Part shown: piece by piece, positions 1-64,000 of the stretch
Numbering within the stretch: the stretch's first letter is position 1
Layout: every line of letters starts with the position of its first letter
Source: Candidatus Dormiibacterota bacterium
GTDB lineage: Bacteria; Chloroflexota; Dormibacteria; Aeolococcales; Aeolococcaceae
Reading direction: 5' to 3'
Assembly: GCA_963718525.1 (NCBI GenBank)
Contig: OY970355.1
Span: 2,432,001-2,496,000, forward strand
DNA: 64,000 nt
Notes under the pieces: model-generated
Database searches by the model: none
What the model was told of the DNA's origin: nothing
Seen by the model: the letters and a program-made list of their open reading frames with translations, nothing else
Position numbers and translations under genes: made by a program

Positions 1-1007
1 GTGATGTTGTGCAGGCTGACAAGGCGGTGGGCGAGGATCTCGCCGGCCTGGAACAGATGGCGGAGGTAGGCGCGCGAGAAACCGGTGCATGCGGCGCAGG
101 GGCACTCGGGATCGATGGGTCCGTATTCGTCGCGGGCCGCCGTGTTGCGCAACGAGAGGCGTCCGTCCGGGGTCAGCGCGCTCCCATTGCGCGCCAAGCG
201 CGTCGGCACCACGCAGTCGAACATGTCCACCCCAAGGGCGATCGCAGCGAGGAGCTCGGCGTCGGTTCCCAGCCCCATGAAATACCGGGCGCGGCCGGCG
301 GGAAGCTCGGTCACGCTCGCCTCGGTCATGGCGAGCATCGTCTCCACGGGCTCCCCCACCGCCAGGCCCCCGATCGCGACCCCGTCGAAGTCCAGCCCGG
401 ACACGAACTGCGCCGATTCGCGCCGGGCAGCAGCATCGAAGCCTCCCTGGGCGATGCCGAACAGCAGCTGATCGCCACCCGGGTGTGCGGCCCGGCAGCG
501 CTCCGCCCAGCGATGCGTGCGCTCGGTGGCCTCGCGCGTGTCGCCGGGATCCGTGCCGTGCGCAACGGGGTGATCGAGGCACATGAGGACATCGGCGCCG
601 AGGCGCGCCTGGTTGCGCACCGCATCCTCCGGGGTCACCCGCAGCTTCGACCCGTCGTACGGTGAGACGAAGGTCGCGCCCTCGTCGTCGACCCCGGCGA
701 CCTCTGCCAGGCTCACGAGCTGGAAGCCGCCGCTGTCGGTGAGGATCGGATGCTCCCAGTTCATGAACCTGTGGAGGCCGCCGGCGCGCTCGATGACGCC
801 GAGCCCGGGTCGCAACGCAAGGTGATACGCGTTGCAGAGGAGGATGTCGATACCGGCTGCGCGCACCTCCTCCGGATGCAGTGCCTTCACCGTGGCGTGC
901 GTGCCGACGGGCATGAATGCCGGCGTGCGGACGGTGCCGTGCGCGGTGGTCAATGTTCCAGCACGCGCGTGACCGTCGACCGTCTCCGTCGCGAAGGCGG
1001 CCCTCAC
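1..1007 (-). CDS. tgt: tRNA-guanine transglycosylase (3' end outside window)
   Basis: GTG at 1007 overlaps the queA stop; own translation gives ...RAGTLTTAHGTVRTPAFMPVGTHATVK, LCNAYHL, LTDSGGFQ motifs. Confidence 0.95.
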   Translation of the reverse strand, partial: MRAAFATETVDGHARAGTLTTAHGTVRTPAFMPVGTHATVKALHPEEVRAAGIDILLCNAYHLALRPGLGVIERAGGLHRFMNWEHPILTDSGGFQLVSLAEVAGVDDEGATFVSPYDGSKLRVTPEDAVRNQARLGADVLMCLDHPVAHGTDPGDTREATERTHRWAERCRAAHPGGDQLLFGIAQGGFDAAARRESAQFVSGLDFDGVAIGGLAVGEPVETMLAMTEASVTELPAGRARYFMGLGTDAELLAAIALGVDMFDCVVPTRLARNGSALTPDGRLSLRNTAARDEYGPIDPECPCAACTGFSRAYLRHLFQAGEILAHRLVSLHNI

Positions 1008-2032
1008 TGCGCTCGCCAGCAGAGCATGCAGTCACCCCACGAGAGGAACCGATATCCGGCGTCGAGCGCGTGCGCGTATGCGCTCCGCCAGCGGTCGTCG
1101 CCGGTGAATGCGGCGAGCAGCACGAGGAGCGACGACCGGGGTTGATGAAAGTTCGTCAGCAGTCCGTCGACGGCGTGGAAACGATGTCCGGGATGGATGA
1201 ACAGGCCGGTGGTCCCACTCCCGGCCCGGAGCGTTCCGTCCTGTGCGCACGTCTCGAGAACGCGAACCACGGTGGTCCCGACAGCGACGACACGACCGCC
1301 ATTGCGCTGCGCGTGCTCGATCGCCTCCACGGTGGAGGCTGGGAGCGTGTAACGCTCCTCGTGCATCGGGTGATCCTCGACTCGCTCGGTGCGAATGGGT
1401 GCGAAGGTGGCGAGACCGACGTCGAGGCGCAGGGTCGCCCAGCCGACATGCGCGTCGCGAAGGCGGTCGATCATCCGCGCGGTGAAGTGCAGCCCCGCCG
1501 TGGGTGCTGCCGCCGAGTCCGGGTCACCGGTGGCGTACGTCGTCTGGTACCGCTCGGGGTCGCGAAGGTCGGTGTGGATGTACGGCGGGAGCGGTGCGAC
1601 ACCCTCGTCTTCGATGGCAGCGTCGGGGTGGTCCGCGTCGAAGATGACGGTGCGTCCGCCGCGATGCATCGCCGAAACGCCGACCACGGTGGCCTGAAGT
1701 TCGGTGCCGATATGGAGGACGGCGCCGGGTGTGGCCAGCCGTGCCGGGCGGGCGAGGCACTGGTACCTGCCATTCGGCTCGCGCTCGAGGACGAGGAGTT
1801 CGACATCCCTGCCGGCTGCGTCGACGGCGCGCAGGCGGGCGCGCCGCACCCGGGTGTCGTTGACGACCATCAGGTCCCCGGGTTTGAGCAGCCCCGGCAG
1901 GTCGAGAAATGCCCGGTCCTCGATGGCGCCGTCAGGGGTCAGGTGCAGCAGGCGCGACGCGTCCCGCTCGGCCAGGGGTTCCTGCGCGATCCGCTCCACG
2001 GGGAGCGGGTAGTCGAAGTCGCGGGACCTCAA
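1004..2032 (-). CDS. queA: S-adenosylmethionine:tRNA ribosyltransferase-isomerase
   Basis: DFDYPLP..IAQEP, VVNDTRV, AAPTAGLHF, LLTNFHQPRS motifs. Confidence 0.97.
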   Translation of the reverse strand: MRSRDFDYPLPVERIAQEPLAERDASRLLHLTPDGAIEDRAFLDLPGLLKPGDLMVVNDTRVRRARLRAVDAAGRDVELLVLEREPNGRYQCLARPARLATPGAVLHIGTELQATVVGVSAMHRGGRTVIFDADHPDAAIEDEGVAPLPPYIHTDLRDPERYQTTYATGDPDSAAAPTAGLHFTARMIDRLRDAHVGWATLRLDVGLATFAPIRTERVEDHPMHEERYTLPASTVEAIEHAQRNGGRVVAVGTTVVRVLETCAQDGTLRAGSGTTGLFIHPGHRFHAVDGLLTNFHQPRSSLLVLLAAFTGDDRWRSAYAHALDAGYRFLSWGDCMLCWRAQ

Positions 2033-3075
2033 CGCTCGAAGAGCGCGGTCTGCGCCTCTGAGGCGCCGGGTGCGCCGGCCGGTACCGAGAGCCCGAGGTG
2101 CTCGTAGGCCGCGGCGGTGGCAAGGCGCCCGCGCAGCGTGCGTGCGAGCAACCCACGGCGGATGAGGAACGGCTCGACGACATCCTCGATGGTGTCCGGG
2201 TCCTCCTGGACGCTGACCGCGATCGTCTGGACGCCGACGGCGTGGCCGCCCAGGGTGCCGCAGAGCACATTGAGCACGCGCCGGTCGAGCTCGTCCAGCC
2301 CGATCGAGTCGATGCCGAGCACGTCGAGCGCGGCGGCCGCCACGCCGACGTCGATGCGGCCCTCTGCGCGCACCTGGGCATAGTCGCGGGCGCGCCGGAG
2401 CAGCCGGTTGACAATCCGTGGGGTGCCACGGGAGCGTCGCGCAATCATCGCTGCTCCCTCTGGCTCGAGCTCGATGCCGAGCAGACGCGCCGACCGGTTG
2501 GCGATGGCCACCAGGTCGTCGGTGTCGTAGAAGTCGAGCCGGAAGGTGACCCCGAACCGATCCCGGAGCGGCGCGCCGAGGGCGCCTGCCCGGGTCGTGG
2601 CACCGATCACGGTGAAGCGGTTGAGCGTGAGCCGGAGCGTCTGCGCACCGGCCCCCTTGCCGGCGACGAAGTCGAAGGCGAGGTCCTCCATCGCGGGATA
2701 GAGCGCCTCCTCGACCGCGCGGTTGAGGCGGTGCACCTCGTCGATGAAGAAGACGTCGCGCTCCTCCAGGCTCGTGAGGATCGACGCGAGCATCCCCTGG
2801 TGCTCGAGCGCAGGGCCGCTCGTCAGTCGAACGTTGACGCCCATCTCGACGGCGATGATCTGCGCCAGCGTCGTCTTGCCGAGCCCCGGCGGGCCGTAGA
2901 GCAGCACGTGGTCGAGTGCGTCGCCCCGCTGGCGGGCAGCCTCAATCAGGATGCGCACCTGATTCTTGATGGCGGCCTGCCCCACGAAGTCGTCGAGGGT
3001 GCGTGGTCGCAGAGCGGTGTCGGCGACGCGCTCGGCTTCGAGCTCGTCCGGGCTGACGATGCGCTCGTCGCTCAC
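2029..3075 (-). CDS. ruvB: Holliday junction branch migration helicase RuvB
   Basis: LRPRTLDDFVGQ, GPPGLGKTTLA, FIDEVHRL. Confidence 0.98.
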   Translation of the reverse strand: MSDERIVSPDELEAERVADTALRPRTLDDFVGQAAIKNQVRILIEAARQRGDALDHVLLYGPPGLGKTTLAQIIAVEMGVNVRLTSGPALEHQGMLASILTSLEERDVFFIDEVHRLNRAVEEALYPAMEDLAFDFVAGKGAGAQTLRLTLNRFTVIGATTRAGALGAPLRDRFGVTFRLDFYDTDDLVAIANRSARLLGIELEPEGAAMIARRSRGTPRIVNRLLRRARDYAQVRAEGRIDVGVAAAALDVLGIDSIGLDELDRRVLNVLCGTLGGHAVGVQTIAVSVQEDPDTIEDVVEPFLIRRGLLARTLRGRLATAAAYEHLGLSVPAGAPGASEAQTALFER

Positions 3076-3686
3076 CGCGAGGCGCCTGCGGTGTCGAGCC
3101 GGCGCAGGGCTGCACCGACAAGGTCGGCGACGTCACGCCCGTTGCCGTCGACGGCGATCGCGGCGACGGCGCTGCGTGCTTCGGACTCGCGGAAGCCGAG
3201 ACCGACGAGGCCGGCGATCGCGGCCGCGACGGCTTGGTTTTCGCCGGTGGCTGCCGGATGCTGGGTGCCCGGAGGCTCGAGAGCACCGACCTTGTCGCGC
3301 AACTCGAGGATCACACGCTCAGCGGTCTTGCGCCCGATGCCCGGGACGGTGGCGACCAGCGCGATGTCCCCCTCCGCGATGGCGCGCACCAGGGTGGGGA
3401 GCTCGGCTCGGCCGAGTATCCCGAGTGCCGCCTTTGGCCCGATGCGTTCGACACCGATGAGCAGGCGGAAGAGGCGCAGCTCGTCATCGGTGACGAACCC
3501 GTAGAGGCGGATGGCGTCTGCGCTGACGCTGGTGTGCACGTGCAGCGTCACCTCGGTGTCGCGCGAAGTGTGCAGCGTGGCAATGGTGCGCAGGTGGCAG
3601 AACACCTCGTACCCGACGCCGCCGGTGTCGACGACAACCTGGTCGTCGCCGACCTGCACGAGCGCTCCACGGATCAGCGCGATCAT
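3072..3686 (-). CDS. ruvA: Holliday junction branch migration protein RuvA
   Basis: GVGYEV, LYGF, HhH motifs IGPKAAL and VPGIGRKTAERVILEL. Confidence 0.97.
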   Translation of the reverse strand: MIALIRGALVQVGDDQVVVDTGGVGYEVFCHLRTIATLHTSRDTEVTLHVHTSVSADAIRLYGFVTDDELRLFRLLIGVERIGPKAALGILGRAELPTLVRAIAEGDIALVATVPGIGRKTAERVILELRDKVGALEPPGTQHPAATGENQAVAAAIAGLVGLGFRESEARSAVAAIAVDGNGRDVADLVGAALRRLDTAGASR

Positions 3687-4249
3687 GGAACGCTGCGCAC
3701 GAGCGATGCACGCGCACGGCTGACCGCGACGTCGAGTGCACTCTCACGGCGTTCCCGCGTTCGCGATGTGAGCGTGCCCAGGCGCGCGCGATGGTGGTGG
3801 CACACGGCGACGGCGCAGGCGTCGGCGACATCGTCGTGTCCCGGGATGTCCCGCACGCCGAGCAGGTTGGCGACCATGCGCGCGACCTGCGGTTTGCGGG
3901 CTGCGCCGTAGCCGCACACCGCCTCCTTCACCTGCGTGGGTGTGTACTCCGCAACCGCGACACCCTCGCGGGCGAGCGCGCACAGCACCACACCTCGTGC
4001 TTCGCTGACGCGCATCGCGGTGCGCCGGTTCGTCGAGAAGAACAGCTGCTCAACAGCGGCGACCTCGGGTCGAAGCGAGGTGCACGCACCGACCACGAGG
4101 TCGAAGAGGATCGCCAGTCGCGCAGCCTCGCTGGTCTGCGGCACCGTCTCGATGCATGCCGCGTGCAACAACACGAGGTTTCCCGGTGTCCCCTCGACGA
4201 TGGCCACGCCGGTGCGTGCGAGCCCCGGGTCGATCCCGAGGACTCTCAT
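3683..4249 (-). CDS. ruvC: Crossover junction endodeoxyribonuclease RuvC
   Basis: VLGIDPG, AVEQLFF, EYTPTQVK, DDVADA. Confidence 0.97.
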   Translation of the reverse strand: MRVLGIDPGLARTGVAIVEGTPGNLVLLHAACIETVPQTSEAARLAILFDLVVGACTSLRPEVAAVEQLFFSTNRRTAMRVSEARGVVLCALAREGVAVAEYTPTQVKEAVCGYGAARKPQVARMVANLLGVRDIPGHDDVADACAVAVCHHHRARLGTLTSRTRERRESALDVAVSRARASLVRSVP

Positions 4250-4270
4250 CCGGCTCGGAGGGCGCAGCGC

Positions 4271-5029
4271 TCAGCTGACAGCGTCAAGGACGTCGTCCGG
4301 TATCTCGGCATTGGCGTAGACCTGCTGGACGTCGTCGTGCTCCTCGAGACCGTCGAGGAGGCGGAGGACCTGACGAGCCTGCGACGCGTCGAGTGGCACC
4401 GAGGTCGTCGGGTTCATGGTGACCTCCGCGGAGCCCACCGAGTAGTTGCGTTCCTCGAGCGTGCGCCGCACCTCTTCGAAACGGGATGGAGCCACGGTCA
4501 CGACCACCTCGTCGCCATCCACGCTCACATCACCGTCCTCACCGACGTCGACGGCGTCGAGCAGCTCGAGCGCGAGTTCGTCCGGGTCACGCTTGCCGGC
4601 TTCGATGGTGATGACCCCTTGTTGATTGAACATCCAGGCGACGCTGTTCGCCTCGCCGAGCGCGCCGCCAGAGCGCGTGAACGCGTTGCGGATCCCCGCG
4701 ACCGTGCGATTGCGGTTATCGGTCAGCGTGTCCACCATCACCGCGACACCGTGCGGCCCGTAGCCCTCGTATCGCACCTCTTCGAGCTGCACGCCATCCT
4801 TCCCGCCGGCACCCCGCTGGATGGCCCGGTCGATGTTGTCTGCGGGCATGTTCACCTCTCGGGCCTTCTGGATGGCAAGGCGCAGACGGAAGTTGCCCTC
4901 GACATCAGGGCCGCCCTCGCGGGCGGCGACCGTCAGCTCGCGTGTGACCTTGGTGAACACCTGGCCGCGACGAGCGTCGACGATCGCTTTCTTGTGCTTG
5001 ATTCCAGCCCACTTGCTGTGACCGGACAT
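4271..5029 (-). CDS. yebC: YebC/PmpR family protein
   Basis: MSGHSKWAGIKHKK, YEGYGPHG, TDNRNRT; usual position upstream of ruvC. Confidence 0.96.
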   Translation of the reverse strand: MSGHSKWAGIKHKKAIVDARRGQVFTKVTRELTVAAREGGPDVEGNFRLRLAIQKAREVNMPADNIDRAIQRGAGGKDGVQLEEVRYEGYGPHGVAVMVDTLTDNRNRTVAGIRNAFTRSGGALGEANSVAWMFNQQGVITIEAGKRDPDELALELLDAVDVGEDGDVSVDGDEVVVTVAPSRFEEVRRTLEERNYSVGSAEVTMNPTTSVPLDASQARQVLRLLDGLEEHDDVQQVYANAEIPDDVLDAVS

Positions 5030-5098
5030 GGATCCTCCGAGACGAACAGGCGTTCCGATTCTAGCGCAGCCCAGAACCCAGTCTAGGACTCCCGGTCC

Positions 5099-5127
5099 TT
5101 GTGGTAAGCGGCGGACAGGTCTATGGT
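5099..5127 (+). promoter_or_regulatory. putative sigma70 promoter TTGTGG-N17-TATGGT
   Basis: hexamers and 17-nt spacing read directly; divergent from yebC. Confidence 0.45.
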
Positions 5128-5130
5128 TAG

Positions 5131-5460
5131 GGGGAAGCGTCGGCAATCAGACGGAGGTAGGAATACCAATGTTGCGAGCCGTCTGGCACCGTTTTCGGCA
5201 CGGTCGAGCGGAGGGTTGAGGCCCGGCTGACGGGCCCCTGACCGCACGACCATGGCGCCCCCGTCGAGGTCGCTGGGCAATCGGCGTCCCCCGGGCTGGC
5301 CCGGACATGGGCGAGTGCGCGTTGTGCGGGCTGGGAGGCTCGTACCGGGCGTTTCTCCGAACCCGGCACCGGTTTCGGTGCCATCAAGAGCCCGGGAATT
5401 TCTACCGGGCTGCCGTATCAAACGGTGCATAAACCAAGGGGCCGGCTAGTCCGGCCCCTT
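5131..5460 (+). ncRNA. candidate structured ncRNA (possibly with a 16-aa ORF at 5169-5219)
   Basis: promoter upstream, several hairpins including a GCAA tetraloop, long-range helix 5242-5250/5321-5329, terminal hairpin; no long credible ORF. Confidence 0.45.
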
Positions 5461-5461
5461 T
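5436..5461. terminator. intrinsic (possibly bidirectional) terminator
   Basis: AAGGGGCCGG-CTAGT-CCGGCCCCTTT hairpin directly after the mpg stop. Confidence 0.7.
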
Positions 5462-6099
5462 CATTTGCCGCCCGGCGGTGGGTCACCCTCGCGCGGCACG
5501 GGTCGCGAGACGGCGGGATCACCGCGCCAGCTGAACCGCAGCAACCGGTCGGCGGCATTGCGCAGTCCGACACGGGTTCCGACGGCGATGGGAGGCGTCG
5601 AGGTCCGCGGCCGGATGTGCACTCGTGAGGCCGGATCGATCAGATCGATGCCGTCGTCCGCGCGGGTGATCCCCAGTCCCCGGCAGAGGTTGCCCGGTCC
5701 GCGAAGCAGCCCGGCGTCTTCGGCCCCGCCACGCCGTGCCGCCACCACGGGCCCACCCTCCTCCAGCGCGGCGGCACGAAGCAGCACCGCGCCAGCGGTG
5801 CCGTCCACCTCGGTGACCACGTTGGCGCAGTGATGCATGCCGTAGGTGAAGTACACGTAGAGGTGCGCAGCCGGGCCGAACATCACCCGCGATCGCGGGG
5901 TCGGACCGCGGAACGCATGGGACGCGGGATCGCTGGTTCCGAGGTATGCCTCGGTCTCCACGATACGGGCCACGGCGACGTTCGACGTTTCCGCGTCGAC
6001 GACGATCATGCAGCCCACCAGATCTCGGGCGACCTCTTCCGTTGGCCGCGCGAACCACTCGCGGGGCAGCTCGGTTACCGGCGAATCTCCGCGTCGCAT
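5461..6099 (-). CDS. mpg: DNA-3-methyladenine glycosylase (MPG family); start uncertain
   Basis: IVETEAYLG..DPASHA, YVYFTYGMHHCANVV, GAVLLRA, GPGNLC. Confidence 0.93.
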   Translation of the reverse strand: MRRGDSPVTELPREWFARPTEEVARDLVGCMIVVDAETSNVAVARIVETEAYLGTSDPASHAFRGPTPRSRVMFGPAAHLYVYFTYGMHHCANVVTEVDGTAGAVLLRAAALEEGGPVVAARRGGAEDAGLLRGPGNLCRGLGITRADDGIDLIDPASRVHIRPRTSTPPIAVGTRVGLRNAADRLLRFSWRGDPAVSRPVPREGDPPPGGK

Positions 6100-8564
6100 C
6101 GCTCGGCAAGCGCTCTGGCGATCACGTCCTGGGCGCGCTGTGCCTCCTCGCCCGTCAAGGTGCGGTCGGGTGCCCGGAACGTGAGCCGGAACGTCCAACC
6201 CTTCCTCCCCGCCTCGAGCCTGCCGCCCCGATACTCGTCGTACAGCTCGGCGCTTTCGAGCAGGGGTTCCCGTGCATCACGAATTGCGGCGATGGCATCG
6301 CCGGCCTGGCGGTCGGTGGCAACAGTCACCGCCAGATCCTGGACGATCGCGGGAAATCGAGGGGGTTGCACGTATCGGATCGGTCGTGGCGCCGCAGGCG
6401 CGATCGCATCGATGCGCAGCTCACCGACCGCGGCGCGTCCCCGAATCTCGAATGCTGCGGCGGTTTCGAACGACAGCTCGCCGAGAACGCCGACGGTGTC
6501 GTCGCCGAGCCGGAGGAGCGCACTGCGTCCTGGGTGCAGCCCCGATTCCGCTGACGGCCCGGAGCGAAGCTGGGCGCTCGCGAGGTCGCGGCTGATGCGC
6601 TCGAACACCGACTGCACGTGTCGAATCGCCCGTGCGGCGTCCTCAGCCGACCCGCTCGACACATGCACGGCGAGGCTGAGCAACAGGGGCTCGAGCGGCA
6701 GCGGGGGGAGCTCGCGGTCGGCACCGTCGGCCGTCGAGCCCGGCGGAAGCCCGGCTCGTTCGCCCTCCCAGAACGCGCGGCCGAGCTCGAAGAGCATCAC
6801 GTCGTCGGTGCCGCGGTTCACGTTGGACGCGAGCGCCGCGCAGAGCCGGGGGAGCTGCGACGTGCGCAGCAGGCTCCACTCATCACTGAGGGGATTGCGC
6901 AGTGGGAGTGGCGTGCGATCGCGCCCGAGCCCGGGCAGGAGCTTCGCATCGAGCGGACCGACGAACGAGAACGTGATTGCCTCGTCGAAGCCGGCCCCGA
7001 CGCAGACGTCGCGGATCTCATCGTCAAGCGGGGGTGGCGAAGCCGTTCGGCTCACCTCGACGCGCCGGCCCGGGAGCGTGCTCGGCACCCGCGAGTACCC
7101 GATCATCCGTCCGACCTCCTCGACGAGGTCCTCCGGAATCGACACGTCGCGACGGAAATACGGTGGCATGACGGTCAGGGTGGCTCCGTCCTGCTCCACC
7201 GCGAAACCGAGGCGCGCGAGTGTCGTGGCGATCTCGGTCGCGTCGATCGGGATTCCCAGCAGATCGCCCGTGAATCGTGCGGTCAGCGAGATCGGACCGA
7301 GCTCCGGAAGTGGCTGCGGCCATTGGTCGATCGTGCCGCTCAGCACGTGTCCGCCTGACAGCTCTGCGATCAGCGCCGCCGCGCGATCAAGCGCGATCGG
7401 TGGGAGTCGGTCGCTCACTCCCTTCTCGAAGACTGTCGAAGCATCGGTGCGCAGCCCCAGCCGCTTGGAGGTCGCGCGAATGGTCGGCCCATCCCAATTC
7501 GCCGCCTCCAGGAGCACGGTCCTGGTTGCGTCGGTGACCGCTGTCGCGCTGCCTCCGATGATCCCGGCGATGCTGGCGGGAGTCGCGCCGGCGCACACCA
7601 CGAGGTCGTCAGGAGAGAGCTCGCGGTCGATGCCGAGCAGATCGACGACGTGTTCACCCGCTGCGGCGCGGCGAACGATCACGTCGGCCGGCTTCGTAGC
7701 CCCGGCCTCAGCGAATCGATCGAGATCGAATGCGTGCAGGGGTTGACCGAGCTCGTGGAGCACGAAATTGGTGATGTCGACCACGTTGTTGATGGGTCGC
7801 AGGCCGACGGCACGCAGTCGTTGGCGCAGCCAGCCAGGCGATGGGCCGACAGCCAAGCCCTCGATCACTCGAGCCGCGAATCGCGGGCAACCGTCTGGAT
7901 CCTCGATCCGGACCTGCGCGCGCAGCTCGGCGGATGTCGCCGAAAGAAACTCCTCAGGTACGGAGGAGGGCGGTTCGTTCAGCCCCTCGCCGAGCGCCGC
8001 CGCGAGCTCGCGGGCGATGCCGACGTGGCACAGGCAGTCGGGCCGGTTGGTCGTGACGTCGAGGTCGAGGACGGTATCGAGCGCCAGCACTTCGCCGAGC
8101 CCCTGTCCCGGGATTCCCTCATCGAGGATGAGGATGCCATCGGCGTCCTCCCCCACCCCGAGCTCGATAGCGGAGCAGAGCATCCCGGGCGACTTGTGGC
8201 CGCGGATCGTCTTGACTCCGAGGCGCTCGTCGATCGCCGGAGGGCGCGATCCCGGCGGCGCGTAGGGGACCAGGTCGCCCACCTTGACGTTCGGGGCGCC
8301 GGTGAGGACTTTCACCGTCCCCGGCACGACGCTGAAGCTCTCGAGTGGCGCTGGGACCTGCCCGCCGAGATCGAGATCGGCAAATTGCAGGTGGGACGAA
8401 CCTGGAACCGGCCCGACCGACGTGATCCGCGCGACGAGGAGGCCTTCGCCCCCGAGTTCCACGGCTCCGACCTCGGTGCCGGTGTCGACGAGCGTTTTCA
8501 CGATCGTCGCAACGGGTGCGTCGAGGGTTGCGTAGTCGCGAAGCCAGCGAAGGGAGAACTTCAC
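6075..8564 (-). CDS. pheT: Phenylalanyl-tRNA synthetase beta subunit
   Basis: TNRPDCL, INNVVDITNFV, GQPLHAFD, C-terminal FDX-ACB domain. Confidence 0.97.
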   Translation of the reverse strand: MKFSLRWLRDYATLDAPVATIVKTLVDTGTEVGAVELGGEGLLVARITSVGPVPGSSHLQFADLDLGGQVPAPLESFSVVPGTVKVLTGAPNVKVGDLVPYAPPGSRPPAIDERLGVKTIRGHKSPGMLCSAIELGVGEDADGILILDEGIPGQGLGEVLALDTVLDLDVTTNRPDCLCHVGIARELAAALGEGLNEPPSSVPEEFLSATSAELRAQVRIEDPDGCPRFAARVIEGLAVGPSPGWLRQRLRAVGLRPINNVVDITNFVLHELGQPLHAFDLDRFAEAGATKPADVIVRRAAAGEHVVDLLGIDRELSPDDLVVCAGATPASIAGIIGGSATAVTDATRTVLLEAANWDGPTIRATSKRLGLRTDASTVFEKGVSDRLPPIALDRAAALIAELSGGHVLSGTIDQWPQPLPELGPISLTARFTGDLLGIPIDATEIATTLARLGFAVEQDGATLTVMPPYFRRDVSIPEDLVEEVGRMIGYSRVPSTLPGRRVEVSRTASPPPLDDEIRDVCVGAGFDEAITFSFVGPLDAKLLPGLGRDRTPLPLRNPLSDEWSLLRTSQLPRLCAALASNVNRGTDDVMLFELGRAFWEGERAGLPPGSTADGADRELPPLPLEPLLLSLAVHVSSGSAEDAARAIRHVQSVFERISRDLASAQLRSGPSAESGLHPGRSALLRLGDDTVGVLGELSFETAAAFEIRGRAAVGELRIDAIAPAAPRPIRYVQPPRFPAIVQDLAVTVATDRQAGDAIAAIRDAREPLLESAELYDEYRGGRLEAGRKGWTFRLTFRAPDRTLTGEEAQRAQDVIARALAERCDAEIRR

Positions 8565-9619
8565 TGTGCGTGCCGCTCCGCCGGCGCCTCGGGCACCACC
8601 TCGGGAACCAGGAAGCGGACGTCGTTGTCATAGATGAGGCGCAGGTCGGGGATGCCCCACGCCAGCATCGCGGCGCGCTCGATACCCATGCCGAAGGCGA
8701 AGCCGGAATAACGCTCGGGGTCGACCCCGCCGTTGCGCAGCACCTGGGGATGCACCATCCCGCTGCCCAGGAGCTCGAGCCATCCGCTGTGCTTGCAGAC
8801 GCTGCATCCCGACCCCCCGCATACGACGCAGGCGAGCTCCAACTCGAGCGAGGGCTCGGTGAAGGGAAAATGGTGCGGCCGCCATTGCAGCTTCGAGGCC
8901 GCCCCGAAGAACGATCGGGCGAAGAACTCGAGGGTTCCCTTGAGGTCACTGACCGCGATCCCCTCGTCGACGCAGAGCCCCTCGACCTGGTGAAACATCG
9001 GGCTGTGGGTGGCGTCGTGGTCGCGGCGAAATGCCTTGCCGGGAACGATCACCCGCTGCGGCGCGCCGCGGATGAGCATGCTGCGGATCTGCACCGGCGA
9101 GGTGTGTGTCCTCAGCAGCCGTGAATCATCGATGTAGAACGTATCCTGCGAATCGCGCGCAGGGTGGCCCGGCGGCTGGTTGACGAGCGTGAAGTTGTAG
9201 CGGTCGTACTCGACTTCAGGGCCTTCGACACTCTCGAAGCCGAGCAGTCCGAAGATTCGCCGCATCTCGCGGGCGGCAAGCGTCACCGGGCTCAGACGGC
9301 CCCGGCGAAGCGACGGAGCCGGTCGCGTGAGATCGAGCGTCTCCACTTCCATGCTCTGAGCCCTGGCTGCGTGCTCGATGGTGCGCTGGCGCTCGCCGAT
9401 GGCATCGGTCACCCGCTCGACGAGCACGTTGACCATCTGGCCCATCTGACGCCGCCCGTCAGGGTCCGGGATCTTGCCCAGCCCACGTCGGAAGGAGGTC
9501 AGCTCACCGTCGCCGCGGCCGAGGTACCGGGACCGCACCGCGTCGAGCGCGGCCAGGTCCGGCGCGGCGGCGACCGCCTCGAGAGCTTCCGCCGCCACGC
9601 TGTGGAGGTCGGCGGTCAC
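8561..9619 (-). CDS. pheS: Phenylalanyl-tRNA synthetase alpha subunit
   Basis: [38 protein letters not shown]; GTG overlaps the rplT stop. Confidence 0.97.
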
Positions 9620-9978
9620 GCCTTGGTGAGAGCGCCCCGGGCGACTTCGACGAGCTGCTGAAACGACCCCGAATCCTTGACCGCGATGTCGGCGAGCATC
9701 TTGCGATTCACCTCGACGCCGGCCTCTTTGAGGCCGTGCATGAACTGGTTGTACGCAAGGCCGTGCTGCCGTGCCGCAGCGTTGATGCGCGCGATCCACA
9801 GACCGCGCATGTCACCTTTGCGCTGCTTGCGGTCGCGGTACGCGTACGCGAGCGAATGCATGACCGCTTCGTTGGCGTTCTTGTAGAGCCGATGACGAGC
9901 CCCCTGCATCCCCTCGGCCATCTCGAGGATCTTCCGGTGCCGAGCCTTGGCCGTCACCCCACGCTTCACTCTGGCCAT
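9616..9978 (-). CDS. rplT: 50S ribosomal protein L20
   Basis: [27 protein letters not shown]. Confidence 0.98.
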
Positions 9979-9987
9979 GTCGCTCTC

Positions 9988-10185
9988 CTAAAGGTAGGGT
10001 GCAAGCCGGATCACCTTGCGGCGGTCCGACGAGGACACCTCGTGTTGCATCCGGTACTGGCGCTTGCGCTTGGCGCTCTTGTGCTCGAGCAGGTGCGAGC
10101 GAAACGCCTTGCGCCGCATCACCTTTCCCGTCGAGGTGACGCGGAGCCGCTTCGCGGTTCCCTTATGGGTTCGTATCTTCGGCAT
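9988..10185 (-). CDS. rpmI: 50S ribosomal protein L35
   Basis: MPKIRTHKGTAKR; between infC and rplT. Confidence 0.97.
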   Translation of the reverse strand: MPKIRTHKGTAKRLRVTSTGKVMRRKAFRSHLLEHKSAKRKRQYRMQHEVSSSDRRKVIRLAPYL

Positions 10186-10816
10186 GGTCGTTGCTGCTCC
10201 CTGATTCGGCGCCGGCGTCTTCGACCGGAGTGGAGACGGTCATCTCAACCTCGTGCGTCGGATGCCGGTCATTCGTGTGCTGGTCGCCTTTCGCGTGCTT
10301 CTTGTTGAGCGGGCTCATGATCATGATCATGTTGCGGCCCTCGACGAGGGGGGTCCGCTCGATGATCGCCACCTCTTTCAGTTCGTCGGCCATCCGGTCG
10401 AGCAGCTTGCGCCCGTACTCCTGGTGCACCATCTCGCGGCCGCGAAACATGATGGTGAGCTTCACCTTGTCGCCGTCGTGGAGGAAGTGACGAACGGACC
10501 CGAACTTGGTCTGGAAGTCGTGCTCCGAGATCTTCGGACGCAGCTTCATCTCCTTGACGTTGATGGTGTTGTGCTCTTTGCGACTTTCCTTCTCCTTCTT
10601 CAGGGCTTCGAACTTGAAGCGCCCGTAGTCCATGAGACGGCACACAGGTGGTTGGGCCTGGGGAGCCACCTCGACCAGGTCCAGCTCGCGTTGGGCGGCG
10701 AGCTCTCGCGCTCGCTCGATGGTGACAATTCCCAACTGCTCGCCGGTGGTGTCGTCAAACAGACGAACGGTTGGGATGCGGATCTGGTCGTTGACCCTGA
10801 GCTCTCGGAATGCGAT
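10163..10816 (-). CDS. infC: Translation initiation factor IF-3, non-canonical ATC start
   Basis: AAGGAGG then ATC at 10816 in frame (IAFRELRVNDQIR...); DLVEVAP, PPVCRLMDYG, IMFRGRE. Confidence 0.95.
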   Translation of the reverse strand: MAFRELRVNDQIRIPTVRLFDDTTGEQLGIVTIERARELAAQRELDLVEVAPQAQPPVCRLMDYGRFKFEALKKEKESRKEHNTINVKEMKLRPKISEHDFQTKFGSVRHFLHDGDKVKLTIMFRGREMVHQEYGRKLLDRMADELKEVAIIERTPLVEGRNMIMIMSPLNKKHAKGDQHTNDRHPTHEVEMTVSTPVEDAGAESGSSNDHAEDTNP

Positions 10817-10839
10817 CGGCGCGGCCTCCTTGTGGATAT

Positions 10840-10945
10840 AAAAAACTGGACAGCGGTTCCGCTATCCAGGGTTCGGGTGCTGGACCTTCAAGGCAAGCCC
10901 GGAAGGTGAGGGCCGCACCTGGCGGTCCTGCTTTGCGGCGCCCAC
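10840..10945 (-). promoter_or_regulatory. L20 leader-like attenuator upstream of infC-rpmI-rplT
   Basis: minus strand AAGCAGGACCGCC...CTCACCT followed by hairpin CTGGATAGCGG-AA-CCGCTGTCCAG and a U tract before the RBS. Confidence 0.7.
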
Positions 10946-11003
10946 CATGGGCGTCGGCCGCTGAATATAGCACGCGCGCGGGAGGCCCAAACCTACGGTG
11001 ATC

Positions 11004-11528
11004 TCAAGGAGATCGCCGGGCGTGGACGAGCGCCTCGACCGCCCCTCGTCCGCCGAGGACGGGCGATGGCATGGTGCCCACGACCTGCCAGCCGGCCGCG
11101 ACGATGCCAGTCGACGCGCGCGCGATGGCAGCCCCGACGATCCCGGGGTCCGATGGCGCCGTGGCGAGCCGGAGCTCGAACATCGGCTTGACCAGGCCGA
11201 TCAGGTCCGCGTCCGCAGCGATGGTGATGCGGTCCAGCTGCGCGACGGCGGCGGCCAGCGCGAGATAGGAGACGTCGACGGTCAGGACCTCGATGGCCTC
11301 AGGTATGAGGCGGCTGTCGAGTGCGGCGACATTGGTGGCTTCAAGGTTCACCACGCGCGGATCCTGGCGGAGCGAGCCGAGGAGCTGCCCGAACCCGGCG
11401 TCCACCGCATACACGCGCGAGGCGCCCGCCTCGAGGAGGACTCGGGTGAAGCCACCGGCAGCCGCACCGAGGTCGAGGCAGGCTCGACCCGCAATCAGGA
11501 CACCGAAACCTGATAGCGCGGCGCGCAA
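11004..11528 (-). CDS. TlyA-like rRNA methyltransferase lacking the N-terminal S4 domain; start uncertain
   Basis: RGEAKL, LDLGAAAGGFT, VYAVDAGFGQL, DVSYL, LVKPMFE. Confidence 0.75.
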   Translation of the reverse strand: MRAALSGFGVLIAGRACLDLGAAAGGFTRVLLEAGASRVYAVDAGFGQLLGSLRQDPRVVNLEATNVAALDSRLIPEAIEVLTVDVSYLALAAAVAQLDRITIAADADLIGLVKPMFELRLATAPSDPGIVGAAIARASTGIVAAGWQVVGTMPSPVLGGRGAVEALVHARRSP

Positions 11529-11596
11529 CTTCGCCTCGCCGCGCAGCGGTGCATGGGCCGCACGCGGGCTCGGCGTGGGTCGCGGTCGGCCCCGTC

Positions 11597-13417
11597 TTAC
11601 TCGGGACGCCGCTCGGTCACCTCGGCGACGAGACGATCGACGAGTGCCCCGGCCGCGATGTCCTCCTGCAGGTTGCGGCGGACATCGCGAACGCGCACCA
11701 CGCCATCGCCGCGTTCGACGTCGCGTTTGCCGATGACCACGACGTAGGGAATGCGTTTGAGCTCCGCATCGCGGACACGCGCCTGCATGCGCTCGCCGTG
11801 GCGCTCGTCGACGGAAGCTCGGAGCCCGCGTGCGCGCATCTCCGCAGCGAGACCCCGGATGGACGCCATCACCTCCTCGCTGTCGTCCTGGACCGGGATG
11901 ATCGCGCACTGCACCGGCGCGAGCCAGAGCGGGAAGTGCCCCGCGTAATGCTCGAGGAGGATCCCGAAGAACCGCTCGATGGATCCGAAGAGCGCCCGGT
12001 GGATCATGATCGGCTGCTGCTCGGCACCGGTGTCGTCGATGAAATGCAGGTCGAAGCGCTGGGGAAACTGGAAGTCGACTTGAATCGTCGACATCTGCCA
12101 CGTGCGTCCGATCGCGTCCCGTGCCTGGACGGAGATCTTCGGGCCGTAGAACGCGCCGCCGCCCTCGTCCAGGACCAGCTCGAGATTGCGACCTTCGGCG
12201 GCGAGGCGCAGCGCGTTGGTCGCGACCTCCCACTCCTCCACGGTGCCGACAGCCTTGTGCTCGGGCCGCGTCGAGAGCTCCAGATAAAAGTCGGTGAGCC
12301 CGAAATCGCGAAGCAGGCCAAGGGTGAAATCGAGCAGCGAGATGAGCTCGTCCATCATCTGCTCGCGAGCGCAGAAGATATGCGCATCGTCCATCGTCAG
12401 GCCACGAACCCTGGTGAGCCCGTGGATCACCCCTGACTTCTCGTAGCGGTAGACGCTGCCGAATTCGAAGAGGCGCAAGGGCAACTCGCGGTACGAGCGC
12501 ATCCTGCTGCGATAGATGAGGATGTGCATCGGGCAGTTCATGGGCTTGAGGTAGTACTTCGTGCCCTCGTCGAGCTCCATGGGAGGGAACATGCCGTCGG
12601 CGAACCACTCGAGGTGACCGGAGACCTTGAACAGGTCCTCCTTGGTGATGTGCGGCGTGTTCACGAACGAATAGCCGCCCTCCTCATGGCGCTGGCGCGA
12701 GTAGTCCTCCATGAGCTTGCGAACCAGACCGCCGTTGGGGTGGAAGACAGGCAGCCCCGAGCCGATCTCATCCGGGAACGAGAACAGGTCGAGCTCGGCG
12801 CCCAGCCGGCGGTGATCGCGTTTGCGCGCCTCCTCGAGGCGGTGCAGGTACGCGTTGAGCTCATCCTCGGTGAACCACGCCGTCCCGTACACGCGCTGCA
12901 GCTGCTCGTTGCGCGCGTCGCCGCGCCAGTACACGCCGGCGATGCGAAGCACACGCACCGCCTTCAGCCAGCCGGTATCAGGCACGTGTGGTCCGCGGCA
13001 CAGGTCGACGAAGTCGCCGGTGCGGTAGATGCTGACTTTGGTGATGTCCTCGGGCAGCCGGTCGATGATGTCCACCTTGAAGTCCTGATGCAGCGTGGTG
13101 AACATTTCGATTGCCTGCGAGCGCGGGATCACCTCCTGTACGAACGGGATCTTCTTTTCTGCAAGCTCGCGCATTCGCAGCTCGAGCCGCGGCAGATCGT
13201 CGTCCACGAAGTGCTGTCCATCAGGCAGACGGAAGTTGTAGAAGAAGCCGTCTTCGATCGCGGGGCCCACGTCGTACTGGGCGCCGGGGAACAGCTCGAC
13301 CACTGCGGCTGCCATGAGATGGGCGGCGCTGTGGCGCAGCATCTGAAGAGTCGGCTCGGCCGGTGCTGGGAGTGGGGCGCCTGCCTCAGCGGCGTCGTCG
13401 ACGATCTCGTCTGGCAT
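11597..13417 (-). CDS. thrS: Threonyl-tRNA synthetase
   Basis: RHSAAHL, DLCRGPH, RDHRRLG, KPMNCP, IHRALFGSIERF. Confidence 0.98.
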   Translation of the reverse strand: MPDEIVDDAAEAGAPLPAPAEPTLQMLRHSAAHLMAAAVVELFPGAQYDVGPAIEDGFFYNFRLPDGQHFVDDDLPRLELRMRELAEKKIPFVQEVIPRSQAIEMFTTLHQDFKVDIIDRLPEDITKVSIYRTGDFVDLCRGPHVPDTGWLKAVRVLRIAGVYWRGDARNEQLQRVYGTAWFTEDELNAYLHRLEEARKRDHRRLGAELDLFSFPDEIGSGLPVFHPNGGLVRKLMEDYSRQRHEEGGYSFVNTPHITKEDLFKVSGHLEWFADGMFPPMELDEGTKYYLKPMNCPMHILIYRSRMRSYRELPLRLFEFGSVYRYEKSGVIHGLTRVRGLTMDDAHIFCAREQMMDELISLLDFTLGLLRDFGLTDFYLELSTRPEHKAVGTVEEWEVATNALRLAAEGRNLELVLDEGGGAFYGPKISVQARDAIGRTWQMSTIQVDFQFPQRFDLHFIDDTGAEQQPIMIHRALFGSIERFFGILLEHYAGHFPLWLAPVQCAIIPVQDDSEEVMASIRGLAAEMRARGLRASVDERHGERMQARVRDAELKRIPYVVVIGKRDVERGDGVVRVRDVRRNLQEDIAAGALVDRLVAEVTERRPE

Positions 13418-13472
13418 GGACGCCGATTCTACGCAGTCCGCGCTACTGCGCCCTCTGAGCCTGGAGCTCGAG

Positions 13473-13745
13473 TCAGCCGGTGAGGCGGGACATGCCCGCG
13501 GGGACGTCCTCGCGTGCCTGGCACAGCTCGTTCAACTGTGCCTCGGGATCGAACCCGAGCGATTGGAACTCGAACCGCAGCTGACGCAGCATGGGGATGG
13601 GACGTGACGACGCGCGGCGCGCTTGACTGCGCAGACGTTCATGCCGCGCAGGATCTATCGAACAGCATTTGATGCTGCAGTACTTCGCTGTCGGCTTGTG
13701 CACTGGCTCGCCACATCCAACCCGTGCACAGATTCGGCGCGGCAT
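13473..13745 (-). CDS. small Cys-rich hypothetical protein (putative zinc finger)
   Basis: CARVGC...YCSIKC pattern; fills the gap before thrS. Confidence 0.5.
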   Translation of the reverse strand: MPRRICARVGCGEPVHKPTAKYCSIKCCSIDPARHERLRSQARRASSRPIPMLRQLRFEFQSLGFDPEAQLNELCQAREDVPAGMSRLTG

Positions 13746-14070
13746 GCTGGCTCGCTGTGAATGCCTCGACACGCCCGCCTCCGATGTCACCGACGGAGTG
13801 TACGCCGCGGCCATGACCCCCTGTCAACCGTCATGTCGCCAACGGATTGCGCGCGCACTGCGACGCGTTTGATACGCGCTGGCCTGTGCACAATGTGGAC
13901 AACTGCGCACGTTGTTTGTGCAGTAAGGCACATGCCTGTGCGCAACTTCGCCCATCGCGGGTTTGTTCGCGCGGCACCCATGTGGCTCCTGAGATTGAGA
14001 GTCGAATCACAGGATGCGCTCAACCCCGTGTAACAGTCGCGTCACTCCTTGAAAAGCGAGATGAACCGCG

Positions 14071-14616
14071 CTAACGAGCCGCGCCCTCGACCACCGCGGA
14101 CGGCGCGCCCGAGAGTTCCCGATCGGGCTGGATTTCACGCAGCCGGCCGCTGGTGACGTCGTACACGAAGCCGCGAACGCTGTCACGGTGCGGGATGAAG
14201 GGGCTCGCCTTGATGCGCGCGATGGACTGGCGCACATCATCGTCGGCGTCTGGAAACGCTTCGAGCGCGAAGGGCGGACGGATTCCCGTGTCCTCCTTGA
14301 TCTGCGCCTTGACCACGTCGTCGGAGAAGGTCGCCATGCCGCAGTCGCTGTGGTGGATAAGGATGATCTCCGTAGTGCCGAGCAATCGCTGCGAGATCAC
14401 CAGCGAACGAATAGCGTCATCGGTGACCACACCACCCGCGTTGCGGATGATGTGTGCATCGCCGACCTCCAGGCCGAGGATCGCGCTGACGTGCAGGCGC
14501 GCATCCATGCACGCGACCACCGCGACGCCACGCGCGGGAGGCAGCGGTGTCGCACCCTTGTTGAAACCTGCTGCGTAACGCTCGTTGTTCTTGAGCAGCT
14601 CGTCGGTGACAGACAT
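14071..14616 (-). CDS. beta-class carbonic anhydrase
   Basis: VACMDAR, IRNAGG, IHHSDCGM zinc ligands. Confidence 0.95.
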   Translation of the reverse strand: MSVTDELLKNNERYAAGFNKGATPLPPARGVAVVACMDARLHVSAILGLEVGDAHIIRNAGGVVTDDAIRSLVISQRLLGTTEIILIHHSDCGMATFSDDVVKAQIKEDTGIRPPFALEAFPDADDDVRQSIARIKASPFIPHRDSVRGFVYDVTSGRLREIQPDRELSGAPSAVVEGAAR

Positions 14617-14947
14617 GACAGACCTCATGAAGAAAGAAGAAAGCTGATATCCGAATGTATGCGGCGCGCCGTTCCCACTCGCATACGCGAGCGTGGCGCG
14701 CGGAGTCGCCTGCTCAGCGACTACAGATGGCGGAACCGCAGCAGCCGTGGTCGAGCCACAGGCAACGCGTCAACCACACGGTTCCGGCACCCATGTCGGC
14801 CGACACTACCAAATCCCGACTCGTACGGTCAAGTTTATGCCCGCTCCTGCCTCGGGTCGCGACTCGACGGAGAACGGCGGCAAGCCCCAGAGTCGCACGG
14901 TGTCCGAGGAGCTCCCGCCGCATACTCGCGCCACACCGGATCCGCAG

Positions 14948-16205
14948 ATGGAATCCGTCCCACGAGGGTCCGCCGTACGGCGCCGGCTGACGTCGCTCGC
15001 GGTCGATGTCACGCCGCTTCGCGAGTCGAGAGAATTCCGTCTGCTCTTCATCGGGCAGGGCGTTTCGTTCGCTGGGAGCATGATCACGTACGTCGCGATC
15101 CCGTTCCAGACATATGAGCTCACGCGGTCGTCACTGGTTGTCGGCCTCGTCAGTCTCGCCGAGCTGGTGCCGATTCTCGTGATGTCGTTCATCGGCGGTG
15201 CCCTCGCCGACGCCGTCGACCGGCGGCGCATGGTGCGCATCACGCAGATCAGCGCGTGCGCGGTGGTCGGCGTGCTCGTAGTCAACGCTACGCTGCCCCA
15301 CCCGCAGCTCTGGGTGCTGTTCTTCGCTGTCGTTGCCGCCGCGGGAGTTGACGCACTTGAGCGACCCTCACTCGACGCTCTCGTCCCCCGCATCGTGCGC
15401 CATGACAAGCTGAGCGCCGCCGCCGCGCTCGAATCGCTACGCGGCAATCTCGGCCAGGTCCTCGGGCCGCCGCTGGCAGGTATCCTCATCGCGACGGTCG
15501 GCCTTCCCGCGACGTATGGCGTCGACGTGGGCACGTTTCTCGTTGCCACAGTTGCGCTGACGCTCATGCGGGCGGTGCCGCCGGCGCCCGATGCCGAGGG
15601 AGTGAGCCTTCGAGCGGCGCTGGCGGGTCTGCGCTACGCGGCAAGCCGCCAGGACCTCCTCGGCACGTATCTCGTCGACATCAACGCGATGTTCTTCGGC
15701 ATGCCTATGGCACTATTCCCGCAGATCGCGACGGGGTTCGGCGGCCCCGTGGTGCTCGGGCTCATGTACACGGCTCCGTCGGCGGGTTCGCTCCTCGCGA
15801 CGCTCACGAGTGGCTGGACCCGGACCGTCCGTCACCACGGACGCGCGATCGCATTCGCCGCCGCGAGTTGGGGGGCCGCGATCATCGTCTTCGGGATCGC
15901 GCCGGCGCTCTGGCTGGCGCTGCTCGCGCTTGCGGCCGCGGGAGCGGCCGACATGATCAGCGGATTGTTCCGCAGCACGCTGTGGAACCAGACGATCCCT
16001 GAACTCGATGCGCGGCCGGCTCGCCGGCATCGAGATGATCAGCTACACGTCGGGACCCGCGCTGGGTAACCTCGAGGCCGGCGTGGTGGGATCGCTTGCC
16101 GGGGTGCGCGCATCGGTGATCAGTGGCGGCATTCTGTGCGTGGTCGGAACAGCAGTGCTGAGCGCCGTGCTTCCGCAATTCTGGAAATATCGCTCTACCG
16201 AGTGA
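14948..16205 (+). pseudogene. MFS transporter (EntS/DHA3-like), frameshift near 16002
   Basis: multiple TM helices; frame switches at IP-GAACTCG-ATGCGC, and removing one A restores IPDSMRGRLAGIE. Confidence 0.8.
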
Positions 16206-17220
16206 GCACCGCATAGCAGATGAATCCTGCGTAGGCGACCAGGAGCAGCACCGCACCGCGCCGTGTGAGCCGCACGCCGAGCAGGATGAGCGCGAGTCCG
16301 CTCATGCCCAGGAGCCAGACGACGTAGCCTGGTGGCACCGACCCGCGCAGGGCCGGGAAGAACACGATGGGGAAGGCGATGCCGGCGATGAGATTCAGGG
16401 TGTTGCTGTTGAATGTCGCGCTCACAACCGCGGCTCCGTGCCCGTCGAGCGCAAGGCGAATCGCGGCATACGCGTTCGGCAGACTGGTCGCCGCCGCCAG
16501 CGCCACCACACCGACGAGAACACTGGGGGCACCCGAGCGCGTTCCCAGGGTCAGCGCACCCTGCACCATCAAGTCTGCACCGACGACGATCACCACCAAC
16601 GCCGGGAGCATGAGCAACACAGGCCACCAGTTGGTCGACCGCGTGACCGGAGCGAGGTCCTCCAGCTCAGCCTCGAGCTCCATACCCTCGATGCCCGCTT
16701 CACGGGATGCATCCACGAGCAGCGCGCTCAGACGCTCCGGGAGTGGAAGACGGGCGATCGTGACGGGGCGCAGGATCAGGAACGCGACATAGGGAACGAA
16801 GACCGCAACGGTCAGGGCGAGACCGACGGGCACGGGGAGAACGTCGAGTACCACCAACGCCATCGACAGGGTCACGAGAATCGCGATCGCGCCGTCGACC
16901 ATGAGGGCGGGGCGTGGGATCCGTACCTCGCCTGCTGCGAGCGCTGCGCCGCCGAGCAGCACGGCGATGTTGAAGATGTTGGAGCCGAACACGATGCCGG
17001 CGGCAGTCGCGGCAGAGCCGCCGGCCACGGCGGAGATGGATGAAGAGATTTCGGGCGAGTCGGCGGAGAGCGCCACGACCAAGCCGACGATGCCGCCGAG
17101 CAGCCCGAGGTTCCCCGCCAGACGCCCGACTCCTCGCACGAGGACTTCGCTCGCCGCTAACGTCACCATCAGTGCGATGAGCGAAATCCCGATGACCGCA
17201 CCAGTCTGCAAACTCTGCAC
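16195..17220 (-). CDS. sodium/calcium exchanger family antiporter
   Basis: alpha-repeats ADSPEI..GSNIFN and ATSLPN..NSNTLN. Confidence 0.85.
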   Translation of the reverse strand: MQSLQTGAVIGISLIALMVTLAASEVLVRGVGRLAGNLGLLGGIVGLVVALSADSPEISSSISAVAGGSAATAAGIVFGSNIFNIAVLLGGAALAAGEVRIPRPALMVDGAIAILVTLSMALVVLDVLPVPVGLALTVAVFVPYVAFLILRPVTIARLPLPERLSALLVDASREAGIEGMELEAELEDLAPVTRSTNWWPVLLMLPALVVIVVGADLMVQGALTLGTRSGAPSVLVGVVALAAATSLPNAYAAIRLALDGHGAAVVSATFNSNTLNLIAGIAFPIVFFPALRGSVPPGYVVWLLGMSGLALILLGVRLTRRGAVLLLVAYAGFICYAVLTR

Positions 17221-17265
17221 CGCGCACAGTGGAGCACGGTTGATGTGTCGCATGGAGGCGCTGGG

Positions 17266-18747
17266 GTGACGAGTGTCGTCCTCCGGCATGCGCGGCTCGC
17301 TCGCGACGCGCCTGCGCAGGATGTTCTGGTTGTCGCGGATCGGGTGAGCGCCGTGGGCACCGTCGGAGACGGATGTGGTGCTGATGAGGCCGTGGACCTC
17401 GATGGCCGGTTTCTCCTTCCGGGTTTGTGGGACCACCACGTGCACTTCGAGCAGTGGGCGCAGGTCCGCGCGCGTCTTGACCTCTCGGGCGCGGATTCCG
17501 CACGAGGTGCGGCGCACCTGCTCGCGGACCATGTCGCCCGTGACGAACGCGGTGACGGATCGCAAGTGGTCGGATATGGATTTCGCGGTGCGCTCTGGGC
17601 GGATGCTCCCCAGCGCGAGCTCCTCGATGAGGTGTGCCCTGACATCCCGGTGGCGCTGATCAGCGCCGACCTGCACAGCGTCTGGCTCAACACCGTCGCG
17701 CTTGGTCGTTTCGGCCATGCCGGCCATGCGACCGGGTTGTTGGTCGAGGAGGTCGCGATGCGCGTGATCGAGGAGCTCGGGCGCGTCGCTGATGACGTCG
17801 CCGACGTGTCGTGCCTCGCAGCGGCCCGTGCCGCGGCTGCGCGCGGCGTCGTCGGCATCGTTGACATGGAGAAGCCGTGGTCGCTCGCAGCGTGGCGGCG
17901 GCGGATCGGCGCCGGCAACCGATCCCTCCGCGTCGTCACCTCAGTGTGGCCGGAGCGATTTGACGAGGCCGTTGCGCAGCACCTCCGCACCGGTCAGGTC
18001 ATCGACGGCACGGGCGGGTTGCTCAGCGTCGGACCCTTGAAAGTCGTCACCGACGGTTCCCTGAACACGCGTACCGCCTACTGTGCCGAGGCCTACGCGG
18101 GGAACGATGTCGATGCCCGCGGCGTCCTGCTCGTCGCGGTCGTCGAGCTCTCGCGACTCATGCGGCGCGCGAAGGACGCCGGCTTCACCTGTGCCGTTCA
18201 CGCGATCGGGGACCGCGCAAACGCCCTGGCATTGCAGGCCTTTGCCGTGACCGGGGCTCGCGGGAGCATCGAGCATGCGCAGCTGCTTGATGATGCTGAT
18301 GTCGTCCGCTTTGCAGAGCTGGCTGTGATCGCGAGCGTGCAACCCGAGCATGCCCTCGATGACCGTGATGTCGCCGACCGCTACTGGTCCGGCCGTACCC
18401 GGCGCGCATTCCCGTTGCGCTCGCTGCTCGACGCAGGGACGGTGCTCGCCTTCGGGTCGGACGCGCCGGTGGCGCCGCTCGATCCCTGGCTGGCCATCGG
18501 CGCCGCTGTGCACCGCACTCGCGATGAGCGCCCTCGGTGGCATCCCGAACAGGAGATCACGGTCGACGAAGCGCTTGCCGCTTCGATGTCTCCAGGGCGG
18601 CGTGATGTGAGCATCAGCGTGGGCGACGTCGCGGACCTCGTCGTCATCGACCGCGATCCGTTCACTGCCGAACCCGGTGCGCTGCGAAGCATGCCGGTCG
18701 CGGCGACGATGCTCGCAGGCTCCTGGACTCACCGGGCTAGCGTCTGA
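17266..18747 (+). CDS. amidohydrolase 3 (YtcJ-like)
   Basis: LPGLWDHHVH, DGSLNTRTA, HAIGDRA, IEHAQ, FGSDAPV. Confidence 0.92.
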   Translation: MTSVVLRHARLARDAPAQDVLVVADRVSAVGTVGDGCGADEAVDLDGRFLLPGLWDHHVHFEQWAQVRARLDLSGADSARGAAHLLADHVARDERGDGSQVVGYGFRGALWADAPQRELLDEVCPDIPVALISADLHSVWLNTVALGRFGHAGHATGLLVEEVAMRVIEELGRVADDVADVSCLAAARAAAARGVVGIVDMEKPWSLAAWRRRIGAGNRSLRVVTSVWPERFDEAVAQHLRTGQVIDGTGGLLSVGPLKVVTDGSLNTRTAYCAEAYAGNDVDARGVLLVAVVELSRLMRRAKDAGFTCAVHAIGDRANALALQAFAVTGARGSIEHAQLLDDADVVRFAELAVIASVQPEHALDDRDVADRYWSGRTRRAFPLRSLLDAGTVLAFGSDAPVAPLDPWLAIGAAVHRTRDERPRWHPEQEITVDEALAASMSPGRRDVSISVGDVADLVVIDRDPFTAEPGALRSMPVAATMLAGSWTHRASV

Positions 18748-18781
18748 AGGAGGTCGCGCGACCAAGCCGCGGGTTCTCGCG

Positions 18782-19528
18782 TCAGCCGATACGGAGCCCC
18801 GCCATGCCGCCGTCGACCTCGAGCACGGCGCCCGTCGTTGACGCGGACAGAGGACTCGCCAGGTAGGCGATCGCGAACGCTACCTCCCCGGCGGTCACCA
18901 GCCGCCCCATTGGCTGGCGGGCCCGCAGTGCGTTTGCTGCCGCCTGCGCATCCGGCGCCTGCTCGAGCAGTCGCTGCACCCATGGCGTGTCCGCGGTGCC
19001 GGGGGTGACGGCGTTGACCCGGATACCCTGCTTGATATGGTCGGCGGCCATCGCCAGGGTCAACGCCTGGACTGCGCCCTTGCTCGCCGAGTAGAGCGCG
19101 CGCTGCGGGACTCCGACGTTGGCGAGCACCGAGCACGTGTTGACGATGGCCGCGTGGCTGGATCGGAGCAGGTACGGGAGCGCCGCGCGGGTGACCCGGG
19201 CGATGCCGATGACGTTGACACTCAGGACGCGATGCCATTCCTCGTCGTCGTTCTGGGTCACGTCGCCACTCGCGCCGATTCCGGCGTTGTTGACAAGAAT
19301 GTCGATCGACCCGAGCGAGCTTGCGACGGTCTCGATGGCCACACGTGCTGAGCCCGAATCGGCGACGTCGCACGGGACCTCGAGCACCTGTGCATTGGTG
19401 ACCGCCGAGTAGGAGCGATCAAGGGTCGCAACTGTCGCTCCCCGTTCGCGGAGCAGCGTTGCTGTGGCGGCGCCGATGCCGCTGGCGCCCCCCGTGACCG
19501 CCGCGACGAGGCCATCGAAATCATGCAT
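18782..19528 (-). CDS. SDR family oxidoreductase
   Basis: TGGASGIG, NNAG, YSASK. Confidence 0.93.
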   Translation of the reverse strand: MHDFDGLVAAVTGGASGIGAATATLLRERGATVATLDRSYSAVTNAQVLEVPCDVADSGSARVAIETVASSLGSIDILVNNAGIGASGDVTQNDDEEWHRVLSVNVIGIARVTRAALPYLLRSSHAAIVNTCSVLANVGVPQRALYSASKGAVQALTLAMAADHIKQGIRVNAVTPGTADTPWVQRLLEQAPDAQAAANALRARQPMGRLVTAGEVAFAIAYLASPLSASTTGAVLEVDGGMAGLRIG

Positions 19529-19534
19529 CTCGCT

Positions 19535-20572
19535 TCACCTCTCGGGTGATGTTCGGTTGGACCGACGAGGGTCGATGTGCAGCTTCGGTCCCTCGGAGGC
19601 ACCGGCGGGTCGCCATCCCGACAGGACGTCGCCGACGCGGTCGAGTCCCACCGTGGCGGCGACCAGCGTTCGGGGGTCGATCGAGCCGCGGGCGTAATGC
19701 TCGATGGTGCCGGCGAGGCCCTGCGAGGCGGCCAGAATTCCCACCGCGGTGACATCCTTCAGCACGACCGCGCGGGTGTCGATGCGGCTGGGCGTCCCCG
19801 CAAGCCCGAGGTAGACCACCCGTTTGCCGGGCTCGACCAGGTGGAGGGCGAGTGCCGGGAGCTCGGCCGCATTCGAGGCGTCGATCACGGCGTCCCACCG
19901 CAGCGCGGGAACCTCGTCCCGCTGCCAGACGCCGGCGAAACCCAGCCCGCGGGCGAACTCGAGGCTCGGGATGGATCGACCCATGAGGTGCACCTCGACG
20001 CCGGCGGCGCGGGCGAACTGCGCAGCGAGCAGCCCCATGGTCCCGGCGCCGAGCACCAGCACGCGGTCACCGGGTGCCAGCGACGCCGCCCGGACCGAAC
20101 GGAGTGCATTGCCACCGGGTTCGACCATCGCTCCTGCGCTGTCGTCGACGTTGGCGGGGAGCTCCAGCAGCGTGGAGACGGGTACGGCAAGCTGCTCCGC
20201 CAGCGCACCGGGGAAACCGCCGCGGATCCCGATCTCGGCTCTGTCCGCGCAGACGTTGTGGCGCCCGGACAGGCAGCGGTCGCACCGTCCACATCCGAGC
20301 ATCGTGTCTCCGGTGACCCGCCGTCCGAGCCAGGCTGCGTCGACTTCGGTTCCGAGCGCCGACACCACTCCGCACCACTCGTGCCCGAGTCGCAGCGGAT
20401 AGGCCGCATGGCCCTCGTGGAGGTAGGTCATCTCGCCGGTCCAGAACTCGACATCGGTGCCGCAGACACCAACCCGGTGGATGTCGACGATGACCTGCCC
20501 GGGTCCGGCGACGGGATCCGCGACCTCCTCAACCGCGCCCACGTGCGGCGCGCTGACCACGAAGGCCTTCAT
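19535..20572 (-). CDS. zinc-binding alcohol/sugar dehydrogenase
   Basis: GVCGTD, GHEW, CGRCDRC...C, GAGTMG. Confidence 0.93.
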   Translation of the reverse strand: MKAFVVSAPHVGAVEEVADPVAGPGQVIVDIHRVGVCGTDVEFWTGEMTYLHEGHAAYPLRLGHEWCGVVSALGTEVDAAWLGRRVTGDTMLGCGRCDRCLSGRHNVCADRAEIGIRGGFPGALAEQLAVPVSTLLELPANVDDSAGAMVEPGGNALRSVRAASLAPGDRVLVLGAGTMGLLAAQFARAAGVEVHLMGRSIPSLEFARGLGFAGVWQRDEVPALRWDAVIDASNAAELPALALHLVEPGKRVVYLGLAGTPSRIDTRAVVLKDVTAVGILAASQGLAGTIEHYARGSIDPRTLVAATVGLDRVGDVLSGWRPAGASEGPKLHIDPRRSNRTSPER

Positions 20573-21474
20573 GAGCGCTTCCTGCTCGCCGGGGCGACGG
20601 TGCCTGCCCAGGGATGAACCGCGAGCCCACGCACGCCCACGTCCGCGATGAAGAGCCGGCCCGAGTCGGGAAAGCGCGTGAGCTGCGCCTCAGACAGCTC
20701 GTCCGACGCCGTGGTGATCATGAGCAGGTCGAGGCCCGCGCCAACGAACGCGACGCTCGTGGTATTCGGCGCGGTCACGTCGACGACCGCTCGCTGCTCC
20801 CCGGCCGCGGAGTAGCAGCGAACCTCGCCGGCCCCCCACATGGCAATCCACAGGTTGCCCTCCGAATCTGCGCACAGGCCGTCCGGCGTGCCGTCGAGGC
20901 GGAGAAATTCGCGGCGGCGGCCGATCCCACCGTTCTGCGCCTCGTAATCGCGAATCCAGACAATCCCGGCCGTGGTGTCGACGCTGTAGAGCTGATCACC
21001 TGCCGGCGTGAATGCGAGGCCGTTGGAGAGCCCCAGGTCGTTGTCGATCACCAGGATCGTGCCGTCATCCTCGACGCGAACAAGGACCTCCTGCCGGAGA
21101 CGATCGTGAAGCGCAAGGCTGCCGACCAGGAAACGCCCGGCGGGATCGCATGTTCCGTCGTTGAGGCGGCTGGCCCGGTCGCCGGCGAGGATCTGCGCGC
21201 CGCTGCTCACGAGGCCCTCCGGCGAGACCGTGTGGAGCTCGCGCGCGCCGGCGACGAGGAGCTCGCCATGCACCGAGCTCACCACGGCGCCCACCGTGCC
21301 GGCGAACGCCAGCACCGACTGGTGGACGACCCTCGGCCCGGCGAGCCTGCCGCTGTGCACCTCGCCTGCGTTGATATCGACCCAGAGCACCCTGTCCCGT
21401 TCGGCGTCCCAGAGCGGTCCCTCGCCAAGGCTGTAGCGGTCGTCGGAGGCCGGGATCGCGCGAAATCGATTCAC
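20569..21474 (-). CDS. SMP-30/gluconolactonase family protein
   Basis: LGEGPLWD, RLNDG, SNGLAF, PDGLCAD. Confidence 0.92.
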   Translation of the reverse strand: MNRFRAIPASDDRYSLGEGPLWDAERDRVLWVDINAGEVHSGRLAGPRVVHQSVLAFAGTVGAVVSSVHGELLVAGARELHTVSPEGLVSSGAQILAGDRASRLNDGTCDPAGRFLVGSLALHDRLRQEVLVRVEDDGTILVIDNDLGLSNGLAFTPAGDQLYSVDTTAGIVWIRDYEAQNGGIGRRREFLRLDGTPDGLCADSEGNLWIAMWGAGEVRCYSAAGEQRAVVDVTAPNTTSVAFVGAGLDLLMITTASDELSEAQLTRFPDSGRLFIADVGVRGLAVHPWAGTVAPASRKRS

Positions 21475-21581
21475 GAGATGACCCGTGTGCGCCGGTCGGA
21501 GCGACGCCATGCCATCAGCGCTCGACAATATAGGGCCTCGTTCGAGGCCAAGGTTCGACGAAGTCGAAAAGGTGGGCAGCT

Positions 21582-23297
21582 GTGGCAGAGCAACGGAGCG
21601 CGCAGTGGTACGGGGGCACCGACCGCAACGCGTACATCCACCGGGCATGGATGCGTCGCGGTCTTCCTGCCCACGCCTTCGACGGCCGCCCGCACATCGC
21701 GATCGCCAACACGGCGTCCGACCTGACCCCCTGCAACGCGCACCTCAACGAGGTCGCCGAGAGCGTCAAGCACGGCGTCTTCGAGGCAGGCGGCATCCCG
21801 TTGAACCTGCCGGTGGTCTCCCTCGGGGAGACGCTGGTCCGGCCCACCGCGATGCTCTGGCGAAACATGGCGGCGATGGCCATCGAGGAGATGCTTCGCG
21901 CCAACCCGATCGACGGCGTGGTCCTGCTCGGCGGCTGCGACAAGACCATCCCCGCGCTCCTGATGGCCGCGGCGTCGGTCGATCTGCCCGCGGTGGTCAT
22001 CCCCGGCGGCCCGATGCTGACCGGCACGTTCCGCGGCCGGCCACTCGGCTGCGGCACCGATGTCTGGCGGCTGTCGGAAGAGGTCCGGGCGGGCACGCTG
22101 TCCGAAGCCGAGTTCATCGAGTCCGAGTCCTCGATGATTCGCAGCCGCGGCCACTGCAACACCATGGGCACGGCTTCCACCATGGGACTGCTCGCTGAGA
22201 CGCTCGGGATGGTGTTGCCGGGCCTCGCGGGCATCCCCGCAGCAGACAGCCGCCTGCTCGAACACTCCCATGACACCGGCCGCCTCGCCGTCGAGATGGT
22301 GGCTGCGCGACGAACCCCGTCGAGCCTGCTCACTCGCGGTTCGTTCCTCAATGCCATCGTCGCGCTCGCGGCGATCGGCGGATCGACCAACGCCGTGGTC
22401 CACCTGCTTGCCATCGCGGGGCGCCTCGGCATCGACCTCACCCAGGACGACTTCGATACCGCCGGATCCGACGTCCCGCTGCTCGTCGACCTCCAGCCTT
22501 CGGGGCGCTTCCTGATGGAGGACTTCTTCCGCGCCGGTGGGCTCCGCGCCGTGCTCCGCGAGGTCGAGGATCTGCTCGATCCGCAGGCCCTGACGGTCAC
22601 GGGCACACCGCTCGTCGACGGTCTTGGATCTGCCGAGATCTGGGATCCCGCGGTCATCCATCGGCGAGACGATCCGCTGGAAGCCCACGCCGGCATCGCG
22701 GTTTTGCATGGCAATCTCGCCCCCGACGGTGCGGTGATCAAGCCCGCGGCGGCATCGCCACGTCTGTTGCGCCATCGCGGGCGAGCCGTGGTGTTCTCCT
22801 CGATCGAGGACATGCACGCACGCATCGACGACCCTGACCTGGACGTCGATGCGAATAGCGTCCTGATCATGCGTGGCTGCGGCCCCAGGGGCTATCCAGG
22901 AATGCCGGAGGTGGCCAACATGCCCCTGCCGGCCAAACTCCTGCGCCAGGGCGTGCGCGATATGGTTCGTGTCTGTGACGGCCGAATGAGTGGGACCGCG
23001 TATGGCACCGTGGTGCTCCATGTCGCACCCGAGGCGGCTGCCGGCGGTCCGCTCGCGCTGGTGCGAACCGGGGACTTCGTGATCCTCGATGTCGCTGCCC
23101 GGCAACTCGATATCGATATTCCGGCGGAGGAACTGGCTTCACGGTCCCCGGATCCAGCGACCGTCAGTGCCTACGCGCAACCAACACGTGGCTGGGAGCG
23201 GCTCTATGTTGAGACCGTTCAGCAGGCCAACACCGGAGCGGACCTCGACTTCCTGGTCGGATCCAGCGGCGACAGAGTCTCACGCGAATCCCACTGA
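21582..23297 (+). CDS. IlvD/Edd family sugar-acid dehydratase (L-arabinonate dehydratase-like)
   Basis: TPCNAH, GCDKT, CNTMGTASTM, GGSTNA, DGRMSGT, C-terminal ..ESH. Confidence 0.93.
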   Translation: MAEQRSAQWYGGTDRNAYIHRAWMRRGLPAHAFDGRPHIAIANTASDLTPCNAHLNEVAESVKHGVFEAGGIPLNLPVVSLGETLVRPTAMLWRNMAAMAIEEMLRANPIDGVVLLGGCDKTIPALLMAAASVDLPAVVIPGGPMLTGTFRGRPLGCGTDVWRLSEEVRAGTLSEAEFIESESSMIRSRGHCNTMGTASTMGLLAETLGMVLPGLAGIPAADSRLLEHSHDTGRLAVEMVAARRTPSSLLTRGSFLNAIVALAAIGGSTNAVVHLLAIAGRLGIDLTQDDFDTAGSDVPLLVDLQPSGRFLMEDFFRAGGLRAVLREVEDLLDPQALTVTGTPLVDGLGSAEIWDPAVIHRRDDPLEAHAGIAVLHGNLAPDGAVIKPAAASPRLLRHRGRAVVFSSIEDMHARIDDPDLDVDANSVLIMRGCGPRGYPGMPEVANMPLPAKLLRQGVRDMVRVCDGRMSGTAYGTVVLHVAPEAAAGGPLALVRTGDFVILDVAARQLDIDIPAEELASRSPDPATVSAYAQPTRGWERLYVETVQQANTGADLDFLVGSSGDRVSRESH

Positions 23298-23316
23298 TCA
23301 GAGGAACAAGAACGCA

Positions 23317-24324
23317 ATGCCAGAACCCATTGCCCATGGACGTCCGATTCGCTGGGGAATCCTCGGCGCCGGCGGCATCGCCGACACGGTGAGCGGCGAC
23401 ATCAACCTGACCGAAGGCAACGTCGTCACCGCTGTTGGCGCCCGTCATGCCGATCGTGCCGCGCGCTTCGCAGCCAAGCACGGTGCGACTCGGAGCTACG
23501 GCGATTACCACTCGCTCGTCAACGATGACGAGGTCGATGTGGTGTATGTCACCACGACGCACCCGCACCACCGTGCGCACGCGCTGATGGCGATCAAGGC
23601 AGGCAAGGCGGTGCTCATCGAGAAGCCCGTCTGTCTCAACGCTCGCGATGCGCGCGAGGTCTTCGCCGCGGCGATACAGGCCGATGTGTTCTCGATGGAA
23701 GCCATGTGGACGCGGACCAACCCGCTGATCCGCAAGGCGCAGCAGCTGATCGCCGACGGCGCCATCGGCGAGGTGCGCGGGGTTCGAAATGAGTTCGGTC
23801 TCGGAAGGGCCTTCGACCCCATGGACCGGCTCTACGAGCTTGCCAACGGCGGCGGGGCGCTTCTCGATCTCGGGGTGTACCCGGCCACGTTCGCTTACCT
23901 GTTCCTCGGGCCGCCGGACACCGTCCACGCCGTGGGCACGCTCTCCCCCACCGGATCCGACGAGACGGTCGCCATGCAATGGATGTATGGCGATCATCCC
24001 GGTGCCCAGCTCTGGACGTCGGCGCTCATCCACGCTCCCAACGAAGCGGCCATTCTTGGCACAAAGGGCTGGATGTCATTCCTGCCCGAGGCGTACCGCC
24101 CCACCGGTCTCATCCTCCACAACGAGGCGGGCGAAGACCACACGCCCGACCCGCTCGCCGGCAACGGTCATGGCTACCAACCCGAGATCGAAGAGGTTGA
24201 GCGCTGCCTGCGAGCGGGAGTCCTGGAAAGCCCATTGATCCCGCACGCCGACACCATCGCGATCCTCGAAATTCTCGATGGCGCCCGGGCCGCGGTCGGC
24301 GTCGTCTATCCGGGCGAGCGATGA
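23317..24324 (+). CDS. Gfo/Idh/MocA oxidoreductase
   Basis: WGILGAGGIA, IEKP, MEAMW, GGGALLDLGVY. Confidence 0.92.
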   Translation: MPEPIAHGRPIRWGILGAGGIADTVSGDINLTEGNVVTAVGARHADRAARFAAKHGATRSYGDYHSLVNDDEVDVVYVTTTHPHHRAHALMAIKAGKAVLIEKPVCLNARDAREVFAAAIQADVFSMEAMWTRTNPLIRKAQQLIADGAIGEVRGVRNEFGLGRAFDPMDRLYELANGGGALLDLGVYPATFAYLFLGPPDTVHAVGTLSPTGSDETVAMQWMYGDHPGAQLWTSALIHAPNEAAILGTKGWMSFLPEAYRPTGLILHNEAGEDHTPDPLAGNGHGYQPEIEEVERCLRAGVLESPLIPHADTIAILEILDGARAAVGVVYPGER

Positions 24325-25403
24325 TCGTCGAGTCCGCGACCCCGCCGCCCGTTCACGTCGACAGCGGTCCGATGCGCCCCGTACGGTTCGGCATGGTCGG
24401 TTACGGGTTTGGCGGCCGGTACTTCCATACCCCGCTGATCGTCGCGGCCCCCGAGTGCGATCTCATCGGAGTTATGACGTCGTCACCGGAACGCCAGGCG
24501 CTGGTTGCTCGTGAAGTGCCGGGCGCACGCACCTACGGATCGCTCGCCGAGCTCGTCGATGCCGGTGTCGAGGCTGTGGCCATCTCGACGCCGGCCGACA
24601 CCCACTCCAGCGTCACCGAGGAGGCGCTCAACCTCGGTCTCGCCGTCGTGTGCGACAAACCGTTTGCGCTCAATCCGGACGCCGCGCGGCACACCGTCGC
24701 ACTGGCAGACGAGCGCGGCCGGGTGTTGAGCCCATATCAGAACCGACGCTGGGATTCGGATTTCCGCACCGTTCGCAAGCTCGTTGCGGAGGGGGCACTC
24801 GGCACGGTGACACGGCTGGAGTTGCGGTTCGAACGCTGGGCTCCGGAGCGGGGACCAGGCCGCTCCGGCGGCGGCACCCTGCTCGACTTCGGAAGTCACC
24901 TCATGGACCAGGCGCTGGTCCTGCTCGGTCCAGCGGCCTCGGTGTACGCGGAATGGCGCATCCGCGAGTCCGGTCTCGAGGACGACGTCTTCGTTGCGGT
25001 GACGCATGCGAGCGGTGCCCGCTCGCAGCTCTGGGGAAGCTGGACCCAATCTGCGCCGGGTCCTCGATATCGAGTCACCGGGACGGCGGCGACCTTCGTG
25101 CTCGGCCCTGCCGACACCCAGGAACTTCTCCTGCTCGCCGGCCAAACGCCCGCGACCCTGGGTGAGCGATGGGGCGTCGAGCCGCCCGAGAGCCACGGCA
25201 CCCTCCACACGGGCACGGCGTCCACTGGCTATGCAACCGAGCGGGGCAGGTGGGATCTGTTCTACCCGACCTTCGCGAGAGCCGTCCGGGGCCTGAACGC
25301 CCCGCCTGTAGATGCCCACGACGCCGTCGCCACCGCGACCGCGCTCGAGGCCGCGCGGGTCAGCGCGTCCACAGGTGCCGTGGTGCCCGTACCCCAGCCG
25401 TGA
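24321..25403 (+). CDS. Gfo/Idh/MocA oxidoreductase
   Basis: GYGFGG..FH, CDKPF, YQNRRWDSDF, LLDFGSH. Confidence 0.92.
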   Translation: MIVESATPPPVHVDSGPMRPVRFGMVGYGFGGRYFHTPLIVAAPECDLIGVMTSSPERQALVAREVPGARTYGSLAELVDAGVEAVAISTPADTHSSVTEEALNLGLAVVCDKPFALNPDAARHTVALADERGRVLSPYQNRRWDSDFRTVRKLVAEGALGTVTRLELRFERWAPERGPGRSGGGTLLDFGSHLMDQALVLLGPAASVYAEWRIRESGLEDDVFVAVTHASGARSQLWGSWTQSAPGPRYRVTGTAATFVLGPADTQELLLLAGQTPATLGERWGVEPPESHGTLHTGTASTGYATERGRWDLFYPTFARAVRGLNAPPVDAHDAVATATALEAARVSASTGAVVPVPQP

Positions 25404-25894
25404 ACGACGTCGACTCTCAGCAACTTGCGGCGCTGCTCGCGGAAGAGCAGCGCCTCGTCTTTTCCACCTTCGACCTGGACACCTCGTGGCAGCTCGGGTC
25501 CCTTCTCCGCGCCGAGGCGCTGCGGGCGGCACTCCCGATCGCGATGTCGATTCGGCGAAACGGTCAGTGCCTGTTCCATGCGGCACTCCCCGGATCCTCG
25601 GCCGACAACGACGGATGGCTGCTGCGCAAAGGCGCCGTCGTGGAGCGGTACGGCCACTCGTCGTACTTCGTCGGCTGCAAATTCCGCGCCGAGGGCCGCG
25701 ACTTCGACGTCGATTCGCGGCTGGACAATGCGTATTTCGCCGCCCACGGCGGAGCCTTTCCCATCCTCCTCGGGGCGAGCGGCTGCATCGGCACGGTCGC
25801 GGTATCAGGACTGCCGCAGCTCGAGGATCACCGTTTCGTGGTGACGCACCTCGAGCGATTTCTGGTCGACAGCGGACAGATCTCCGCTCGCTAG
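25400..25894 (+). CDS. heme-degrading domain (UPF0303) protein
   Basis: DNDGWLLRK, AHGGAFPI, VSGLPQLEDH. Confidence 0.85.
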   Translation: MNDVDSQQLAALLAEEQRLVFSTFDLDTSWQLGSLLRAEALRAALPIAMSIRRNGQCLFHAALPGSSADNDGWLLRKGAVVERYGHSSYFVGCKFRAEGRDFDVDSRLDNAYFAAHGGAFPILLGASGCIGTVAVSGLPQLEDHRFVVTHLERFLVDSGQISAR

Positions 25895-25902
25895 GATCCT
25901 GT

Positions 25903-28900
25903 TCAGGCGGGAATCGATCGCTCCTGGGGCGTCGCTGCCCGTCTGGCCGCTGCGGCGGCGCGCTCGACCCACGGAGCGGCGCGCAGCTGCTCGAATGTTG
26001 CGAGCGCGGGAGCGAGAAGTCCGCGCGCCTCAGCCTCGCGGCCTTGCTCAATCAGCGACTCGGCGTGCTCGAGACGAGTGACCGCAATCCAGAACGGCCG
26101 GCTCAGCAGGGCGAATGCTTCGCCCGCACTCCGAAACAGCGCATCCGCTGCGTCGTGGTCGTCGCGCTCCGTGGCCAGACGTGCTTCCCAGCGCGCCACG
26201 TGCGCATCGATGGACGGCTGCCGTCCTGGACCGACATTGGCCCGGAAGTACTCAATGATCTCCTCCACTTTGGCAAGATGGCCCAGAGCGAACGCCGCGT
26301 CGACCGCTTCGATCAAGGCCAGGCGGAACGTCGCGAGATCGCGGACGAGGCTGCTCTTGAGCACCCGCTCGGCAAGCGCCAGTGCGGCCGCGTGATCGCC
26401 GTCAGCGTTCATCACCGCCGCCTGGGCACAATCCCGCAGGTCGAGAAGGTCCGGCCGAAGCTCCTTGCGAACGTACTGCGAGACGATCTGGTGGGCGGTG
26501 GCGGGGTCACCGCGTCTCGCGTACAGCCAGACGGATCCGACGACCAACTCGCTCAGATCCCAGTCGACCCCCAGTTCGGGCATCTCCACCTCGATGTACT
26601 GACGATGGATCGCCTCCGCCTCATCCCAGCGGCCGAGCTCGATGAGCCCCGCGATCCGATTCAACCGCGAGCCCACCAGCGCAAGTCGGTCGCCGAGCCG
26701 CTGCTGGAGCTCCTCCGATTGCTCGTAGGCCGTGAGTGAGCGCTCCACCAGGTCGACTTCCTCAAGGACCGTCGCGAGGCTCATGTATCCATACGCGGCC
26801 CGGTCGATCACGTCGTGGTCGACCGCGACCTTGAGCGCCATGGTGATCAGCGCTTCCCCCTCCACGCGCCGCCCGAGCGTGACGAAGATTCCGCCTTTGG
26901 TATCCAGCCCTGACACCAGCACGCTCCAGAGTTGCCCACGCTCCGCCAGCCTGAGGCAGCGTTCGACGTGCTCGAGTGCGCCCTCGGGATCGAGAGCGAA
27001 GAGGAGGCTGCGCGCCAGACGCATCTCGAATTGCGCCGTCAGAGCAGTGGTCTCCTCGTCGGCCGGAGCACCGGCCAGCAGGGTGAGGGCTTCGTCGAAG
27101 TGTTGGCGAGAGAGGTCGCGCTGTCCTAAACGGACTTCGACGGAAGCGAGCTCACCCAGCGCCTCGGCTTGGCGCAGCGTCTGTCCGGCTGCAAGGTACA
27201 GATCACGGGCAGTCTCGAGGTGGATTCGCGCCCGTTCTCGCTGGCCGAGGAGCCTGGCCGCCACCCCAGCCTGCAGGTGGAGATCCGCGCGAGACTCGTC
27301 GTCCGCCAGTTCCAGCGCGCGCTCGTAGTAGCGGCAGGCGGACTCGGGAGCGCCGAGCGAGTTGGCGTGCGCGGCAGCTCGGCCCAGCGCCTGTCGCGCG
27401 CGGGCGCCGATCTCCGTGGCATCGGGCGCGTTCGGATCGGCCTCGTACGCTTCCAGCAAGTGGGAGGCGACGACCTCCGCGATGTCGTCCTCGTCACCCC
27501 AGGAGCTGGTCATGTAGTCGGCGACGGCGAGGTGCCGCAGCTTGCGTTCGCGACGCGCCAGGGTCCCGTAGGCGACCGTGCGGACGAGGTCCTGGACGAA
27601 GATGTATTGACCTCGTTCCGGCGAACGCGGATCCGACTGGATCGCCAAGAGGTCCTTGCCTGCGAGCGCGCGAAGTCGCGGTTCAACCTCTTCGGCGGGC
27701 AGCCCGATGATTGCCGCAAGCGCAGCAGGGGTGAAGGATTTGCCGAGAACCGCCGCGTCCTGAACGAGCTGACGTTCGCCAATGCTCAAGCTGTCCAGCC
27801 GCGCCGCGATCAGTGCATGCAGGCTCTCGGGCACTTCGAGCTCCTGCAACGGTCCGACGGCGCGGTAGACGCCATCCCGCTCAACCACCAGGCCGCGGTC
27901 GAGCAGCATCCGCACCGTCTCCATGGCGTAGAGCGGGATCCCGGCCGCGCGTTCCTTCACGCGGGTCGCAAGCTCGCGCGGCAAACCTGGGACGAGCCCC
28001 TCGAGCAACTCGGTCATGGCGTCATCCGACAGAGGTTCGAGGTAGAGCGACGTGAACGCTCGCTTACCGGTCCCCCATCCGGGACGGCGTTCGGCAAGCT
28101 CCGGCCGGGAGAGCGTCAGGACCAGGATCGGCGACGATCGCGACCAATCGAGCAGATAATCGATGAAGTCGAACAGACCGGGGTCCGCCCACTGCAGGTC
28201 TCCGAAGAGCAGGACGGTCAGCCCCTCGGTGGCAAGACGTTCGAAGAACACGCGCCAGGCCGCGTACAGGTCGCGGGGATCGCTCGACGCAAGCTCCTCG
28301 AGCCCAAGGAGGTGGGCCAGGCGGGGCACCACCCACTGACGCTCGGTTGCGTCAGGCAGGAAGCTCTGCACGCACGTGTGGAGCTTCTGGCGAGCGCTGT
28401 CGGCTGGTTCATTCTCGGCAATGCCGGCGCGCATTCGGACCATCTCCGCCAGCGCCGAATACGCGACGCCTTCGCCGTAGCTCAGGCAGCGGCCGCGATG
28501 CCACCAGATGCCCTCGCTGAGCCCATCCACGTATTTCTCGAATTCCCATGCGAGCCGTGACTTGCCGACCCCGCCGACGCCGACGATCGACAGCAATCGG
28601 GCCTTGCCCTCCTCCGAGGTCGCATGCAGGAGCTCCTTGAGCACGCGGAGTTCGCGGTCGCGTCCGACGAATGGCGCCTCGAGCCCGGTCGGCCGGAGTG
28701 CGCCCCCTCTCGCGGCAACCACGCCCGTGGCGCGCCAAAGCCGTACCGGCTCGGGTTTGCCCTTGAGCTCGTGCTGCCCCGCGTCCTCGTAGCCGATGGC
28801 TGCTGTCGTCGCTCGCCAGGTGGCTTCGCCGACGAGGACGGTGCCCGGCAGCGCGGCACTCTGGACTCGCGATGCCATATTGACCATGTCGCCGGCGACC

Positions 28901-29484
28901 ATCCCTTCGCCGGTGACGCCGAGATTCACGGCTGCTTCGCCGGTCAGCACTCCCGCTCGGGCCTGCAGACCCGGGACGCCGACAGTCTCGCCGAATGCAC
29001 TCACCGCATCGACCAGCTCCAGCGCCGCGCGAACCGCGCGCTCGGCGTCGTCCTCCTGGGAGACGGGAACTCCCCAGACGGCCATCACGGCATCCCCGAT
29101 GAATTTCTCGATCGCGCCGCCATAGCGGCCGATGACGGTGCGTGCGGTGGCGAAGTACTGGCTCAGCAGCTCACGCACGTCCTCGGCGTCCCGCTGCCCC
29201 GACAGGACCGAGAATCCGACGAGGTCGGCGAACAGGACGCTGACGTGGCGGCGCTCCGAAGAAGGGAGCGCTGCGTCGGCCGGCCGCATCTGCTGAGCCG
29301 GGGTCGTCTGGGACCGGGTCTGTTCCCCGCTACCCGCACGCAGGTCCGAGCCACACTCTCCGCAGAATGAGTCGGCGGCACCGACCGAGCGTCCGCAGGA
29401 TGGGCAGGCTCTCGCGAGCGGGCTGCCGCAGTTGATGCAGAACCGCTTAGCCTGATTCTCGACCCCGCAGCTTGGGCAGATCAC
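25903..29484 (-). CDS. adenylate/guanylate cyclase with double zinc ribbon, AAA ATPase and TPR-like domains
   Basis: CPSCG..CINCG, LFADLVGF, KFIGDAVMA, GVGGVGKSRL. Confidence 0.92.
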   Translation of the reverse strand: MICPSCGVENQAKRFCINCGSPLARACPSCGRSVGAADSFCGECGSDLRAGSGEQTRSQTTPAQQMRPADAALPSSERRHVSVLFADLVGFSVLSGQRDAEDVRELLSQYFATARTVIGRYGGAIEKFIGDAVMAVWGVPVSQEDDAERAVRAALELVDAVSAFGETVGVPGLQARAGVLTGEAAVNLGVTGEGMVAGDMVNMASRVQSAALPGTVLVGEATWRATTAAIGYEDAGQHELKGKPEPVRLWRATGVVAARGGALRPTGLEAPFVGRDRELRVLKELLHATSEEGKARLLSIVGVGGVGKSRLAWEFEKYVDGLSEGIWWHRGRCLSYGEGVAYSALAEMVRMRAGIAENEPADSARQKLHTCVQSFLPDATERQWVVPRLAHLLGLEELASSDPRDLYAAWRVFFERLATEGLTVLLFGDLQWADPGLFDFIDYLLDWSRSSPILVLTLSRPELAERRPGWGTGKRAFTSLYLEPLSDDAMTELLEGLVPGLPRELATRVKERAAGIPLYAMETVRMLLDRGLVVERDGVYRAVGPLQELEVPESLHALIAARLDSLSIGERQLVQDAAVLGKSFTPAALAAIIGLPAEEVEPRLRALAGKDLLAIQSDPRSPERGQYIFVQDLVRTVAYGTLARRERKLRHLAVADYMTSSWGDEDDIAEVVASHLLEAYEADPNAPDATEIGARARQALGRAAAHANSLGAPESACRYYERALELADDESRADLHLQAGVAARLLGQRERARIHLETARDLYLAAGQTLRQAEALGELASVEVRLGQRDLSRQHFDEALTLLAGAPADEETTALTAQFEMRLARSLLFALDPEGALEHVERCLRLAERGQLWSVLVSGLDTKGGIFVTLGRRVEGEALITMALKVAVDHDVIDRAAYGYMSLATVLEEVDLVERSLTAYEQSEELQQRLGDRLALVGSRLNRIAGLIELGRWDEAEAIHRQYIEVEMPELGVDWDLSELVVGSVWLYARRGDPATAHQIVSQYVRKELRPDLLDLRDCAQAAVMNADGDHAAALALAERVLKSSLVRDLATFRLALIEAVDAAFALGHLAKVEEIIEYFRANVGPGRQPSIDAHVARWEARLATERDDHDAADALFRSAGEAFALLSRPFWIAVTRLEHAESLIEQGREAEARGLLAPALATFEQLRAAPWVERAAAAARRAATPQERSIPA

Positions 29485-29671
29485 ATCGCAAGCGTACGTG
29501 GCGGCCCCGCAGACTGTCATCCCGATCGACGCCATCAGAGTCCGTCTGAGCTACTCCGACATGGCTCCTAACGGCTGCGGTGACTCAGCTTCACGAATGG
29601 CCGACGATCAAAGACGAGTCTCACCGAGCACGCGACGCACTGGGTTGCGCCCCACGATGCACCCTGTCAGA

Positions 29672-30094
29672 TCAATTGCGCGCTGGCAGGACGAGCACTG
29701 GGCACGGTGCGAGCCGCGGCATCCTCTGCCCGACGCTGTCCGTAACGAGACCGACCAGGCGGCCGTGCCGGCTGGCGCCGGTCACGATCAGGTCTGCCCG
29801 GCATTCCCTCGCGACCTCCGCAAGTGCCGGCGCAGTCTCACCGTATGTGGTCTGGACCTTGAGCTCAGCGTCCACGCCCGCCAGCTTCAGATCGGCGACC
29901 TGATGACGTACCTTCGTCTGCAGCACGTCCTCGTCGGCGGCGACTGGAAAAATGCCGCCGCGCACGGCCATCATCTTGTTGATGTGTGCGACCACAATTC
30001 TGGTACGCCCGTCTCGCGCCAGAGACCGGGCTACGGCCACCACCCGATCGGCCGAATCAGATCCGTCCGAAGCCACCAGAATTGTTGTAAACAT
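29672..30094 (-). CDS. universal stress protein
   Basis: ILVASDGS, ADLIVTG, PCPVLV. Confidence 0.88.
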   Translation of the reverse strand: MFTTILVASDGSDSADRVVAVARSLARDGRTRIVVAHINKMMAVRGGIFPVAADEDVLQTKVRHQVADLKLAGVDAELKVQTTYGETAPALAEVARECRADLIVTGASRHGRLVGLVTDSVGQRMPRLAPCPVLVLPARN

Positions 30095-30205
30095 CGAGCC
30101 TCACCGTGTAGCGCGGGTTGTTCCGTATGCCAAATGTAGGCGCCGCATCATCAACATCGCATCAACGATTCAGGCTGAAGAAGGACGACGTGTGCCGGTG
30201 ACGTC

Positions 30206-30904
30206 ATGATCATCGACGATATTCGGCGGGTCGACTACGGGTATTTCATCCGGCCTGCGTCGGAAACCGGGACCGGCGAAGCGCGTGTCGAGTCGCTCCT
30301 CGGGTACCTGATTGCGCATCCTGAAGGTTCAGTGTTGTTCGACACCGGCCTCGGTGTTGCCGATGCCGAGACCGAGGCGCACTATCGCCCGCGCAGGCGT
30401 CCTCTCGATGTCGCGCTCCGCAGCGCCGGCACTGCCGTGAATGACGTGCGCTGGATCGTCAACTGCCACCTGCATTTCGACCACTGCGGCGGCAACCCGG
30501 CGTTCGCTGGCTGTCCTATCGTGGTGCAGTCAGCGGAGCTGGCCAGCGCACATGAGCCCGGATATACCGTGCCCGAGGTGGTGGACTTCGGTGGTGCCAA
30601 TTACCAGGTGATCGATGGCGAGCTCGAACTGCTCCACGGGGTGTGGGTGCTCCCGACTCCCGGGCACACCGCAGGTCACCAATCCGTAGCTGTCAGCTGC
30701 GACGACGGCACCGTCGTGCTGGCAGGTCAAGCGCATGACACGGCATCGGAATTTGCGGCTGATTTGCGTGCTGCGGTGGTGCATCAAGCGAGCGCCGACG
30801 CATTGGTCCCGCCGTACAGTGCGTGGATGGACCGAGTGCTGCAATTCGACCCGCGACGCATCGTCTTGGCGCACGATATCTCGGTGGTCGAGCCACTTCG
30901 GTAG
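30206..30904 (+). CDS. MBL-fold hydrolase (AHL lactonase family)
   Basis: HLHFDHCGGN, TPGHTAGHQS. Confidence 0.88.
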   Translation: MIIDDIRRVDYGYFIRPASETGTGEARVESLLGYLIAHPEGSVLFDTGLGVADAETEAHYRPRRRPLDVALRSAGTAVNDVRWIVNCHLHFDHCGGNPAFAGCPIVVQSAELASAHEPGYTVPEVVDFGGANYQVIDGELELLHGVWVLPTPGHTAGHQSVAVSCDDGTVVLAGQAHDTASEFAADLRAAVVHQASADALVPPYSAWMDRVLQFDPRRIVLAHDISVVEPLR

Positions 30905-30922
30905 GCGCCTCTAGCGCCCTCG

Positions 30923-31082
30923 TCAGGGCGGCGGCTCCACCACGGCAATCCCGTCGGTGATATGGATGCGCCACCCTTCCTCGTGCACCGCACGGTGGTG
31001 CGGCCGGCACAGCGGGACCAGATTCTCAACTCGGTGCGACCACCGTCCGGCCAGTGGATGATGTGGTGCCCGTCAATCCACA
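30923..31082 (-). pseudogene. HNH endonuclease C-terminal fragment (DUF222-type)
   Basis: WIDGHHIIHWPDGGRTE, frameshift, ENLVPLCRPHHRAVHEEGWRI. Confidence 0.75.
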
Positions 31083-31397
31083 AATGTACGTTGATAACCA
31101 GTGACGCGTGAGATCAGGGCCGCGTACGGCAGGAGGTCCCCTCCCCGCACAAGCGAGCGACGAAGACATCTCGCAGCGCGGCCTGTTGAACGTCATTGGG
31201 AGGAAGCGGTAGTGCTGGCCGAGCTGCCGTGCTCCGCGTGGATGTCACCGATCCGGTGCCGGGGCTCACCTGAGCAGGCGGTCGGCCCGCGTCGCCATCG
31301 AATGGCACGCCGGCGCGGGGGTTGGGTGGGCGCCATCGCCCGGGCCAACCCTGACCGCGATCGGCCTGGGAGCCTGGGCGTCGGCCGCGAGGGCGTC

Positions 31398-31577
31398 GGC
31401 CGCGAGGGCGTCGGCTGTTAGACCGATGAAACCCATTGCGGATCGTGCCGAACCGGGCAAGGCGAGGATGTGGCGAGAACGTGCACGGCGGCAAATGGGC
31501 CTGCAGCCCAGTATGCGTGCGTCGCGTGTCAGCAAAATCGCCTCCGGAGGCGTTAGTAAGGATGTGATTGGATCAGC
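31398..31577 (+). repeat. ~180-bp diverged direct repeat, copy 1 (promoter region plus first codons of ECF sigma)
   Basis: aligns with 34276-34453; preceded by a tandem GGGCGTCGGCCGCGA unit. Confidence 0.8.
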
Positions 31578-32085
31578 GAGCCGGGTGACGACGAACGAAT
31601 CCCTGCCCGAGCTGGAGTTTGAGGCCGTCGTGGCCGCCGACGCGAGGCGGCTGTACACACTCGCGCTCTCCATCCTCCGGGACGAAGGCGAGGCCGAGGA
31701 CGCGGTGCAAGAGACGCTGCTCAAGGCATGGCGATCGTGGCCCTCCATCTCAGAGAGCGATCACCTCGCGCGATGGCTGACCCGCGTGTGCGTCAACCAC
31801 TGCACCAGCGTGCGCCGGCAACTCCACGCTCGAGGCTGGCCACCACTCGCACTCTTCGACGCGGCCGGATCGTCCGGTGGCCCCGGCAACCCCGCCGAGA
31901 TCATCGACGTCGATCGTGCATACCGCCGCCTGTCGATCAGGCAGCGGGCAGCCATCACCCTCAACTACCGGTACGGCTACTCGGTCGAGGAGTCCGCCGG
32001 TTTGATGGGATGCAGTCCCGGCACGGTGCGTACGCATGTCGCGCGCGGGCTGGCCTCATTGCGAAAGGAGCTTGGCGATGCTTGA
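31564..32085 (+). CDS. ECF RNA polymerase sigma factor
   Basis: AEDAVQETLLKAWRSW (region 2); YSVEESAGLMGCSPGTVRTHVARG (region 4). Confidence 0.92.
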   Translation: MIGSASRVTTNESLPELEFEAVVAADARRLYTLALSILRDEGEAEDAVQETLLKAWRSWPSISESDHLARWLTRVCVNHCTSVRRQLHARGWPPLALFDAAGSSGGPGNPAEIIDVDRAYRRLSIRQRAAITLNYRYGYSVEESAGLMGCSPGTVRTHVARGLASLRKELGDA

Positions 32086-33298
32086 CATTGAGCCCGAATT
32101 GGACCGAAAGCTGCGGGCTCTGTACGACCACATCGAGGCTCAGTATCCGCCTGCAAGCCTCGAGGTGATTGCGACGCCGGCGTTGCCCTCACGCCGTAAG
32201 GTGGTCAGTCGTCTCGTCAGCGTTGCCGGGATCGCCGCAATCGCTGCGGGCATAGTGCTATTCGCGACTGAGTTGAACGCACACCGCATCACCACGCCAA
32301 CGACGCCGGCTACGTACCCGGTGTGGTCGCCGAGCCCCTTGTCGTCGCCAGGCCCCCGGCTCGCGCTGCCGAGCTTGCCCGACCGCACCCTGCTACCCGT
32401 ATCCGTGCGCGTCCTGGTACCGGAGACGCAGGGCACGGGAGAGGCAACGGTAACGATCATCCCCGAAGGGAAGCTCTACATTCAGTACGCGTGCGTCGGA
32501 AACAGCGCCTTCATCATCCTTCCGACGAACGTGTCCGTCCTCGGCCCCGAGCTTCGCCCGAGCTGCTCATCCTCCTACGCCGAGGCCCGCGCCGCCGGTC
32601 CCACGGTGCCCGCCTACTGGACGGACGTGTCGACGGGGGTCTACCTCGGGAAGCCTTTGACGCTCAAGATTTATACCAACTCATCGACGACCTGGGAAAT
32701 CTTCGTCGCGGAGAGTGACCCGCATTACGGTGCCAACGTGATCACCAATGGAAGCTTCGAGCAGCCGGTGGTGAACCCCCAATTGAGCAGCGGCAATCCG
32801 CCGACGTTTACATCATTGCCCGGCTGGGCGATGGTCGGTGGCGTCGACATCTACGGCAGCGCTTTTGATCCAGGCTACCCTGCGCTGGACGGAAGCCAGT
32901 ATCTCGTGCTCACCGGCACCGTGCGCGCGCGGGGAGAGGTCTCCCAGCGCGTGCACACTATGCCCGGGGAGACGTACCGGCTGACCTTCTTGGAAGGGTC
33001 CATCCCCTACGCGTGTGGCGGCGACGCTTACGTGATCGACGTCTCCTGGAACGGCATGAAGGTACTGGGCTTGTCGTCAACACCGGTACCGCCGTCGAAG
33101 TCCAGCCCCGAGCCCACGGCGTCTTCGACGGGCCCGCTCGGTGGGCCAGGATCTCCGCCGAGCGCCGTGTGGTACACCGTTGCCGACACATCGCTCGTCG
33201 CGACCACGACCACCACGACAATCAGCTTCGCCGGCGGCGCCGGGTGTGGAGCGGCGCTCGACGAGGTGATCCTGCAGCAGGTTCTCCCGACGCCGTAG
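32078..33298 (+). CDS. putative anti-sigma membrane protein with C-terminal DUF642-like domain
   Basis: overlaps the sigma stop, single TM helix, NVITNGSFEQP...CGAALDEV. Confidence 0.65.
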   Translation: MLDIEPELDRKLRALYDHIEAQYPPASLEVIATPALPSRRKVVSRLVSVAGIAAIAAGIVLFATELNAHRITTPTTPATYPVWSPSPLSSPGPRLALPSLPDRTLLPVSVRVLVPETQGTGEATVTIIPEGKLYIQYACVGNSAFIILPTNVSVLGPELRPSCSSSYAEARAAGPTVPAYWTDVSTGVYLGKPLTLKIYTNSSTTWEIFVAESDPHYGANVITNGSFEQPVVNPQLSSGNPPTFTSLPGWAMVGGVDIYGSAFDPGYPALDGSQYLVLTGTVRARGEVSQRVHTMPGETYRLTFLEGSIPYACGGDAYVIDVSWNGMKVLGLSSTPVPPSKSSPEPTASSTGPLGGPGSPPSAVWYTVADTSLVATTTTTTISFAGGAGCGAALDEVILQQVLPTP

Positions 33299-33329
33299 GG
33301 CGTTTCGCGGATCTCGGCGAAGCGAAGTA

Positions 33330-34040
33330 GTGCGATGTGCCGGGCGCGCCGCAGCGCGACAGCCCATCCGTTCCAAGAGAACGAATAGGAGAGCGACCAC
33401 GGCAGCCGACGGCACAACCCAGGCGTTGGGCAACGATTCACCCGGGTACGGTGCTCATAGCCACGGGACCCTCGGTCGTCTGGGCGAAAGTCCTGAACAC
33501 GGTCATCCCCGAAGGCCGCTCTGGCTCGTCGCTTTGGGTGGTGAGCTCACTCTCGGTGCATGCAGCGCCTCGGACCAGGCACCCGCGCTGCACGTGTCCG
33601 CCAGGTCGGTGTCCGCTACACCGACGCCCAACTCGTTGCAGGAGCCCGTCTTCTGGGGGCCGGTCGGAACGGCGTTCACGTTCCAAGACGCTACGGGTAA
33701 CGTGATGACCGTATCCCTCATCGACGTGATGTACGGACCTCAACGGACGAGCGACATCAGCCCGGGCATCGCATATCGGTGGGTTGGCGCCACGTTCAAA
33801 ATCGTCGGACTATCCGACACCTCCTCGGGTGTCCCGAACGCTGAAGCTTCATTATCCCGGGCCCCGGCGACATGAAAAGGTATCGCCCCCAACCCCAACG
33901 GCGTTATGGCCGGCTACCCAAGCTTCCGGGGCGGCTACACCGTCACCGCCTGACAGACGAGCATCGGGTGCGCCAGTTTCAAGGGTCCGTGGGATGACCG
34001 CTGGCAACGGATCGAATGGCGTGCTGGGTCAGGCGCGACG
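33330..34040 (+). pseudogene. degenerate secreted/lipoprotein gene
   Basis: LGACS lipobox-like motif, beta-rich segment, then frame breakdown. Confidence 0.3.
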
Positions 34041-34275
34041 CCGGTCAGCTGGTACGTCCCTGAGCCCTGAGGATCGGTGATCGCGGAATGTTCCCAAGGG
34101 CTGCATCAGGACCTAACCAGGTTGTCGAGGGTGGTCGCCCCGCCGCGTCCTCAGGTGCATCACGTGGTGCTCGTCGAGCCACAAAATCTAAGTGATAACG
34201 AGGGAGGCGTGAAATCAGGACTATGTAGAGCGGGAGATCAACGCTGACCACGATCGGCCAGAGAGCCCGGTTGAT

Positions 34276-34453
34276 GGCCGCGAGGGCGTCGGCCGTTAGA
34301 CCGAGGACGCCGCCCGGATCGCGCCGAACGAGAGAGGGCAAGGATGTGGCGACAGCGTGCCCGGCGACGCACGCGCTTGCGGCCCAACATGCCCATATAG
34401 CGTGTCAGTCAAATCGCCTCCGGATGCGTTAGTAAGGGAGTGATTGGATCAGC
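34276..34453 (+). repeat. ~180-bp diverged direct repeat, copy 2
   Basis: shares CGTGTCAG..AAATCGCCTCCGGA.GCGTTAGTAAGG..GTGATTGGATCAGC with copy 1. Confidence 0.8.
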
Positions 34454-34631
34454 AGATGGCAGGCGCCTGCTCCTCAGTTCGATCGATGGCGTGGTTTCGG
34501 TCGCCGTAGCGCCTGGGTTACCACCGATCGTGGACACGAGTGGGCAGCTCAACTACCCGGGCGGGGGACTCGACCTGGAGTGGTCGTGGTCGGAGGTGAC
34601 GTGGCAACCGGTGACAGGTGCAACGAGGTGA
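34440..34631 (+). pseudogene. chimeric remnant: sigma-like MIGSA start fused to a TolB/WD40-like C-terminus
   Basis: MIGSA-DGRRLLLSS...VTWQP. Confidence 0.45.
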
Positions 34632-35373
34632 GTAGTCACCGGCGCGCGAACACCCTGGTGGTCGCGATGGTCGTCGCGGTGCTGGCAAGCGGGTGCACGG
34701 CGGGCACCGCCCCGACACCCAGGTCGTCGCCAGTCACTACGGCCGTACCGACGCCCGCTCCCACGTTCAGTCCCGGCGTCGCGGCACTCACGGCCGGGAC
34801 GCACGCAACGCTGGTGATGGGTCGGGCAGCTATCCCGAGTACACCGTGGTCGTGCCCAAAGGCTGGTTCGTGTACGAAGGCCGCTTCATCATCACCGGAC
34901 CCACCGAGCCGGTGCTGGGCTTGAGTGTGTGGGACGTGGGACAGGTCTTCCGCGACCCGTGCCACTGGCAGGGCCAGGGGTTCGACCCGGGGCCGAGCGT
35001 GGAGGACCTCGTTGCCGCGCTCGTCGCCCAGAAGATGCGCAACGCCACCACGCCGACCGACGTGACCCTCGCCGGGTACGCGGGCAAATACTTCGAGTGG
35101 TCGGTGCCTGCTGACCTAAAGTCGAGCTCGTGGACCAGCTTCGACGCCTGCGACCTCGACTCCGACGGCGTCCATCGCGACTTCCTCAGCTGGCTTGGCA
35201 ACGGCATGGGCGACCGCTATGAGGAGGTCCCGGGCCAGGTCGACCAGTTGTGGGTCCTCGACGTCAACGGGCAGCGGCTGGTCGTTGACGCCACCTACTC
35301 ACCGGACACCTCCCAAGGTCAGCGGGCGGAATTGGAGCGACTCGTGGACTCACTCCGGTTCAGCGCTCACTAG
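34628..35373 (+). pseudogene. lipoprotein, frameshift near 34805
   Basis: LASGC lipobox in one frame; globular domain (YTVVVPKGW..DPCHW..VNGQRLVV) in another. Confidence 0.65.
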
Positions 35374-35449
35374 GCGCGGCCCCGCCCGCCACGCGGCGAC
35401 AACCGGTACGTTTGACCTGGTCGCCGTGAAGTTGTCGCTCGCTCCGACC

Positions 35450-35599
35450 CTAAACAGTTGCGACTCCGTTCGGTGCGCGAGTCCACGGCCAGCCCGACGC
35501 CGGCGGAATCGCGAGCCCTCGCTGATGCTCGGTTTTGACCAGCTGCCAGCCGCCTTCATGTACCGACCAGTAGTGGCGATGACACAGGAGCACCACATT
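35450..35599 (-). pseudogene. C-terminal part of a DUF222/HNH gene cut by element integration
   Basis: NVVLLCHRHYWSVHEGGWQLV...* begins exactly at the att core. Confidence 0.8.
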
Positions 35600-35624
35600 G
35601 TTCGTTAGTCGCTAATATGACCCC
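35598..35624 (+). repeat. left att site (TT core + arm)
   Basis: TT-GTTCGTTAGTCGCTAATATGACCCC, imperfect inverted copy of the arm at 44621-44645. Confidence 0.8.
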
Positions 35625-35626
35625 CA

Positions 35627-37024
35627 GTGGAGCCTCGCGCCGCAGCCATCTACGCTCGCATCAGCAGTGATGTAGAGGGCTCAGGCCTTGGCGTCGGTCG
35701 CCAGCTCGCCGACTGTCGCGCCTTGGCGAAGAGCCTAGGGTGGACAGTCGCCCAGGAATACGTCGACAACGATCTCTCTGCCTATACGGGCAAGGAGCGA
35801 CCCGCCTACGTGCAGATGCTCGCGGATCTTCACGAGGGCATCCGCGACGCCGTCCTCGTCTACCACCTGGACCAACTCACCCGACGTCCGATCGACCTCG
35901 AACACTTCCTCGCCGTCATTGCAGCCGCACGGGTATCGCACGTTCGCTTCGTGGCGAGCGGTATGGATCTCGCCACGGGCGATGGCTACCTCATGGCCCG
36001 GATGCTGGCCGCCTTCGCCGCCGAGGAGTCCACCGCGAAGAGCCGACGCGTCAGACGGAAGCTCGACGATGTCGCGGCGGCCGGAAGACCACACGGCGGG
36101 TATCAACGACCATTCGGCTACGAGTCGGACAAGATCACGGTCCGCGAAAGCGAAGCCGCGGTCGTCCGCCAGATCGTTGCTCGCTTCACCGCCGGCGAAA
36201 GCTTGCGGTCCCTCTGTCAGTGGCTTGACGAACAGGGGGTGCGCACCGTCAGCGGGAATCGCTGGCGTAGCACAACGCTCCGAGCCATCCTGACGTCCGG
36301 GCGTATCGCTGGTCTCCGCGACCATCGTGGACAGGTCGTCGCGTCCGCCGTTTGGCACGGCCTCATCACGCTCCCGGACCGCGACCGTGTTCTCGCTCGT
36401 TTCGCGGAAATGAAACTCTCGAAACGTCGGGCCCCGCAGCGCTACCTCCTCTCCGGCATGCTGCGCTGCGGTCGATGCAACGGCACCTTGTTTGCTTCAC
36501 CACGCACTCGGACTCGACGACGTTACGTCTGTCTCTCCGGACCCGACCATGGCGGCTGCGGTCGGATTACCGTTACTGCGGCGCCGGTCGAGCAGTTGAT
36601 TGCTGATGCCGTGCTCTACCGCCTCGATACGCCCGAGCTTGCCGACGCCCTCGCCGGACGCGCCGCTGCAGACGAGCGAGCCGCGCTCGTCGCCGATGTT
36701 CTCGCCGCGGATCGCGCTCAGCTGGAAGAACTGACGGACCTGTACGCGTCAAAGCAGATTACCGCCACGGAATGGCTCCGAGCCAGGCGTGGGATCGAGG
36801 ACCGCATCCATGCCGGGGAAGCTCAACTCTCTCGCGCCACCCACACCGAGGCACTAATCGGGCTGCACCGCGGCGACGCGCTTCGCGCTCAGTGGCGCGA
36901 CCTTCCTCTCAGCCGCAAGGTTGCCATCGTCCGTGCCCTGGTCGATCACGCCACCGTTGGCCCGGGGATCAGAGGGGCTCAGCGGCTCGATCCGAACCGT
37001 GTCGAGGCAGTCTGGCGACTCTGA
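35627..37024 (+). CDS. large serine recombinase (integrase)
   Basis: YARISSD catalytic Ser, LDQLTR, RPFGY, zinc ribbon YLLSGMLRCGRC, coiled coil. Confidence 0.95.
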   Translation: MEPRAAAIYARISSDVEGSGLGVGRQLADCRALAKSLGWTVAQEYVDNDLSAYTGKERPAYVQMLADLHEGIRDAVLVYHLDQLTRRPIDLEHFLAVIAAARVSHVRFVASGMDLATGDGYLMARMLAAFAAEESTAKSRRVRRKLDDVAAAGRPHGGYQRPFGYESDKITVRESEAAVVRQIVARFTAGESLRSLCQWLDEQGVRTVSGNRWRSTTLRAILTSGRIAGLRDHRGQVVASAVWHGLITLPDRDRVLARFAEMKLSKRRAPQRYLLSGMLRCGRCNGTLFASPRTRTRRRYVCLSGPDHGGCGRITVTAAPVEQLIADAVLYRLDTPELADALAGRAAADERAALVADVLAADRAQLEELTDLYASKQITATEWLRARRGIEDRIHAGEAQLSRATHTEALIGLHRGDALRAQWRDLPLSRKVAIVRALVDHATVGPGIRGAQRLDPNRVEAVWRL

Positions 37025-37201
37025 TCGGACCGGCATGCGCGCTCGGCCGCCCTGACATGCGGACGAGCGCGCTGCGTCTCCGAGCAGCGCGACAACCTGT
37101 CCGATAACGAGGCGGTCGATCACCTTGACCTCGATACCTTGCGCTGCGCACGAGCGTCGTGCCCACGCCTCCGCGTTGGCCCGTGAGAGGAAGCTCTTCA
37201 C
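36854..37201 (-). CDS. small protein convergent with the integrase (candidate RDF)
   Basis: GTG overlaps the reconstructed relaxase stop; AWARRSCAAQGIEVKVID. Confidence 0.4.
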   Translation of the reverse strand: MKSFLSRANAEAWARRSCAAQGIEVKVIDRLVIGQVVALLGDAARSSACQGGRARMPVRSESPDCLDTVRIEPLSPSDPRANGGVIDQGTDDGNLAAERKVAPLSAKRVAAVQPD

Positions 37202-38530
37202 GAGCCGCCCCGCCACTCAGCGAGCATCCGACGGTGGCGGGCGCGCAAACGTGGACGCGCTGCCTCAATAGCCTCAAACAGCGGCTCATAGCCCGTGTAT
37301 TCGACGACTGCCGCGAGCGTTGGGCCGTACTGCTGCGAGTGATGTCCCTTATCGTGGTGTAAATCCGGGGTGACCTCAGGGCTGCCGACGAGGTAGACAA
37401 AGTAGGCCACCGCGGAGTTCTCTTGGAAGCTCTAACCCAAACCAGGAGACCCACGATGGCCCAGAACAGGATGACGCACCAGGCGCTGATCGATCAACTT
37501 CAGGGCGCGGACACGGACGTGTTGCGACGTGTCCTCGAACACGCCATGCAGCGGCTCATCGAAGCCGAGGCGGCCACGCAGATCGGCGCCGGCCCACACG
37601 AGCGAGCATCGACACGCACCACGTACCGCAACGGCTACCGAGAGCGGGTTCTCGACACCGGCTCGGGACGCCTCGAGCTGCAGATCCCCAAGCTGCGCTC
37701 TGGCAGCTTCTTCCCGTCGCTGCTCGAGCCTCGGCGACGTATCGATCGCGCGCTGCTGGCGGTCGTCCAAGAGGCCTACGTGCTCGGCATCAGCACGCGC
37801 AAGGTCGACGACCTCATGGCCGCCTTGGGTGGCTGCAGCATCAGTCGCAGCGAGGTGAGCCGGATCTGCGCGCTGCTCGACGAGGAGCTCGCCGAGTTCC
37901 GGGAGCGGCCCCTCGATGAGCCGTACCCGTACGTCTGGTTCGACGCGACCTACGAAAAGGTGCGTCAGGGTGCGCGCATCGTGAGCCAAGCGGCGGTGGT
38001 GGCCGTGGGTGTGCGCGACAGCGGCGAGAAGAGCGTGCTCGGGCTTGCGGTCGGCACCAGCGAGAGCGAGGCGTTCTGGCTGGAGTTCTGCCGCAGCCTG
38101 TCGCGACGCGGACTGAGCGGCGTGCAGCTGGTCATCTCCGACGCCCACGAAGGGCTGCGCAGTGCGCTGTCGCAGGTGTTCACTGGGGCGACGTGGCAGC
38201 GCTGCAAGGTGCACTTTCTGCGCAACATGGCCAGCGCGGTCCCCAAGCTCCACGCGCCGGCGGTGCTGGCGGTGGTCAAGTCGATCTTCCTGCAGCCGAC
38301 GCGCGAGACCGCCCGCGACGCGGTGGGGCATGCGCTCACCGTGTTGGAGCCACGCTTTCCCGCGGTGGCAGCCAAGCTGCGTGCGGCTGAGGCCGATGTG
38401 CTCGCCTACCTGGATTTCCCGGTCGACCACTGGCGCTCGATCTCCTCGACCAACGCCATCGAGCGGGTCAATGCCGAGCTCGACCGCCGCGCCAAGGTGG
38501 TGGGCATCTTTCTGCGTCTGTACGCTCTCC

Positions 38531-38718
38531 CGTGGCAGTGGCGGAAGCACCGCTGTTGCTGCGAGGCTCCCGTGGGGCCGAGGGTGACCCGGCATTTTTC
38601 TGTCGAGCCCTCGGGCTCTGACCTGGTTAGGGCCAGTCCCCTCGGTCTTCGCGGGTGGCCGAGTGACCTCATAGCGGCGTGAATACTGAACGGCAGGAAT
38701 GTCCGAGGCCATCCACCC
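38531..38718 (+). ncRNA. IS110 bridge RNA
   Basis: 5' hairpin plus two internal-loop stems whose loop segments match the target flanks and the donor junction. Confidence 0.85.
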
Positions 38719-38740
38719 ATCAACACCACGGAGGGTCGGC

Positions 38741-39796
38741 ATGGTCATCATCGGCATCGATTGCCACACAAGGGTTCATGTGGCTGCAGCCATTGACGGA
38801 TCGGGGCAGGTCTGTGCGCGCTTCACAGCGGGTGCCAAGGCTGAGGAGCTCGAAGCGCTCACAAGGTGGGCGTGCCAACAAGCAGCCGGCCTGATCGCCG
38901 TCGAGGGCGCACGAGGCTTTGGCCTCGCGCTCACTCGATGCCTCCTCGCCGCTGGCTTGGAGGTCGTCGATGTCCCAACGCACATGACCGCTGACGGGCG
39001 CCGTCAGAGCCGCCGTCCGGGAAAGGACGATGAGAGCGATGCGGTGGTCATCGCGCGAGTTGCACTACGTGAACACGACCTGCCGCGGTTGCGTCCGGCG
39101 CATCTTGACTCGGATCTCAAACTGCTGGTGGACGCACGCGATCAGGTTGTTGCAGAAGGCACTCGTGTACGCAACCGGCTGCATGCGCTGCTGCTCACCG
39201 TGTCGCCCGGCTACCGCGATCACACCGGCGCTCTGTCGAGCAAGCGCGCACTCATCGTCGCTCGTCGCTTGGTGCTCCGAGCACGAGCGGCAGATCCGGT
39301 TCGCTGCCGCCTGGCCCTTGCAGCCATTCGCCAACTCCACGCCATCGATGCTGAAGCAGCCGGGCTGGAGGGCGAGATCAAACAAGCCGTGAGCGCAAGG
39401 CACCCGAAGCAGCTGCTCGCCATTTGCGGTGTGAGCACGCTGGTGGCCGGCAAGCTCCTCGGTGAGGCCCACGACATCACACGCTTCCCGACGGCGGCGT
39501 CGTTCGCAGCCCACGCTGGCGCCGCCCCGCTTCCGGCATCGAGCGGCGTCACGCGGCGACACCGTCTCAACCGAGGCGGCAACCGTCAACTCAACCGAGC
39601 CCTCTTCACGATCGCCATGGTGCAGGCACGCTGGCACCCTGGAGCGGTCGCCTATCTGGAGCGAAAACGTGGCGAAGGCAAGCGACCCGCCGAAGCGCGA
39701 CGCTGCCTCATGCGCCACCTTGCGGGTGTCGTCCACCGCGCCATGTTCCTCGACGCGACCGCGGTCAGCGCGAGTTCGGCCATGCCTGCCGCTTGA
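38741..39796 (+). CDS. IS110 recombinase (DEDD RuvC-like + Tnp20)
   Basis: IGIDCH, VEG, KDDESDA, AGAAPLPASSG, RGGNRQLNRAL; RBS GGAGG. Confidence 0.96.
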   Translation: MVIIGIDCHTRVHVAAAIDGSGQVCARFTAGAKAEELEALTRWACQQAAGLIAVEGARGFGLALTRCLLAAGLEVVDVPTHMTADGRRQSRRPGKDDESDAVVIARVALREHDLPRLRPAHLDSDLKLLVDARDQVVAEGTRVRNRLHALLLTVSPGYRDHTGALSSKRALIVARRLVLRARAADPVRCRLALAAIRQLHAIDAEAAGLEGEIKQAVSARHPKQLLAICGVSTLVAGKLLGEAHDITRFPTAASFAAHAGAAPLPASSGVTRRHRLNRGGNRQLNRALFTIAMVQARWHPGAVAYLERKRGEGKRPAEARRCLMRHLAGVVHRAMFLDATAVSASSAMPAA

Positions 39797-40844
39797 CATA
39801 GCGGCGCCCCAACAGCGCCTCACTGCTGCGGCTGTTCACCGCCGTGCTCCAGGACCAGCACGACGAGTGGCAGGACGGTCGCCGACATTTCAGTCAGCAG
39901 TCGATGGCTCGCCTGCTCCACCCCGACGGTCCGCCGTTGCTCACCAACCCGCTCACGGAGGGCCTTGTCGCTTAGTTCACCGACGTTGTGAGAACTCCAC
40001 CGAATTCACACCACTACCCGGGACTTGACCCTGCTGCGCAACGTTGCCGATCGCCTCGTCAGCACTGGGCACTCGTGCCGGCGCGAGGGCTAACTTCCTC
40101 TTCAGGCAGCCCAGGGCGAACTCCGACCACCATGGCGCGGTAACCCAACGAGACCGATTTCCGTCGCGACCCCGATCCTTGAAATCCAGGTAGTGGAGAA
40201 GCAGCTGCCCGAACACCGCCGACCGCTCATTACCGGGCGCCACCGCGACGAGCTCGGCCAAGGCAATGGCATGCTCGTCGCGCGCTTGCATCTCCACGCG
40301 AGTCCACGGCCCGGGCGCTTTCGCTTCGAGCGCCTTGTCGTAAATGCGGACGCGAAGGTCGGACTTTGGCGAGCCGAAGTACAGAGTTCGGCTTTCGGTT
40401 TCACCGAGAGCGTTGACGTACTCCGAGGCGCTCGCCAGCCGAAGATTGCGCACTAGGTGCCCAGCCTTCATCTCTCGATAGCAGCGATCCACACTCAGTG
40501 ACCCGGTTCGGTCATCGAGCGCAACGTCGAGGCGCGTGATCGACCGTCCGCGCTCCAGCAACATCCCGAGGAAGGGTTCCCACTCGGTGACCCGACCCGC
40601 GGCTTCTAGCGCACGGCAAGCCTTGCCGGGCATCCGGACGTGCACGCCCATGCCCGCTCGACCGTCATAGAAAACGTTAGTGCCTTCGGAGAGCCTCGAG
40701 CGCCGGTAGCCCATCGCACCGCGATCGCCCTCGATCCACTCGTCCGACTGGCGCGCGCACACGTCGTCGATGCTTGCCTCGTGCTCGGTCCACTCGAGCC
40801 AATCAACAAAGGCCTCGCTGGTGCGTTCGCCCCCTTCTGTACTG

Positions 40845-40876
40845 GTAACCCCCCTGTTAGTGGTCCGGGGGGTTGC
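40845..40876 (-). promoter_or_regulatory. oriT/dso-like nick-site hairpin inside the relaxase 5' end
   Basis: GCAACCCCCC-GGACCACTAACA-GGGGGGTTAC; resembles the ICEBs1 nicK oriT with CTAAC in the loop. Confidence 0.75.
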
Positions 40877-41265
40877 TGCGCCGTCCTCGACGGACGCGCA
40901 GATGCTTGCCCTCGCATCTTGGGGAGATGGGCCGTCCGAATCGCTGAACACGTCGAATCCTCACGGCTTCGACGGTCCGGTATATCCGTCTCACCACGAG
41001 GGGTTCAGCTACTCTCCACGACGCCGGGCTACTGGTGCCCGCTCCGTTGGCTGTCCGGCGGGCTCGTCTCAATTGAGCCCCTTGTACCGGTGCGTCGCCC
41101 TCGGCCTTATTGGGTCACTTCCCCGCAGGGATACCGGGTTTCCACCGCCGAAGATAGCACATTCGTTCGGTCTCATTCATCCGGCTAGCCAATCGAGCGG
41201 AACACTATCCTGCGCCTTAGCGACATCAATGAGCGAACTCGCGCCGCACCCGCGATGTTGCCGCC

Positions 41266-42984
41266 CTACACCGGGCTAATTGGTACTTCCGAACGACCCT
41301 CCAGTGGTCGAAGATCCAGACTAGTCGAAGGGGTATCCCGCGAAAACTCCACCCAGCATCCAGCGAATTCCGCTGGCTGCTTCACCGTCAATCGGTGAAC
41401 GCCGTTCGCTCGCGGCTGCACATCAACAAGGCGCGCGTCACTAGCACTGCCACCGCCTACCGGGGCTGTGAACTCCATGCCCGGGTTAGTCAGCAGCGCC
41501 TCCATGACCGAGTGCGCTATCCGCTCGACAGCTGCTCGCAGCAGCGTGAACACGGCGCCAGACGGATCAAGCTTGTAGCCGCACCAGGCGGCGACAGCAT
41601 CTATTGAGCCTGGACTCTGTGCGGCTCGCCGCGCTGCCTCGCGTCCTTTAGTTTTGGTCCCCAAGACATCTTCGAGCGTTCCCTGCGGGTGTAGCCACAG
41701 TCCCGCGTCCCTCCAAATTGCCAGCAATCCGTCGATGCGAGCCGCCCAACCCGTGTCCGCAGGTACGTCATTCGCGAGCCACTTTGAACGCGCTTTGGGA
41801 TCGGGTGGAACATTCGCTCTTCTCATCTGCTCCGTCAGAGGCTGCAAGACGCCGGAGGTCCGCGGGGGCTCGGTGTGATACTCGTGCCGGTAGCGTTCCG
41901 TAACCTCCGGCATTGCGTCCATTGCGCGTTGCACCTCCTGTGCAAAGCACGCATCAAGATCCGCAACCGCGCACACGTTGAGACCCATCTTCTTGCAAAT
42001 CTCGTACCACAGAGCAACACCGCCGCTCCCACCACACTCGACGAGGTCTGTCTGTGCGACTACTTCTGCTGGTTGCGTTCGCGCGAGCGATGTGCTTAGC
42101 GCAGAGACGTCATCTACGCCCTCCACTAGCACCGGTCGCGGCGAAAACACGATCTGCCCGATCAAATCGGCGTTGTGTTGCAGTGAGGCGGTGACCCGGT
42201 CCATCTGCGACGCTAGCACGCTGTCGATAATCCGGTCAGGCTTGCGTCCTTGGGAGAAATACCAGATCGCGCTGAGATCCGAAGCTTGTTTCGGACGCAG
42301 AATCGTCGGCTCGTGGGAGACGACAAGTGCTCTTCTGTCTGGCCGACTGCACTCGCGCTCGAGCTCGCCAAGCCAAAGTCGCACCATCGCGGGGTGGAGA
42401 TGAAGCTCAGGTTCGTCAACAACCAGAAGCTGCCAGTCCGTCCGGTAAAGTGCCGTTAGTAGAACGAAGAGCTCGCGCAGCCCATGGCCCTCATCCCTCA
42501 ACAAGGAGTATTCCACGGCGCCAACGCGCACGTAGGGGTCCAGAAAGCCGGACGTCTCGCGCAGCTCGATCACACGATTGAGAGATCTCTGCAGGAACGC
42601 GGCCACTCGCAGCCACACTTCGGGCTGCTCCTTCAGCGCGTACATCTCGTCGATGCCGCTACCGCTCGTTTGCGAGAATCCCCGCGCCTGGTTCCTCTCC
42701 TGCTCCCCGAGCGGAAACCCCCGATGGCCCTCCTGACTCGGAACCGAGGTCCATCCGTAATTCGTGTACGTGCTAAGGCCTGCCAAGCGATCCGTAGCGA
42801 GAAACCGTCCCCCGAGTTGGCTAGCAATCAGCTTTGCAGTACGCGACTTGCCGGTTCCGTTCTGCCCAACGAAATACGTAACGGGATATGCCCAATCCGT
42901 GAGCTCGAAGAATGTTTCCGACCCCGAGCCACCCTTTGGAAAGATCTCGACGGATACCAATTTGACGGGGGGCAACGTCGCCAT
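41266..42984 (-). CDS. OLD-family ATPase-TOPRIM nuclease
   Basis: GQNGTGKS, VVDEPELHLHP, VSHEP, LVEGVDD, ADLD. Confidence 0.85.
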   Translation of the reverse strand: MATLPPVKLVSVEIFPKGGSGSETFFELTDWAYPVTYFVGQNGTGKSRTAKLIASQLGGRFLATDRLAGLSTYTNYGWTSVPSQEGHRGFPLGEQERNQARGFSQTSGSGIDEMYALKEQPEVWLRVAAFLQRSLNRVIELRETSGFLDPYVRVGAVEYSLLRDEGHGLRELFVLLTALYRTDWQLLVVDEPELHLHPAMVRLWLGELERECSRPDRRALVVSHEPTILRPKQASDLSAIWYFSQGRKPDRIIDSVLASQMDRVTASLQHNADLIGQIVFSPRPVLVEGVDDVSALSTSLARTQPAEVVAQTDLVECGGSGGVALWYEICKKMGLNVCAVADLDACFAQEVQRAMDAMPEVTERYRHEYHTEPPRTSGVLQPLTEQMRRANVPPDPKARSKWLANDVPADTGWAARIDGLLAIWRDAGLWLHPQGTLEDVLGTKTKGREAARRAAQSPGSIDAVAAWCGYKLDPSGAVFTLLRAAVERIAHSVMEALLTNPGMEFTAPVGGGSASDARLVDVQPRANGVHRLTVKQPAEFAGCWVEFSRDTPSTSLDLRPLEGRSEVPISPV

Positions 42985-43347
42985 CTCGGGGCCAGGCCTC
43001 AGCAGCGAGTTAGCACGACGACGATCGCCGCGAGATCGTTGCGCACGGTGCTAACTGCGACACGCACTGATCCCACCCCCAGCTCAAGACGCAATCATCT
43101 GAAGGGAGCGATCGAGATCCTCGTCCGTGGCAGCGTAACCGTGTCCTGTAGGCCACACAAATACAATCCTGCGACATCCCGAGAGACTCCAGGTCGGCAC
43201 GGGGACGCGACAGCATCAGCACCGCACGCTTCGCTTCGGGCACGAATCGACCGTAGTCGCCTAGCTGCCCGATACTCATCCTGACCGCCTCCCCAGTAGT
43301 TGTGCCTTTCGCTTCGATGAGAACTCAAGGATCTCAGTCATGCGCCG

Positions 43348-43638
43348 TTACATCGTGTAGAGCGACTTCAAAGCTTCCCAGTCCTTCTTGCCGCGACCAG
43401 CCCAGCTCCTATTGGCGGCCGAGGGAAGCCGAAAAACGCCGATCCCCGCTGGGGAGTGTGGAACATACGCTGCCAACTCGTCCCTCCATTGTCGCGCTGT
43501 TCCTCCTTGTACGACCCAAACGTCCTTGAACCCATGCCATGCCTTGTACCCGTTTCGCTGGAAGTGTGCCTGGATAAGGCTCCGCTGGGTGACGTTGATG
43601 CCGTCCGCAGCGATCAGGAAGAAGTCGCTATCGGCCAT
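43348..43638 (-). CDS. small hypothetical protein, possible ferredoxin-like (Cas2/VapD-like) fold
   Basis: overlaps the TIR gene end; FFLIAAD..WHGFKDVWVV..WRDEL..WAG pattern. Confidence 0.65.
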   Translation of the reverse strand: MADSDFFLIAADGINVTQRSLIQAHFQRNGYKAWHGFKDVWVVQGGTARQWRDELAAYVPHSPAGIGVFRLPSAANRSWAGRGKKDWEALKSLYTM

Positions 43639-44539
43639 CTGTCGTCTCGCCTGCGTCAGCATCCTCGCTGCCCGCCTCAGGCCCGGAGCTTGAGTTTGAC
43701 CCCTCTGATTCGCTCACTTCGTCCTCCTCGGTCTCCCGCCGGTGAGGGATCTGCCCGCCGACTCGTATCCCGTAAAAGGCCGCCATCTCACGTACCGACG
43801 CCATCACATCCTCAGGCATGGGCATGTCTGAAACAATCCAGAGTTCCTTCCCCGAGGTATCACGCCCCGCCCGAGCCGCCGGGTCAACCCCTCTTAGAAT
43901 CGCTCCGACTTCACCCCAGAGGGGATGGCCCGCGGTCATCGATGGCTCAGCGGGCGGACTGGTCGGATGACGAACGATGCTGCGCACCGTCGCCAACACC
44001 TCCTCTAGCAACTCTCGATCACTGCGATCAGTACTCTTCGCTGCTGCGGCCGTCGAGTGGTCGATATCAGCAAACATTCTTTCAAGGTCGGGCCACCATT
44101 TCTCCACGGCCTTGTCTAGCACCGCCTGCGCTAACGGTCTGTCGGGAGGCGTGCAAGCCTCGTTGATCGACCGCATGATCGCCGCAACGCCCATCTTGTC
44201 GGCCGGTCGCCCTTGGAACTGACCGAGCGGTGGGGTGACGTCCGTCTGCTTAAGATCCACAGCCAAGGGCACTACCCGGTTGGACCCAACGCCTTTGGCC
44301 AATGCCCCGGCTTCGAAGTTGAGCCAGGGGGCGTGCTGATTCTCGACGGTGACGCAGATGATTCCGAAACTCGTTTCCTGCAACTGATCCGCAATCTCTG
44401 CTTCCCATCGCGCTCCCGCCGCGATATCCGTGGCCGACATGAACGGCTCCACGCTGTTGATCACCTGAGGCATCCAGTCTCGGAGTGCCGTTGCGACCGC
44501 TTGGCTCTTCTCTCCCGACCAGCTAAGGAATACCTTCAC
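43628..44539 (-). CDS. TIR-domain protein
   Basis: MKVFLSWSG, GARW, WLNFEAGAL (catalytic Glu), PLGQFQ. Confidence 0.9.
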   Translation of the reverse strand: MKVFLSWSGEKSQAVATALRDWMPQVINSVEPFMSATDIAAGARWEAEIADQLQETSFGIICVTVENQHAPWLNFEAGALAKGVGSNRVVPLAVDLKQTDVTPPLGQFQGRPADKMGVAAIMRSINEACTPPDRPLAQAVLDKAVEKWWPDLERMFADIDHSTAAAAKSTDRSDRELLEEVLATVRSIVRHPTSPPAEPSMTAGHPLWGEVGAILRGVDPAARAGRDTSGKELWIVSDMPMPEDVMASVREMAAFYGIRVGGQIPHRRETEEDEVSESEGSNSSSGPEAGSEDADAGETTDGR

Positions 44540-44620
44540 GAGCTGGAATCCTACGCCGGCCTCTGACCTGACACTTCGACGCGAGCCTCTCTAGCAGGGT
44601 CTCCGGCGGTGCGCAGTAAG

Positions 44621-44647
44621 GGGGTTGTATTAGCGATTGACGAGGTT
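44621..44647 (-). repeat. right att site 1
   Basis: GGGGTTGTATTAGCGATTGACGAGG-TT. Confidence 0.8.
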
Positions 44648-44897
44648 GGCCAGTTAGATTGGCCGCGCGGTCGACGAACTTTCGGATTAGGCCGTCGACC
44701 TTTGTACCGCGACGTGCTGGATCGCTCGTCTCTTTCGATCGAGGGACCTCGGCGGAACGTAACGTTCGCGCCGTTGTCGTGGCCATTGACAACTCGCCGG
44801 GCGTTCACCGAGAATCACATCCCGTCCCGCAGATTCTGATTGTGCCTCCGAGGATTTGCCGTTTGGCAATCAGGTCGAGACAGGAGGACCTTGAAGA

Positions 44898-45722
44898 ATG
44901 GGCACGATCACCACTGCCGATGGCACGGAGATCTTCTACAAGGACTGGGGGGCGGGCCAAGCGATCGTGTTCAGTCACGGCTGGCCGCTTTCGGCTGACG
45001 ACTGGGACGGCCAGATGCTGTTCTTCCTGCACCATGGCTACCGGGTCATTGCCCACGACCGGCGTGGGCACGGCCGCTCGTCGCAGACCGGCGATGGTCA
45101 CGACATGGACCACTACGCCGATGACCTGGCGGCGCTGACTGCACATCTAGATCTCCACGACGCCGTTCATGTCGGCCACTCGACCGGTGGCGGCGAGGTC
45201 GTACGCTACGTCGCCCGGCACGGTGAGACCCGCGTCGCGAAAGCGGTACTCATCAGTGCGGTACCGCCGCTCATGGTGCAGACCGACGCCAACCCCGGCG
45301 GCCTGCCGAAGAGCGTGTTCGACGACCTGCAGTCCCAGCTAGCCGCCAACCGGTCCGTGTTTTACCGAGCCCTGCCGTCGGGACCCTTCTACGGCTTCAA
45401 CCGGCCCGGCGTCGAACCCTCGGAAGCGATCATCGAGAACTGGTGGCGGCAGGGGATGATGGGGGGAGCGAAGGCACATTACGACGGCATAGTTGCCTTC
45501 TCTCAGACCGATTTCACAGAGGACCTCAAGAAAATAACTGTGCCCGTGCTGGTAATGCACGGAGATGACGATCAGATCGTTCCCTACGGCGACTCCGGCC
45601 CGCTGTCCGCGCAGCTCGTCCAGAACGGGACGCTGAAGACGTACCCCGGGTTCCCACACGGCATGCCGACCACCCAAGCCGAGACGATCAACGCCGATCT
45701 GCTGGCCTTCATCCAGTCCTGA
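44898..45722 (+). CDS. non-heme chloroperoxidase-type alpha/beta hydrolase
   Basis: [34 protein letters not shown]. Confidence 0.93.
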
Positions 45723-45932
45723 CCGGCCCACCGCGTTATGGGACCTTGTGGGGCTGAGATCCGGGCTTCGCAGCGGCGGTGCCAATCGGAAGAGATAAAT
45801 CGCCCGTAAGCCGAATCCAGGAGGATAGGTCCGGTCACGGTGAACCCCGGGAGGCCGAAGTCCAGGGCGACGACATGACGCCAGGTGACGTCCTCACGCC
45901 GCCGACGTTGATCTCACTCGGCGGCTCTTGAG

Positions 45933-45959
45933 GGGGTTGTATTGACGATGGACGAGGTT
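45933..45959 (-). repeat. right att site 2
   Basis: GGGGTTGTATTGACGATGGACGAGG-TT. Confidence 0.8.
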
Positions 45960-46200
45960 CTCGAGGTTCTCGAGCTCTCTCGGTTGGCGATGCAGCCGGT
46001 CGCGCCGCCCAGATCATCACGCCGTCACGCGACCCAAGTTGCGTGTCGCTGCGGAGGCGCTGGTACTCGGGCCGAGGCTTGTTGGGGTTGAAGGCGCTGA
46101 TGTCGTCGTCGACACAGACCGCGGCGGATGCTCCAGCCCCGCCGCTGCGCCTCGTCGAGACAGTCCGCCTCCTGGCGCTGGACAGCCAGGCGCTCGGCTG
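45960..46200 (-). pseudogene. serine recombinase N-terminal remnant
   Basis: VDDDISAFNPNKPRPEYQRL..DGVMIW / DRLHRQPRELE, parallels the integrase at 35627. Confidence 0.7.
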
Positions 46201-46258
46201 GCTGCTAGAAGCTGATATTCGCTCCCAGGCGGAGGGCGGCAATGCCGTCGGTTAGGTC

Positions 46259-46774
46259 CTACTTGCCCTGAAGCTTCAAACGTTCGTCGCGCTCGACGGC
46301 CGCATCTTGGAGGACTTCCCACTTATCGAAAACGCGCCCTCCACCTGCCGCTCTCGACGATTCGACGAGCCACTTGAACGCATCCCACATTTGTATGCTG
46401 TGCCCAGCAAACATTGTGAGGATGAGTTCGTTGTCGAGCAGGCCGCCGCAATAGACGGTCCCAAGTTCCTCCCAGAAGTTGAGTAGCCGGTAGACACGCA
46501 GTCTCTGGGGGTGGGGGGCTTGGCCGAACATCTGTGTGTGTGCAGCGATCGCGTGGGCGCTCGACCCAGGCGGCAAACCGAATGTCCGCAGGACGAAGCT
46601 AGTGTTGCGGACGAACTCAGGGGCCCAATAGCGTTCGAAATACCGAATCACGGTGTCGAACTTTGCGGCGGCACGGCTCGCTCTGAGGCTTCGCCAAGCG
46701 ATCACGGCAGCGGCGACAAGCAGAACCGCTTGGACAGCAGATGCTACCGTTGCGATCGTTTCGAGAGTCAGCAT
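46259..46774 (-). CDS. DUF4760-like membrane-anchored protein
   Basis: N-terminal TM helix; LLNFWEELG..GLLD..W.. Confidence 0.6.
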   Translation of the reverse strand: MLTLETIATVASAVQAVLLVAAAVIAWRSLRASRAAAKFDTVIRYFERYWAPEFVRNTSFVLRTFGLPPGSSAHAIAAHTQMFGQAPHPQRLRVYRLLNFWEELGTVYCGGLLDNELILTMFAGHSIQMWDAFKWLVESSRAAGGGRVFDKWEVLQDAAVERDERLKLQGK

Positions 46775-47076
46775 GGCAACTCGAAACCGTTGTCAGCGGT
46801 CGGTCAGTGTCCGGCGGCGTTGAGCAGGCGTGACCTCCAACCTCTGCCGAAGGCAGCCGTCAGCTTCCGCCGTCCGGGTCAAGGTGGAGGGAAGTACGGA
46901 TCGTTCATCGGGGCCATCTCGCTACAGCGGATTGTTGGGTCGATGGAATTGTACGCACCGGAGGGGGGTTCAAAACAAGTTACCCGGAACGGCCGAGGGT
47001 TGGCAACATCGGGCCCGGTTCGAAACCGCGGATCGACGGCGGGGTATTCTCGCCTCCCAACCCACAAGATCGGCGC

Positions 47077-47484
47077 CTAGCCTTTGCCCTCAGGGTCGTA
47101 GTGCTTCTTGATGGCAGGGTGATCGGTCATCAGTTGCTTCAGCACAGGCTTTTCGAGCGCGACCGAGAACGAATCCAACGCCTTCTGGGCCGTGTCCAGC
47201 TTGAGTTCGCTCCTTTGCAACGCGTCCGCGGTTTGAGACTTGTCCTTAGTAGCCGCTTCGGCTGTCTTGTCGGCCGCATTCGCTCGTTGGGTTGCTTGCT
47301 CGTTTGTCTGTCGAGTAAAGAAATACGTGATGAACGACCCCGTCACCACCCCTACGAGCCCAGAGAGTAGCGTCCAGATCTTGACCGCATCATCAACTGA
47401 GTACCGAAGGATCGCCGCAATCGTAATGCTGGCAACGGCTGCCAAGATCCCTACTCCAACAACCGCGGAGGCGGTTGGATTCAT
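47077..47484 (-). CDS. two-TM hypothetical protein with coiled coil
   Basis: two hydrophobic helices ending in ..TYFF, then a heptad-like tail. Confidence 0.55.
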   Translation of the reverse strand: MNPTASAVVGVGILAAVASITIAAILRYSVDDAVKIWTLLSGLVGVVTGSFITYFFTRQTNEQATQRANAADKTAEAATKDKSQTADALQRSELKLDTAQKALDSFSVALEKPVLKQLMTDHPAIKKHYDPEGKG

Positions 47485-47738
47485 GAGTGTGGCCCTCCCT
47501 AACTGATCGAATGGAGCGATTAGATCACCCCATCCGCCGGGTTGTCCACCCGCTCGGGGGCCGGGTGGTGCCTCAGCCGCCGGCCGGTCGCGGGCCGCCT
47601 CCAACGTGAGGTGCGGCCCGGCACAGCTTGGGCTTGGGCGTCGCCCCGGAGCTGGACAGCCCGGGGTTCAGGTCCGTCAGCGATTCATGCGGTAACGAGG
47701 CGCTTCACAGCGTCGACACTGCTTTCCCCCGTTCGGTC

Positions 47739-47765
47739 GGGGTTGTATTAACGATGGACGAGGTT
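47739..47765 (-). repeat. right att site 3
   Basis: GGGGTTGTATTAACGATGGACGAGG-TT, abutting HNH codons GGNTDLE. Confidence 0.8.
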
Positions 47766-48663
47766 CTCGAGGTCGGTATTGCCGCCGTGGCTCTAGTGCA
47801 CCACGTGGTGGCCTTCGGTCCATGCGGGGCGGACGGTCGCATCCCGGGAAGCGGCAGCCCTGGTCGCGAAGAACCAGCGCGGTGCGGAGGTGCGCCGGGA
47901 TCGTCCGCGTGGCCCGTCCCACCGAGAGCGGCAGTGGACGTGTGCTCCCGGCCAATGGCGGCAAGATCGACCAGCGCGTCGGCCCTGCGCTGGGACGCCA
48001 ACCGCTCTTCGCCCCGACTCATCCCGTGACTGAGCGCATCGATCGCCGTCTTCACCAGCGCGCCGCCCTCGGCGTCGAGCTCACCACGGAGGACGAACAC
48101 GCCCCCATAGGTCTGCTCGCACTCGAACCAGCGGCGTTCGTGGGCGCAGTTGTCATCGGCGAGCACCCCATCGGGGTCGAGGCGCAGCCGGGTGGCCTGG
48201 GTGAGCATGCGCACGGCCCGGGGCTCAAACGTCTCCGCCGCGCCCACCAGGACGTGCTCGAAGGGCGCCAGCTGCGCCACGCCGACATCCTCGGCGAGGT
48301 GGGCGATCATGGTCACGTTGCTGAAGGAGGCGCGCCCGGTACGATCGCTGTCGAGCGTGGCCGGCAGCTCTCCCAGGGTCCGGGCCAGGTGGACGCGGTG
48401 GCGGCCGCCTTCACGGTCATCCCGCAGGCACGTCGCAGCCAGGACACCGTGCTCCCCCCGCCATCGGCCTGGGCGCCCCGCTCGCGATGAAAGCGGTGCA
48501 GACGGCGGATGGACTCGGCCTCCAGCCGATCGATCGCCCGGCGGATGTCGACGATGTCCTGACCCAGGGCGTGCGTCGAGAAGCCGTCGATGGACTCTCC
48601 GACGAGGGTATCGACCGCCTCACGCAGACGGTCTCGCGCATCCGGTATGGCGAACGCTTCCAT
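47764..48663 (-). pseudogene. DUF222/HNH (13E12-like) gene, N-terminal part, frameshifted
   Basis: STVSWLR, RLDPDG, SQRRADAL, RDQGCRFPGCDRP, WTEGHHVVH*SHGGNTDLEN. Confidence 0.85.
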
Positions 48664-48670
48664 ACAGGAT

Positions 48671-48691
48671 ATTATACCAAACACCTGTTCG
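48671..48691 (-). promoter_or_regulatory. LexA SOS box next to -10 of the DUF222 gene
   Basis: CGAACAGGTGTTTG-G-TATAAT-N7-ATG. Confidence 0.7.
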
Positions 48692-48960
48692 CCACAACAC
48701 GGACAATGTGCCCTCACAAGTTACAGCCACGGATAGCGGAAATATCGCACGCGGCTGAGGGCGACCAGGGCCGCAATCACAACTGCGAACACGGCCCCTA
48801 TGGCCGTTCGGACCGAGCACGACCGTTGCCTGGTGCGAGATTCACTTCGACGAAGCTCGCGCGCGCACGCCGTCGCCACCAACCACGCATGCCGTCGCCA
48901 CCAACCACGCCCGTCCGATAGGGCTACGTGTCCCCCGCCGGCGATAGCGCGCCGTCGTCG

Positions 48961-49482
48961 CTACGGATTCCCACGATCGATGACCGTCGTGGGTCGGAAG
49001 CTGGCCAACGCGAGCTCATACCGCTCTCCTTGCCGGCCGCCAACCTCAACCGGTCCAACGCCAACAAACCCGGCCTTCGTCAGCACCCGCCGTGAAGCGG
49101 CGTTCTCGTTGCTGGTGGCCGCCCTCAACGTCCGAAGCCCGTACTCATCGCGGGCAAGCCGGCACATGCGTCGCAATCCAGCCGTCGCAACGCCACGTCC
49201 CGCGACGCATTGCGCGATGCGATACCCGACCTCCGCGGTCCCATCCACGAGTTCATACAGATTGAAACGGCCGACGACCTTCTCGTGCTCATCGACAAGG
49301 ACGTGTCCGATGCTGAGCCCCGCTTCTTGTTCGGCGAGGAGCGCGCGGTATCGCTCCGCGAAGTGTTCATAGAAATCATCGCCACGATCGCTGATCGAGT
49401 TGGCGAAGTACGCGCGGTTCGCGAGCTCAAAATCGAGAATCGCTGCCTCGTGGTCGGGGCGAAGCCGCTCCAGATCGAACAC
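48961..49482 (-). CDS. GNAT N-acetyltransferase (RimJ/RimL-like)
   Basis: EVGYRI..AGRGVAT, NAASRRVLTKAGF. Confidence 0.88.
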   Translation of the reverse strand: MFDLERLRPDHEAAILDFELANRAYFANSISDRGDDFYEHFAERYRALLAEQEAGLSIGHVLVDEHEKVVGRFNLYELVDGTAEVGYRIAQCVAGRGVATAGLRRMCRLARDEYGLRTLRAATSNENAASRRVLTKAGFVGVGPVEVGGRQGERYELALASFRPTTVIDRGNP

Positions 49483-49854
49483 CTGTCAAACGTACTCTGA
49501 CTGAGCGTCCCGGCTACCGACTGCGTGCGAATGGTGGCCGCAATTGGATGGAACCTCCGGCTTGTGCGATGTCAAGGTGCGGCTCACCGGCCTTGCGATC
49601 GGACTGAGATCGTGAGTCAAGGCGGCCGTTGCCCGGGCGCTGGAAGACGCGGAAAACAACCGTGAGTCAAGAGGACTCCCTCGCGGTCCCCACTGTCCGC
49701 TCCAATACCTTTGCGTGTGGCCAGCCTTGCATCCTCCTCGGGCACGCCGTCCACAACGCGGTCGGGCGGCCGTTACCATGCTGCGGTGACCGACGAAAGC
49801 CACGGCTTCGGACGGCGAGAGGTTCGTCCGACTCCGATAGCGAGTTGACGAGTT

Positions 49855-50301
49855 ATGCCCGATACGATGGATAACGACCTCCGATGGCTTGTGCTGCCGC
49901 TCGCAGCCGTCACAGCGCTGTTGGGTATCGTGCAGTTCGCAAGGCTCACCGAGCTCGCGATCCAAATTTCTGGCATGTCCGGCGCCCCCTCTTGGTTGCA
50001 CCTGTTGCTGCGCTGGGAGTGGCCTGACCAGGTGCTTTGGACCGCGCCGATCGCCGGCGGAGTCGGAGGAGCGCTCGCCTTCCTGCGTTGGCGCGGGTGG
50101 TTCGGTCGAGCGCTCGTCGCCGTTGCAACGCTGGCGCTAGTCGTCGCAGCGGTCGTCTCAGTCGGCGAGTGGGGCTGGTCGTCCACGGTCCAGCTGGACC
50201 CACTATCTGGCCGACCTCTGGTCGCCGTGTCGTTCTGCGCGGCACTCGCTCTCACGCTTCTGTCCACGCGTCGGCGGCCGATACAGGCCGTGGAGCGGTG
50301 A
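49855..50301 (+). CDS. hypothetical membrane protein
   Basis: about four hydrophobic helices. Confidence 0.5.
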   Translation: MPDTMDNDLRWLVLPLAAVTALLGIVQFARLTELAIQISGMSGAPSWLHLLLRWEWPDQVLWTAPIAGGVGGALAFLRWRGWFGRALVAVATLALVVAAVVSVGEWGWSSTVQLDPLSGRPLVAVSFCAALALTLLSTRRRPIQAVER

Positions 50302-50347
50302 GCCCGCGGATCGCTGGAACCCGGCTGGTTTGTATTCAAAAAACCAA

Positions 50348-50424
50348 TGGTGGGCGCAATAGGGATCGAACCTATGACCTCTGCGATGTCAACGCAGCGC
50401 TCGTACCAACTGAGCTATGCGCCC
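50348..50424 (-). tRNA. tRNA-Val(GAC)
   Basis: cloverleaf, anticodon arm CTGCG-TTGACAT-CGCAG, GGTTCGATCCC, encoded CCA. Confidence 0.96.
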
Positions 50425-50497
50425 CTGGCCCGCAACCGGCAGGCGTGAGCGCCGTCGATGATACCAGTGCTTCCGGCCGTCCCCCACTGGCCCGGAT

Positions 50498-50689
50498 TCA
50501 GACCCAGGCGACCGGCTGGGACTTCTTCCCGGTTGCGTGTTGGGCGGCCTGCAGGTCGTCCATGGTCACCTCAACGCGGAGCACGCCCTCGCAGCTGTGG
50601 CACACCAGGTTGAACGACTCGGGCCGGACGATCTGACGGGCGATCGCCTGCCGGTGCCCGCAGCATTCACACGTGACGACAGCTCGCAT
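50498..50689 (-). CDS. small zinc-ribbon protein
   Basis: GGAGGAG RBS; CECC...CHSC. Confidence 0.65.
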   Translation of the reverse strand: MRAVVTCECCGHRQAIARQIVRPESFNLVCHSCEGVLRVEVTMDDLQAAQHATGKKSQPVAWV

Positions 50690-50802
50690 CACTCCTCCGC
50701 CGGGCCGGCCTGTCCGGTCCGCAAGGCCTCGGAGCTTCCCACCAGTGCCCCGGCACGCTGCCCAATCCATGGCTCCGCGACATCGTCGTTGCAGATTTGC
50801 GA

Positions 50803-52200
50803 TCAGGTCTGGTCGGCGCCCGCAGCGGCCGGTGCGAGGTCCGGTTCGAGGACCTGCAGACGCTGCCAGCCGAACCACCGGACCGCCACCGCGATGATGA
50901 TGAGAATCGCGCCAAGCGCGGCGACAACACGAGCCACGCCGATCAGATCGGAGACGACGCCCGCAAGCAGCAACGGTATCGCCACTGCCGCGTTGATCAC
51001 GGTGAAGATGCCGCCGAAGATGCGCCCACGGCTCTCGGTGTCGGTGCGTTCCTGAAGAACAGTGAACCCGGGGATGAGCATCGCGCCCAGCGCGCACCCG
51101 AACAGCACGCCCACGGCGACTGCGAGCGGGACCATCAACCCAGGGAGGCCGTGGGTGCGAAGCACGTCGGGAACGATGCCCATGATGAGCAGCGACAGGC
51201 CCGCGCCACTGATGGCGGCAACCAGGGTCTTGGCGCGCGGGAAACTCGTCCGCTGACCCAGCAGCGCGGCCGTGCCGATGAGCCCGAACATCGCCGGCAC
51301 GAGGACGATGTACGTCTCGGTGTCAGACCGGTTGAGCACCTCGACGAGATACACCGGCCCGAGCGCGAAGATGGTGAAGACCACAACGATCGCAAGCGTC
51401 AGCTGATAGAGCCCGAGACGGAGCGGCGGGCTGTTGCGGAGGATTTCGATGCCGTCGCGCAACTCGCGCAGGATGCTTGGCGACGGGCCGCTGACCTCCT
51501 GCTCAGCACGAAGGCTGACACTCACCCTCCACACCGATATCGCCGCAAGCCCGAAGAGACCCGTCGCGATGAAGAACGGTGCCTGGTTGCCGAAGAAGCC
51601 GATCGCAATCGTCGCCGCCGGCACACCGAGAACGAGGGTCATGATGACCGTGGTCATGAAGAGCGAGGTTGCCTCGGTGATCTGCTGGCGCGTGACCAAT
51701 GTGGGGATGCTCGCGGCTTCGGCGGGAGCGAAGATCTGTCCCGCTGAGCTGAAGAGCAGCGTGATCACGATGAGCGGCCACGCCTGACCGCGCAGCGGCG
51801 GGAACAGCTGCGCAATCGGGATGAGGAGGATGAGACCGGCGCGAGCCACGTTGGTGCCGATCATCAGCGCGCGTTTGTCGTGTCGATCCGCGTAGACGCC
51901 GGCGGGAGCGCTCAGCAGAACGCTCGGCAACGTGTACGCGATCATCAGCACCGACTGCAGCGATGCGCGCTTGGTGAGCGTGTACATGAAGACGAGCAGC
52001 GTGAACATGAGGAACTTGTCGGCGAGCTGCGAGAGCAGCTGGGCCAACCACAGGTACCGGAAATCGCGACGGCGAAGAACTGCGGCGAATCCCTTGCGCT
52101 GCTCGTCGGCAGCGGCAATCGCCGGGCGTGCCGCGTGGAGCGGCGCAACCTGGCCGTCCTCACGGGGCTCGGTTGCGTCACGGGTGACGGGCTGCCTCAT
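50803..52200 (-). CDS. MFS transporter
   Basis: AGVYADRHDKR motif, about 12 TM helices, RGRIFG. Confidence 0.9.
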   Translation of the reverse strand: MRQPVTRDATEPREDGQVAPLHAARPAIAAADEQRKGFAAVLRRRDFRYLWLAQLLSQLADKFLMFTLLVFMYTLTKRASLQSVLMIAYTLPSVLLSAPAGVYADRHDKRALMIGTNVARAGLILLIPIAQLFPPLRGQAWPLIVITLLFSSAGQIFAPAEAASIPTLVTRQQITEATSLFMTTVIMTLVLGVPAATIAIGFFGNQAPFFIATGLFGLAAISVWRVSVSLRAEQEVSGPSPSILRELRDGIEILRNSPPLRLGLYQLTLAIVVVFTIFALGPVYLVEVLNRSDTETYIVLVPAMFGLIGTAALLGQRTSFPRAKTLVAAISGAGLSLLIMGIVPDVLRTHGLPGLMVPLAVAVGVLFGCALGAMLIPGFTVLQERTDTESRGRIFGGIFTVINAAVAIPLLLAGVVSDLIGVARVVAALGAILIIIAVAVRWFGWQRLQVLEPDLAPAAAGADQT

Positions 52201-53078
52201 CGCGTGACCGACCTCACCTCCGCGACTGCGCGAGCGAGGAGCTGCCACTCATCGAGCCGAAGCGTACCCGGCCGGCGCCCCGGATCGATACCCGCGCCGG
52301 CCAGGGCAGTCCCAGCGCCGGCAACGTCGCCGCCGAGGGCACGCGACAGTCCGTTCCGCAGCGTCTTGCGGCGAGACTGGAACAGCGGCTTGGCAAGCGC
52401 GAGCATCGATGCCCGGATCGCCGGGTCCGCGTTGGGGGTGGGCACGATCCTGATGATCGAGGAATGCACCGCCGGTGGTGGGTCGAAGGCACTCGGCGGC
52501 ACGTCAAGGATGCGCTCGACGCCGGCAAGCGATCGAATGGCAACCGTTGCGAGGCTCCAGTCCCCCGGCGCGGCGGCGAGTCTCGCCGCCACCTCGCGCT
52601 GCACCAGCACGACGGCCCTCGCGGGAGGCTCTGCGGTTTCGACGAGACGCATCAGTACCAGCCCGGTCAACTGGTAGGGAAGATTGCCGGTCGCGAGCCA
52701 GCCGGTGGTGAAGCCGAGGGCGGCAGGATCGACGGTTCGGGCATCCGCTTCGAGCACGGTCACGTTGGGATTCGCACGCTGGGTGATCTCGGTTCCAGCC
52801 ACGCAGGCGGGATCGACGTCGATCGCCACGACTCGACGCGCCCGCGCTGCCAGCGCGCCGGTGAGCGTGCCGAGCCCGCAGCCGATCTCGAGCACCTCGC
52901 TCTCCGGCCCGGGGTCGAGTGCGTCGACGATGGCATCGAGGACGTCGCGGTCGATCAGGAAGTGCTGGCCGAGGCTGGTGTCGCGACGGAGACCGACGCG
53001 GTGGGACACCGCCGTGAGCGTCCTCGGGTCGGTGAGGTCGAGCGGCCGGCGGGCACGCTCGCGGGTCTGCTCAGCCAC
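52197..53078 (-). CDS. rsmA: 16S rRNA dimethyltransferase RsmA/KsgA
   Basis: LGQHFL, LEIGCGLGTLT, GNLPYQ, QREVA. Confidence 0.95.
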   Translation of the reverse strand: MAEQTRERARRPLDLTDPRTLTAVSHRVGLRRDTSLGQHFLIDRDVLDAIVDALDPGPESEVLEIGCGLGTLTGALAARARRVVAIDVDPACVAGTEITQRANPNVTVLEADARTVDPAALGFTTGWLATGNLPYQLTGLVLMRLVETAEPPARAVVLVQREVAARLAAAPGDWSLATVAIRSLAGVERILDVPPSAFDPPPAVHSSIIRIVPTPNADPAIRASMLALAKPLFQSRRKTLRNGLSRALGGDVAGAGTALAGAGIDPGRRPGTLRLDEWQLLARAVAEVRSVTR

Positions 53079-53889
53079 CTGCCATGTCCATGGCGGCTGT
53101 CGCCATGCCCAGCACGCGATGGGCGGTGCGTGTTGTCGCGGCGCGCACATCCGCCACCGAAGCGCCCCGCAGGCGCGCCACCGTGGCCGCCGTGATCGCA
53201 ACTCGCTCCGGGAGGTTCGGCTTGCCGCGCTCGGGAACCGGGCTGAGAAACGGCGAGTCGGTCTCGACCACGAAACCGTCGTCCGCCACCGAGCGGGCTG
53301 CGTCCTGGATGTTCTCGGTACGCGGGAACGTGACGATGCCCGAGAAGGACGCGATCAAGCCCCGCTCGGCGCACCGGCGGGCGAACGCCGCATCGCCGCT
53401 GAAGCAATGCATGATGCCGGTACTCCCCGGGACGTCCCCAAGGGCGGCGAGCACCTCATCGTGCGCATCGCGGTCGTGGATGAGCACCGGCTTGCCGGCG
53501 TCGCGCGCGAGCTCGAGCATCGCTTGAAACGAGCGCTGCTGGATGTCGAGCGGCACCTCGTGGTACCCGGGACGAAAGAACAGGTCGAGACCAACCTCCC
53601 CGACCGCGACGGCCTTGGGATGGCGCAGCAACGCTGCCAGCGCGTCGAGCTGGCGGCCGTCAGGTGCCGCGGGTTCATGTGGATGCCAGCCACACGTGAA
53701 GTACACCCCGGTGTGCTCCTCGGCGATCCGGCGATTGCGTTCCGAGTCCTCGAGGTTGAGCCCCACGGAGATGATCTCGTCGACCCCTGCCGATGCCGCT
53801 CCCTCGAGGGCCGCATCCAGCAGCCCGCGTTCCTCGAGCAGCACCAGGTGGCAGTGGGTGTCGACGAGAGGCGGCAGCGGCTCGCTCAT
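53071..53889 (-). CDS. tatD: TatD family DNase
   Basis: DTHCHL, GEVGLD, IHDRDA, HCFSG, ETDSPFL. Confidence 0.95.
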   Translation of the reverse strand: MSEPLPPLVDTHCHLVLLEERGLLDAALEGAASAGVDEIISVGLNLEDSERNRRIAEEHTGVYFTCGWHPHEPAAPDGRQLDALAALLRHPKAVAVGEVGLDLFFRPGYHEVPLDIQQRSFQAMLELARDAGKPVLIHDRDAHDEVLAALGDVPGSTGIMHCFSGDAAFARRCAERGLIASFSGIVTFPRTENIQDAARSVADDGFVVETDSPFLSPVPERGKPNLPERVAITAATVARLRGASVADVRAATTRTAHRVLGMATAAMDMAGG

Positions 53890-54569
53890 GGGTGTGCTCC
53901 GACCACCACCGTGCATTCACCCCGCGGCGGCCGCGCCGTGAATTCCTCGACGAGTGTCGCCGCGGTCCCACGGTGCAGCGTCTCATGCAGCTTGGTGAGC
54001 TCCCGGGCAACCACGATCGGACGCTCGCCGAGAACCGGCATCGCGAGGCGCAGTGTCGTGGTGATCCGCATCGGCGACTCGAAGAAGGCGATGGTCCGCT
54101 CCTCGCGCAGCGCATCGTCGAGGACCCGGAGGAGCTTGCCCGCGGTGCGCGGCAGGAAGCCGAGAAAGCAGAAGGCGGTCGCCGGAAAGCCGCTCGACGC
54201 GAGCGCGGCGGTCAGGGCCGACGGGCCTGGGATCGGGGTCACGCGGTGGCCTCCGTCGAGCGCGGCGCGGACCAGGAAGGCGCCCGGATCGCTCACCGCC
54301 GGAGTCCCGGCGTCGGTGCAGAGCGCGAGCGTCTCTCCGCGCTCGAGCCGCTCCATCAGCTGCGGGACGCGCCGTCGTTCGTCGAACGCGGGGAGTGAGA
54401 GCACGGGCTTGTGCACGCCATGCGCGCTGAGCAAGACCTTGGTCCGCCGCGAATCCTCCGCGATCACCGCATCGCACTCGCGAAGCACACGCAACCCGCG
54501 CAGGGTGATGTCCTCGAGGTTGCCGATCGGCGTCGCCACAACAGCGAGCGTTCCTGTCAGGTCGCTCAT
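53886..54569 (-). CDS. rsmI: 16S rRNA C1402 2'-O-methyltransferase
   Basis: [31 protein letters not shown]. Confidence 0.96.
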
Positions 54570-55420
54570 CGACCCCAGTCCCGCGGGTAGCGGAACTCCC
54601 GGTCGATGGTCCGGTTGCTCAACTTCGCGATGACCGGCGGGCGGCGCTTGTACTGGCTGCCGCGAACGCGCGCGACGACGTTGTCCACGTCGCCGGGGTC
54701 GAAGCCCAGGGCCACGACCTCGGCCCGGCTGCGCCGCTCGTCGACCAGGAGGTGCAGCACCTCGTCGACAACGGCATAGCGCATGCCGAGCTCGTCCTCA
54801 TCGGACTGGCCGGCCCAGAGGTCGGCACTGGGCGGCTTGGTGAGCACGCTGTGCGGCAGGCCGAGCGCGCTGGCGAGGGCATACACCTGGGTTTTGTAGA
54901 GGTCGCCGATCGGGTTCAGCGCACTCGCCATATCGCCGAAGAGCGTTCCGTATCCGAGGAGCAACTCGGTCTTGTTGGAGGTGCCGAGCACGAGCGCTCG
55001 TTCCGCCATCGAATGGTCGTAGAGGATGGACATGCGCTCGCGGGCCATCTTGTTGCCCCGGCGGGTGCGATCCGCATCCGGAAACTGCTCGAAGTACGCG
55101 TCGACCTGGGGTGTGATGTCGACGACCCTCGGGGTGATGCCAAGGCTGTCGCACACCGCCTGGGCGTCGATCTGCGACTGCGGATCGCTGCTCCGGTATG
55201 GCATGAAGACGGCCACGACGTTGCCGGCTCCGAGCGATGCCACCGCGAGCGCGGTGACCAGTGACGAATCAACTCCTCCCGAGAGTCCGACGATGCCGCG
55301 CTCGAACCCCACCTTGCGCACCCCGTCGGCGATGAAGCCCCGGAGCAGCCCGATGACGAAGGGAGCGTCAACCGCGAGCGTGCCGGCGTCGGAGTCGATC
55401 GGTCTCGGCGTCGTTGACAT
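54566..55420 (-). CDS. nadE: NAD+ synthetase (synthetase domain)
   Basis: [31 protein letters not shown]. Confidence 0.95.
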
Positions 55421-56357
55421 CGTTTCTTTCGTCGCGCAGCAGTGGATAGGCGACGCGGGCGCGGCGGACCGCACTCCGCTCGAGGCTGTGGTAGAGGACT
55501 GATTCCTGGGCGCCGGCCACCTCGGCGACCACCGTACCCACCGGGTCGACGATGCGAGACCCTCCCCAGAAGCCAACGCCATCCTCGAATCCGGATCTGT
55601 TGCAGTAGAGGACGTACGTGGTGAACAGCTGCGCATACGTGCGGGTCATGACGTCGTAGCTGCCGGCGGTGCCGACGGCCTCCCCCTGGTGCAGGCCGCG
55701 CCCTGGAGATGCTGACGGGCAGATGATCAGATCCACACCTTGGCGGGCGAGCAGCACGGCGGCTGACGGGTGCCAGAGGTCCTCGCAGATGAGGATGCCC
55801 GCCCGCCAGCGATGCCTGGCGCGGTCCCCGAGTGGCGCGTCGAAGGCGCGGAATCGATTCCCCGCAGCCAGGTACCGCTGCTCGTCGAAGAGGCCGTAGG
55901 TCGGGAGGTAGACCTTGCGGTGGACGTGCACGATCTCGCCACCGCTGATGTACAGCGAGGCGTTGTAGAACCGATGCTCGGCGCTCTCGAAAATCAGGCC
56001 GGCCACGATGTCGATGCCGCCCTCGCGCGACGCATCGCGAAGCGTGTCGATCTCGGGTGCGTGAAGGCCGAGCGCGATCTCCGGGACCTGGTCCTTGAGG
56101 AAGTACCCGGTGAGTGAGAGCTCGGGAAAGACGACCAGGGCGGCACCGGTCGCGGCGGCGCTCGAGATGATCGTGAGATGCGCCGCCAGGTTCGCCGCAA
56201 GATCCCCGAGCCGCGGATAGAACTGCGCCAGCGCGATGCTCACCGAGCCGGCGGGATCGGGGATCGCCTCGCGCGCCGTCAGTGGCTCGTGAATCGCCGC
56301 CCCGGCTGGGGCCGCCACCACCGGTGTCACGCTGGTTCGAGATCGTTCGAGGACCAT
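55368..56357 (-). CDS. nitrilase-family amidase, probable glutaminase subunit of NAD synthetase
   Basis: [30 protein letters not shown] (E-K-C triad); overlaps nadE. Confidence 0.88.
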
Positions 56358-59128
56358 TGGGCTGATTCTCCCACGGTCTCCGGCAATGCCCCCGAGTTGA
56401 CGAACGCATCGACCATCGCGGGAACGCGATCCAGCGCCGTCACCGCCCTCGGGGCCGGAGGCAGGGATTGCAGGAAACCCATCCCGTACTGACGGGTGCG
56501 CAGGCGAGGATCGCAAAGCACGACCGCCCCGCGATCGGTGCCGCTCCGGATCAGGCGTCCGAACCCCTGGCGGAGCCGGATGGTCGCGACCGGAAGGATG
56601 TACTCGCCGAACGGGTCGTGCAACCGCTCGGATCGCGCCCTGACCAGGGGATCGGTCGGAACCGGGAACGGTAGCTTGTCGATCACGACGCAGCGCAGGC
56701 GGTCGCCCGGGATGTCGACCCCCTCCCAGAAGCTGCTCGTCGCCAGGAGGACGGTGCGCGGATCTGAGAGAAAGCTCTGCAGGATCTGCCTGCGGGTGCC
56801 GTCGAGGCCCTGCGCAAGGCTGGCGATGCCGCGCGTGTCGAGGCGTTCCTGGAGGAGGGCCCATACGCGTTTCAGCGGCCCGTAGCTCGTGAACAGCACA
56901 AGGGTGTGCCCCTCGAGCCGCGCCGCGATGCCGTCGATGAGCGTGGCCATCTGCTGGTCGTGCCCCGGGTCGTCGTAGGCGGTCGCATCCTCCGGCAGGA
57001 TGCACAGCGCCTGGCGGAGATAGTCGAATGGGGATTGCAGGAGCAACTCGTCGGCGCCGGCACCGATCCCCACGCGACGCCGGATGAAATCGAAGCGACC
57101 TCCGACCGACAGCGTTGCTGAGGTCAGCACCACCAACTCGACCGGGTCGAACACCGCCTCGGCGAGGGGCACCGAAACGTCGACCGGCGCCTCGTGCAAC
57201 TCCGCCTGCTCGCCACGCATCTCGATCCACGTGACCATGCCCTCTCGTGGCCGGACGATCACGTGGTCGATCGCCGCGGCGATCCCCGCCAGCGATTCGG
57301 CAGCGTGCTCGAGCTCGTCATCCGCACGATCCGGTTGGGGCAGGAGTTCCGTCTGCAAGCCCGCCGGCGCACCCGACAGCAACGCGCCTGCGGTGCGCTG
57401 GAGCACACCGGCAGCATGCACGGCCGAGCGTTCGACGAATCCGAATCCTGGATCGCTTCGTATCGCCTCGGACAGACCGATACGGCCATTGGCCGCGTGC
57501 TCCCCGCCCAGCTTGGCGGACATGAATCCCTTGGCGTCGCCGAAGAGACGCTGCCCCGCCTCGCGGCACCGCTCCAGCGCCGCCGCGAGTGGCGTCCCCG
57601 CCATCGCCGGGATGCGGTCGAGGACAAGCGTGAGGTCCGCCAGCCGCTCGGTCACGCCGAGCTGCTCGGTGGCGACTGACTCCAGGTGGTGCGCCTCGTC
57701 GACCACCAATGCCTCATACGGTCCGAGTACCTGACCCTGGCGCTCATTGCCGGCGAGGAGGAGCGCATGGTTCGTGACAACAATGGCCGCATCCGCCGCG
57801 GCGCGTCGGGCCCCGACCATGTAGCAGGTCGCGGTCGGCCAGTTGGCGCATGCGGGGCCGAGGCAGTCGGTCACGTCCGACGCGACGCGTCGCCAGAGTT
57901 GCTCCTCGTCCCCGGCGAGATATACCTCGGAACGGTCTCCGGTCTTCGTGGTCGCAAGCCACGCGAGCATCTTCAGCTTGAAGCGAATCGACACCAGGTC
58001 GGGCTCGTGGCCCACGACGTCCGGCGCCACCAGGAATCGCCGCCACCTGCGCAGGCTCAGGTAGTGGTTGCGCCCCTTGAGGACGGCGACGGGCACGGGC
58101 GTGTCGAGCAGACCGGCCACCGCCGGGATGTCATGGTCTGCGAGCTGCTCCTGGAGATTGATGGTGTGGGTTGCGACCACCGCGCGCCTTCCCGTTCGCG
58201 CGGTCCAGAGTGCGAGCGGCGTCAGGTAGGCGAGCGACTTCCCAACCCCCGTCCCGGCTTCCACCATCAGGCGCCGTTTGCGCTCGAGTGTCTGACCGAT
58301 TGCCGTAGCCATCTGGAGCTGCGCCGCTCGATATTCGTAGCCCTCGCGGCCGGCGAGGGGTCCATCGGGACCCAGCAGCGCGGCCGCTGCGTCGCCGACG
58401 CCCATGCCGTCGAGTGCCTGCGACGGCCGGCCGGCACTGGTGCGCGGCGCAGGCGTCGCGGCGATGAGGACCTGGCCGGCGGGAGGCTCCGCGTCGATGC
58501 CCGGGCGGGTCATGACGTCGGCGAAGAAGGCATCGAACGGCCCGGGGGCCTGGGACGCCACGCGGCGCATCTCCGTCGTTGCCGTTGCCGGCAGCCTCCG
58601 GCCGGCGCCCACGAGGAGCCGAAAGAGATCGCCGGTTGCCATGGCGTCGCTCAGCGCCCGATGGGGACGCTCATGCATGATCCCGAGGCGGCGGCTGAGC
58701 AGCGGCAGGCTGTGGGTCTCGAACGTCGGCAGCAGCACCCTGGCGAGGTCGAGCGTGTCGTAGATCAAGCGCGCACCGAACGCCTCCGGGAGCAGCCCGC
58801 GGAGGAAGAGCAGGTCGAACGTCCCGCCATGGGCGATGAGCGCGGCGTCCCCGCAGAATTCGGCGAGTCGAGCCACCGCCTCCGCTGGAGGCGGCGCGCC
58901 CACCACGTCGTCATCGCTCAGGCCGACGAGACGCTGAATGGCAAGCGGAATCGGGATCTGCGGGTCGACCACGATCTGAAGTTCGTCGATCGGGCGCAGG
59001 GCGCCGTCGTAGCGCACCGCACCGATTTCGAGGATCCGGTCGCTGCGTGGCGAGAGCCCGGTCGTCTCGAGGTCGAAGGCGACCACGTGGTCCGGGTGCG
59101 GCGGGCCCGTGGTCACGCGCTCCATCAT
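56327..59128 (-). CDS. dinG: DinG-family helicase with N-terminal DEDDh exonuclease
   Basis: FDLETTG, HRALSDA, EAGTGVGKS, DEAHH, FWEGVD, QGFGRLIR. Confidence 0.93.
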   Translation of the reverse strand: MMERVTTGPPHPDHVVAFDLETTGLSPRSDRILEIGAVRYDGALRPIDELQIVVDPQIPIPLAIQRLVGLSDDDVVGAPPPAEAVARLAEFCGDAALIAHGGTFDLLFLRGLLPEAFGARLIYDTLDLARVLLPTFETHSLPLLSRRLGIMHERPHRALSDAMATGDLFRLLVGAGRRLPATATTEMRRVASQAPGPFDAFFADVMTRPGIDAEPPAGQVLIAATPAPRTSAGRPSQALDGMGVGDAAAALLGPDGPLAGREGYEYRAAQLQMATAIGQTLERKRRLMVEAGTGVGKSLAYLTPLALWTARTGRRAVVATHTINLQEQLADHDIPAVAGLLDTPVPVAVLKGRNHYLSLRRWRRFLVAPDVVGHEPDLVSIRFKLKMLAWLATTKTGDRSEVYLAGDEEQLWRRVASDVTDCLGPACANWPTATCYMVGARRAAADAAIVVTNHALLLAGNERQGQVLGPYEALVVDEAHHLESVATEQLGVTERLADLTLVLDRIPAMAGTPLAAALERCREAGQRLFGDAKGFMSAKLGGEHAANGRIGLSEAIRSDPGFGFVERSAVHAAGVLQRTAGALLSGAPAGLQTELLPQPDRADDELEHAAESLAGIAAAIDHVIVRPREGMVTWIEMRGEQAELHEAPVDVSVPLAEAVFDPVELVVLTSATLSVGGRFDFIRRRVGIGAGADELLLQSPFDYLRQALCILPEDATAYDDPGHDQQMATLIDGIAARLEGHTLVLFTSYGPLKRVWALLQERLDTRGIASLAQGLDGTRRQILQSFLSDPRTVLLATSSFWEGVDIPGDRLRCVVIDKLPFPVPTDPLVRARSERLHDPFGEYILPVATIRLRQGFGRLIRSGTDRGAVVLCDPRLRTRQYGMGFLQSLPPAPRAVTALDRVPAMVDAFVNSGALPETVGESAQWSSNDLEPA

Positions 59129-59153
59129 GATCGCGGCCGCTGCTCGGCGTCGA

Positions 59154-59840
59154 TCACCCTGGTGCGGCCGCGACGCCCGACCAGAGGTCGAGCGCGGTGC
59201 GGACCACGTCGTCGATGCCGAGAACGCCGGTGTCGAGGTGGTATGCGCCGGGTGCAGGCTGCATCGGTCCATCGCTCCGCGATGCGTCGAGCCGATCGCG
59301 CTCACCGACCTCTCCGCGCATGAGCGCGCTGTCCGGATCCGCGGTGTGTTGCAGTTGCGACGCGCGACGTCGCGCGCGGACCCCTTCCGTCGCGTCCAGG
59401 TACAGCTTGAGTTGCGCGTCCGGGAACACCACGGTGCCGCAGTCACGACCCACTGCGACGGCGCCTAGCGTGGCAAGCCGGCGCTGCGCATCCAGCAAGG
59501 CGGTGCGCACCCCGGGAATGCTGCTGATCGACGCCAGCAGCGGCGCGTTGGCCGGATCACGCAGCGCGGGACCTGCTTCGATGCCGTCCACCGTCGCCGC
59601 ACTGCCCGCATCGTCGTGGGTGGGGTCGGTATCGATGGTCACCACGGTACGGCGCGCGCAGTCGATCAGTGCAGCGCGGTCATCCGGGCCGATCCCGGCG
59701 CGGGCGGCTGCGACCATGACGCCCCGGTAGAACAGTCCGGTGTCGACCAGCGGAAGCCCGAGGGTCCGTGCGAGGTGCCGGCCGAGGGTGGTCTTGCCGC
59801 TCCCCGCAGGACCGTCGATCGTGATGACCGGCGGTGTCAC
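59154..59840 (-). CDS. cmk: cytidylate kinase
   Basis: IDGPAGSGKTT, DTGLFYR, GRDCGTVVFP. Confidence 0.94.
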   Translation of the reverse strand: MTPPVITIDGPAGSGKTTLGRHLARTLGLPLVDTGLFYRGVMVAAARAGIGPDDRAALIDCARRTVVTIDTDPTHDDAGSAATVDGIEAGPALRDPANAPLLASISSIPGVRTALLDAQRRLATLGAVAVGRDCGTVVFPDAQLKLYLDATEGVRARRRASQLQHTADPDSALMRGEVGERDRLDASRSDGPMQPAPGAYHLDTGVLGIDDVVRTALDLWSGVAAAPG

Positions 59841-60592
59841 CGTGGTGGGCGTGAGGCGGTTCGGGCGGCCGCGGGCATGCCCGCGGCGGCGCGGAGGGAC
59901 GACACCTCACCCGGCCTCAGCGCGCGAGCTTCGCCTTCGGGAAGCGCCCCCAGCTCCACGGGGCCGACGGCGATGCGCACGAGATCGCGAACCTCGAGGC
60001 CGACCGCCGCGAAGAGGCGGCGCACCTCGCGTTTTCGTCCCTCGGCCATGACCACCTCCACGACGGCGTCGGAGCCGGAACGCCTTGCGGTCACCGCGCG
60101 CGCAGGCCCGTCCTCGAGCTCGACGCCGGTCGTGAGCTGCTCCAGCTGCTCGGCCGAGATCGCACGATCAACGGTTGCGACGTAGCGTTTGGTCACACCG
60201 TGGCGGGGATGTGACACCGCATGGGCGAGGTCGCCGTCGGTGGTGAGCACGAGCAGCCCGCGGCTGTCGGCGTCGAGCCGCCCGACCGGCACGAGGCCCG
60301 GAACCGGTTCGATCAGGTCCATGACCGTGCGACGCTGATACGGATCGTTTCGCGTGGTCACGACGCCGGCCGGTTTGTTGAGGACGATAGTGACTGAAAC
60401 TGCCCGGCCGGGGATCCGATGCCCATCCACGCTCACGCGGTCCACTGACGGGTTGACGACGGTGCCGACGCGGCTCACCTCGCCGTTGACCGTGACCCGG
60501 CCGTCGGCGATGAGCTGATCCGCACCACGACGGGAGGAGACGCCGCGGCGCGCGAGAAATCGATTCAGCCGCTCCGGCGGATGCGTGCTCAC
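59837..60592 (-). CDS. rluB: 23S rRNA pseudouridine synthase (RluB-like)
   Basis: S4 domain, LNKP, VGRLD, EGRKREVRR. Confidence 0.9.
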   Translation of the reverse strand: MSTHPPERLNRFLARRGVSSRRGADQLIADGRVTVNGEVSRVGTVVNPSVDRVSVDGHRIPGRAVSVTIVLNKPAGVVTTRNDPYQRRTVMDLIEPVPGLVPVGRLDADSRGLLVLTTDGDLAHAVSHPRHGVTKRYVATVDRAISAEQLEQLTTGVELEDGPARAVTARRSGSDAVVEVVMAEGRKREVRRLFAAVGLEVRDLVRIAVGPVELGALPEGEARALRPGEVSSLRAAAGMPAAARTASRPPR

Positions 60593-61179
60593 TCGAAGTT
60601 GGGGAGCACCACGCTCTCGGACACCGGCGGCAGGTCGTCGATGCGCTCGAGGCCGACGAGCTGGAGAAACCGCAACGTGGTGCCGAAGAGGCGCGGGTGC
60701 CCTGGGGTTTCCTGGCGCGCGACCTCGGCGACCAGCCGGCGCTCGGTCAGGTGTTCGAGGACCGCCTCGCAGTCGACACCACGGATCGACTCGATGATTG
60801 CCTTGGTCACCGGCTGGCGATACGCGACGATCGCGAGCGTCTCCATGGCCGCCCGGCTGAGGCGCGACGGACGTTCCGGGTGCAGCGCTCGCTGCACGGC
60901 CCAGGCCATCTCCGGGCGCGTCACCAGCTGGATCGCCTCATCCGAGCGCTGGAGCATGAGCCCCCGGCCGCGGAGATCCATGGCCAGGACCGCTGCTGAC
61001 CGGGCCACGGCCGATGGGCTCCGTTCGAGAATCGCGGCTGCCTCGGCGATGCTCACCTCACGCCCCAGGGCGAAGCAGAGCGCCTCCAGAGCCGGTGCAA
61101 GGTCCTCAGGCTCGGCATCGGCCGTACCCTCGGGCACGGCGGCGCGGCCGAAGACATCGAGCACAAGAACGTCATCCAC
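60589..61179 (-). CDS. scpB: SMC-Scp complex subunit ScpB
   Basis: LSRAAMETLAIVAYRQPVT, IRGV, TTLRFL. Confidence 0.94.
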   Translation of the reverse strand: MDDVLVLDVFGRAAVPEGTADAEPEDLAPALEALCFALGREVSIAEAAAILERSPSAVARSAAVLAMDLRGRGLMLQRSDEAIQLVTRPEMAWAVQRALHPERPSRLSRAAMETLAIVAYRQPVTKAIIESIRGVDCEAVLEHLTERRLVAEVARQETPGHPRLFGTTLRFLQLVGLERIDDLPPVSESVVLPNFE

Positions 61180-61894
61180 GTCCGGTCACCGTGATCGGAC
61201 CAAAGGCGTCGCGCTGCTCCACCGTCGCCTCGCCGCGCTTCAGCATCTCGAGCAGCGCGAGAAAGCAGGCAACGGCCTCGAGGCGGCTCTGCACCCCCGC
61301 GAACACCTCCTCGAATTCCAATGGCCCTCGCAGGAGGCGATCTCTGAGCAGCCGGACCTTGTCCTCCACCGAGTACGTGATTGCCACGGGCAGCGGCTCG
61401 GTGTCGCTGAGCCGCTCGAGCACCGCCCGGAAGGCTGCCGCAAGACGTTCTGGAGCGATCCGAAGCCGTTCGACCGGGATGATCTCGGTGGACACCAGCC
61501 CGAGGAAGCTCCGAGCCCCTTCGGTGGCCGCCTCGGCGAGCAGCGCCTCGGCCGCCGCCTTGAAGAGGCGGTACTCGGCGAGCCGTCGTCCCGCGTCGGT
61601 GGACTCGTCGTCCTCGGACTCGATCGCGGTGGTGTCCTGGTCGGGGAGCACGGCGGCCGCCTTGAGTGCCACGAGCCGGGCCAGCAACGTCAAGGCGTCG
61701 GCGACGGCTCGAAGGTCACCCTGCCGCTCGGGGCTCTCGAGTGCAGTACGAGCCTCGTCGACCACGGTGCTCACCGACAGCGCGTCGAGATCCACGTCGC
61801 CACGGTTGGCTCTGGCAACGAGCTCCTCGAGACTTCCGTGAAATCCCGGGGCGTCGACGGTGATCGAGGCGGCGCCCGCTTCCTCCCGCTGCAT
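61172..61894 (-). CDS. scpA: segregation/condensation protein ScpA
   Basis: FHGSLEEL, FLALLEM, Q..FGPI; upstream of scpB. Confidence 0.88.
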   Translation of the reverse strand: MQREEAGAASITVDAPGFHGSLEELVARANRGDVDLDALSVSTVVDEARTALESPERQGDLRAVADALTLLARLVALKAAAVLPDQDTTAIESEDDESTDAGRRLAEYRLFKAAAEALLAEAATEGARSFLGLVSTEIIPVERLRIAPERLAAAFRAVLERLSDTEPLPVAITYSVEDKVRLLRDRLLRGPLEFEEVFAGVQSRLEAVACFLALLEMLKRGEATVEQRDAFGPITVTGRG

Positions 61895-61896
61895 CG

Positions 61897-63630
61897 CTAC
61901 ATGGTACGGAGGCCGGGGGTTGACCGATCACCGCTCGCGCCCTCTTCGAGCAGCTCGGCAGCACGTGCCAGCGCGGCATCGGTGGTCCTGCCGGACATCA
62001 GTCGCGCGATCTCGCGCACCCGGTCCTCGCCGACCACCGGCGCGACGGTCGCCTCCGATCCGCCCGAACGCTCGAGCTTGGTGATCGTGAGGTGGGAGGT
62101 AGCGCGCGCCGCGATCTCGGGACGGTGTGTGATCGCGATCACCTGGCGGGTCCGCCCGATGCGGGCGAGCACGTCACCCACCCGCGCCGCGGTTTCGCCG
62201 CCGATCCCCGTATCCACCTCATCGAGGACAAGCACCGGCGCGTCATCCTCGCTGACCACGGCGCTCACGGCGAGGGCGAGCCGCCCGAGCTCGCCTCCGG
62301 ACGGTCCCTCGTCAAGCGGCATCGGGACGGAGTCGCGATTCGGAGCCAGGCGGAAGTCGACGTCGTCGATACCCGTGGTGGTGCAGCGCACCGGGGTCCC
62401 GTCGCCAGGGTCCACACCGGCGACGTCGAGGCTTCGACTGAGTACGACGCGGAAGCGTGCGTGCGGCAGCTCCAGCGACCGCAGTTCGGAGGTGACGGCG
62501 CGCTCGAGGCGCCGCGCCGCCGCCGTCCTCACCGCGCTCAACGCTGCAGCGGCCGTACCCGCCTCCCTCCGGCGAGCGTCTGCGGCCGCTTCGAGGCTCC
62601 CGATGGCGCCGGCCTCGCCGTCGACACCGCCGACCAGAGCAGACGCCTGATCAAGCGCCGCAAGGGCCGCTTCGAGCGATCCGTGGCGCCGGCTGACCCG
62701 CGTCAGGGTGTCGAGGCGCTCCTCGACGACCGTCAGCCGAGCCTCGTCGATGGTGATCGCATCGGCGTGGCGTCTGGCATCCAGAGCCAGCTCGCGGAGC
62801 CTGTCGATGAGCGCATCGGCGTCCTCGAGCAGTGTCGCCAGCACGGGATCGACCGCCGCCAGGTCGGCGCCGCCACCGATCGCTGCCGCAAGCCGGTCGG
62901 CCGGGGACTCTTCGTCACCTCCGCTGGCCTCAGCGATGGAGAGCGCACATCCGGCGATCCGAGCGGCGTGCCTGAGCCGGAGGCGCTCCGCCTGGAGCTC
63001 CGCGTCCTCGCCGGGACGTATCCCGATCGGCCCGAGGTCGTCGACGAGATCGCGCGCCCGCTGCAGCTCTGCGGCGCCGGTCGTCGCGGCCCGCTGCGCC
63101 GCCGCAACGGCGTCGGTGGCCGAGCGCCACGCCTGCACCGCGGCAGCGGTGGCGTTTCGAGCGGCGTCGCAGTCCTTGCCGGCGAAGGCGTCAAGCACCT
63201 CCCGCTGCCAGGTCCGCCGCAACATGCGGTGGCTGGTACCTTGTGCGGTGACGTCGACGCACAGGTCACCGAGCTCGCGCAGGACCGTCTGCGACACCAG
63301 GGCGCCGTCGATGCGGCAGGTCGCTCGACCCGATGCCGGTACCTCGCGAGACAGCGTGATGAGGTCGTCGTCGGGAATCCCGAGCTCGGCGAGGCGCGCT
63401 CGCACCCGCGGGCTCGGGTTGTCGAAGACAGCGGCGACTCGCGCAGCCGTCGCGCCGGCCCTGACGGTCTCGGGTTCGAGCCGGCCGCCCAGGGCCGCGC
63501 GCAACGCGTGCACGCACATCGACTTCCCGGAGCCTGTCTCGCCGGTCAGGACGGTGAACCTGTCATCAAAGGGCAGGCGCGCCTCCTCGATGACAGCCAC
63601 GTTGCCGACCCGGAGCTCACGAAGGGCCAC
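61897..63630 (-). CDS. recN: DNA repair protein RecN
   Basis: LTGETGSGKS, SGGELGR, LDEVDTGIGG, ITH, EIARLMSG. Confidence 0.95.
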   Translation of the reverse strand: MALRELRVGNVAVIEEARLPFDDRFTVLTGETGSGKSMCVHALRAALGGRLEPETVRAGATAARVAAVFDNPSPRVRARLAELGIPDDDLITLSREVPASGRATCRIDGALVSQTVLRELGDLCVDVTAQGTSHRMLRRTWQREVLDAFAGKDCDAARNATAAAVQAWRSATDAVAAAQRAATTGAAELQRARDLVDDLGPIGIRPGEDAELQAERLRLRHAARIAGCALSIAEASGGDEESPADRLAAAIGGGADLAAVDPVLATLLEDADALIDRLRELALDARRHADAITIDEARLTVVEERLDTLTRVSRRHGSLEAALAALDQASALVGGVDGEAGAIGSLEAAADARRREAGTAAAALSAVRTAAARRLERAVTSELRSLELPHARFRVVLSRSLDVAGVDPGDGTPVRCTTTGIDDVDFRLAPNRDSVPMPLDEGPSGGELGRLALAVSAVVSEDDAPVLVLDEVDTGIGGETAARVGDVLARIGRTRQVIAITHRPEIAARATSHLTITKLERSGGSEATVAPVVGEDRVREIARLMSGRTTDAALARAAELLEEGASGDRSTPGLRTM

Positions 63631-64000
63631 TGATCCCTCCTTGCGGGCCAGGCACGTCTTCGTCGATCGGCTCCAGGAGGAGGTCCTTGTGAGGGATGCC
63701 GTAGCGGAACTTCTGCCGAAGCCGTGCATTGAACGACGGCGAGTCGGCGAATCGCACCACCTCGAGCTCCGGCCCCGGACGGATCACGACGCTCTCTCCG
63801 TCGGCGAGCCAGGCCACCGACCGACCATCGGCTGCGACGAAGACACGGCCGCGCTCGACGGTCACGCGGACGTCGAGCTGCTCCGGGATGACCACCGGCC
63901 TGCTGATGACGGCATGAGCTGCAAGTGGGACGACCACGACCGCTCGCACACGCGGATCGACGGGTGGGCCGCCGGCGCTGAGCGCGTACGCGGTGGAGCC
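63617..64000 (-). CDS. ppnK: NAD kinase (5' end outside window)
   Basis: GSTAYALSAGGP, ADG motif; precedes recN. Confidence 0.9.
   Translation of the reverse strand, partial: GSTAYALSAGGPPVDPRVRAVVVVPLAAHAVISRPVVIPEQLDVRVTVERGRVFVAADGRSVAWLADGESVVIRPGPELEVVRFADSPSFNARLRQKFRYGIPHKDLLLEPIDEDVPGPQGGISGPS

Follow-up and report, generated by a model that had tools for sequence, protein, structure and literature searches.

A docked serine-integrase element and a probable docking platform of HNH-gene fragments in a Candidatus Dormiibacterota genome

The locus analysed here is probably a docking platform made of HNH-gene fragments, at which elements carrying a large serine integrase dock at pads of the form B-O-X and from which they leave with variable cassettes. 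The window, a 64,000-nt stretch of the source genome whose positions are counted below from its first letter, shows an integrase element docked on a cassette array, and metagenome contigs provided a natural empty-site allele. The sites, an intact integrase, a precise empty form, arrays throughout the genus and reassorted cassettes whose breakpoints fall at the crossover were observed directly. What a sequence-only reading of the window had observed, namely four related arms with a TT core splitting a DUF222/HNH gene, was confirmed, and its interpretation was partly supported.

The integrase element and its attachment sites

The element is bounded on the left by an attL-type site abutting an HNH C-terminal fragment, and its features up to the first right site are as follows.

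35450-35597, minus strand: HNH C-terminal fragment, the B half-site of attL (N-VVLLCHRHYWSVHEGGWQLVKTEHQRGLAIPP; sequence reading, tblastn)
35598-35625, plus strand: attL-type site, with crossover TT at 35598-35599 and P' arm GTTCGTTAGTCGCTAATATGACCCCC to 35625 (repeat search; read-derived joints break at 35597)
35627-37024, plus strand: large serine integrase, 465 aa, intact (Pfam Resolvase 8e-26, Recombinase 1e-12, Zn_ribbon_recom 2e-10)
37335-40031, plus strand: IS256-family element, transposase 37423-38682 (Pfam)
ca. 38511-39808: IS110-family element nested in the IS256-type one, transposase 38699-39796 (Pfam)
39977-40951, minus strand: rolling-circle replication initiator (Pfam Rep_trans 1.4e-27)
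41266-42984, minus strand: OLD-family ATPase/TOPRIM nuclease, defence cargo (Pfam; PADLOC Old 3e-21)
43628-44539, minus strand: TIR-domain protein, defence cargo (Pfam TIR_2; PADLOC TIR-TM 1e-65)

The integrase ORF begins 1 nt past the left arm. PF00239, PF07508 and PF13408, the domain set of large serine integrases, all scored over the Pfam cut-offs in this ORF, and the catalytic domain of TP901-1 integrase was matched in PDB (5e-09). The live unit extends from attL to the first right site (35598-44645, 9,048 bp) and contains the integrase, the rolling-circle Rep, the OLD and TIR defence genes and the nested IS; reading of the sites revealed hybrid attL and attR around it, as expected of an integrated serine-integrase unit. 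The four arms were all recovered at the proposed places by a repeat search, as an inverted pair (35602-35625 and 44620-44643; 24 nt) and as three direct copies of the right site (44621-44655, 45933-45967 and 47739-47773; 80-100% alike). The attP is ca. 52 bp long and consists of a P arm (25 nt), TT and a P' arm (25-26 nt), the arms being 83% complementary.

The cargo list of the sequence-only reading had missed the IS256-type element with its nested IS110 and the rolling-circle Rep, all of which were detected by Pfam. Other copies of the IS256-type element exist both with and without the nested IS, and contig joints skipping 1296 bases were seen at the nested IS110 region. A Pfam search of the element's ORFs revealed no phage structural genes. 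It also gave no FtsK/Tra-like domain in the ORFs scanned, so the combination of integrase, Rep and Tra that marks an actinomycete integrative and conjugative element (AICE) was not seen; no candidate recombination directionality factor or transfer genes were picked out for it.

Right sites, HNH-gene fragments and empty forms

Three right sites and two cassettes lie between the element and a decayed DUF222-HNH part, and another HNH fragment, pad0, lies to the left of the element.

30913-31088, minus strand: mini HNH 3' fragment (pad0), an uninterrupted attB-like region (HHIIHWPDGGRTEL / NLVPLCRPHHRAVHEEGW) with a 1-nt frameshift (sequence, tblastn)
44621-44670, plus strand: first right site R1, with P arm 44621-44645, TT 44646-44647 and truncated B'-type half-site X1 (repeat search; empty-form contig)
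44648-45957, plus strand: cassette 1, with half-site X1, alpha/beta hydrolase (44898-45722; Pfam Abhydrolase_1 3e-28) and P arm
45933-45985, plus strand: second right site R2, with P arm, TT 45958-45959 and half-site X2 (sequence reading, repeat search)
45960-47763, minus strand: cassette 2, with serine-recombinase N-terminal remnant (ca. 45990-46225), DUF4760 protein (46259-46774), membrane protein (47077-47604) and P arm
47739-47790, plus strand: third right site R3, with P arm, TT 47764-47765 and full B' running on into the HNH/DUF222 gene (repeat search, tblastn)
47766-48729, minus strand: DUF222-HNH N-terminal part, decayed, c1025 paralogue type (Pfam DUF222 2.7e-10)

The 9,048-bp element has its functional end, the partner of attL, at R1, where the adjoining HNH-like sequence measures only ca. 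25 nt. Both outer right sites close integrase-less cassettes composed of a 20-30-nt HNH-derived B' half-site, cargo and a P arm; since the cassettes are built in this order, each boundary is an attR-type site (P-O-X). The hydrolase ORF of cassette 1 alone showed 92.5% identity with a gene of G017 that lies in another context. Half-site X2 resembles HNH sequence and contains 9 nt duplicated in tandem (GGTTCTCGA twice). What had been called a dead second integrase, in cassette 2, is indeed serine-recombinase sequence (BLASTP against the live integrase, E 2e-07, 14/35 identical) but merely an N-terminal-domain remnant of ca. 75 aa on the minus strand, in which no domain was called by Pfam.

In another metagenome sample, X2, one 787-nt contig joined 35597 to 44646. 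Its sides of 536 and 251 nt matched without mismatch, and 3 letters (TTG) were ambiguous. The exchange in this 9,048-bp form is precise and conservative, with no target duplication (only TTG shared). Because the same run also contained contigs from the interior of the element, filled and empty forms coexist in sample X2. Instead of having arisen by excision, the empty form may be an ancestral allele that was never occupied. In sample X4, the 35597-to-47764 joint, which corresponds to the 12.2-kb form, was weak (one contig, 28-nt side), and the 10.4-kb form was not seen among the assembled contigs. The predicted circle sizes were accurate (9,048 and 12,166 bp from contig joints, 10,360 bp by arithmetic), and the idea of one left site with alternative right sites holds for the precise 9.05-kb form, weakly for the 12.2-kb one. 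Among the contigs searched, which were assemblies rather than raw reads, neither a circle junction (P-O-P') nor a joint between two right sites was found. The left break fell at 35597 both times, and the letters fitting either side of the joints were TTG at the first right site and TT at the third; TT, the proposed core, was the sole base pair common to all B-side and P-side sites read.

Joining 35597 to 47764 yields ...GGNTDLE-N-VVLLCHRHYWSVHEGGW, a normal-length HNH motif in frame (reading and tblastn), as the sequence-only reading had proposed for the outermost cores, but the join unites two different HNH paralogue types and holds an in-frame TAG (HHVVH*SHGG). At attL, the C-terminal piece (NVVLLCHRHYWSVHEGGWQLV) belongs to the c184 type. 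The DUF222 part past R3 is 98.8% identical over 771 nt to a c1025-type copy at 1025.7 kb of G000, and its decay consists of the in-frame TAG and an internal deletion of ca. 214 nt. The natural C-terminus of the c1025 type is pad0, not the piece at attL. In G008 and G002 the orthologous DUF222-HNH gene is intact, and its C-terminus aligns with positions 30921-31081 of pad0; pad0 adjoins the conserved left-flank MBL gene, and its 5' boundary (...AAATGTA) also occurs at 1871860 of G000, in G015 (locus L043) and in G065 (locus L044). The HNH motif at both junctions (tblastn) and the flanking DUF222 gene (Pfam) place the target inside a DUF222/REP13E12-type HNH gene. This target gene is multi-copy and disrupted, and the recombinase is encoded by one integrase gene, with no CcrA/B-type pair.

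Cassette arrays and reassortment across the genus

The P arm was searched for with a 27-nt pattern, up to 3 mismatches being allowed. The source genome contained 13 P-arm sites versus 2 integrases, together with 2 P' arms, each directly before an integrase gene. Across the genus, one of soil bacteria (genomes 61-92% complete), 132 matches were found in 30 of the 42 genomes, whereas the reversed-pattern control gave 0 in all 42; the arm motif is thus present beyond chance. Integrase homologues with at least 55% identity occurred in 3 of the 42 genomes, one of them broken, and since P arms are present in 30, most arrays may be inert.

The second element of the source genome (1001826-1025692) is laid out in the same way: attL and an integrase are followed by 22 kb of cargo and by two P sites, of which the outer one lies by DUF222. 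Its ends, when joined, give a clean HNH motif (GGRTELDNLVSLCRPHH). In G017:C165, an integrase at 60% identity is followed by three P sites. Integrase-less arrays opened with an HNH C-terminal pad in 7 of 13 loci (L031, L038, L039 and L041-L044) and in two own-genome loci. Those of L031, L041 and L044 end at a P site adjoining a DUF222 N-terminal part and the last P sites of L039 adjoin only ca. 22 aa of HNH, while no DUF222 end was seen within the DNA examined for L038, L042 and L043. The arrays are rows of small same-strand cassettes spaced 0.6-3 kb apart, and in the window and the genus alike the tandem units are bounded by repeated att-like sites, some units being without an integrase. Cassette arrays are genome-wide and genus-wide, mostly without an integrase, and so more widespread than the sequence-only reading had seen; the rows look like a gene-exchange platform run by an enzyme other than that of integrons.

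Among integrase relatives from other genera, the HNH C-terminus lay directly upstream of the P' arm in 9 of 10, and an attR beside an HNH N-terminal part was found in 5 of this set. These observations bear out the earlier view of a non-phage serine-integrase family whose target in multi-copy DUF222-HNH genes is the Asn codon within the HNH motif.

Reassortment of cassettes was evident from homology that breaks off at the crossover. Four inter-genome pairs were 88-98% identical over the 300 nt past this point and 58-64% identical ahead of it, with a background of 61.2% on average (range 57-65, n=48). When 1431 pairs of 54 sites were compared, 9 shared the downstream flank only, 2 the upstream flank only and 0 both flanks. 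One X recurred in two settings, following a B arm in G027 but a P arm in G012 (91.7% over 60 nt, upstream unrelated). After 2 spurious own-genome matches not starting with GGGG had been removed by eye from the 58 sites listed, a truncated X alone was kept at 41 of the 56 sites, usually as 6-9 HNH codons, approximately the length of an attB half-site. By eye, some X were no less similar to the proximal P' arm (11/14) than to HNH (9/14), which counts against the docking model below.

Docking model, alternative readings and related systems

The docking hypothesis is as follows. A pad would consist of an HNH C-terminal fragment (B), the TT crossover (O) and only a 20-30-nt B'-type half-site (X). 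The integrase element would dock at the pad by attP x attB, with the Asn codon within the HNH motif as its point of entry, and would exit by attL x attR via its own right site or one further out, taking 0, 1 or 2 cassettes to another HNH pad. If it left alone, the cassettes would remain and a usable B-O-X pad would be restored, so that arrays could grow and be reshuffled at the B-proximal end with canonical serine-integrase reactions only. According to PMC3783163, the established serine-integrase model permits synapsis of attP with attB and, in parallel alignment, of attL with attR. We infer composite excision as the vehicle, and with it a directionality factor, a transfer route and the birth of new cassettes; docking would explain the shuffling of arrays, not the first rise of the X-cargo-P unit.

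It is unlikely that the outer P sites and their cargo are instead scars of older elements whose integrase ends were deleted, the 9-kb element alone being alive. The scarcity of close integrase homologues relative to P arms (3/42 versus 30/42 genomes), the dead recombinase fragment in cassette 2, the decayed DUF222 part and the solid contig support for only the attL x R1 form all agree with such scars. Random deletion, however, should leave B' remnants of any length, and 41 of 56 sites hold a short X of about half-site length. The preservation of the 27-nt P arm within 3 mismatches at 132 sites, the recurrence of cassettes in other genomes beside other neighbours with breaks exactly at the crossover, and the occurrence of one X after both a B arm and a P arm likewise argue against it.

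Somewhat less probable still is a true integron analogue, in which attR x attR recombination frees integrase-less cassettes as P-O-X circles, and these enter pads by P-O-X x B-O-X with any resident integrase acting in trans. The same-strand arrays of small cassettes 0.6-3 kb apart, the X at the cassette start and P at its end with a pad restored at the B end, and the observed reassortment of single cassettes would suit it, and to this extent the architecture fits the earlier term 'integron-like'; free integrase-less circles, on the other hand, need pairings disfavoured by the serine-integrase model, in which, according to PMC3783163, a stable productive synapse requires two P-type/B-type half-site pairings. 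On the same model, attR x attR would be unproductive because it allows antiparallel alignment only and the TT core is non-palindromic, and no right-site-to-right-site joint was found among the assembled contigs searched. The original proposal, that repeated hits at one codon split a single DUF222-HNH gene into two halves, now attL and the outermost right site, is very improbable: although the 35597-to-47764 join is in frame with a motif of normal length and the weak contig has this joint, the halves differ in paralogue type, it is 30921-31081 rather than 35450-35600 that aligns with the intact orthologue of G008 and G002, and the well-supported empty form ends at the inner site.

As with the window element, the large serine integrase of phiRv1, a prophage-like element of M. 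tuberculosis, targets a multi-copy DUF222/REP13E12-type HNH gene. Bibb and Hatfull reportedly found in 2002 that phiRv1 uses several REP13E12 copies as attB. Unlike phiRv1, the window element has no phage genes and carries a rolling-circle Rep and defence cargo, and the target of window-type elements is often just a truncated HNH fragment. To our knowledge, arrays of extra attR-type sites with cassettes have not been described for phiRv1. A list in PMC1931498 places Rv1586c, 'probable phiRv1 integrase', beside Rv1587c, 'partial REP13E12 repeat protein'.

The window arrays, as tandem att-bounded units of which some lack an integrase, resemble the SCC composite islands of staphylococci and the ssrA islands of Dehalococcoides, where, according to PMC3146451, Ccr/DsiB serine recombinases act on tandem islands at one site with repeated att-like bounds, and some units without an integration module are proposed to be cis-mobilisable by accretion. 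SCC/ssrA islands use the 3' end of an essential single-copy gene, which is kept intact, and they are large islands with CcrA/B-type recombinase pairs, whereas the window target is a disrupted multi-copy selfish gene, with a single TP901-1-like integrase and cassettes of 0.6-3 kb. The window repeat, a P arm / B' half-site hybrid, also differs from the SCC/ssrA repeats.

Serine integrases are regarded as strictly pairwise (attP x attB in, attL x attR out), and accretion arrays are known mainly from tyrosine recombinases and Ccr-type enzymes. In the present case, small-cassette arrays appear to be kept up by a simple phiRv1/TP901-like integrase via a P arm / B' repeat, with a selfish multi-copy HNH gene as a safe, renewable pad. 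In integrons (IntI, attI x attC), small promoter-poor cassettes stand in rows with one orientation and a recombination site closes each of them; insertion is platform-proximal, and the arrays are often integrase-less, as CALINs (clusters of attC sites lacking an integrase). Window-type arrays share this row layout, the site-ended cassettes, the frequent lack of an integrase and, on the docking model, the platform-proximal insertion. Integrons work with a tyrosine recombinase, folded single-stranded attC and cassettes as autonomous circles; here, by contrast, the enzyme is a serine recombinase (Pfam) and the sites are probably duplex half-site hybrids, in place of the defining IntI and attC. 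We tentatively raise the possibility, to which we give rather less than even weight, that the split HNH genes in this phylum of soil bacteria serve as platforms of a second, serine-integrase-based cassette system, with a B'-type half-site at the cassette head and a P-type one at the tail, a functional integron analogue that arose independently from a phiRv1-like integrase. As each departure of an integrase element would restore the pad, a few integrase-bearing 'tugs' might stock and reshuffle arrays across many genomes. If composite excision is true, it would give Dormibacterota, a hardly studied, uncultured phylum, a mechanism of gene-cassette exchange; natural truncated attB half-sites would define the minimal site, and the integrase family, with its many natural pseudo-orthogonal sites, may serve genome engineering.

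Faln2929, an AICE of Frankia alni, has a serine recombinase and a RepSA-type Rep, as here, and tra genes, whereas Pfam detected nothing FtsK/Tra-like in the window element; the partial account available for Faln2929 reports no cassette arrays. Rep genes of a RepSA-like kind adjoin the integrase in the elements of relatives. In G020 a Rep lies directly after the integrase, and the Geodermatophilaceae integrase relatives have a core of integrase and RepSA. The elements of relatives also hold several small ORFs of unknown family.

Attachment sites and cargo of the element

The genome is a single contig of 3.34 Mb, of which the window covers 2432001-2496000. The left site (attL) at 35598 and the right sites at 44621, 45933 and 47739 lie where the sequence-only reading had placed them, and a repeat search grouped the three right sites into one direct-repeat family (80-100% alike) with the left site as its inverted partner (24 nt, 83% complementary). 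An intact ORF of 465 aa starts 1 nt past the left site and carries the three domains of a large serine recombinase (Pfam), and its sole PDB sequence match was the catalytic domain of the TP901-1 integrase. Here, P and P' denote the element-side half-sites, B and B' the HNH-side half-sites, and O the TT crossover. Read on the minus strand, the sequence to the left of the left site is N-VVLLCHRHYWSVHEGGW and that to the right of the third right site is HHVVH*SHGGNTDLEN, followed by a DUF222 domain; intact HNH copies read GGETNLENLVLLCHRHHW. The proposed joining of the outermost sites is indeed in frame and gives a motif of normal length when compared with these intact copies. Both read-derived joints (35597-44646 and 35597-47764) have their left break at 35597, and no base pair other than TT is shared by all B-side and P-side sites read; the crossover is therefore most likely the TT of the Asn codon.

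Sites and cargo in order from the left site, annotated with Pfam and PADLOC
35598, left site
Integrase
37335-40031, IS256-family element with an IS110-family element inside
Rolling-circle Rep
OLD-family nuclease
TIR protein
44621, first right site
44898-45723, alpha/beta hydrolase
45933, second right site
45990-46225, minus strand, serine-recombinase N-terminal remnant of ~75 aa, reading VDDDISAFNPNKPRPEYQRL...
DUF4760 protein
Membrane protein
47739, third right site

Neither phage structural genes nor an FtsK-like transfer gene was found with Pfam and PADLOC among the cargo ORFs between the sites. IS256 copies with and without the nested IS110 element are present in this genome and in its relatives; in this genome, the compound form also occurs at 2241344 (95%) and the plain form at 742017 (99%). 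What had been taken for a dead second integrase is not a whole gene, the part that stands being the minus-strand remnant of a serine-recombinase N-terminus (~75 aa). The remnant is inverted relative to the live integrase and its truncated end abuts the second right site, an arrangement that does not fit a simple decayed-core origin of the second cassette. The hydrolase ORF shares 92.5% identity with a gene of another species (G017:C18, locus L029), with the homology ending at the ORF ends. We considered the hydrolase cassette as a conserved mobile unit and rejected this, as G017 shares the ORF only, in a non-array context where the gene follows a tRNA-like sequence.

Three minor features of the sites were also observed. 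A 9-nt tandem duplication (GGTTCTCGA twice) at 45958-45975, in the B'-type flank of the second right site, repeats the crossover-proximal bases. Two separate HNH remnants, at ~47790-47800 and at ~2194930 of the genome, carry H*SHGG, in which TAG replaces the Trp codon of the HW in intact copies; this may reflect a shared pseudogene lineage or conversion between copies. A semi-conserved motif, TCGGCGG(G/C)(C/T)CTNGAG, occupies the 15 nt upstream of about half of the P arms (e.g. 45918-45932, and in loci L037, L043 and L039); it falls outside the usual half-site length, and an accessory site or a terminator are possibilities.

Empty forms and the origin of the HNH halves

Assembled contigs of four soil-metagenome runs of one study (X1-X4) were compared with 30200-50100; depth differences between runs were left out of the evidence because each contig has one depth figure. 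In run X2, one 787-nt contig joins 35597 to 44646, with sides of 536 and 251 nt, no mismatches, and three letters (TTG) that fit either side. Because contigs from the element interior are also present in X2, both the filled and the empty forms occur in that sample. The joint thus delimits the mobile unit as 35598-44645 (9,048 bp), with the innermost right site as right partner. Only ~25 nt of HNH-like sequence separate this first right site from the hydrolase cassette, and a truncated B'-type half-site evidently suffices. Run X4 contains a 35597-to-47764 joint (12,166 bp) on a single low-depth contig with a 28-nt side, which counts as no more than a hint. Neither the 10.4-kb form nor a circle junction was seen among the assembled contigs of the four runs. 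Hence, of the three alternative circles that had been predicted, the 9.0-kb one has its empty form in X2, the 12.2-kb one is hinted at in X4, and the 10.4-kb one was not seen. Other joints were discarded. The joint 31062-47805 (runs X1 and X3), a candidate 16.7-kb deletion form, is a paralogous DUF222 copy that maps in two pieces, since a loose end, at 31030, carries the P-arm sequence of the other integrase element of the genome; the joints 35149-48538 and 45130-35843 (run X3) had sides of 20 nt or with foreign letters.

To the right of the third site, the DUF222 part matches the copy that is split by the other integrase element with 98.8% identity over 771 nt; the C-terminus of that copy reads NLVSLCRPHHRVVHEEGWRIHIADGIAVVEPPP. 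In the window, the C-terminus corresponding to it is a mini HNH fragment that stands apart, at 30913-31088, and in which an attB-like region is uninterrupted. The same-genus genomes G008 and G002 carry an intact, empty orthologous DUF222-HNH gene, and its 3' end aligns with this fragment, not with 35450-35600. The three intact copies represent the other paralogue type, to which the C-terminal piece at attL also belongs. As the two halves are of different paralogue types, the outermost join (35597/47764) is a chimera, and the idea that one gene was hit repeatedly at one codon was not upheld. The locus holds at least three HNH-derived pieces.

Mini HNH 3' fragments and the segment between the two HNH C-terminal fragments
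30913-31088, mini HNH 3' fragment of the window
1871860-1871937 of the genome, mini HNH 3' fragment
L043 ~6045-6200, mini HNH 3' fragment
L044 ~10259-10420, mini HNH 3' fragment
31089-35449, 4.4-kb segment between the two HNH C-terminal fragments, no P arm
31426-32085, ECF sigma factor
32036-33298, DUF642-like protein
34693-35373, lipoprotein, with several paralogues near HNH genes in relatives

The mini fragments, found in this genome and two others, start ~8 codons before the motif HH at a common boundary, ...C(A/G)CAAATGTA, and resemble a portable module bearing attB or else a small HNH ORF that stands alone. The arrangement at 31089-35449 fits insertion of a mini-HNH-bearing circle by Campbell-type homologous recombination, which would give exactly such a layout. 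Beyond the DUF222 gene, before the conserved right flank, 48730-50347 holds ~1.4 kb extra compared with same-genus genomes. A minus-strand GNAT acetyltransferase gene is located at 48961-49482.

Related elements and arrays in other genomes

Homologues of the integrase (49-79% identity) occur in Blastococcus, Modestobacter, Geodermatophilus, Nocardioides and MAGs, including one Candidatus Dormibacteraeota. In 9 of 10 such loci, a P' arm joined to an HNH C-terminus directly precedes the integrase start, and in 5 of 10 there is, 4.0-5.3 kb downstream, one P arm fused to the HNH N-terminal part, with RepSA-like Rep genes between the integrase and the P arm. A search of the relatives for inverted copies of their P' arms (≤9 mismatches) found no P arms; these were found only with the P-arm pattern. 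The 9 of 10 loci bear out the suggestion of a non-phage family that targets HNH genes. The prophage-like element phiRv1 sits in REP13E12. PMC1931498, which lists the probable phiRv1 integrase Rv1586c beside the partial REP13E12 repeat protein Rv1587c, provides a precedent. Faln2929 of Frankia (PMC3218068), which combines a serine recombinase with RepSA, interrupts a putative endonuclease gene and was found to excise, has the layout of the relatives. On these precedents, the HNH target choice is of an already known kind, and the arrays are the unusual part of the system.

The arm motif occurs 13 times in the window's genome. The two P' arms there each precede one of two large serine recombinase genes. 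The second integrase element (24 kb, 1001826-1025692 of the genome; loci L001 and L002) carries Prim-Pol/PriCT, a small resolvase and HmaA plus HmaC-type defence (PADLOC E 0 and 1e-243). It too has an inner and an outer right site, the inner 1.4 kb before the outer, and its ends share 9 nt and rejoin as GGRTELDNLVSLCRPHH. Eight other P sites have no integrase nearby; an array at 1862-1872 kb comprises four of them. The sites of this genome are homologous only within ~40 nt upstream and ~45 nt downstream of the crossover; by eye, 1873844 (a pad, i.e. B-O-X, where X is a short HNH-derived B'-type half-site) and 2951592 (occupied) are homologous over ~90 nt.

A 27-nt arm pattern (≤3 mismatches) was searched for in 42 genomes of the genus (61-92% complete), giving 132 matches in 30 genomes, many in same-strand rows with a spacing of 0.6-7 kb, while the reversed control pattern gave 0 matches in all 42. 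Integrase homologues of at least 55% identity were present in only three (G000, the window's own genome; G017; and G020, in which the gene is broken), all others being ≤48%. Among the array loci examined (12 fetched loci and L031), an HNH C-terminal pad stands at the upstream end in 7, and a downstream P site adjoins a DUF222 N-terminal part in L031, L041 and L044. The last P sites of L039 abut only ~22 aa of HNH, no DUF222 end was seen in the fetched DNA of L038, L042 and L043, and the remaining loci run off their contigs. The contig G017:C165 has the layout of the window, with the integrase followed by three P sites. A literature search, largely outside subscription journals, turned up no account of cassette arrays of serine integrases in HNH genes.

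Movement of cassettes and a proposed mechanism

The array unit is a cassette, consisting of X, cargo and a P arm. After two spurious own-genome hits were removed by eye from the 58 sites listed, long HNH sequence follows the crossover at 15 of the 56 remaining sites and only a short X at 41. That X is the remnant of an older P' arm, left by integration into attL as in ssrA islands, is a minority possibility; some X sequences do look like proximal P' arms, but the majority can be translated as HNH codons, mostly 6-9 of them (e.g. GATELN). In four inter-genome pairs, identity was 88-98% over 300 nt after the crossover and 58-64% over 273 nt before the P arm, the latter being the background of unrelated segments (mean 61.2%, range 57.3-64.8, n=48). 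Among 1431 pairs of 54 sites, at a threshold of ≥80%, none shared both flanks, two shared the upstream flank only and nine the downstream flank only, ~6 of these nine being DUF222 paralogues. One X with its following 60 nt (91.7% identical) is preceded by a B arm in G027 and by a P arm in G012, as would be expected of an empty pad and an occupied one. By these comparisons, cassettes are moved as whole units with the crossover as their boundary.

In the part of PMC3783163 that presents a structural model of serine integrases, a stable synapse requires two P-type/B-type half-site pairings, so that attP x attB and parallel attL x attR are allowed and attR x attR aligns only antiparallel. A model built solely from the permitted reactions explains the data. 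The integrase element would dock at a pad, excise via its own or a more distal right site, and carry the intervening cassettes to another pad; if it later left alone, the cassettes would stay and the pad would be regenerated. Such docking would put the integrase at the B end of the array, where it lies in 3 of 3 integrase-bearing arrays, would keep X at half-site length, with each P-X junction a potential breakpoint, and would leave many arrays without an integrase. It would account for cassette movement, not for the first making of a new X-cargo-P unit.

The systems nearest to this one are SCC composite islands and, in Dehalococcoides, the ssrA islands, some units of which are proposed to be cis-mobilisable (PMC3146451). 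The present system differs from these in using one TP901-1-like integrase, in disrupting a multi-copy selfish target, in the cassette size of its units and in the hybrid half-site nature of its repeat. Our verdict is accretion at a serine-integrase site, a kind already known; a genuine integron-like cassette platform is a possibility that we entertain only tentatively. The observation of an att-site array made from sequence alone was confirmed, and its interpretation held for the non-phage HNH-targeting family, in part for the alternative right sites, and not for a single gene hit repeatedly. As a separate observation, a 757-bp cassette of the own-genome array (1866155-1866908) shares 85% identity with a portion of a cassette in G019 (locus L046, G019:C2), where the copy lies in the opposite orientation relative to the P arms.

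Follow-up and report, generated by a model that had tools for sequence, protein, structure and literature searches.

A well-preserved IS110-group insertion sequence that very probably encodes a bridge RNA in its left end, inserted at a site common to IS256-family transposase genes

The window analysed here, a stretch of 64,000 nucleotides, contains a gene for an IS256/Mutator-family transposase that is interrupted by an IS110-group element (Table 1). The 5' part of the interrupted gene is 100% identical to an uninterrupted paralog (L004, termed type A here), the empty site of which reads GGCATCTTTCCCAAC. The recombinase encoded by the element contains the Pfam domains DEDD_Tnp_IS110 (PF01548, E 6e-25) and Transposase_20 (PF02371, E 3e-19) and scores 164.5 bits against the cut-off of 140 of the NCBIfam model NF033542, 'IS110 family RNA-guided transposase'. 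Residues D7, E55, D97, D100, S267 and S268 are invariant across six homologs, and its Tnp domain can be aligned with the chains of the solved ISCro4 and IS621 structures (E 1e-7 and 4e-6, respectively), the SS of the recombinase being aligned with the SS of ISCro4. An earlier note, made on the sequence of this locus, had proposed an IS110 recombinase with intact DEDD and Ser motifs, and the domain searches and the invariant residues confirm this. The gene is preceded by a long noncoding left end of 228 nt (38513-38740) and followed by a right end of 10 nt past the stop codon. All coordinates and strings given in the earlier note are present in the sequence; the span of 38511-39813 that it had assigned to the element, however, takes in the left core, the right core and the right target, and the body within it is 38513-39806. 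A second copy lies in the genome at a distance of 228 kb and is 100% identical over query positions 2-1296, window position 38511 being the sole difference. The nearest relatives in genome contigs are 59-64% identical and those in metagenome contigs up to 73%. Furthermore, sequencing runs of another study contain an IS110 variant that shows 31-32 differences in ~1,340 nt and is located at the equivalent site of another IS256 variant, and none of these differences falls inside any guide. We conclude with high confidence that positions 38513-39806 constitute a complete IS110-group insertion sequence with a bridge RNA encoded in its left end.

Table 1. Features of the interrupted gene and of the inserted element (window positions).
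Feature	Positions	Strand	Remarks
IS256/Mutator-family transposase gene, interrupted, 5' part	37423-38510	+	ends ...V V G I F; Pfam Transposase_mut, E 3e-117
Left target and core, GGCATCTT-TC	38503-38512	+	core is 38511-38512, TC here, CC in copy 2
IS110-group element body	38513-39806	+	1,294 bp without the flanking core dinucleotides; junctions compared with empty sites
Possible -10 hexamer TACGCT	38521-38526	+	18 nt from the -35 box when the ends are joined through one core
Bridge RNA 5' hairpin	38531-38563	+	MFE and centroid fold; aligns poorly among relatives
Target-binding domain (outer stem, internal loop, inner hairpin 38602-38622)	38574-38649	+	helices 1 and 2 of the comparative structure
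Left target guide (LTG), GGCAUUUUUC	38591-38600	+	last two bases (UC) face the core
Right target guide (RTG), GUUAGGG	38626-38632 (38626-38634 with CC)	+	complement of core and right target, CCCCAAC
Donor-binding domain (outer stem, internal loop)	38653-38714	+	helix 3 of the comparative structure
Left donor guide (LDG), CAUAGCGGCG	38670-38681	+	conserved UG then follows
Right donor guide (RDG), AC-g-GCAGG	38690-38697 (38690-38699 with AA)	+	pairs with core and right donor CC-TGC-GT, 1-nt bulge
IS110-family recombinase gene, 351 aa	38741-39796	+	start 38741 preceded by ribosome-binding site GGAGGG; aligns with the starts of homologs
TTGACA, putative -35 box; promoter completed only at the circle junction	39793-39798	+	read from the sequence
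Left donor CATAGCGGCG and right core CC (39807-39808)	39797-39808	+	junction comparison
Tract following the type B IS256 paralog in an otherwise type A copy	39807-39831	+	25-36 bp; alignment of five right flanks
Right target CCAAC (39809-39813) and IS256-family gene, 3' part	39809-39975	+	frame resumes at 39808 (P N ...); stop 39973-39975

The left end had been described as a 5' hairpin followed by two domains built of stems and internal loops. Folding of the single sequence recovers the hairpin and the first stem/loop/stem domain; the second domain is absent from this fold, the stability of which is not significantly above that of shuffled sequences (z-score -1.6). Because the single fold misses the donor-binding domain and its z-score is weak, we relied on a comparative structure, and it is here that the second domain is found. 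A covariance model, R1, was built from 12 relatives; these are kin, and counts of homologs overstate their independence. In the comparative structure 93.9% of 394 cells are paired and 18 of the 33 pairs carry compensatory changes on both sides, values that were reached by none of 500 shuffles, while versions with slid partners pair only 36-53% of cells. Helices 1 and 2 are paired to 89% and 97%, with five and four pairs changed on both sides, and helix 3 is paired to 97%, with both sides changed in 9/12 pairs. Searches with R1 gave 70 matches in a set of 80 metagenome loci and 28 in 39 other sources, nearly all of them directly upstream of the recombinase gene, and in the 3.3-Mb genome R1 matches the two element copies only. 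The check that had been suggested, a covariance model of homologous left ends, thus finds a conserved and covarying two-loop RNA. An Rfam 15 scan of positions 38300-40000 returned no family at or above its gathering score, only sub-threshold chance matches with no bridge-RNA family among them.

The internal loops contain strands that match the flanks and the ends of the element, in the sense of the IS621 model, where left guides are the sequence itself and right guides its reverse complement. The four pairs of strings named in the earlier note are confirmed: GGCATTTT at 38591-38598 and the left target GGCATCTT at 38503-38510, GTTAGGG (38626-38632) and CCCCAAC (39807-39813), CATAGCGGCGT at 38670-38680 and CATAGCGGCG at 39797-39806, as well as GCAG (38693-38696) and CTGC (38512-38515). 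The positions were right, but the extents were too short, as the LTG comprises 38591-38600 and the RDG comprises GCAGG at 38693-38697 together with AC at 38690-38691. The LTG is identical at 9/10 positions to the left target and core of the window copy and at 8/10 to those of copy 2, the RTG matches at 6/7 in the window with an A:C mismatch at 38629, and the LDG is identical to the right end at 10/10 (39797-39806). Permuted guide/flank pairs reach at least 9/10 for the LTG in 0.5% of cases and 10/10 for the LDG in 0.3%; CATAGCGGCG occurs twice in the 64 kb, where 0.16 occurrences are expected. Another string, GGCATTTTTC at 29947-29956 on the minus strand, was rejected as a chance match, as the right half-site does not follow.

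Guides were compared with their own and with permuted flanks at up to 62 loci. An LTG match of at least 8/10 to the own flank is found for 27 of 49 unique guides (3.3% of permuted pairs) and a perfect RTG match of 7/7 for 9/42 (1.5%). On the donor side, 7 of 24 unique LDGs match at 9/10 or more (2.7% of permuted pairs) and 8 of 23 unique RDGs at 7/7 (0.6%). All four guides therefore track their own flanks across the family. Concordant junctions are found at 31 loci; the junction tables omit L045 and L055, in which the target-binding loop is apparently truncated or rearranged, and L053 ends at a contig end. Within the close subclade (10 element/site pairs) the RDG changes together with the right donor and the LDG together with the left donor. 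Close relatives show the RDG/right donor combinations GCAGG/CCTGC, ACAGG/CCTGT and GTAGG/CCTAC, and in L041 and L052 an ATAG/AGAG change of the LDG is accompanied by the same change in the right end. Covariation between guides and insertion sites among homologs, the absence of which had been named as grounds for abandoning the bridge RNA, is thus present. The repeats of the left end could instead be subterminal sites bound by a protein at the DNA level, and the LDG taken by itself is indeed no more than a direct repeat of right-end sequence. However, each repeat is located in an internal loop between helices, which together contain 18 compensatory pairs, and the two strands of a loop are of opposite sense, the 5' strand being identical to its match and the 3' strand complementary. 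This arrangement reproduces the architecture established experimentally for IS621, as described in the cited parts of the IS621 papers (Durrant et al., 2024, PMC11208160; Hiraizumi et al., 2024, PMC11208158). Moreover, the loops track the target, which would not be expected of repeats that merely copy the ends of the element for protein binding. We therefore regard a purely DNA-level role of these repeats as highly improbable and retain the reading as RNA guides.

Each target guide carries one mismatch, as observed in the earlier note, but the mismatches do not indicate off-target insertion; they are normal for the family and recur in diverged relatives. The identical RTG mismatch is present in 5/9 distinct close elements, and natural IS110 elements are reported to have, as a rule, zero to two guide mismatches. 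Of the 27 mismatches in the 10 closest element/site pairs, 25 are at the third position of a codon, so that mismatches occur almost only at synonymous positions, an illustration of how a guide accommodates drift in a coding target. An rU:dG wobble in the LTG is chemically possible; an explanation of the T-for-C differences of the LTG as such wobbles was rejected, since among 50 mismatches in 31 unique LTG/left target pairs there is no enrichment (9 of the wobble type and 10 reverse transitions). Both right guides are followed by bases at the position of handshake guides. The RTG is followed by CC (38633-38634), the first C of which is complementary to the last left donor base, G, and the RDG by AA (38698-38699), complementary to the last two left target bases, TT. 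Across the family, the donor-binding loop side is Watson-Crick complementary in 27/62 cases against 16.7 expected (1 of 2000 shuffles), with 22/62 against 12.4 at the second position. On the side of the target-binding loop the signal is weak or absent (29/62 against 23.8 expected; second position 17/62 against 17.2).

Comparison of the junctions reveals a core dinucleotide CC on both sides of the element in copy 2 and in 9/9 close relatives. The statement of the earlier note that no duplicated core is evident holds for the window copy only, and the atypical core rules considered there give way to a canonical duplicated dinucleotide. In the window copy the left junction has TC and the right junction CC, and the target variant reads TTT-CCC; the left core is TC because this variant carries TC. 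In IS621 the cut in each top strand lies immediately past the core, according to the IS621 papers (PMC11208160; PMC11208158), therefore the left junction keeps the core of the target and the right junction that of the donor. The TC/CC junctions would then be the product expected from top-strand exchange when the donor core is CC and the target core TC, and the pair offers a natural example of the product expected between unequal cores. The LTG (UC), the RTG (GG) and the RDG (GG) are able to pair with the core. Pairing of the LDG with the core is absent, as its UG is conserved family-wide whatever the core and is mismatched to CC. In IS621 the pairing of each of the four guides extends over the core, as the same papers describe (PMC11208160; PMC11208158), and one of four IS621 core contacts is thus missing here. 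Core pairing by four guides is a rule described for IS621 and not a condition for membership in the IS110 family.

The target is a site coding for VGIF|PN in IS256-family transposase genes and is common to the whole subclade, which argues against the off-target insertion that had been suggested. In the close subclade, 10 of 10 element/site pairs are at the identical IS256 site and have a CC core. The genome contains exactly five such sites, all in IS256 paralogs, of which two are occupied and three are empty. We propose GGCATCTTYCCCAAC as the predicted target sequence for the guides at 38591-38600 and 38626-38632. An IS110 subclade that aims at conserved codons of an IS256 family inactivates a competitor and not a host gene, and its sites multiply with IS256. 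None of the literature matches listed addresses, in title or abstract, IS110 elements aimed at IS256 transposase genes.

The history of the window copy may differ from a simple RNA-guided arrival. Over 1,295 bp the two copies show 100% identity, and the first 25-36 bp of the right flank are of type B, that of copy 2, while the remaining IS256 sequence is of type A (L004); the type B arrangement of this tract is also found in Logan contigs. Hence, gene conversion may have shaped or created the window copy. It could have been copied from copy 2 by homologous recombination or gene conversion, or inserted independently and then partly overwritten, an account we consider possible rather than probable. 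A tract that covered the whole element should have brought a C to position 38511, barring patchy repair, yet the type A T is kept there directly against the element, and three type A markers 24-39 bp to the left are kept as well. Both left variants occur in read-derived contigs, which excludes an assembly error as the origin of the T. All data agree with an insertion that was later followed by a short conversion tract, and the copying account therefore concerns the history of this copy and not the identity of the element. A more speculative variant, which we think unlikely, is that the window copy is a natural footprint of a one-ended 'direct transfer' of the top strand between paralogous sites. 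RNA-guided joining of the new left target with its TC core to the left end of the element would come first, and a less efficient second step would be replaced by homology-driven resolution within the 89%-identical IS256 sequences, dragging 25-36 bp of the right flank of the old site along. If this were true, IS110 elements that reside in repeated hosts, IS256 for example, could spread by combining RNA-guided strand transfer with homologous repair, and co-conversion tracts in flanks would be a readable signature of this hybrid pathway in genomes.

Based on the anatomy of the element and the IS621 model, a transposition cycle can be proposed, in which the chemistry, the circle and the junction promoter are our inferences for this element. 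The element would excise in circular form, its right end (…TTGACATAGCGGCG) being joined through one CC core to its left end (TGCGTCTG…). The donor-binding loop would hold this circle junction, with the LDG, which matches the right-end sequence, pairing with the bottom strand and the RDG being complementary to the core and the left end. [quoted passage not shown] The DEDD/Ser recombinase would then exchange strands just 3' of the core, and the integrated element would end up with a core at both sides. Joining of the ends would also bring the TTGACA of the right end, which may function as the -35 box of a junction promoter, upstream of the left end. CTTGAC is present at the right end in all close relatives inspected; the possible -10 hexamer matches TATAAT at 3/6 positions and is poorly conserved in relatives. 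Two 'skip 1296' joints were rejected as evidence of excision, as they correspond to empty paralogous sites. Two sequencing runs that carry the label RNA-Seq may be DNA.

It could be argued that the element is a decaying relic that no longer transposes. Besides the mismatches of the target guides and the missing pairing of the LDG with the core, the integrated element contains no complete promoter, and no circle (go-back) joint was found in the Logan contigs examined. However, the ORF is intact with all catalytic residues, the genome carries two identical copies, and the diverged variant at the equivalent IS256 site has kept its guides unchanged. Mismatches within the range reported as usual, identical in several diverged relatives, likewise speak against decay. 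Loss of activity is therefore quite unlikely in our view, and we see the element as another representative of the known IS110 bridge-RNA kind, well preserved and otherwise ordinary.

IS110/IS117 from Streptomyces and IS900 from Mycobacterium are actinobacterial members of the IS110 group and resemble the element in their high-GC hosts, their IS110 group architecture and their site-specific insertion, a likeness of general description. The IS1111 group with its seekRNA shares a DEDD transposase and an RNA-specified target with the element, as stated in the cited part of the report on that group (Siddiquee et al., 2024, PMC11187229). In IS1111 elements, according to Durrant et al. (PMC11208160), it is the right end that is long and the left end that is short, and the RNA is encoded downstream of the gene; in the present element, by contrast, the RNA lies upstream of the gene within a long left end, and the right end extends 10 bp past the stop codon. 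The closest known bridge recombinase systems, going by the cited portions of the respective papers, are IS621 from E. coli and ISCro4/IS622 (Durrant et al., 2024, PMC11208160; Hiraizumi et al., 2024, PMC11208158). Common to these and the element are a RuvC-like DEDD domain combined with a Tnp(Ser) domain, although a plain sequence search aligns only the Tnp domain with IS621 and ISCro4, and a noncoding RNA in the long left end with the order 5' hairpin, target-binding loop, donor-binding loop. With IS621 the element further shares a 2-nt core duplicated at both ends, handshake positions occupied by bases complementary to the partner duplex, and a putative -35 box in the right end; in both, the 5' strand of each loop matches the top strand of the left half-site and would thus pair with the bottom strand. 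The pairing of RDG and right donor is discontiguous in both systems, with 5+2 nt across a 1-nt bulge here and nine RNA nucleotides with seven DNA bases in IS621. Differences from IS621 are the core, CC instead of CT, the UG of the LDG that is unpaired with the core, a matching LTG stretch of up to 10 nt, and the target, which is a protein-coding site inside another insertion sequence here and a REP element in IS621. The findings leave the established bridge-RNA model unchanged and extend a family under development for genome writing by a high-GC pair of bridge recombinase and bridge RNA that has a CC core.

A 1.3-kb element of the IS110 group separates the two halves of an IS256-family transposase gene, whose frame breaks after ...V-V-G-I-F and is picked up at 39808 as P-N-S-A-S-L-L-R-L-F..., with the stop codon at 39973-39975. 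We conclude that this is a genuine bridge-RNA IS110 element and that it is apparently intact. The strings and coordinates from which an earlier note had arrived at this interpretation are all found in the sequence, and the interpretation stands, given loop strands that match the junctions and a covarying RNA, except for the accompanying idea that the core rules are atypical or the insertion off-target. The genes that neighbour the nest of IS256 and IS110 are listed with the features of the element; the right end of IS256 (~40030) falls within the final ~55 nt of the Rep_trans reading frame. The neighbourhood resembles an integrated mobile element.

Features of the element, its host gene and the neighbouring genes (window coordinates; LTG, RTG, LDG and RDG are the guides for left target, right target, left donor and right donor)
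Feature	Position	Detail
Large serine recombinase	35627-37024 (+)	Domains Resolvase, Recombinase, Zn_ribbon_recom
Interrupted IS256/Mutator-family transposase gene, 5' part	37423-38510	Pfam Transposase_mut, E 3e-117
Element body	38513-39806	From junctions compared with second copy and empty sites
LTG, loop 1 5' strand	38591-38600	GGCAUUUUUC
RTG, loop 1 3' strand	38626-38632	GUUAGGG
LDG, loop 2 5' strand	38670-38681	CAUAGCGGCG-UG
RDG, loop 2 3' strand	38690-38697	AC-G-GCAGG
Recombinase ORF, 351 aa	38741-39796	Sole long ORF of element; ATG preceded by GGAGGG ribosome-binding site
TTGACA	39793-39798	Right end
Rep_trans rolling-circle replication initiator	39977-40951 (-)	
OLD-like AAA/TOPRIM protein	41266-42984 (-)	

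A second genomic copy (L002, hereafter copy 2) shows 100% identity across query positions 2-1296, the sole difference lying at window position 38511, and is inserted at the same codon of an IS256 paralog 89% identical to that of the window. Empty sites are known from three uninterrupted paralogs, L004 of type A (GGCATCTTTCCCAAC) and L006 and L007 of type B (GGCATCTTCCCCAAC); a pattern search of the 3.3-Mb genome returned exactly these three and no empty site outside IS256 copies. In copy 2 the left junction is GGCATCTT-CC-TGCGT... and the right junction ...GCGGCG-CC-CCAAC. Of the 15-nt empty site, 10 nt thus recur at the left junction and 7 nt at the right, and the 2-nt overlap identifies CC as a duplicated core. 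The earlier note had reported no duplicated core dinucleotide, which holds for the window copy, where the left core (38511-38512) is TC and the right core (39807-39808) CC, but not for copy 2, with CC on both sides. Since the left flank of the window copy is of type A, and the core of a type-A site is TC, the missing duplication is peculiar to this copy. In IS621 the top strands are cut just past the core, so that, read on the top strand, the left junction retains the core of the target and the right junction that of the donor; a CC donor entering a TC site should then give TC/CC. The junctions of the window copy are those expected for a CC donor and a type-A target. The core-facing UC of LTG matches TC exactly, and in both RTG and RDG the GG can accommodate the T of the core through G:T pairing. 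Two preprints of 2025-26 make the case that integration proceeds chiefly on the top strand (10.1101/2025.10.25.684509; 10.64898/2026.08.31.748434); the TC/CC junctions are compatible with this, and equally with Holliday-junction resolution followed by replication.

The right flank adds a further feature. The IS256 gene of the window is of type A on the left to the last base and again on the right from ~37 bp on, but the 25 bp next to the element on that side (39807-39831) bear all five type-B markers; comparison with L002, L004, L006 and L007 places the end of this tract 25-36 bp right of the element. Logan contigs from two DNA runs have the same arrangement, with one unitig covering 38512-39836 and a branch at 39843, and both left variants occur as separate short contigs; because the runs may derive from the genome's own sample, these contigs are a second assembly and not independent data. 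The type-B stretch suggests either short-range conversion or resolution assisted by homology. Two histories fit. In one, the element inserted independently and gene conversion from copy 2 came later, over a tract that began within the identical element and reached 25-36 bp into the flank. In the other, the left junction was RNA-guided and the right side was then resolved through homology; this would be a variant of the 'direct transfer' pathway, the second step of which is about ten times less efficient.

The two-domain RNA proposed for the left end is borne out by comparison, the domain 2 stem being among the covarying helices. Folding of the left end as a single sequence recovers the 5' hairpin (38531-38563) and the stem/loop/stem structure of domain 1; the stability of this fold does not significantly exceed that of shuffles (z-score -1.6). 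Homologous loci came from genome contigs (9, full-length matches 59-63% identical), metagenome contigs (80, 36-73% identity) and genomes of the same order (28, 33-45% identity). Twelve left ends that align well yielded 33 pairs in three helices, namely the outer stem and inner hairpin of domain 1 and the stem of domain 2; 93.9% of 394 cells are paired and 18 of the pairs are altered on both sides. The observed pairing values were reached by none of 500 shuffles, and versions with slid partners pair 36-53% of cells. The covariance model of the left-end RNA, R1, gave 70 hits among the 80 metagenome loci and 28 among 39 other sources, almost all directly 5' of the recombinase gene, and in the window's own genome it hit the two element copies and nowhere else. 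A scan of 38300-40000 with Rfam 15 reached no family's gathering score. Some loci have weak second matches of 26-27 bits (L048, 2406-2512; L072, 1235-1378 (-); L056, 203-309 (-)), and L072 seems to carry a second IS110 left end on the opposite strand, aimed differently. L045 (1-210, starting at the contig end) and L055 (1-223) keep the donor-binding domain, and the 5' strand of their target-binding loop is absent or replaced; these two copies may have undergone rearrangement or truncation.

All four guides fit the junctions. LTG is identical to the left target plus core at 9/10 positions in the window and 8/10 in copy 2, RTG is complementary to core plus right target (CCCCAAC) at 6/7, with A38629 facing C, LDG is identical to the final 10 bases of the element at 10/10, and RDG pairs with CC-TGC and, past a one-base bulge, with the following GT. 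The UG of LDG is conserved family-wide irrespective of the core and does not match CC; in this family the core seems not to be read by LDG. The exact LTG string GGCATTTTTC also occurs at 29947-29956 (-), an unrelated place where the right half-site is absent, and was dismissed as a chance match. In the close subclade of ten element/site pairs (window, L002, L039, L041, L042, L043, L048, L049, L052 and L054; L040 was left out because it is identical to L039), RDG (GCAGG/ACAGG/GTAGG) tracks the left end (TGC/TGT/TAC) and LDG tracks the right-end variants ATAGCGGCG and AGAGCGGCG. Family-wide, each guide was set against the flank window of its own locus and against those of loci with a guide that differs from it at 4 or more positions. 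All four loop strands were obtained from 66 of 98 R1 matches, with enough flank in 62 or 61, and both junctions stand in the expected register at 31 loci. Loops vary widely among subclades, yet track their own flanks. The check proposed in the earlier note, for covariation of loops with insertion sites, is positive, both within the close subclade and in own against permuted flanks. The guide, handshake and wobble counts include L015 (G143) and L024 (G014), loci from genomes flagged unpublished, and no statement rests on either alone.

Guide matches to own and permuted flanks; the figures overstate independence, since the loci are kin
Guide	Match	Own flank, unique guides	Permuted pairs
LTG	at least 8/10	27/49	3.3%
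RTG	7/7	9/42	1.5%
RTG	at least 6/7	30/42	24%
LDG	at least 9/10	7/24	2.7%
RDG	7/7	8/23	0.6%

The VGIF|PN site of IS256-family genes is the one occupied in all ten close pairs. Contigs from the runs of another study contain a variant, with 31-32 differences in ~1,340 nt and none of them in a guide, at the same site of a further IS256 variant. For natural guides, zero to two mismatches with the consensus target are described as usual (PMC11208160). The A:C mismatch of RTG recurs in 5/9 distinct close elements (window/L002, L042, L043, L048, L049), and the first core base faces U in 8/9. Among the ten close pairs, 25/27 mismatches fall at target positions 3, 6, 9 and 12, the third codon positions of GGN-ATY-TTY-CCN, and the remaining two at position 13, where the target codes D, not N; these counts are not independent. 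Even so, by position in the site, mismatches occur at 4/5 third positions against 1/10 others. The guides read GGA/GGC-AUY-UUU-C and CCU-AAC, an A/T-ending synonymous G-I-F-P-N, and the corresponding codons in high-GC targets end in G or C. An rU:dG wobble is a possible account of the T-for-C differences, but wobble types are not enriched over reverse transitions (9 against 10, among 50 mismatches family-wide), and this reading is therefore not relied on.

More distant subclades have other sites. L060, whose flank reads as an IS256-type frame, occupies a CACGACGA site ~15 codons downstream, and the similar CACGATGAG site of L076, L080, L083, L084 and L088 may be the same H-D-E-W-coding motif. 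The sites of these six loci generalise as CACGA(C/T)GA(G); the H-D-E-W-coding site in the IS256 copy of the window (CACGACGAGTGG, 39857-39870) is unoccupied. L018, L022 and L038 adjoin what looks like the 3' end of a tRNA; in these and in L024 the left junction adjoins ...GGTCGCGAGTTCGAG(T/C)CTCGTCTCCCGC, with an LTG match of 9/10.

Every close relative inspected has CTTGAC at its right end. With the ends joined, TTGACA is followed 18 nt further down by TACGCT (38521-38526), so that a transcription start would fall near the base of the 5' hairpin. As a -10 element TACGCT is weak and not conserved in relatives, and a simple scan of the integrated element found no complete sigma-70-type promoter. 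By analogy with IS621, the RNA would be expressed from a junction promoter.

The recombinase has the Pfam domains DEDD_Tnp_IS110 and Transposase_20 and scores 164.5 bits against a cut-off of 140 for the NCBIfam equivalog 'IS110 family RNA-guided transposase'. An alignment with five homologs (43-62% identity) shows no variation at D7, E55, D97, D100, S267 and S268, and the DEDD and Ser motifs are intact, as had been proposed. In a sequence search against solved structures the Tnp domain alone aligns (ISCro4, E 1e-7; IS621, E 4e-6), and the SS of the recombinase falls on the SS of ISCro4. By spacing and alignment, its residues would correspond to the catalytic set described for IS621, D11, E60, D102, D105 and S241 (PMC11208160; PMC11208158). 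At the RNA level, AA (38698-38699), adjoining the core-binding GG of RDG, is complementary to the final left-target bases TT, and the C just past the GG of RTG is complementary to the last left-donor base; these flanking bases stand where IS621 has handshake guides. Family-wide, 27/62 are Watson-Crick on the donor-loop side against 16.7 expected, a value as high in 1/2000 shuffles, and the signal is weak on the target-loop side. Strand senses, loop order and the discontiguous pairing of RDG are as reported for IS621 (PMC11208160; PMC11208158).
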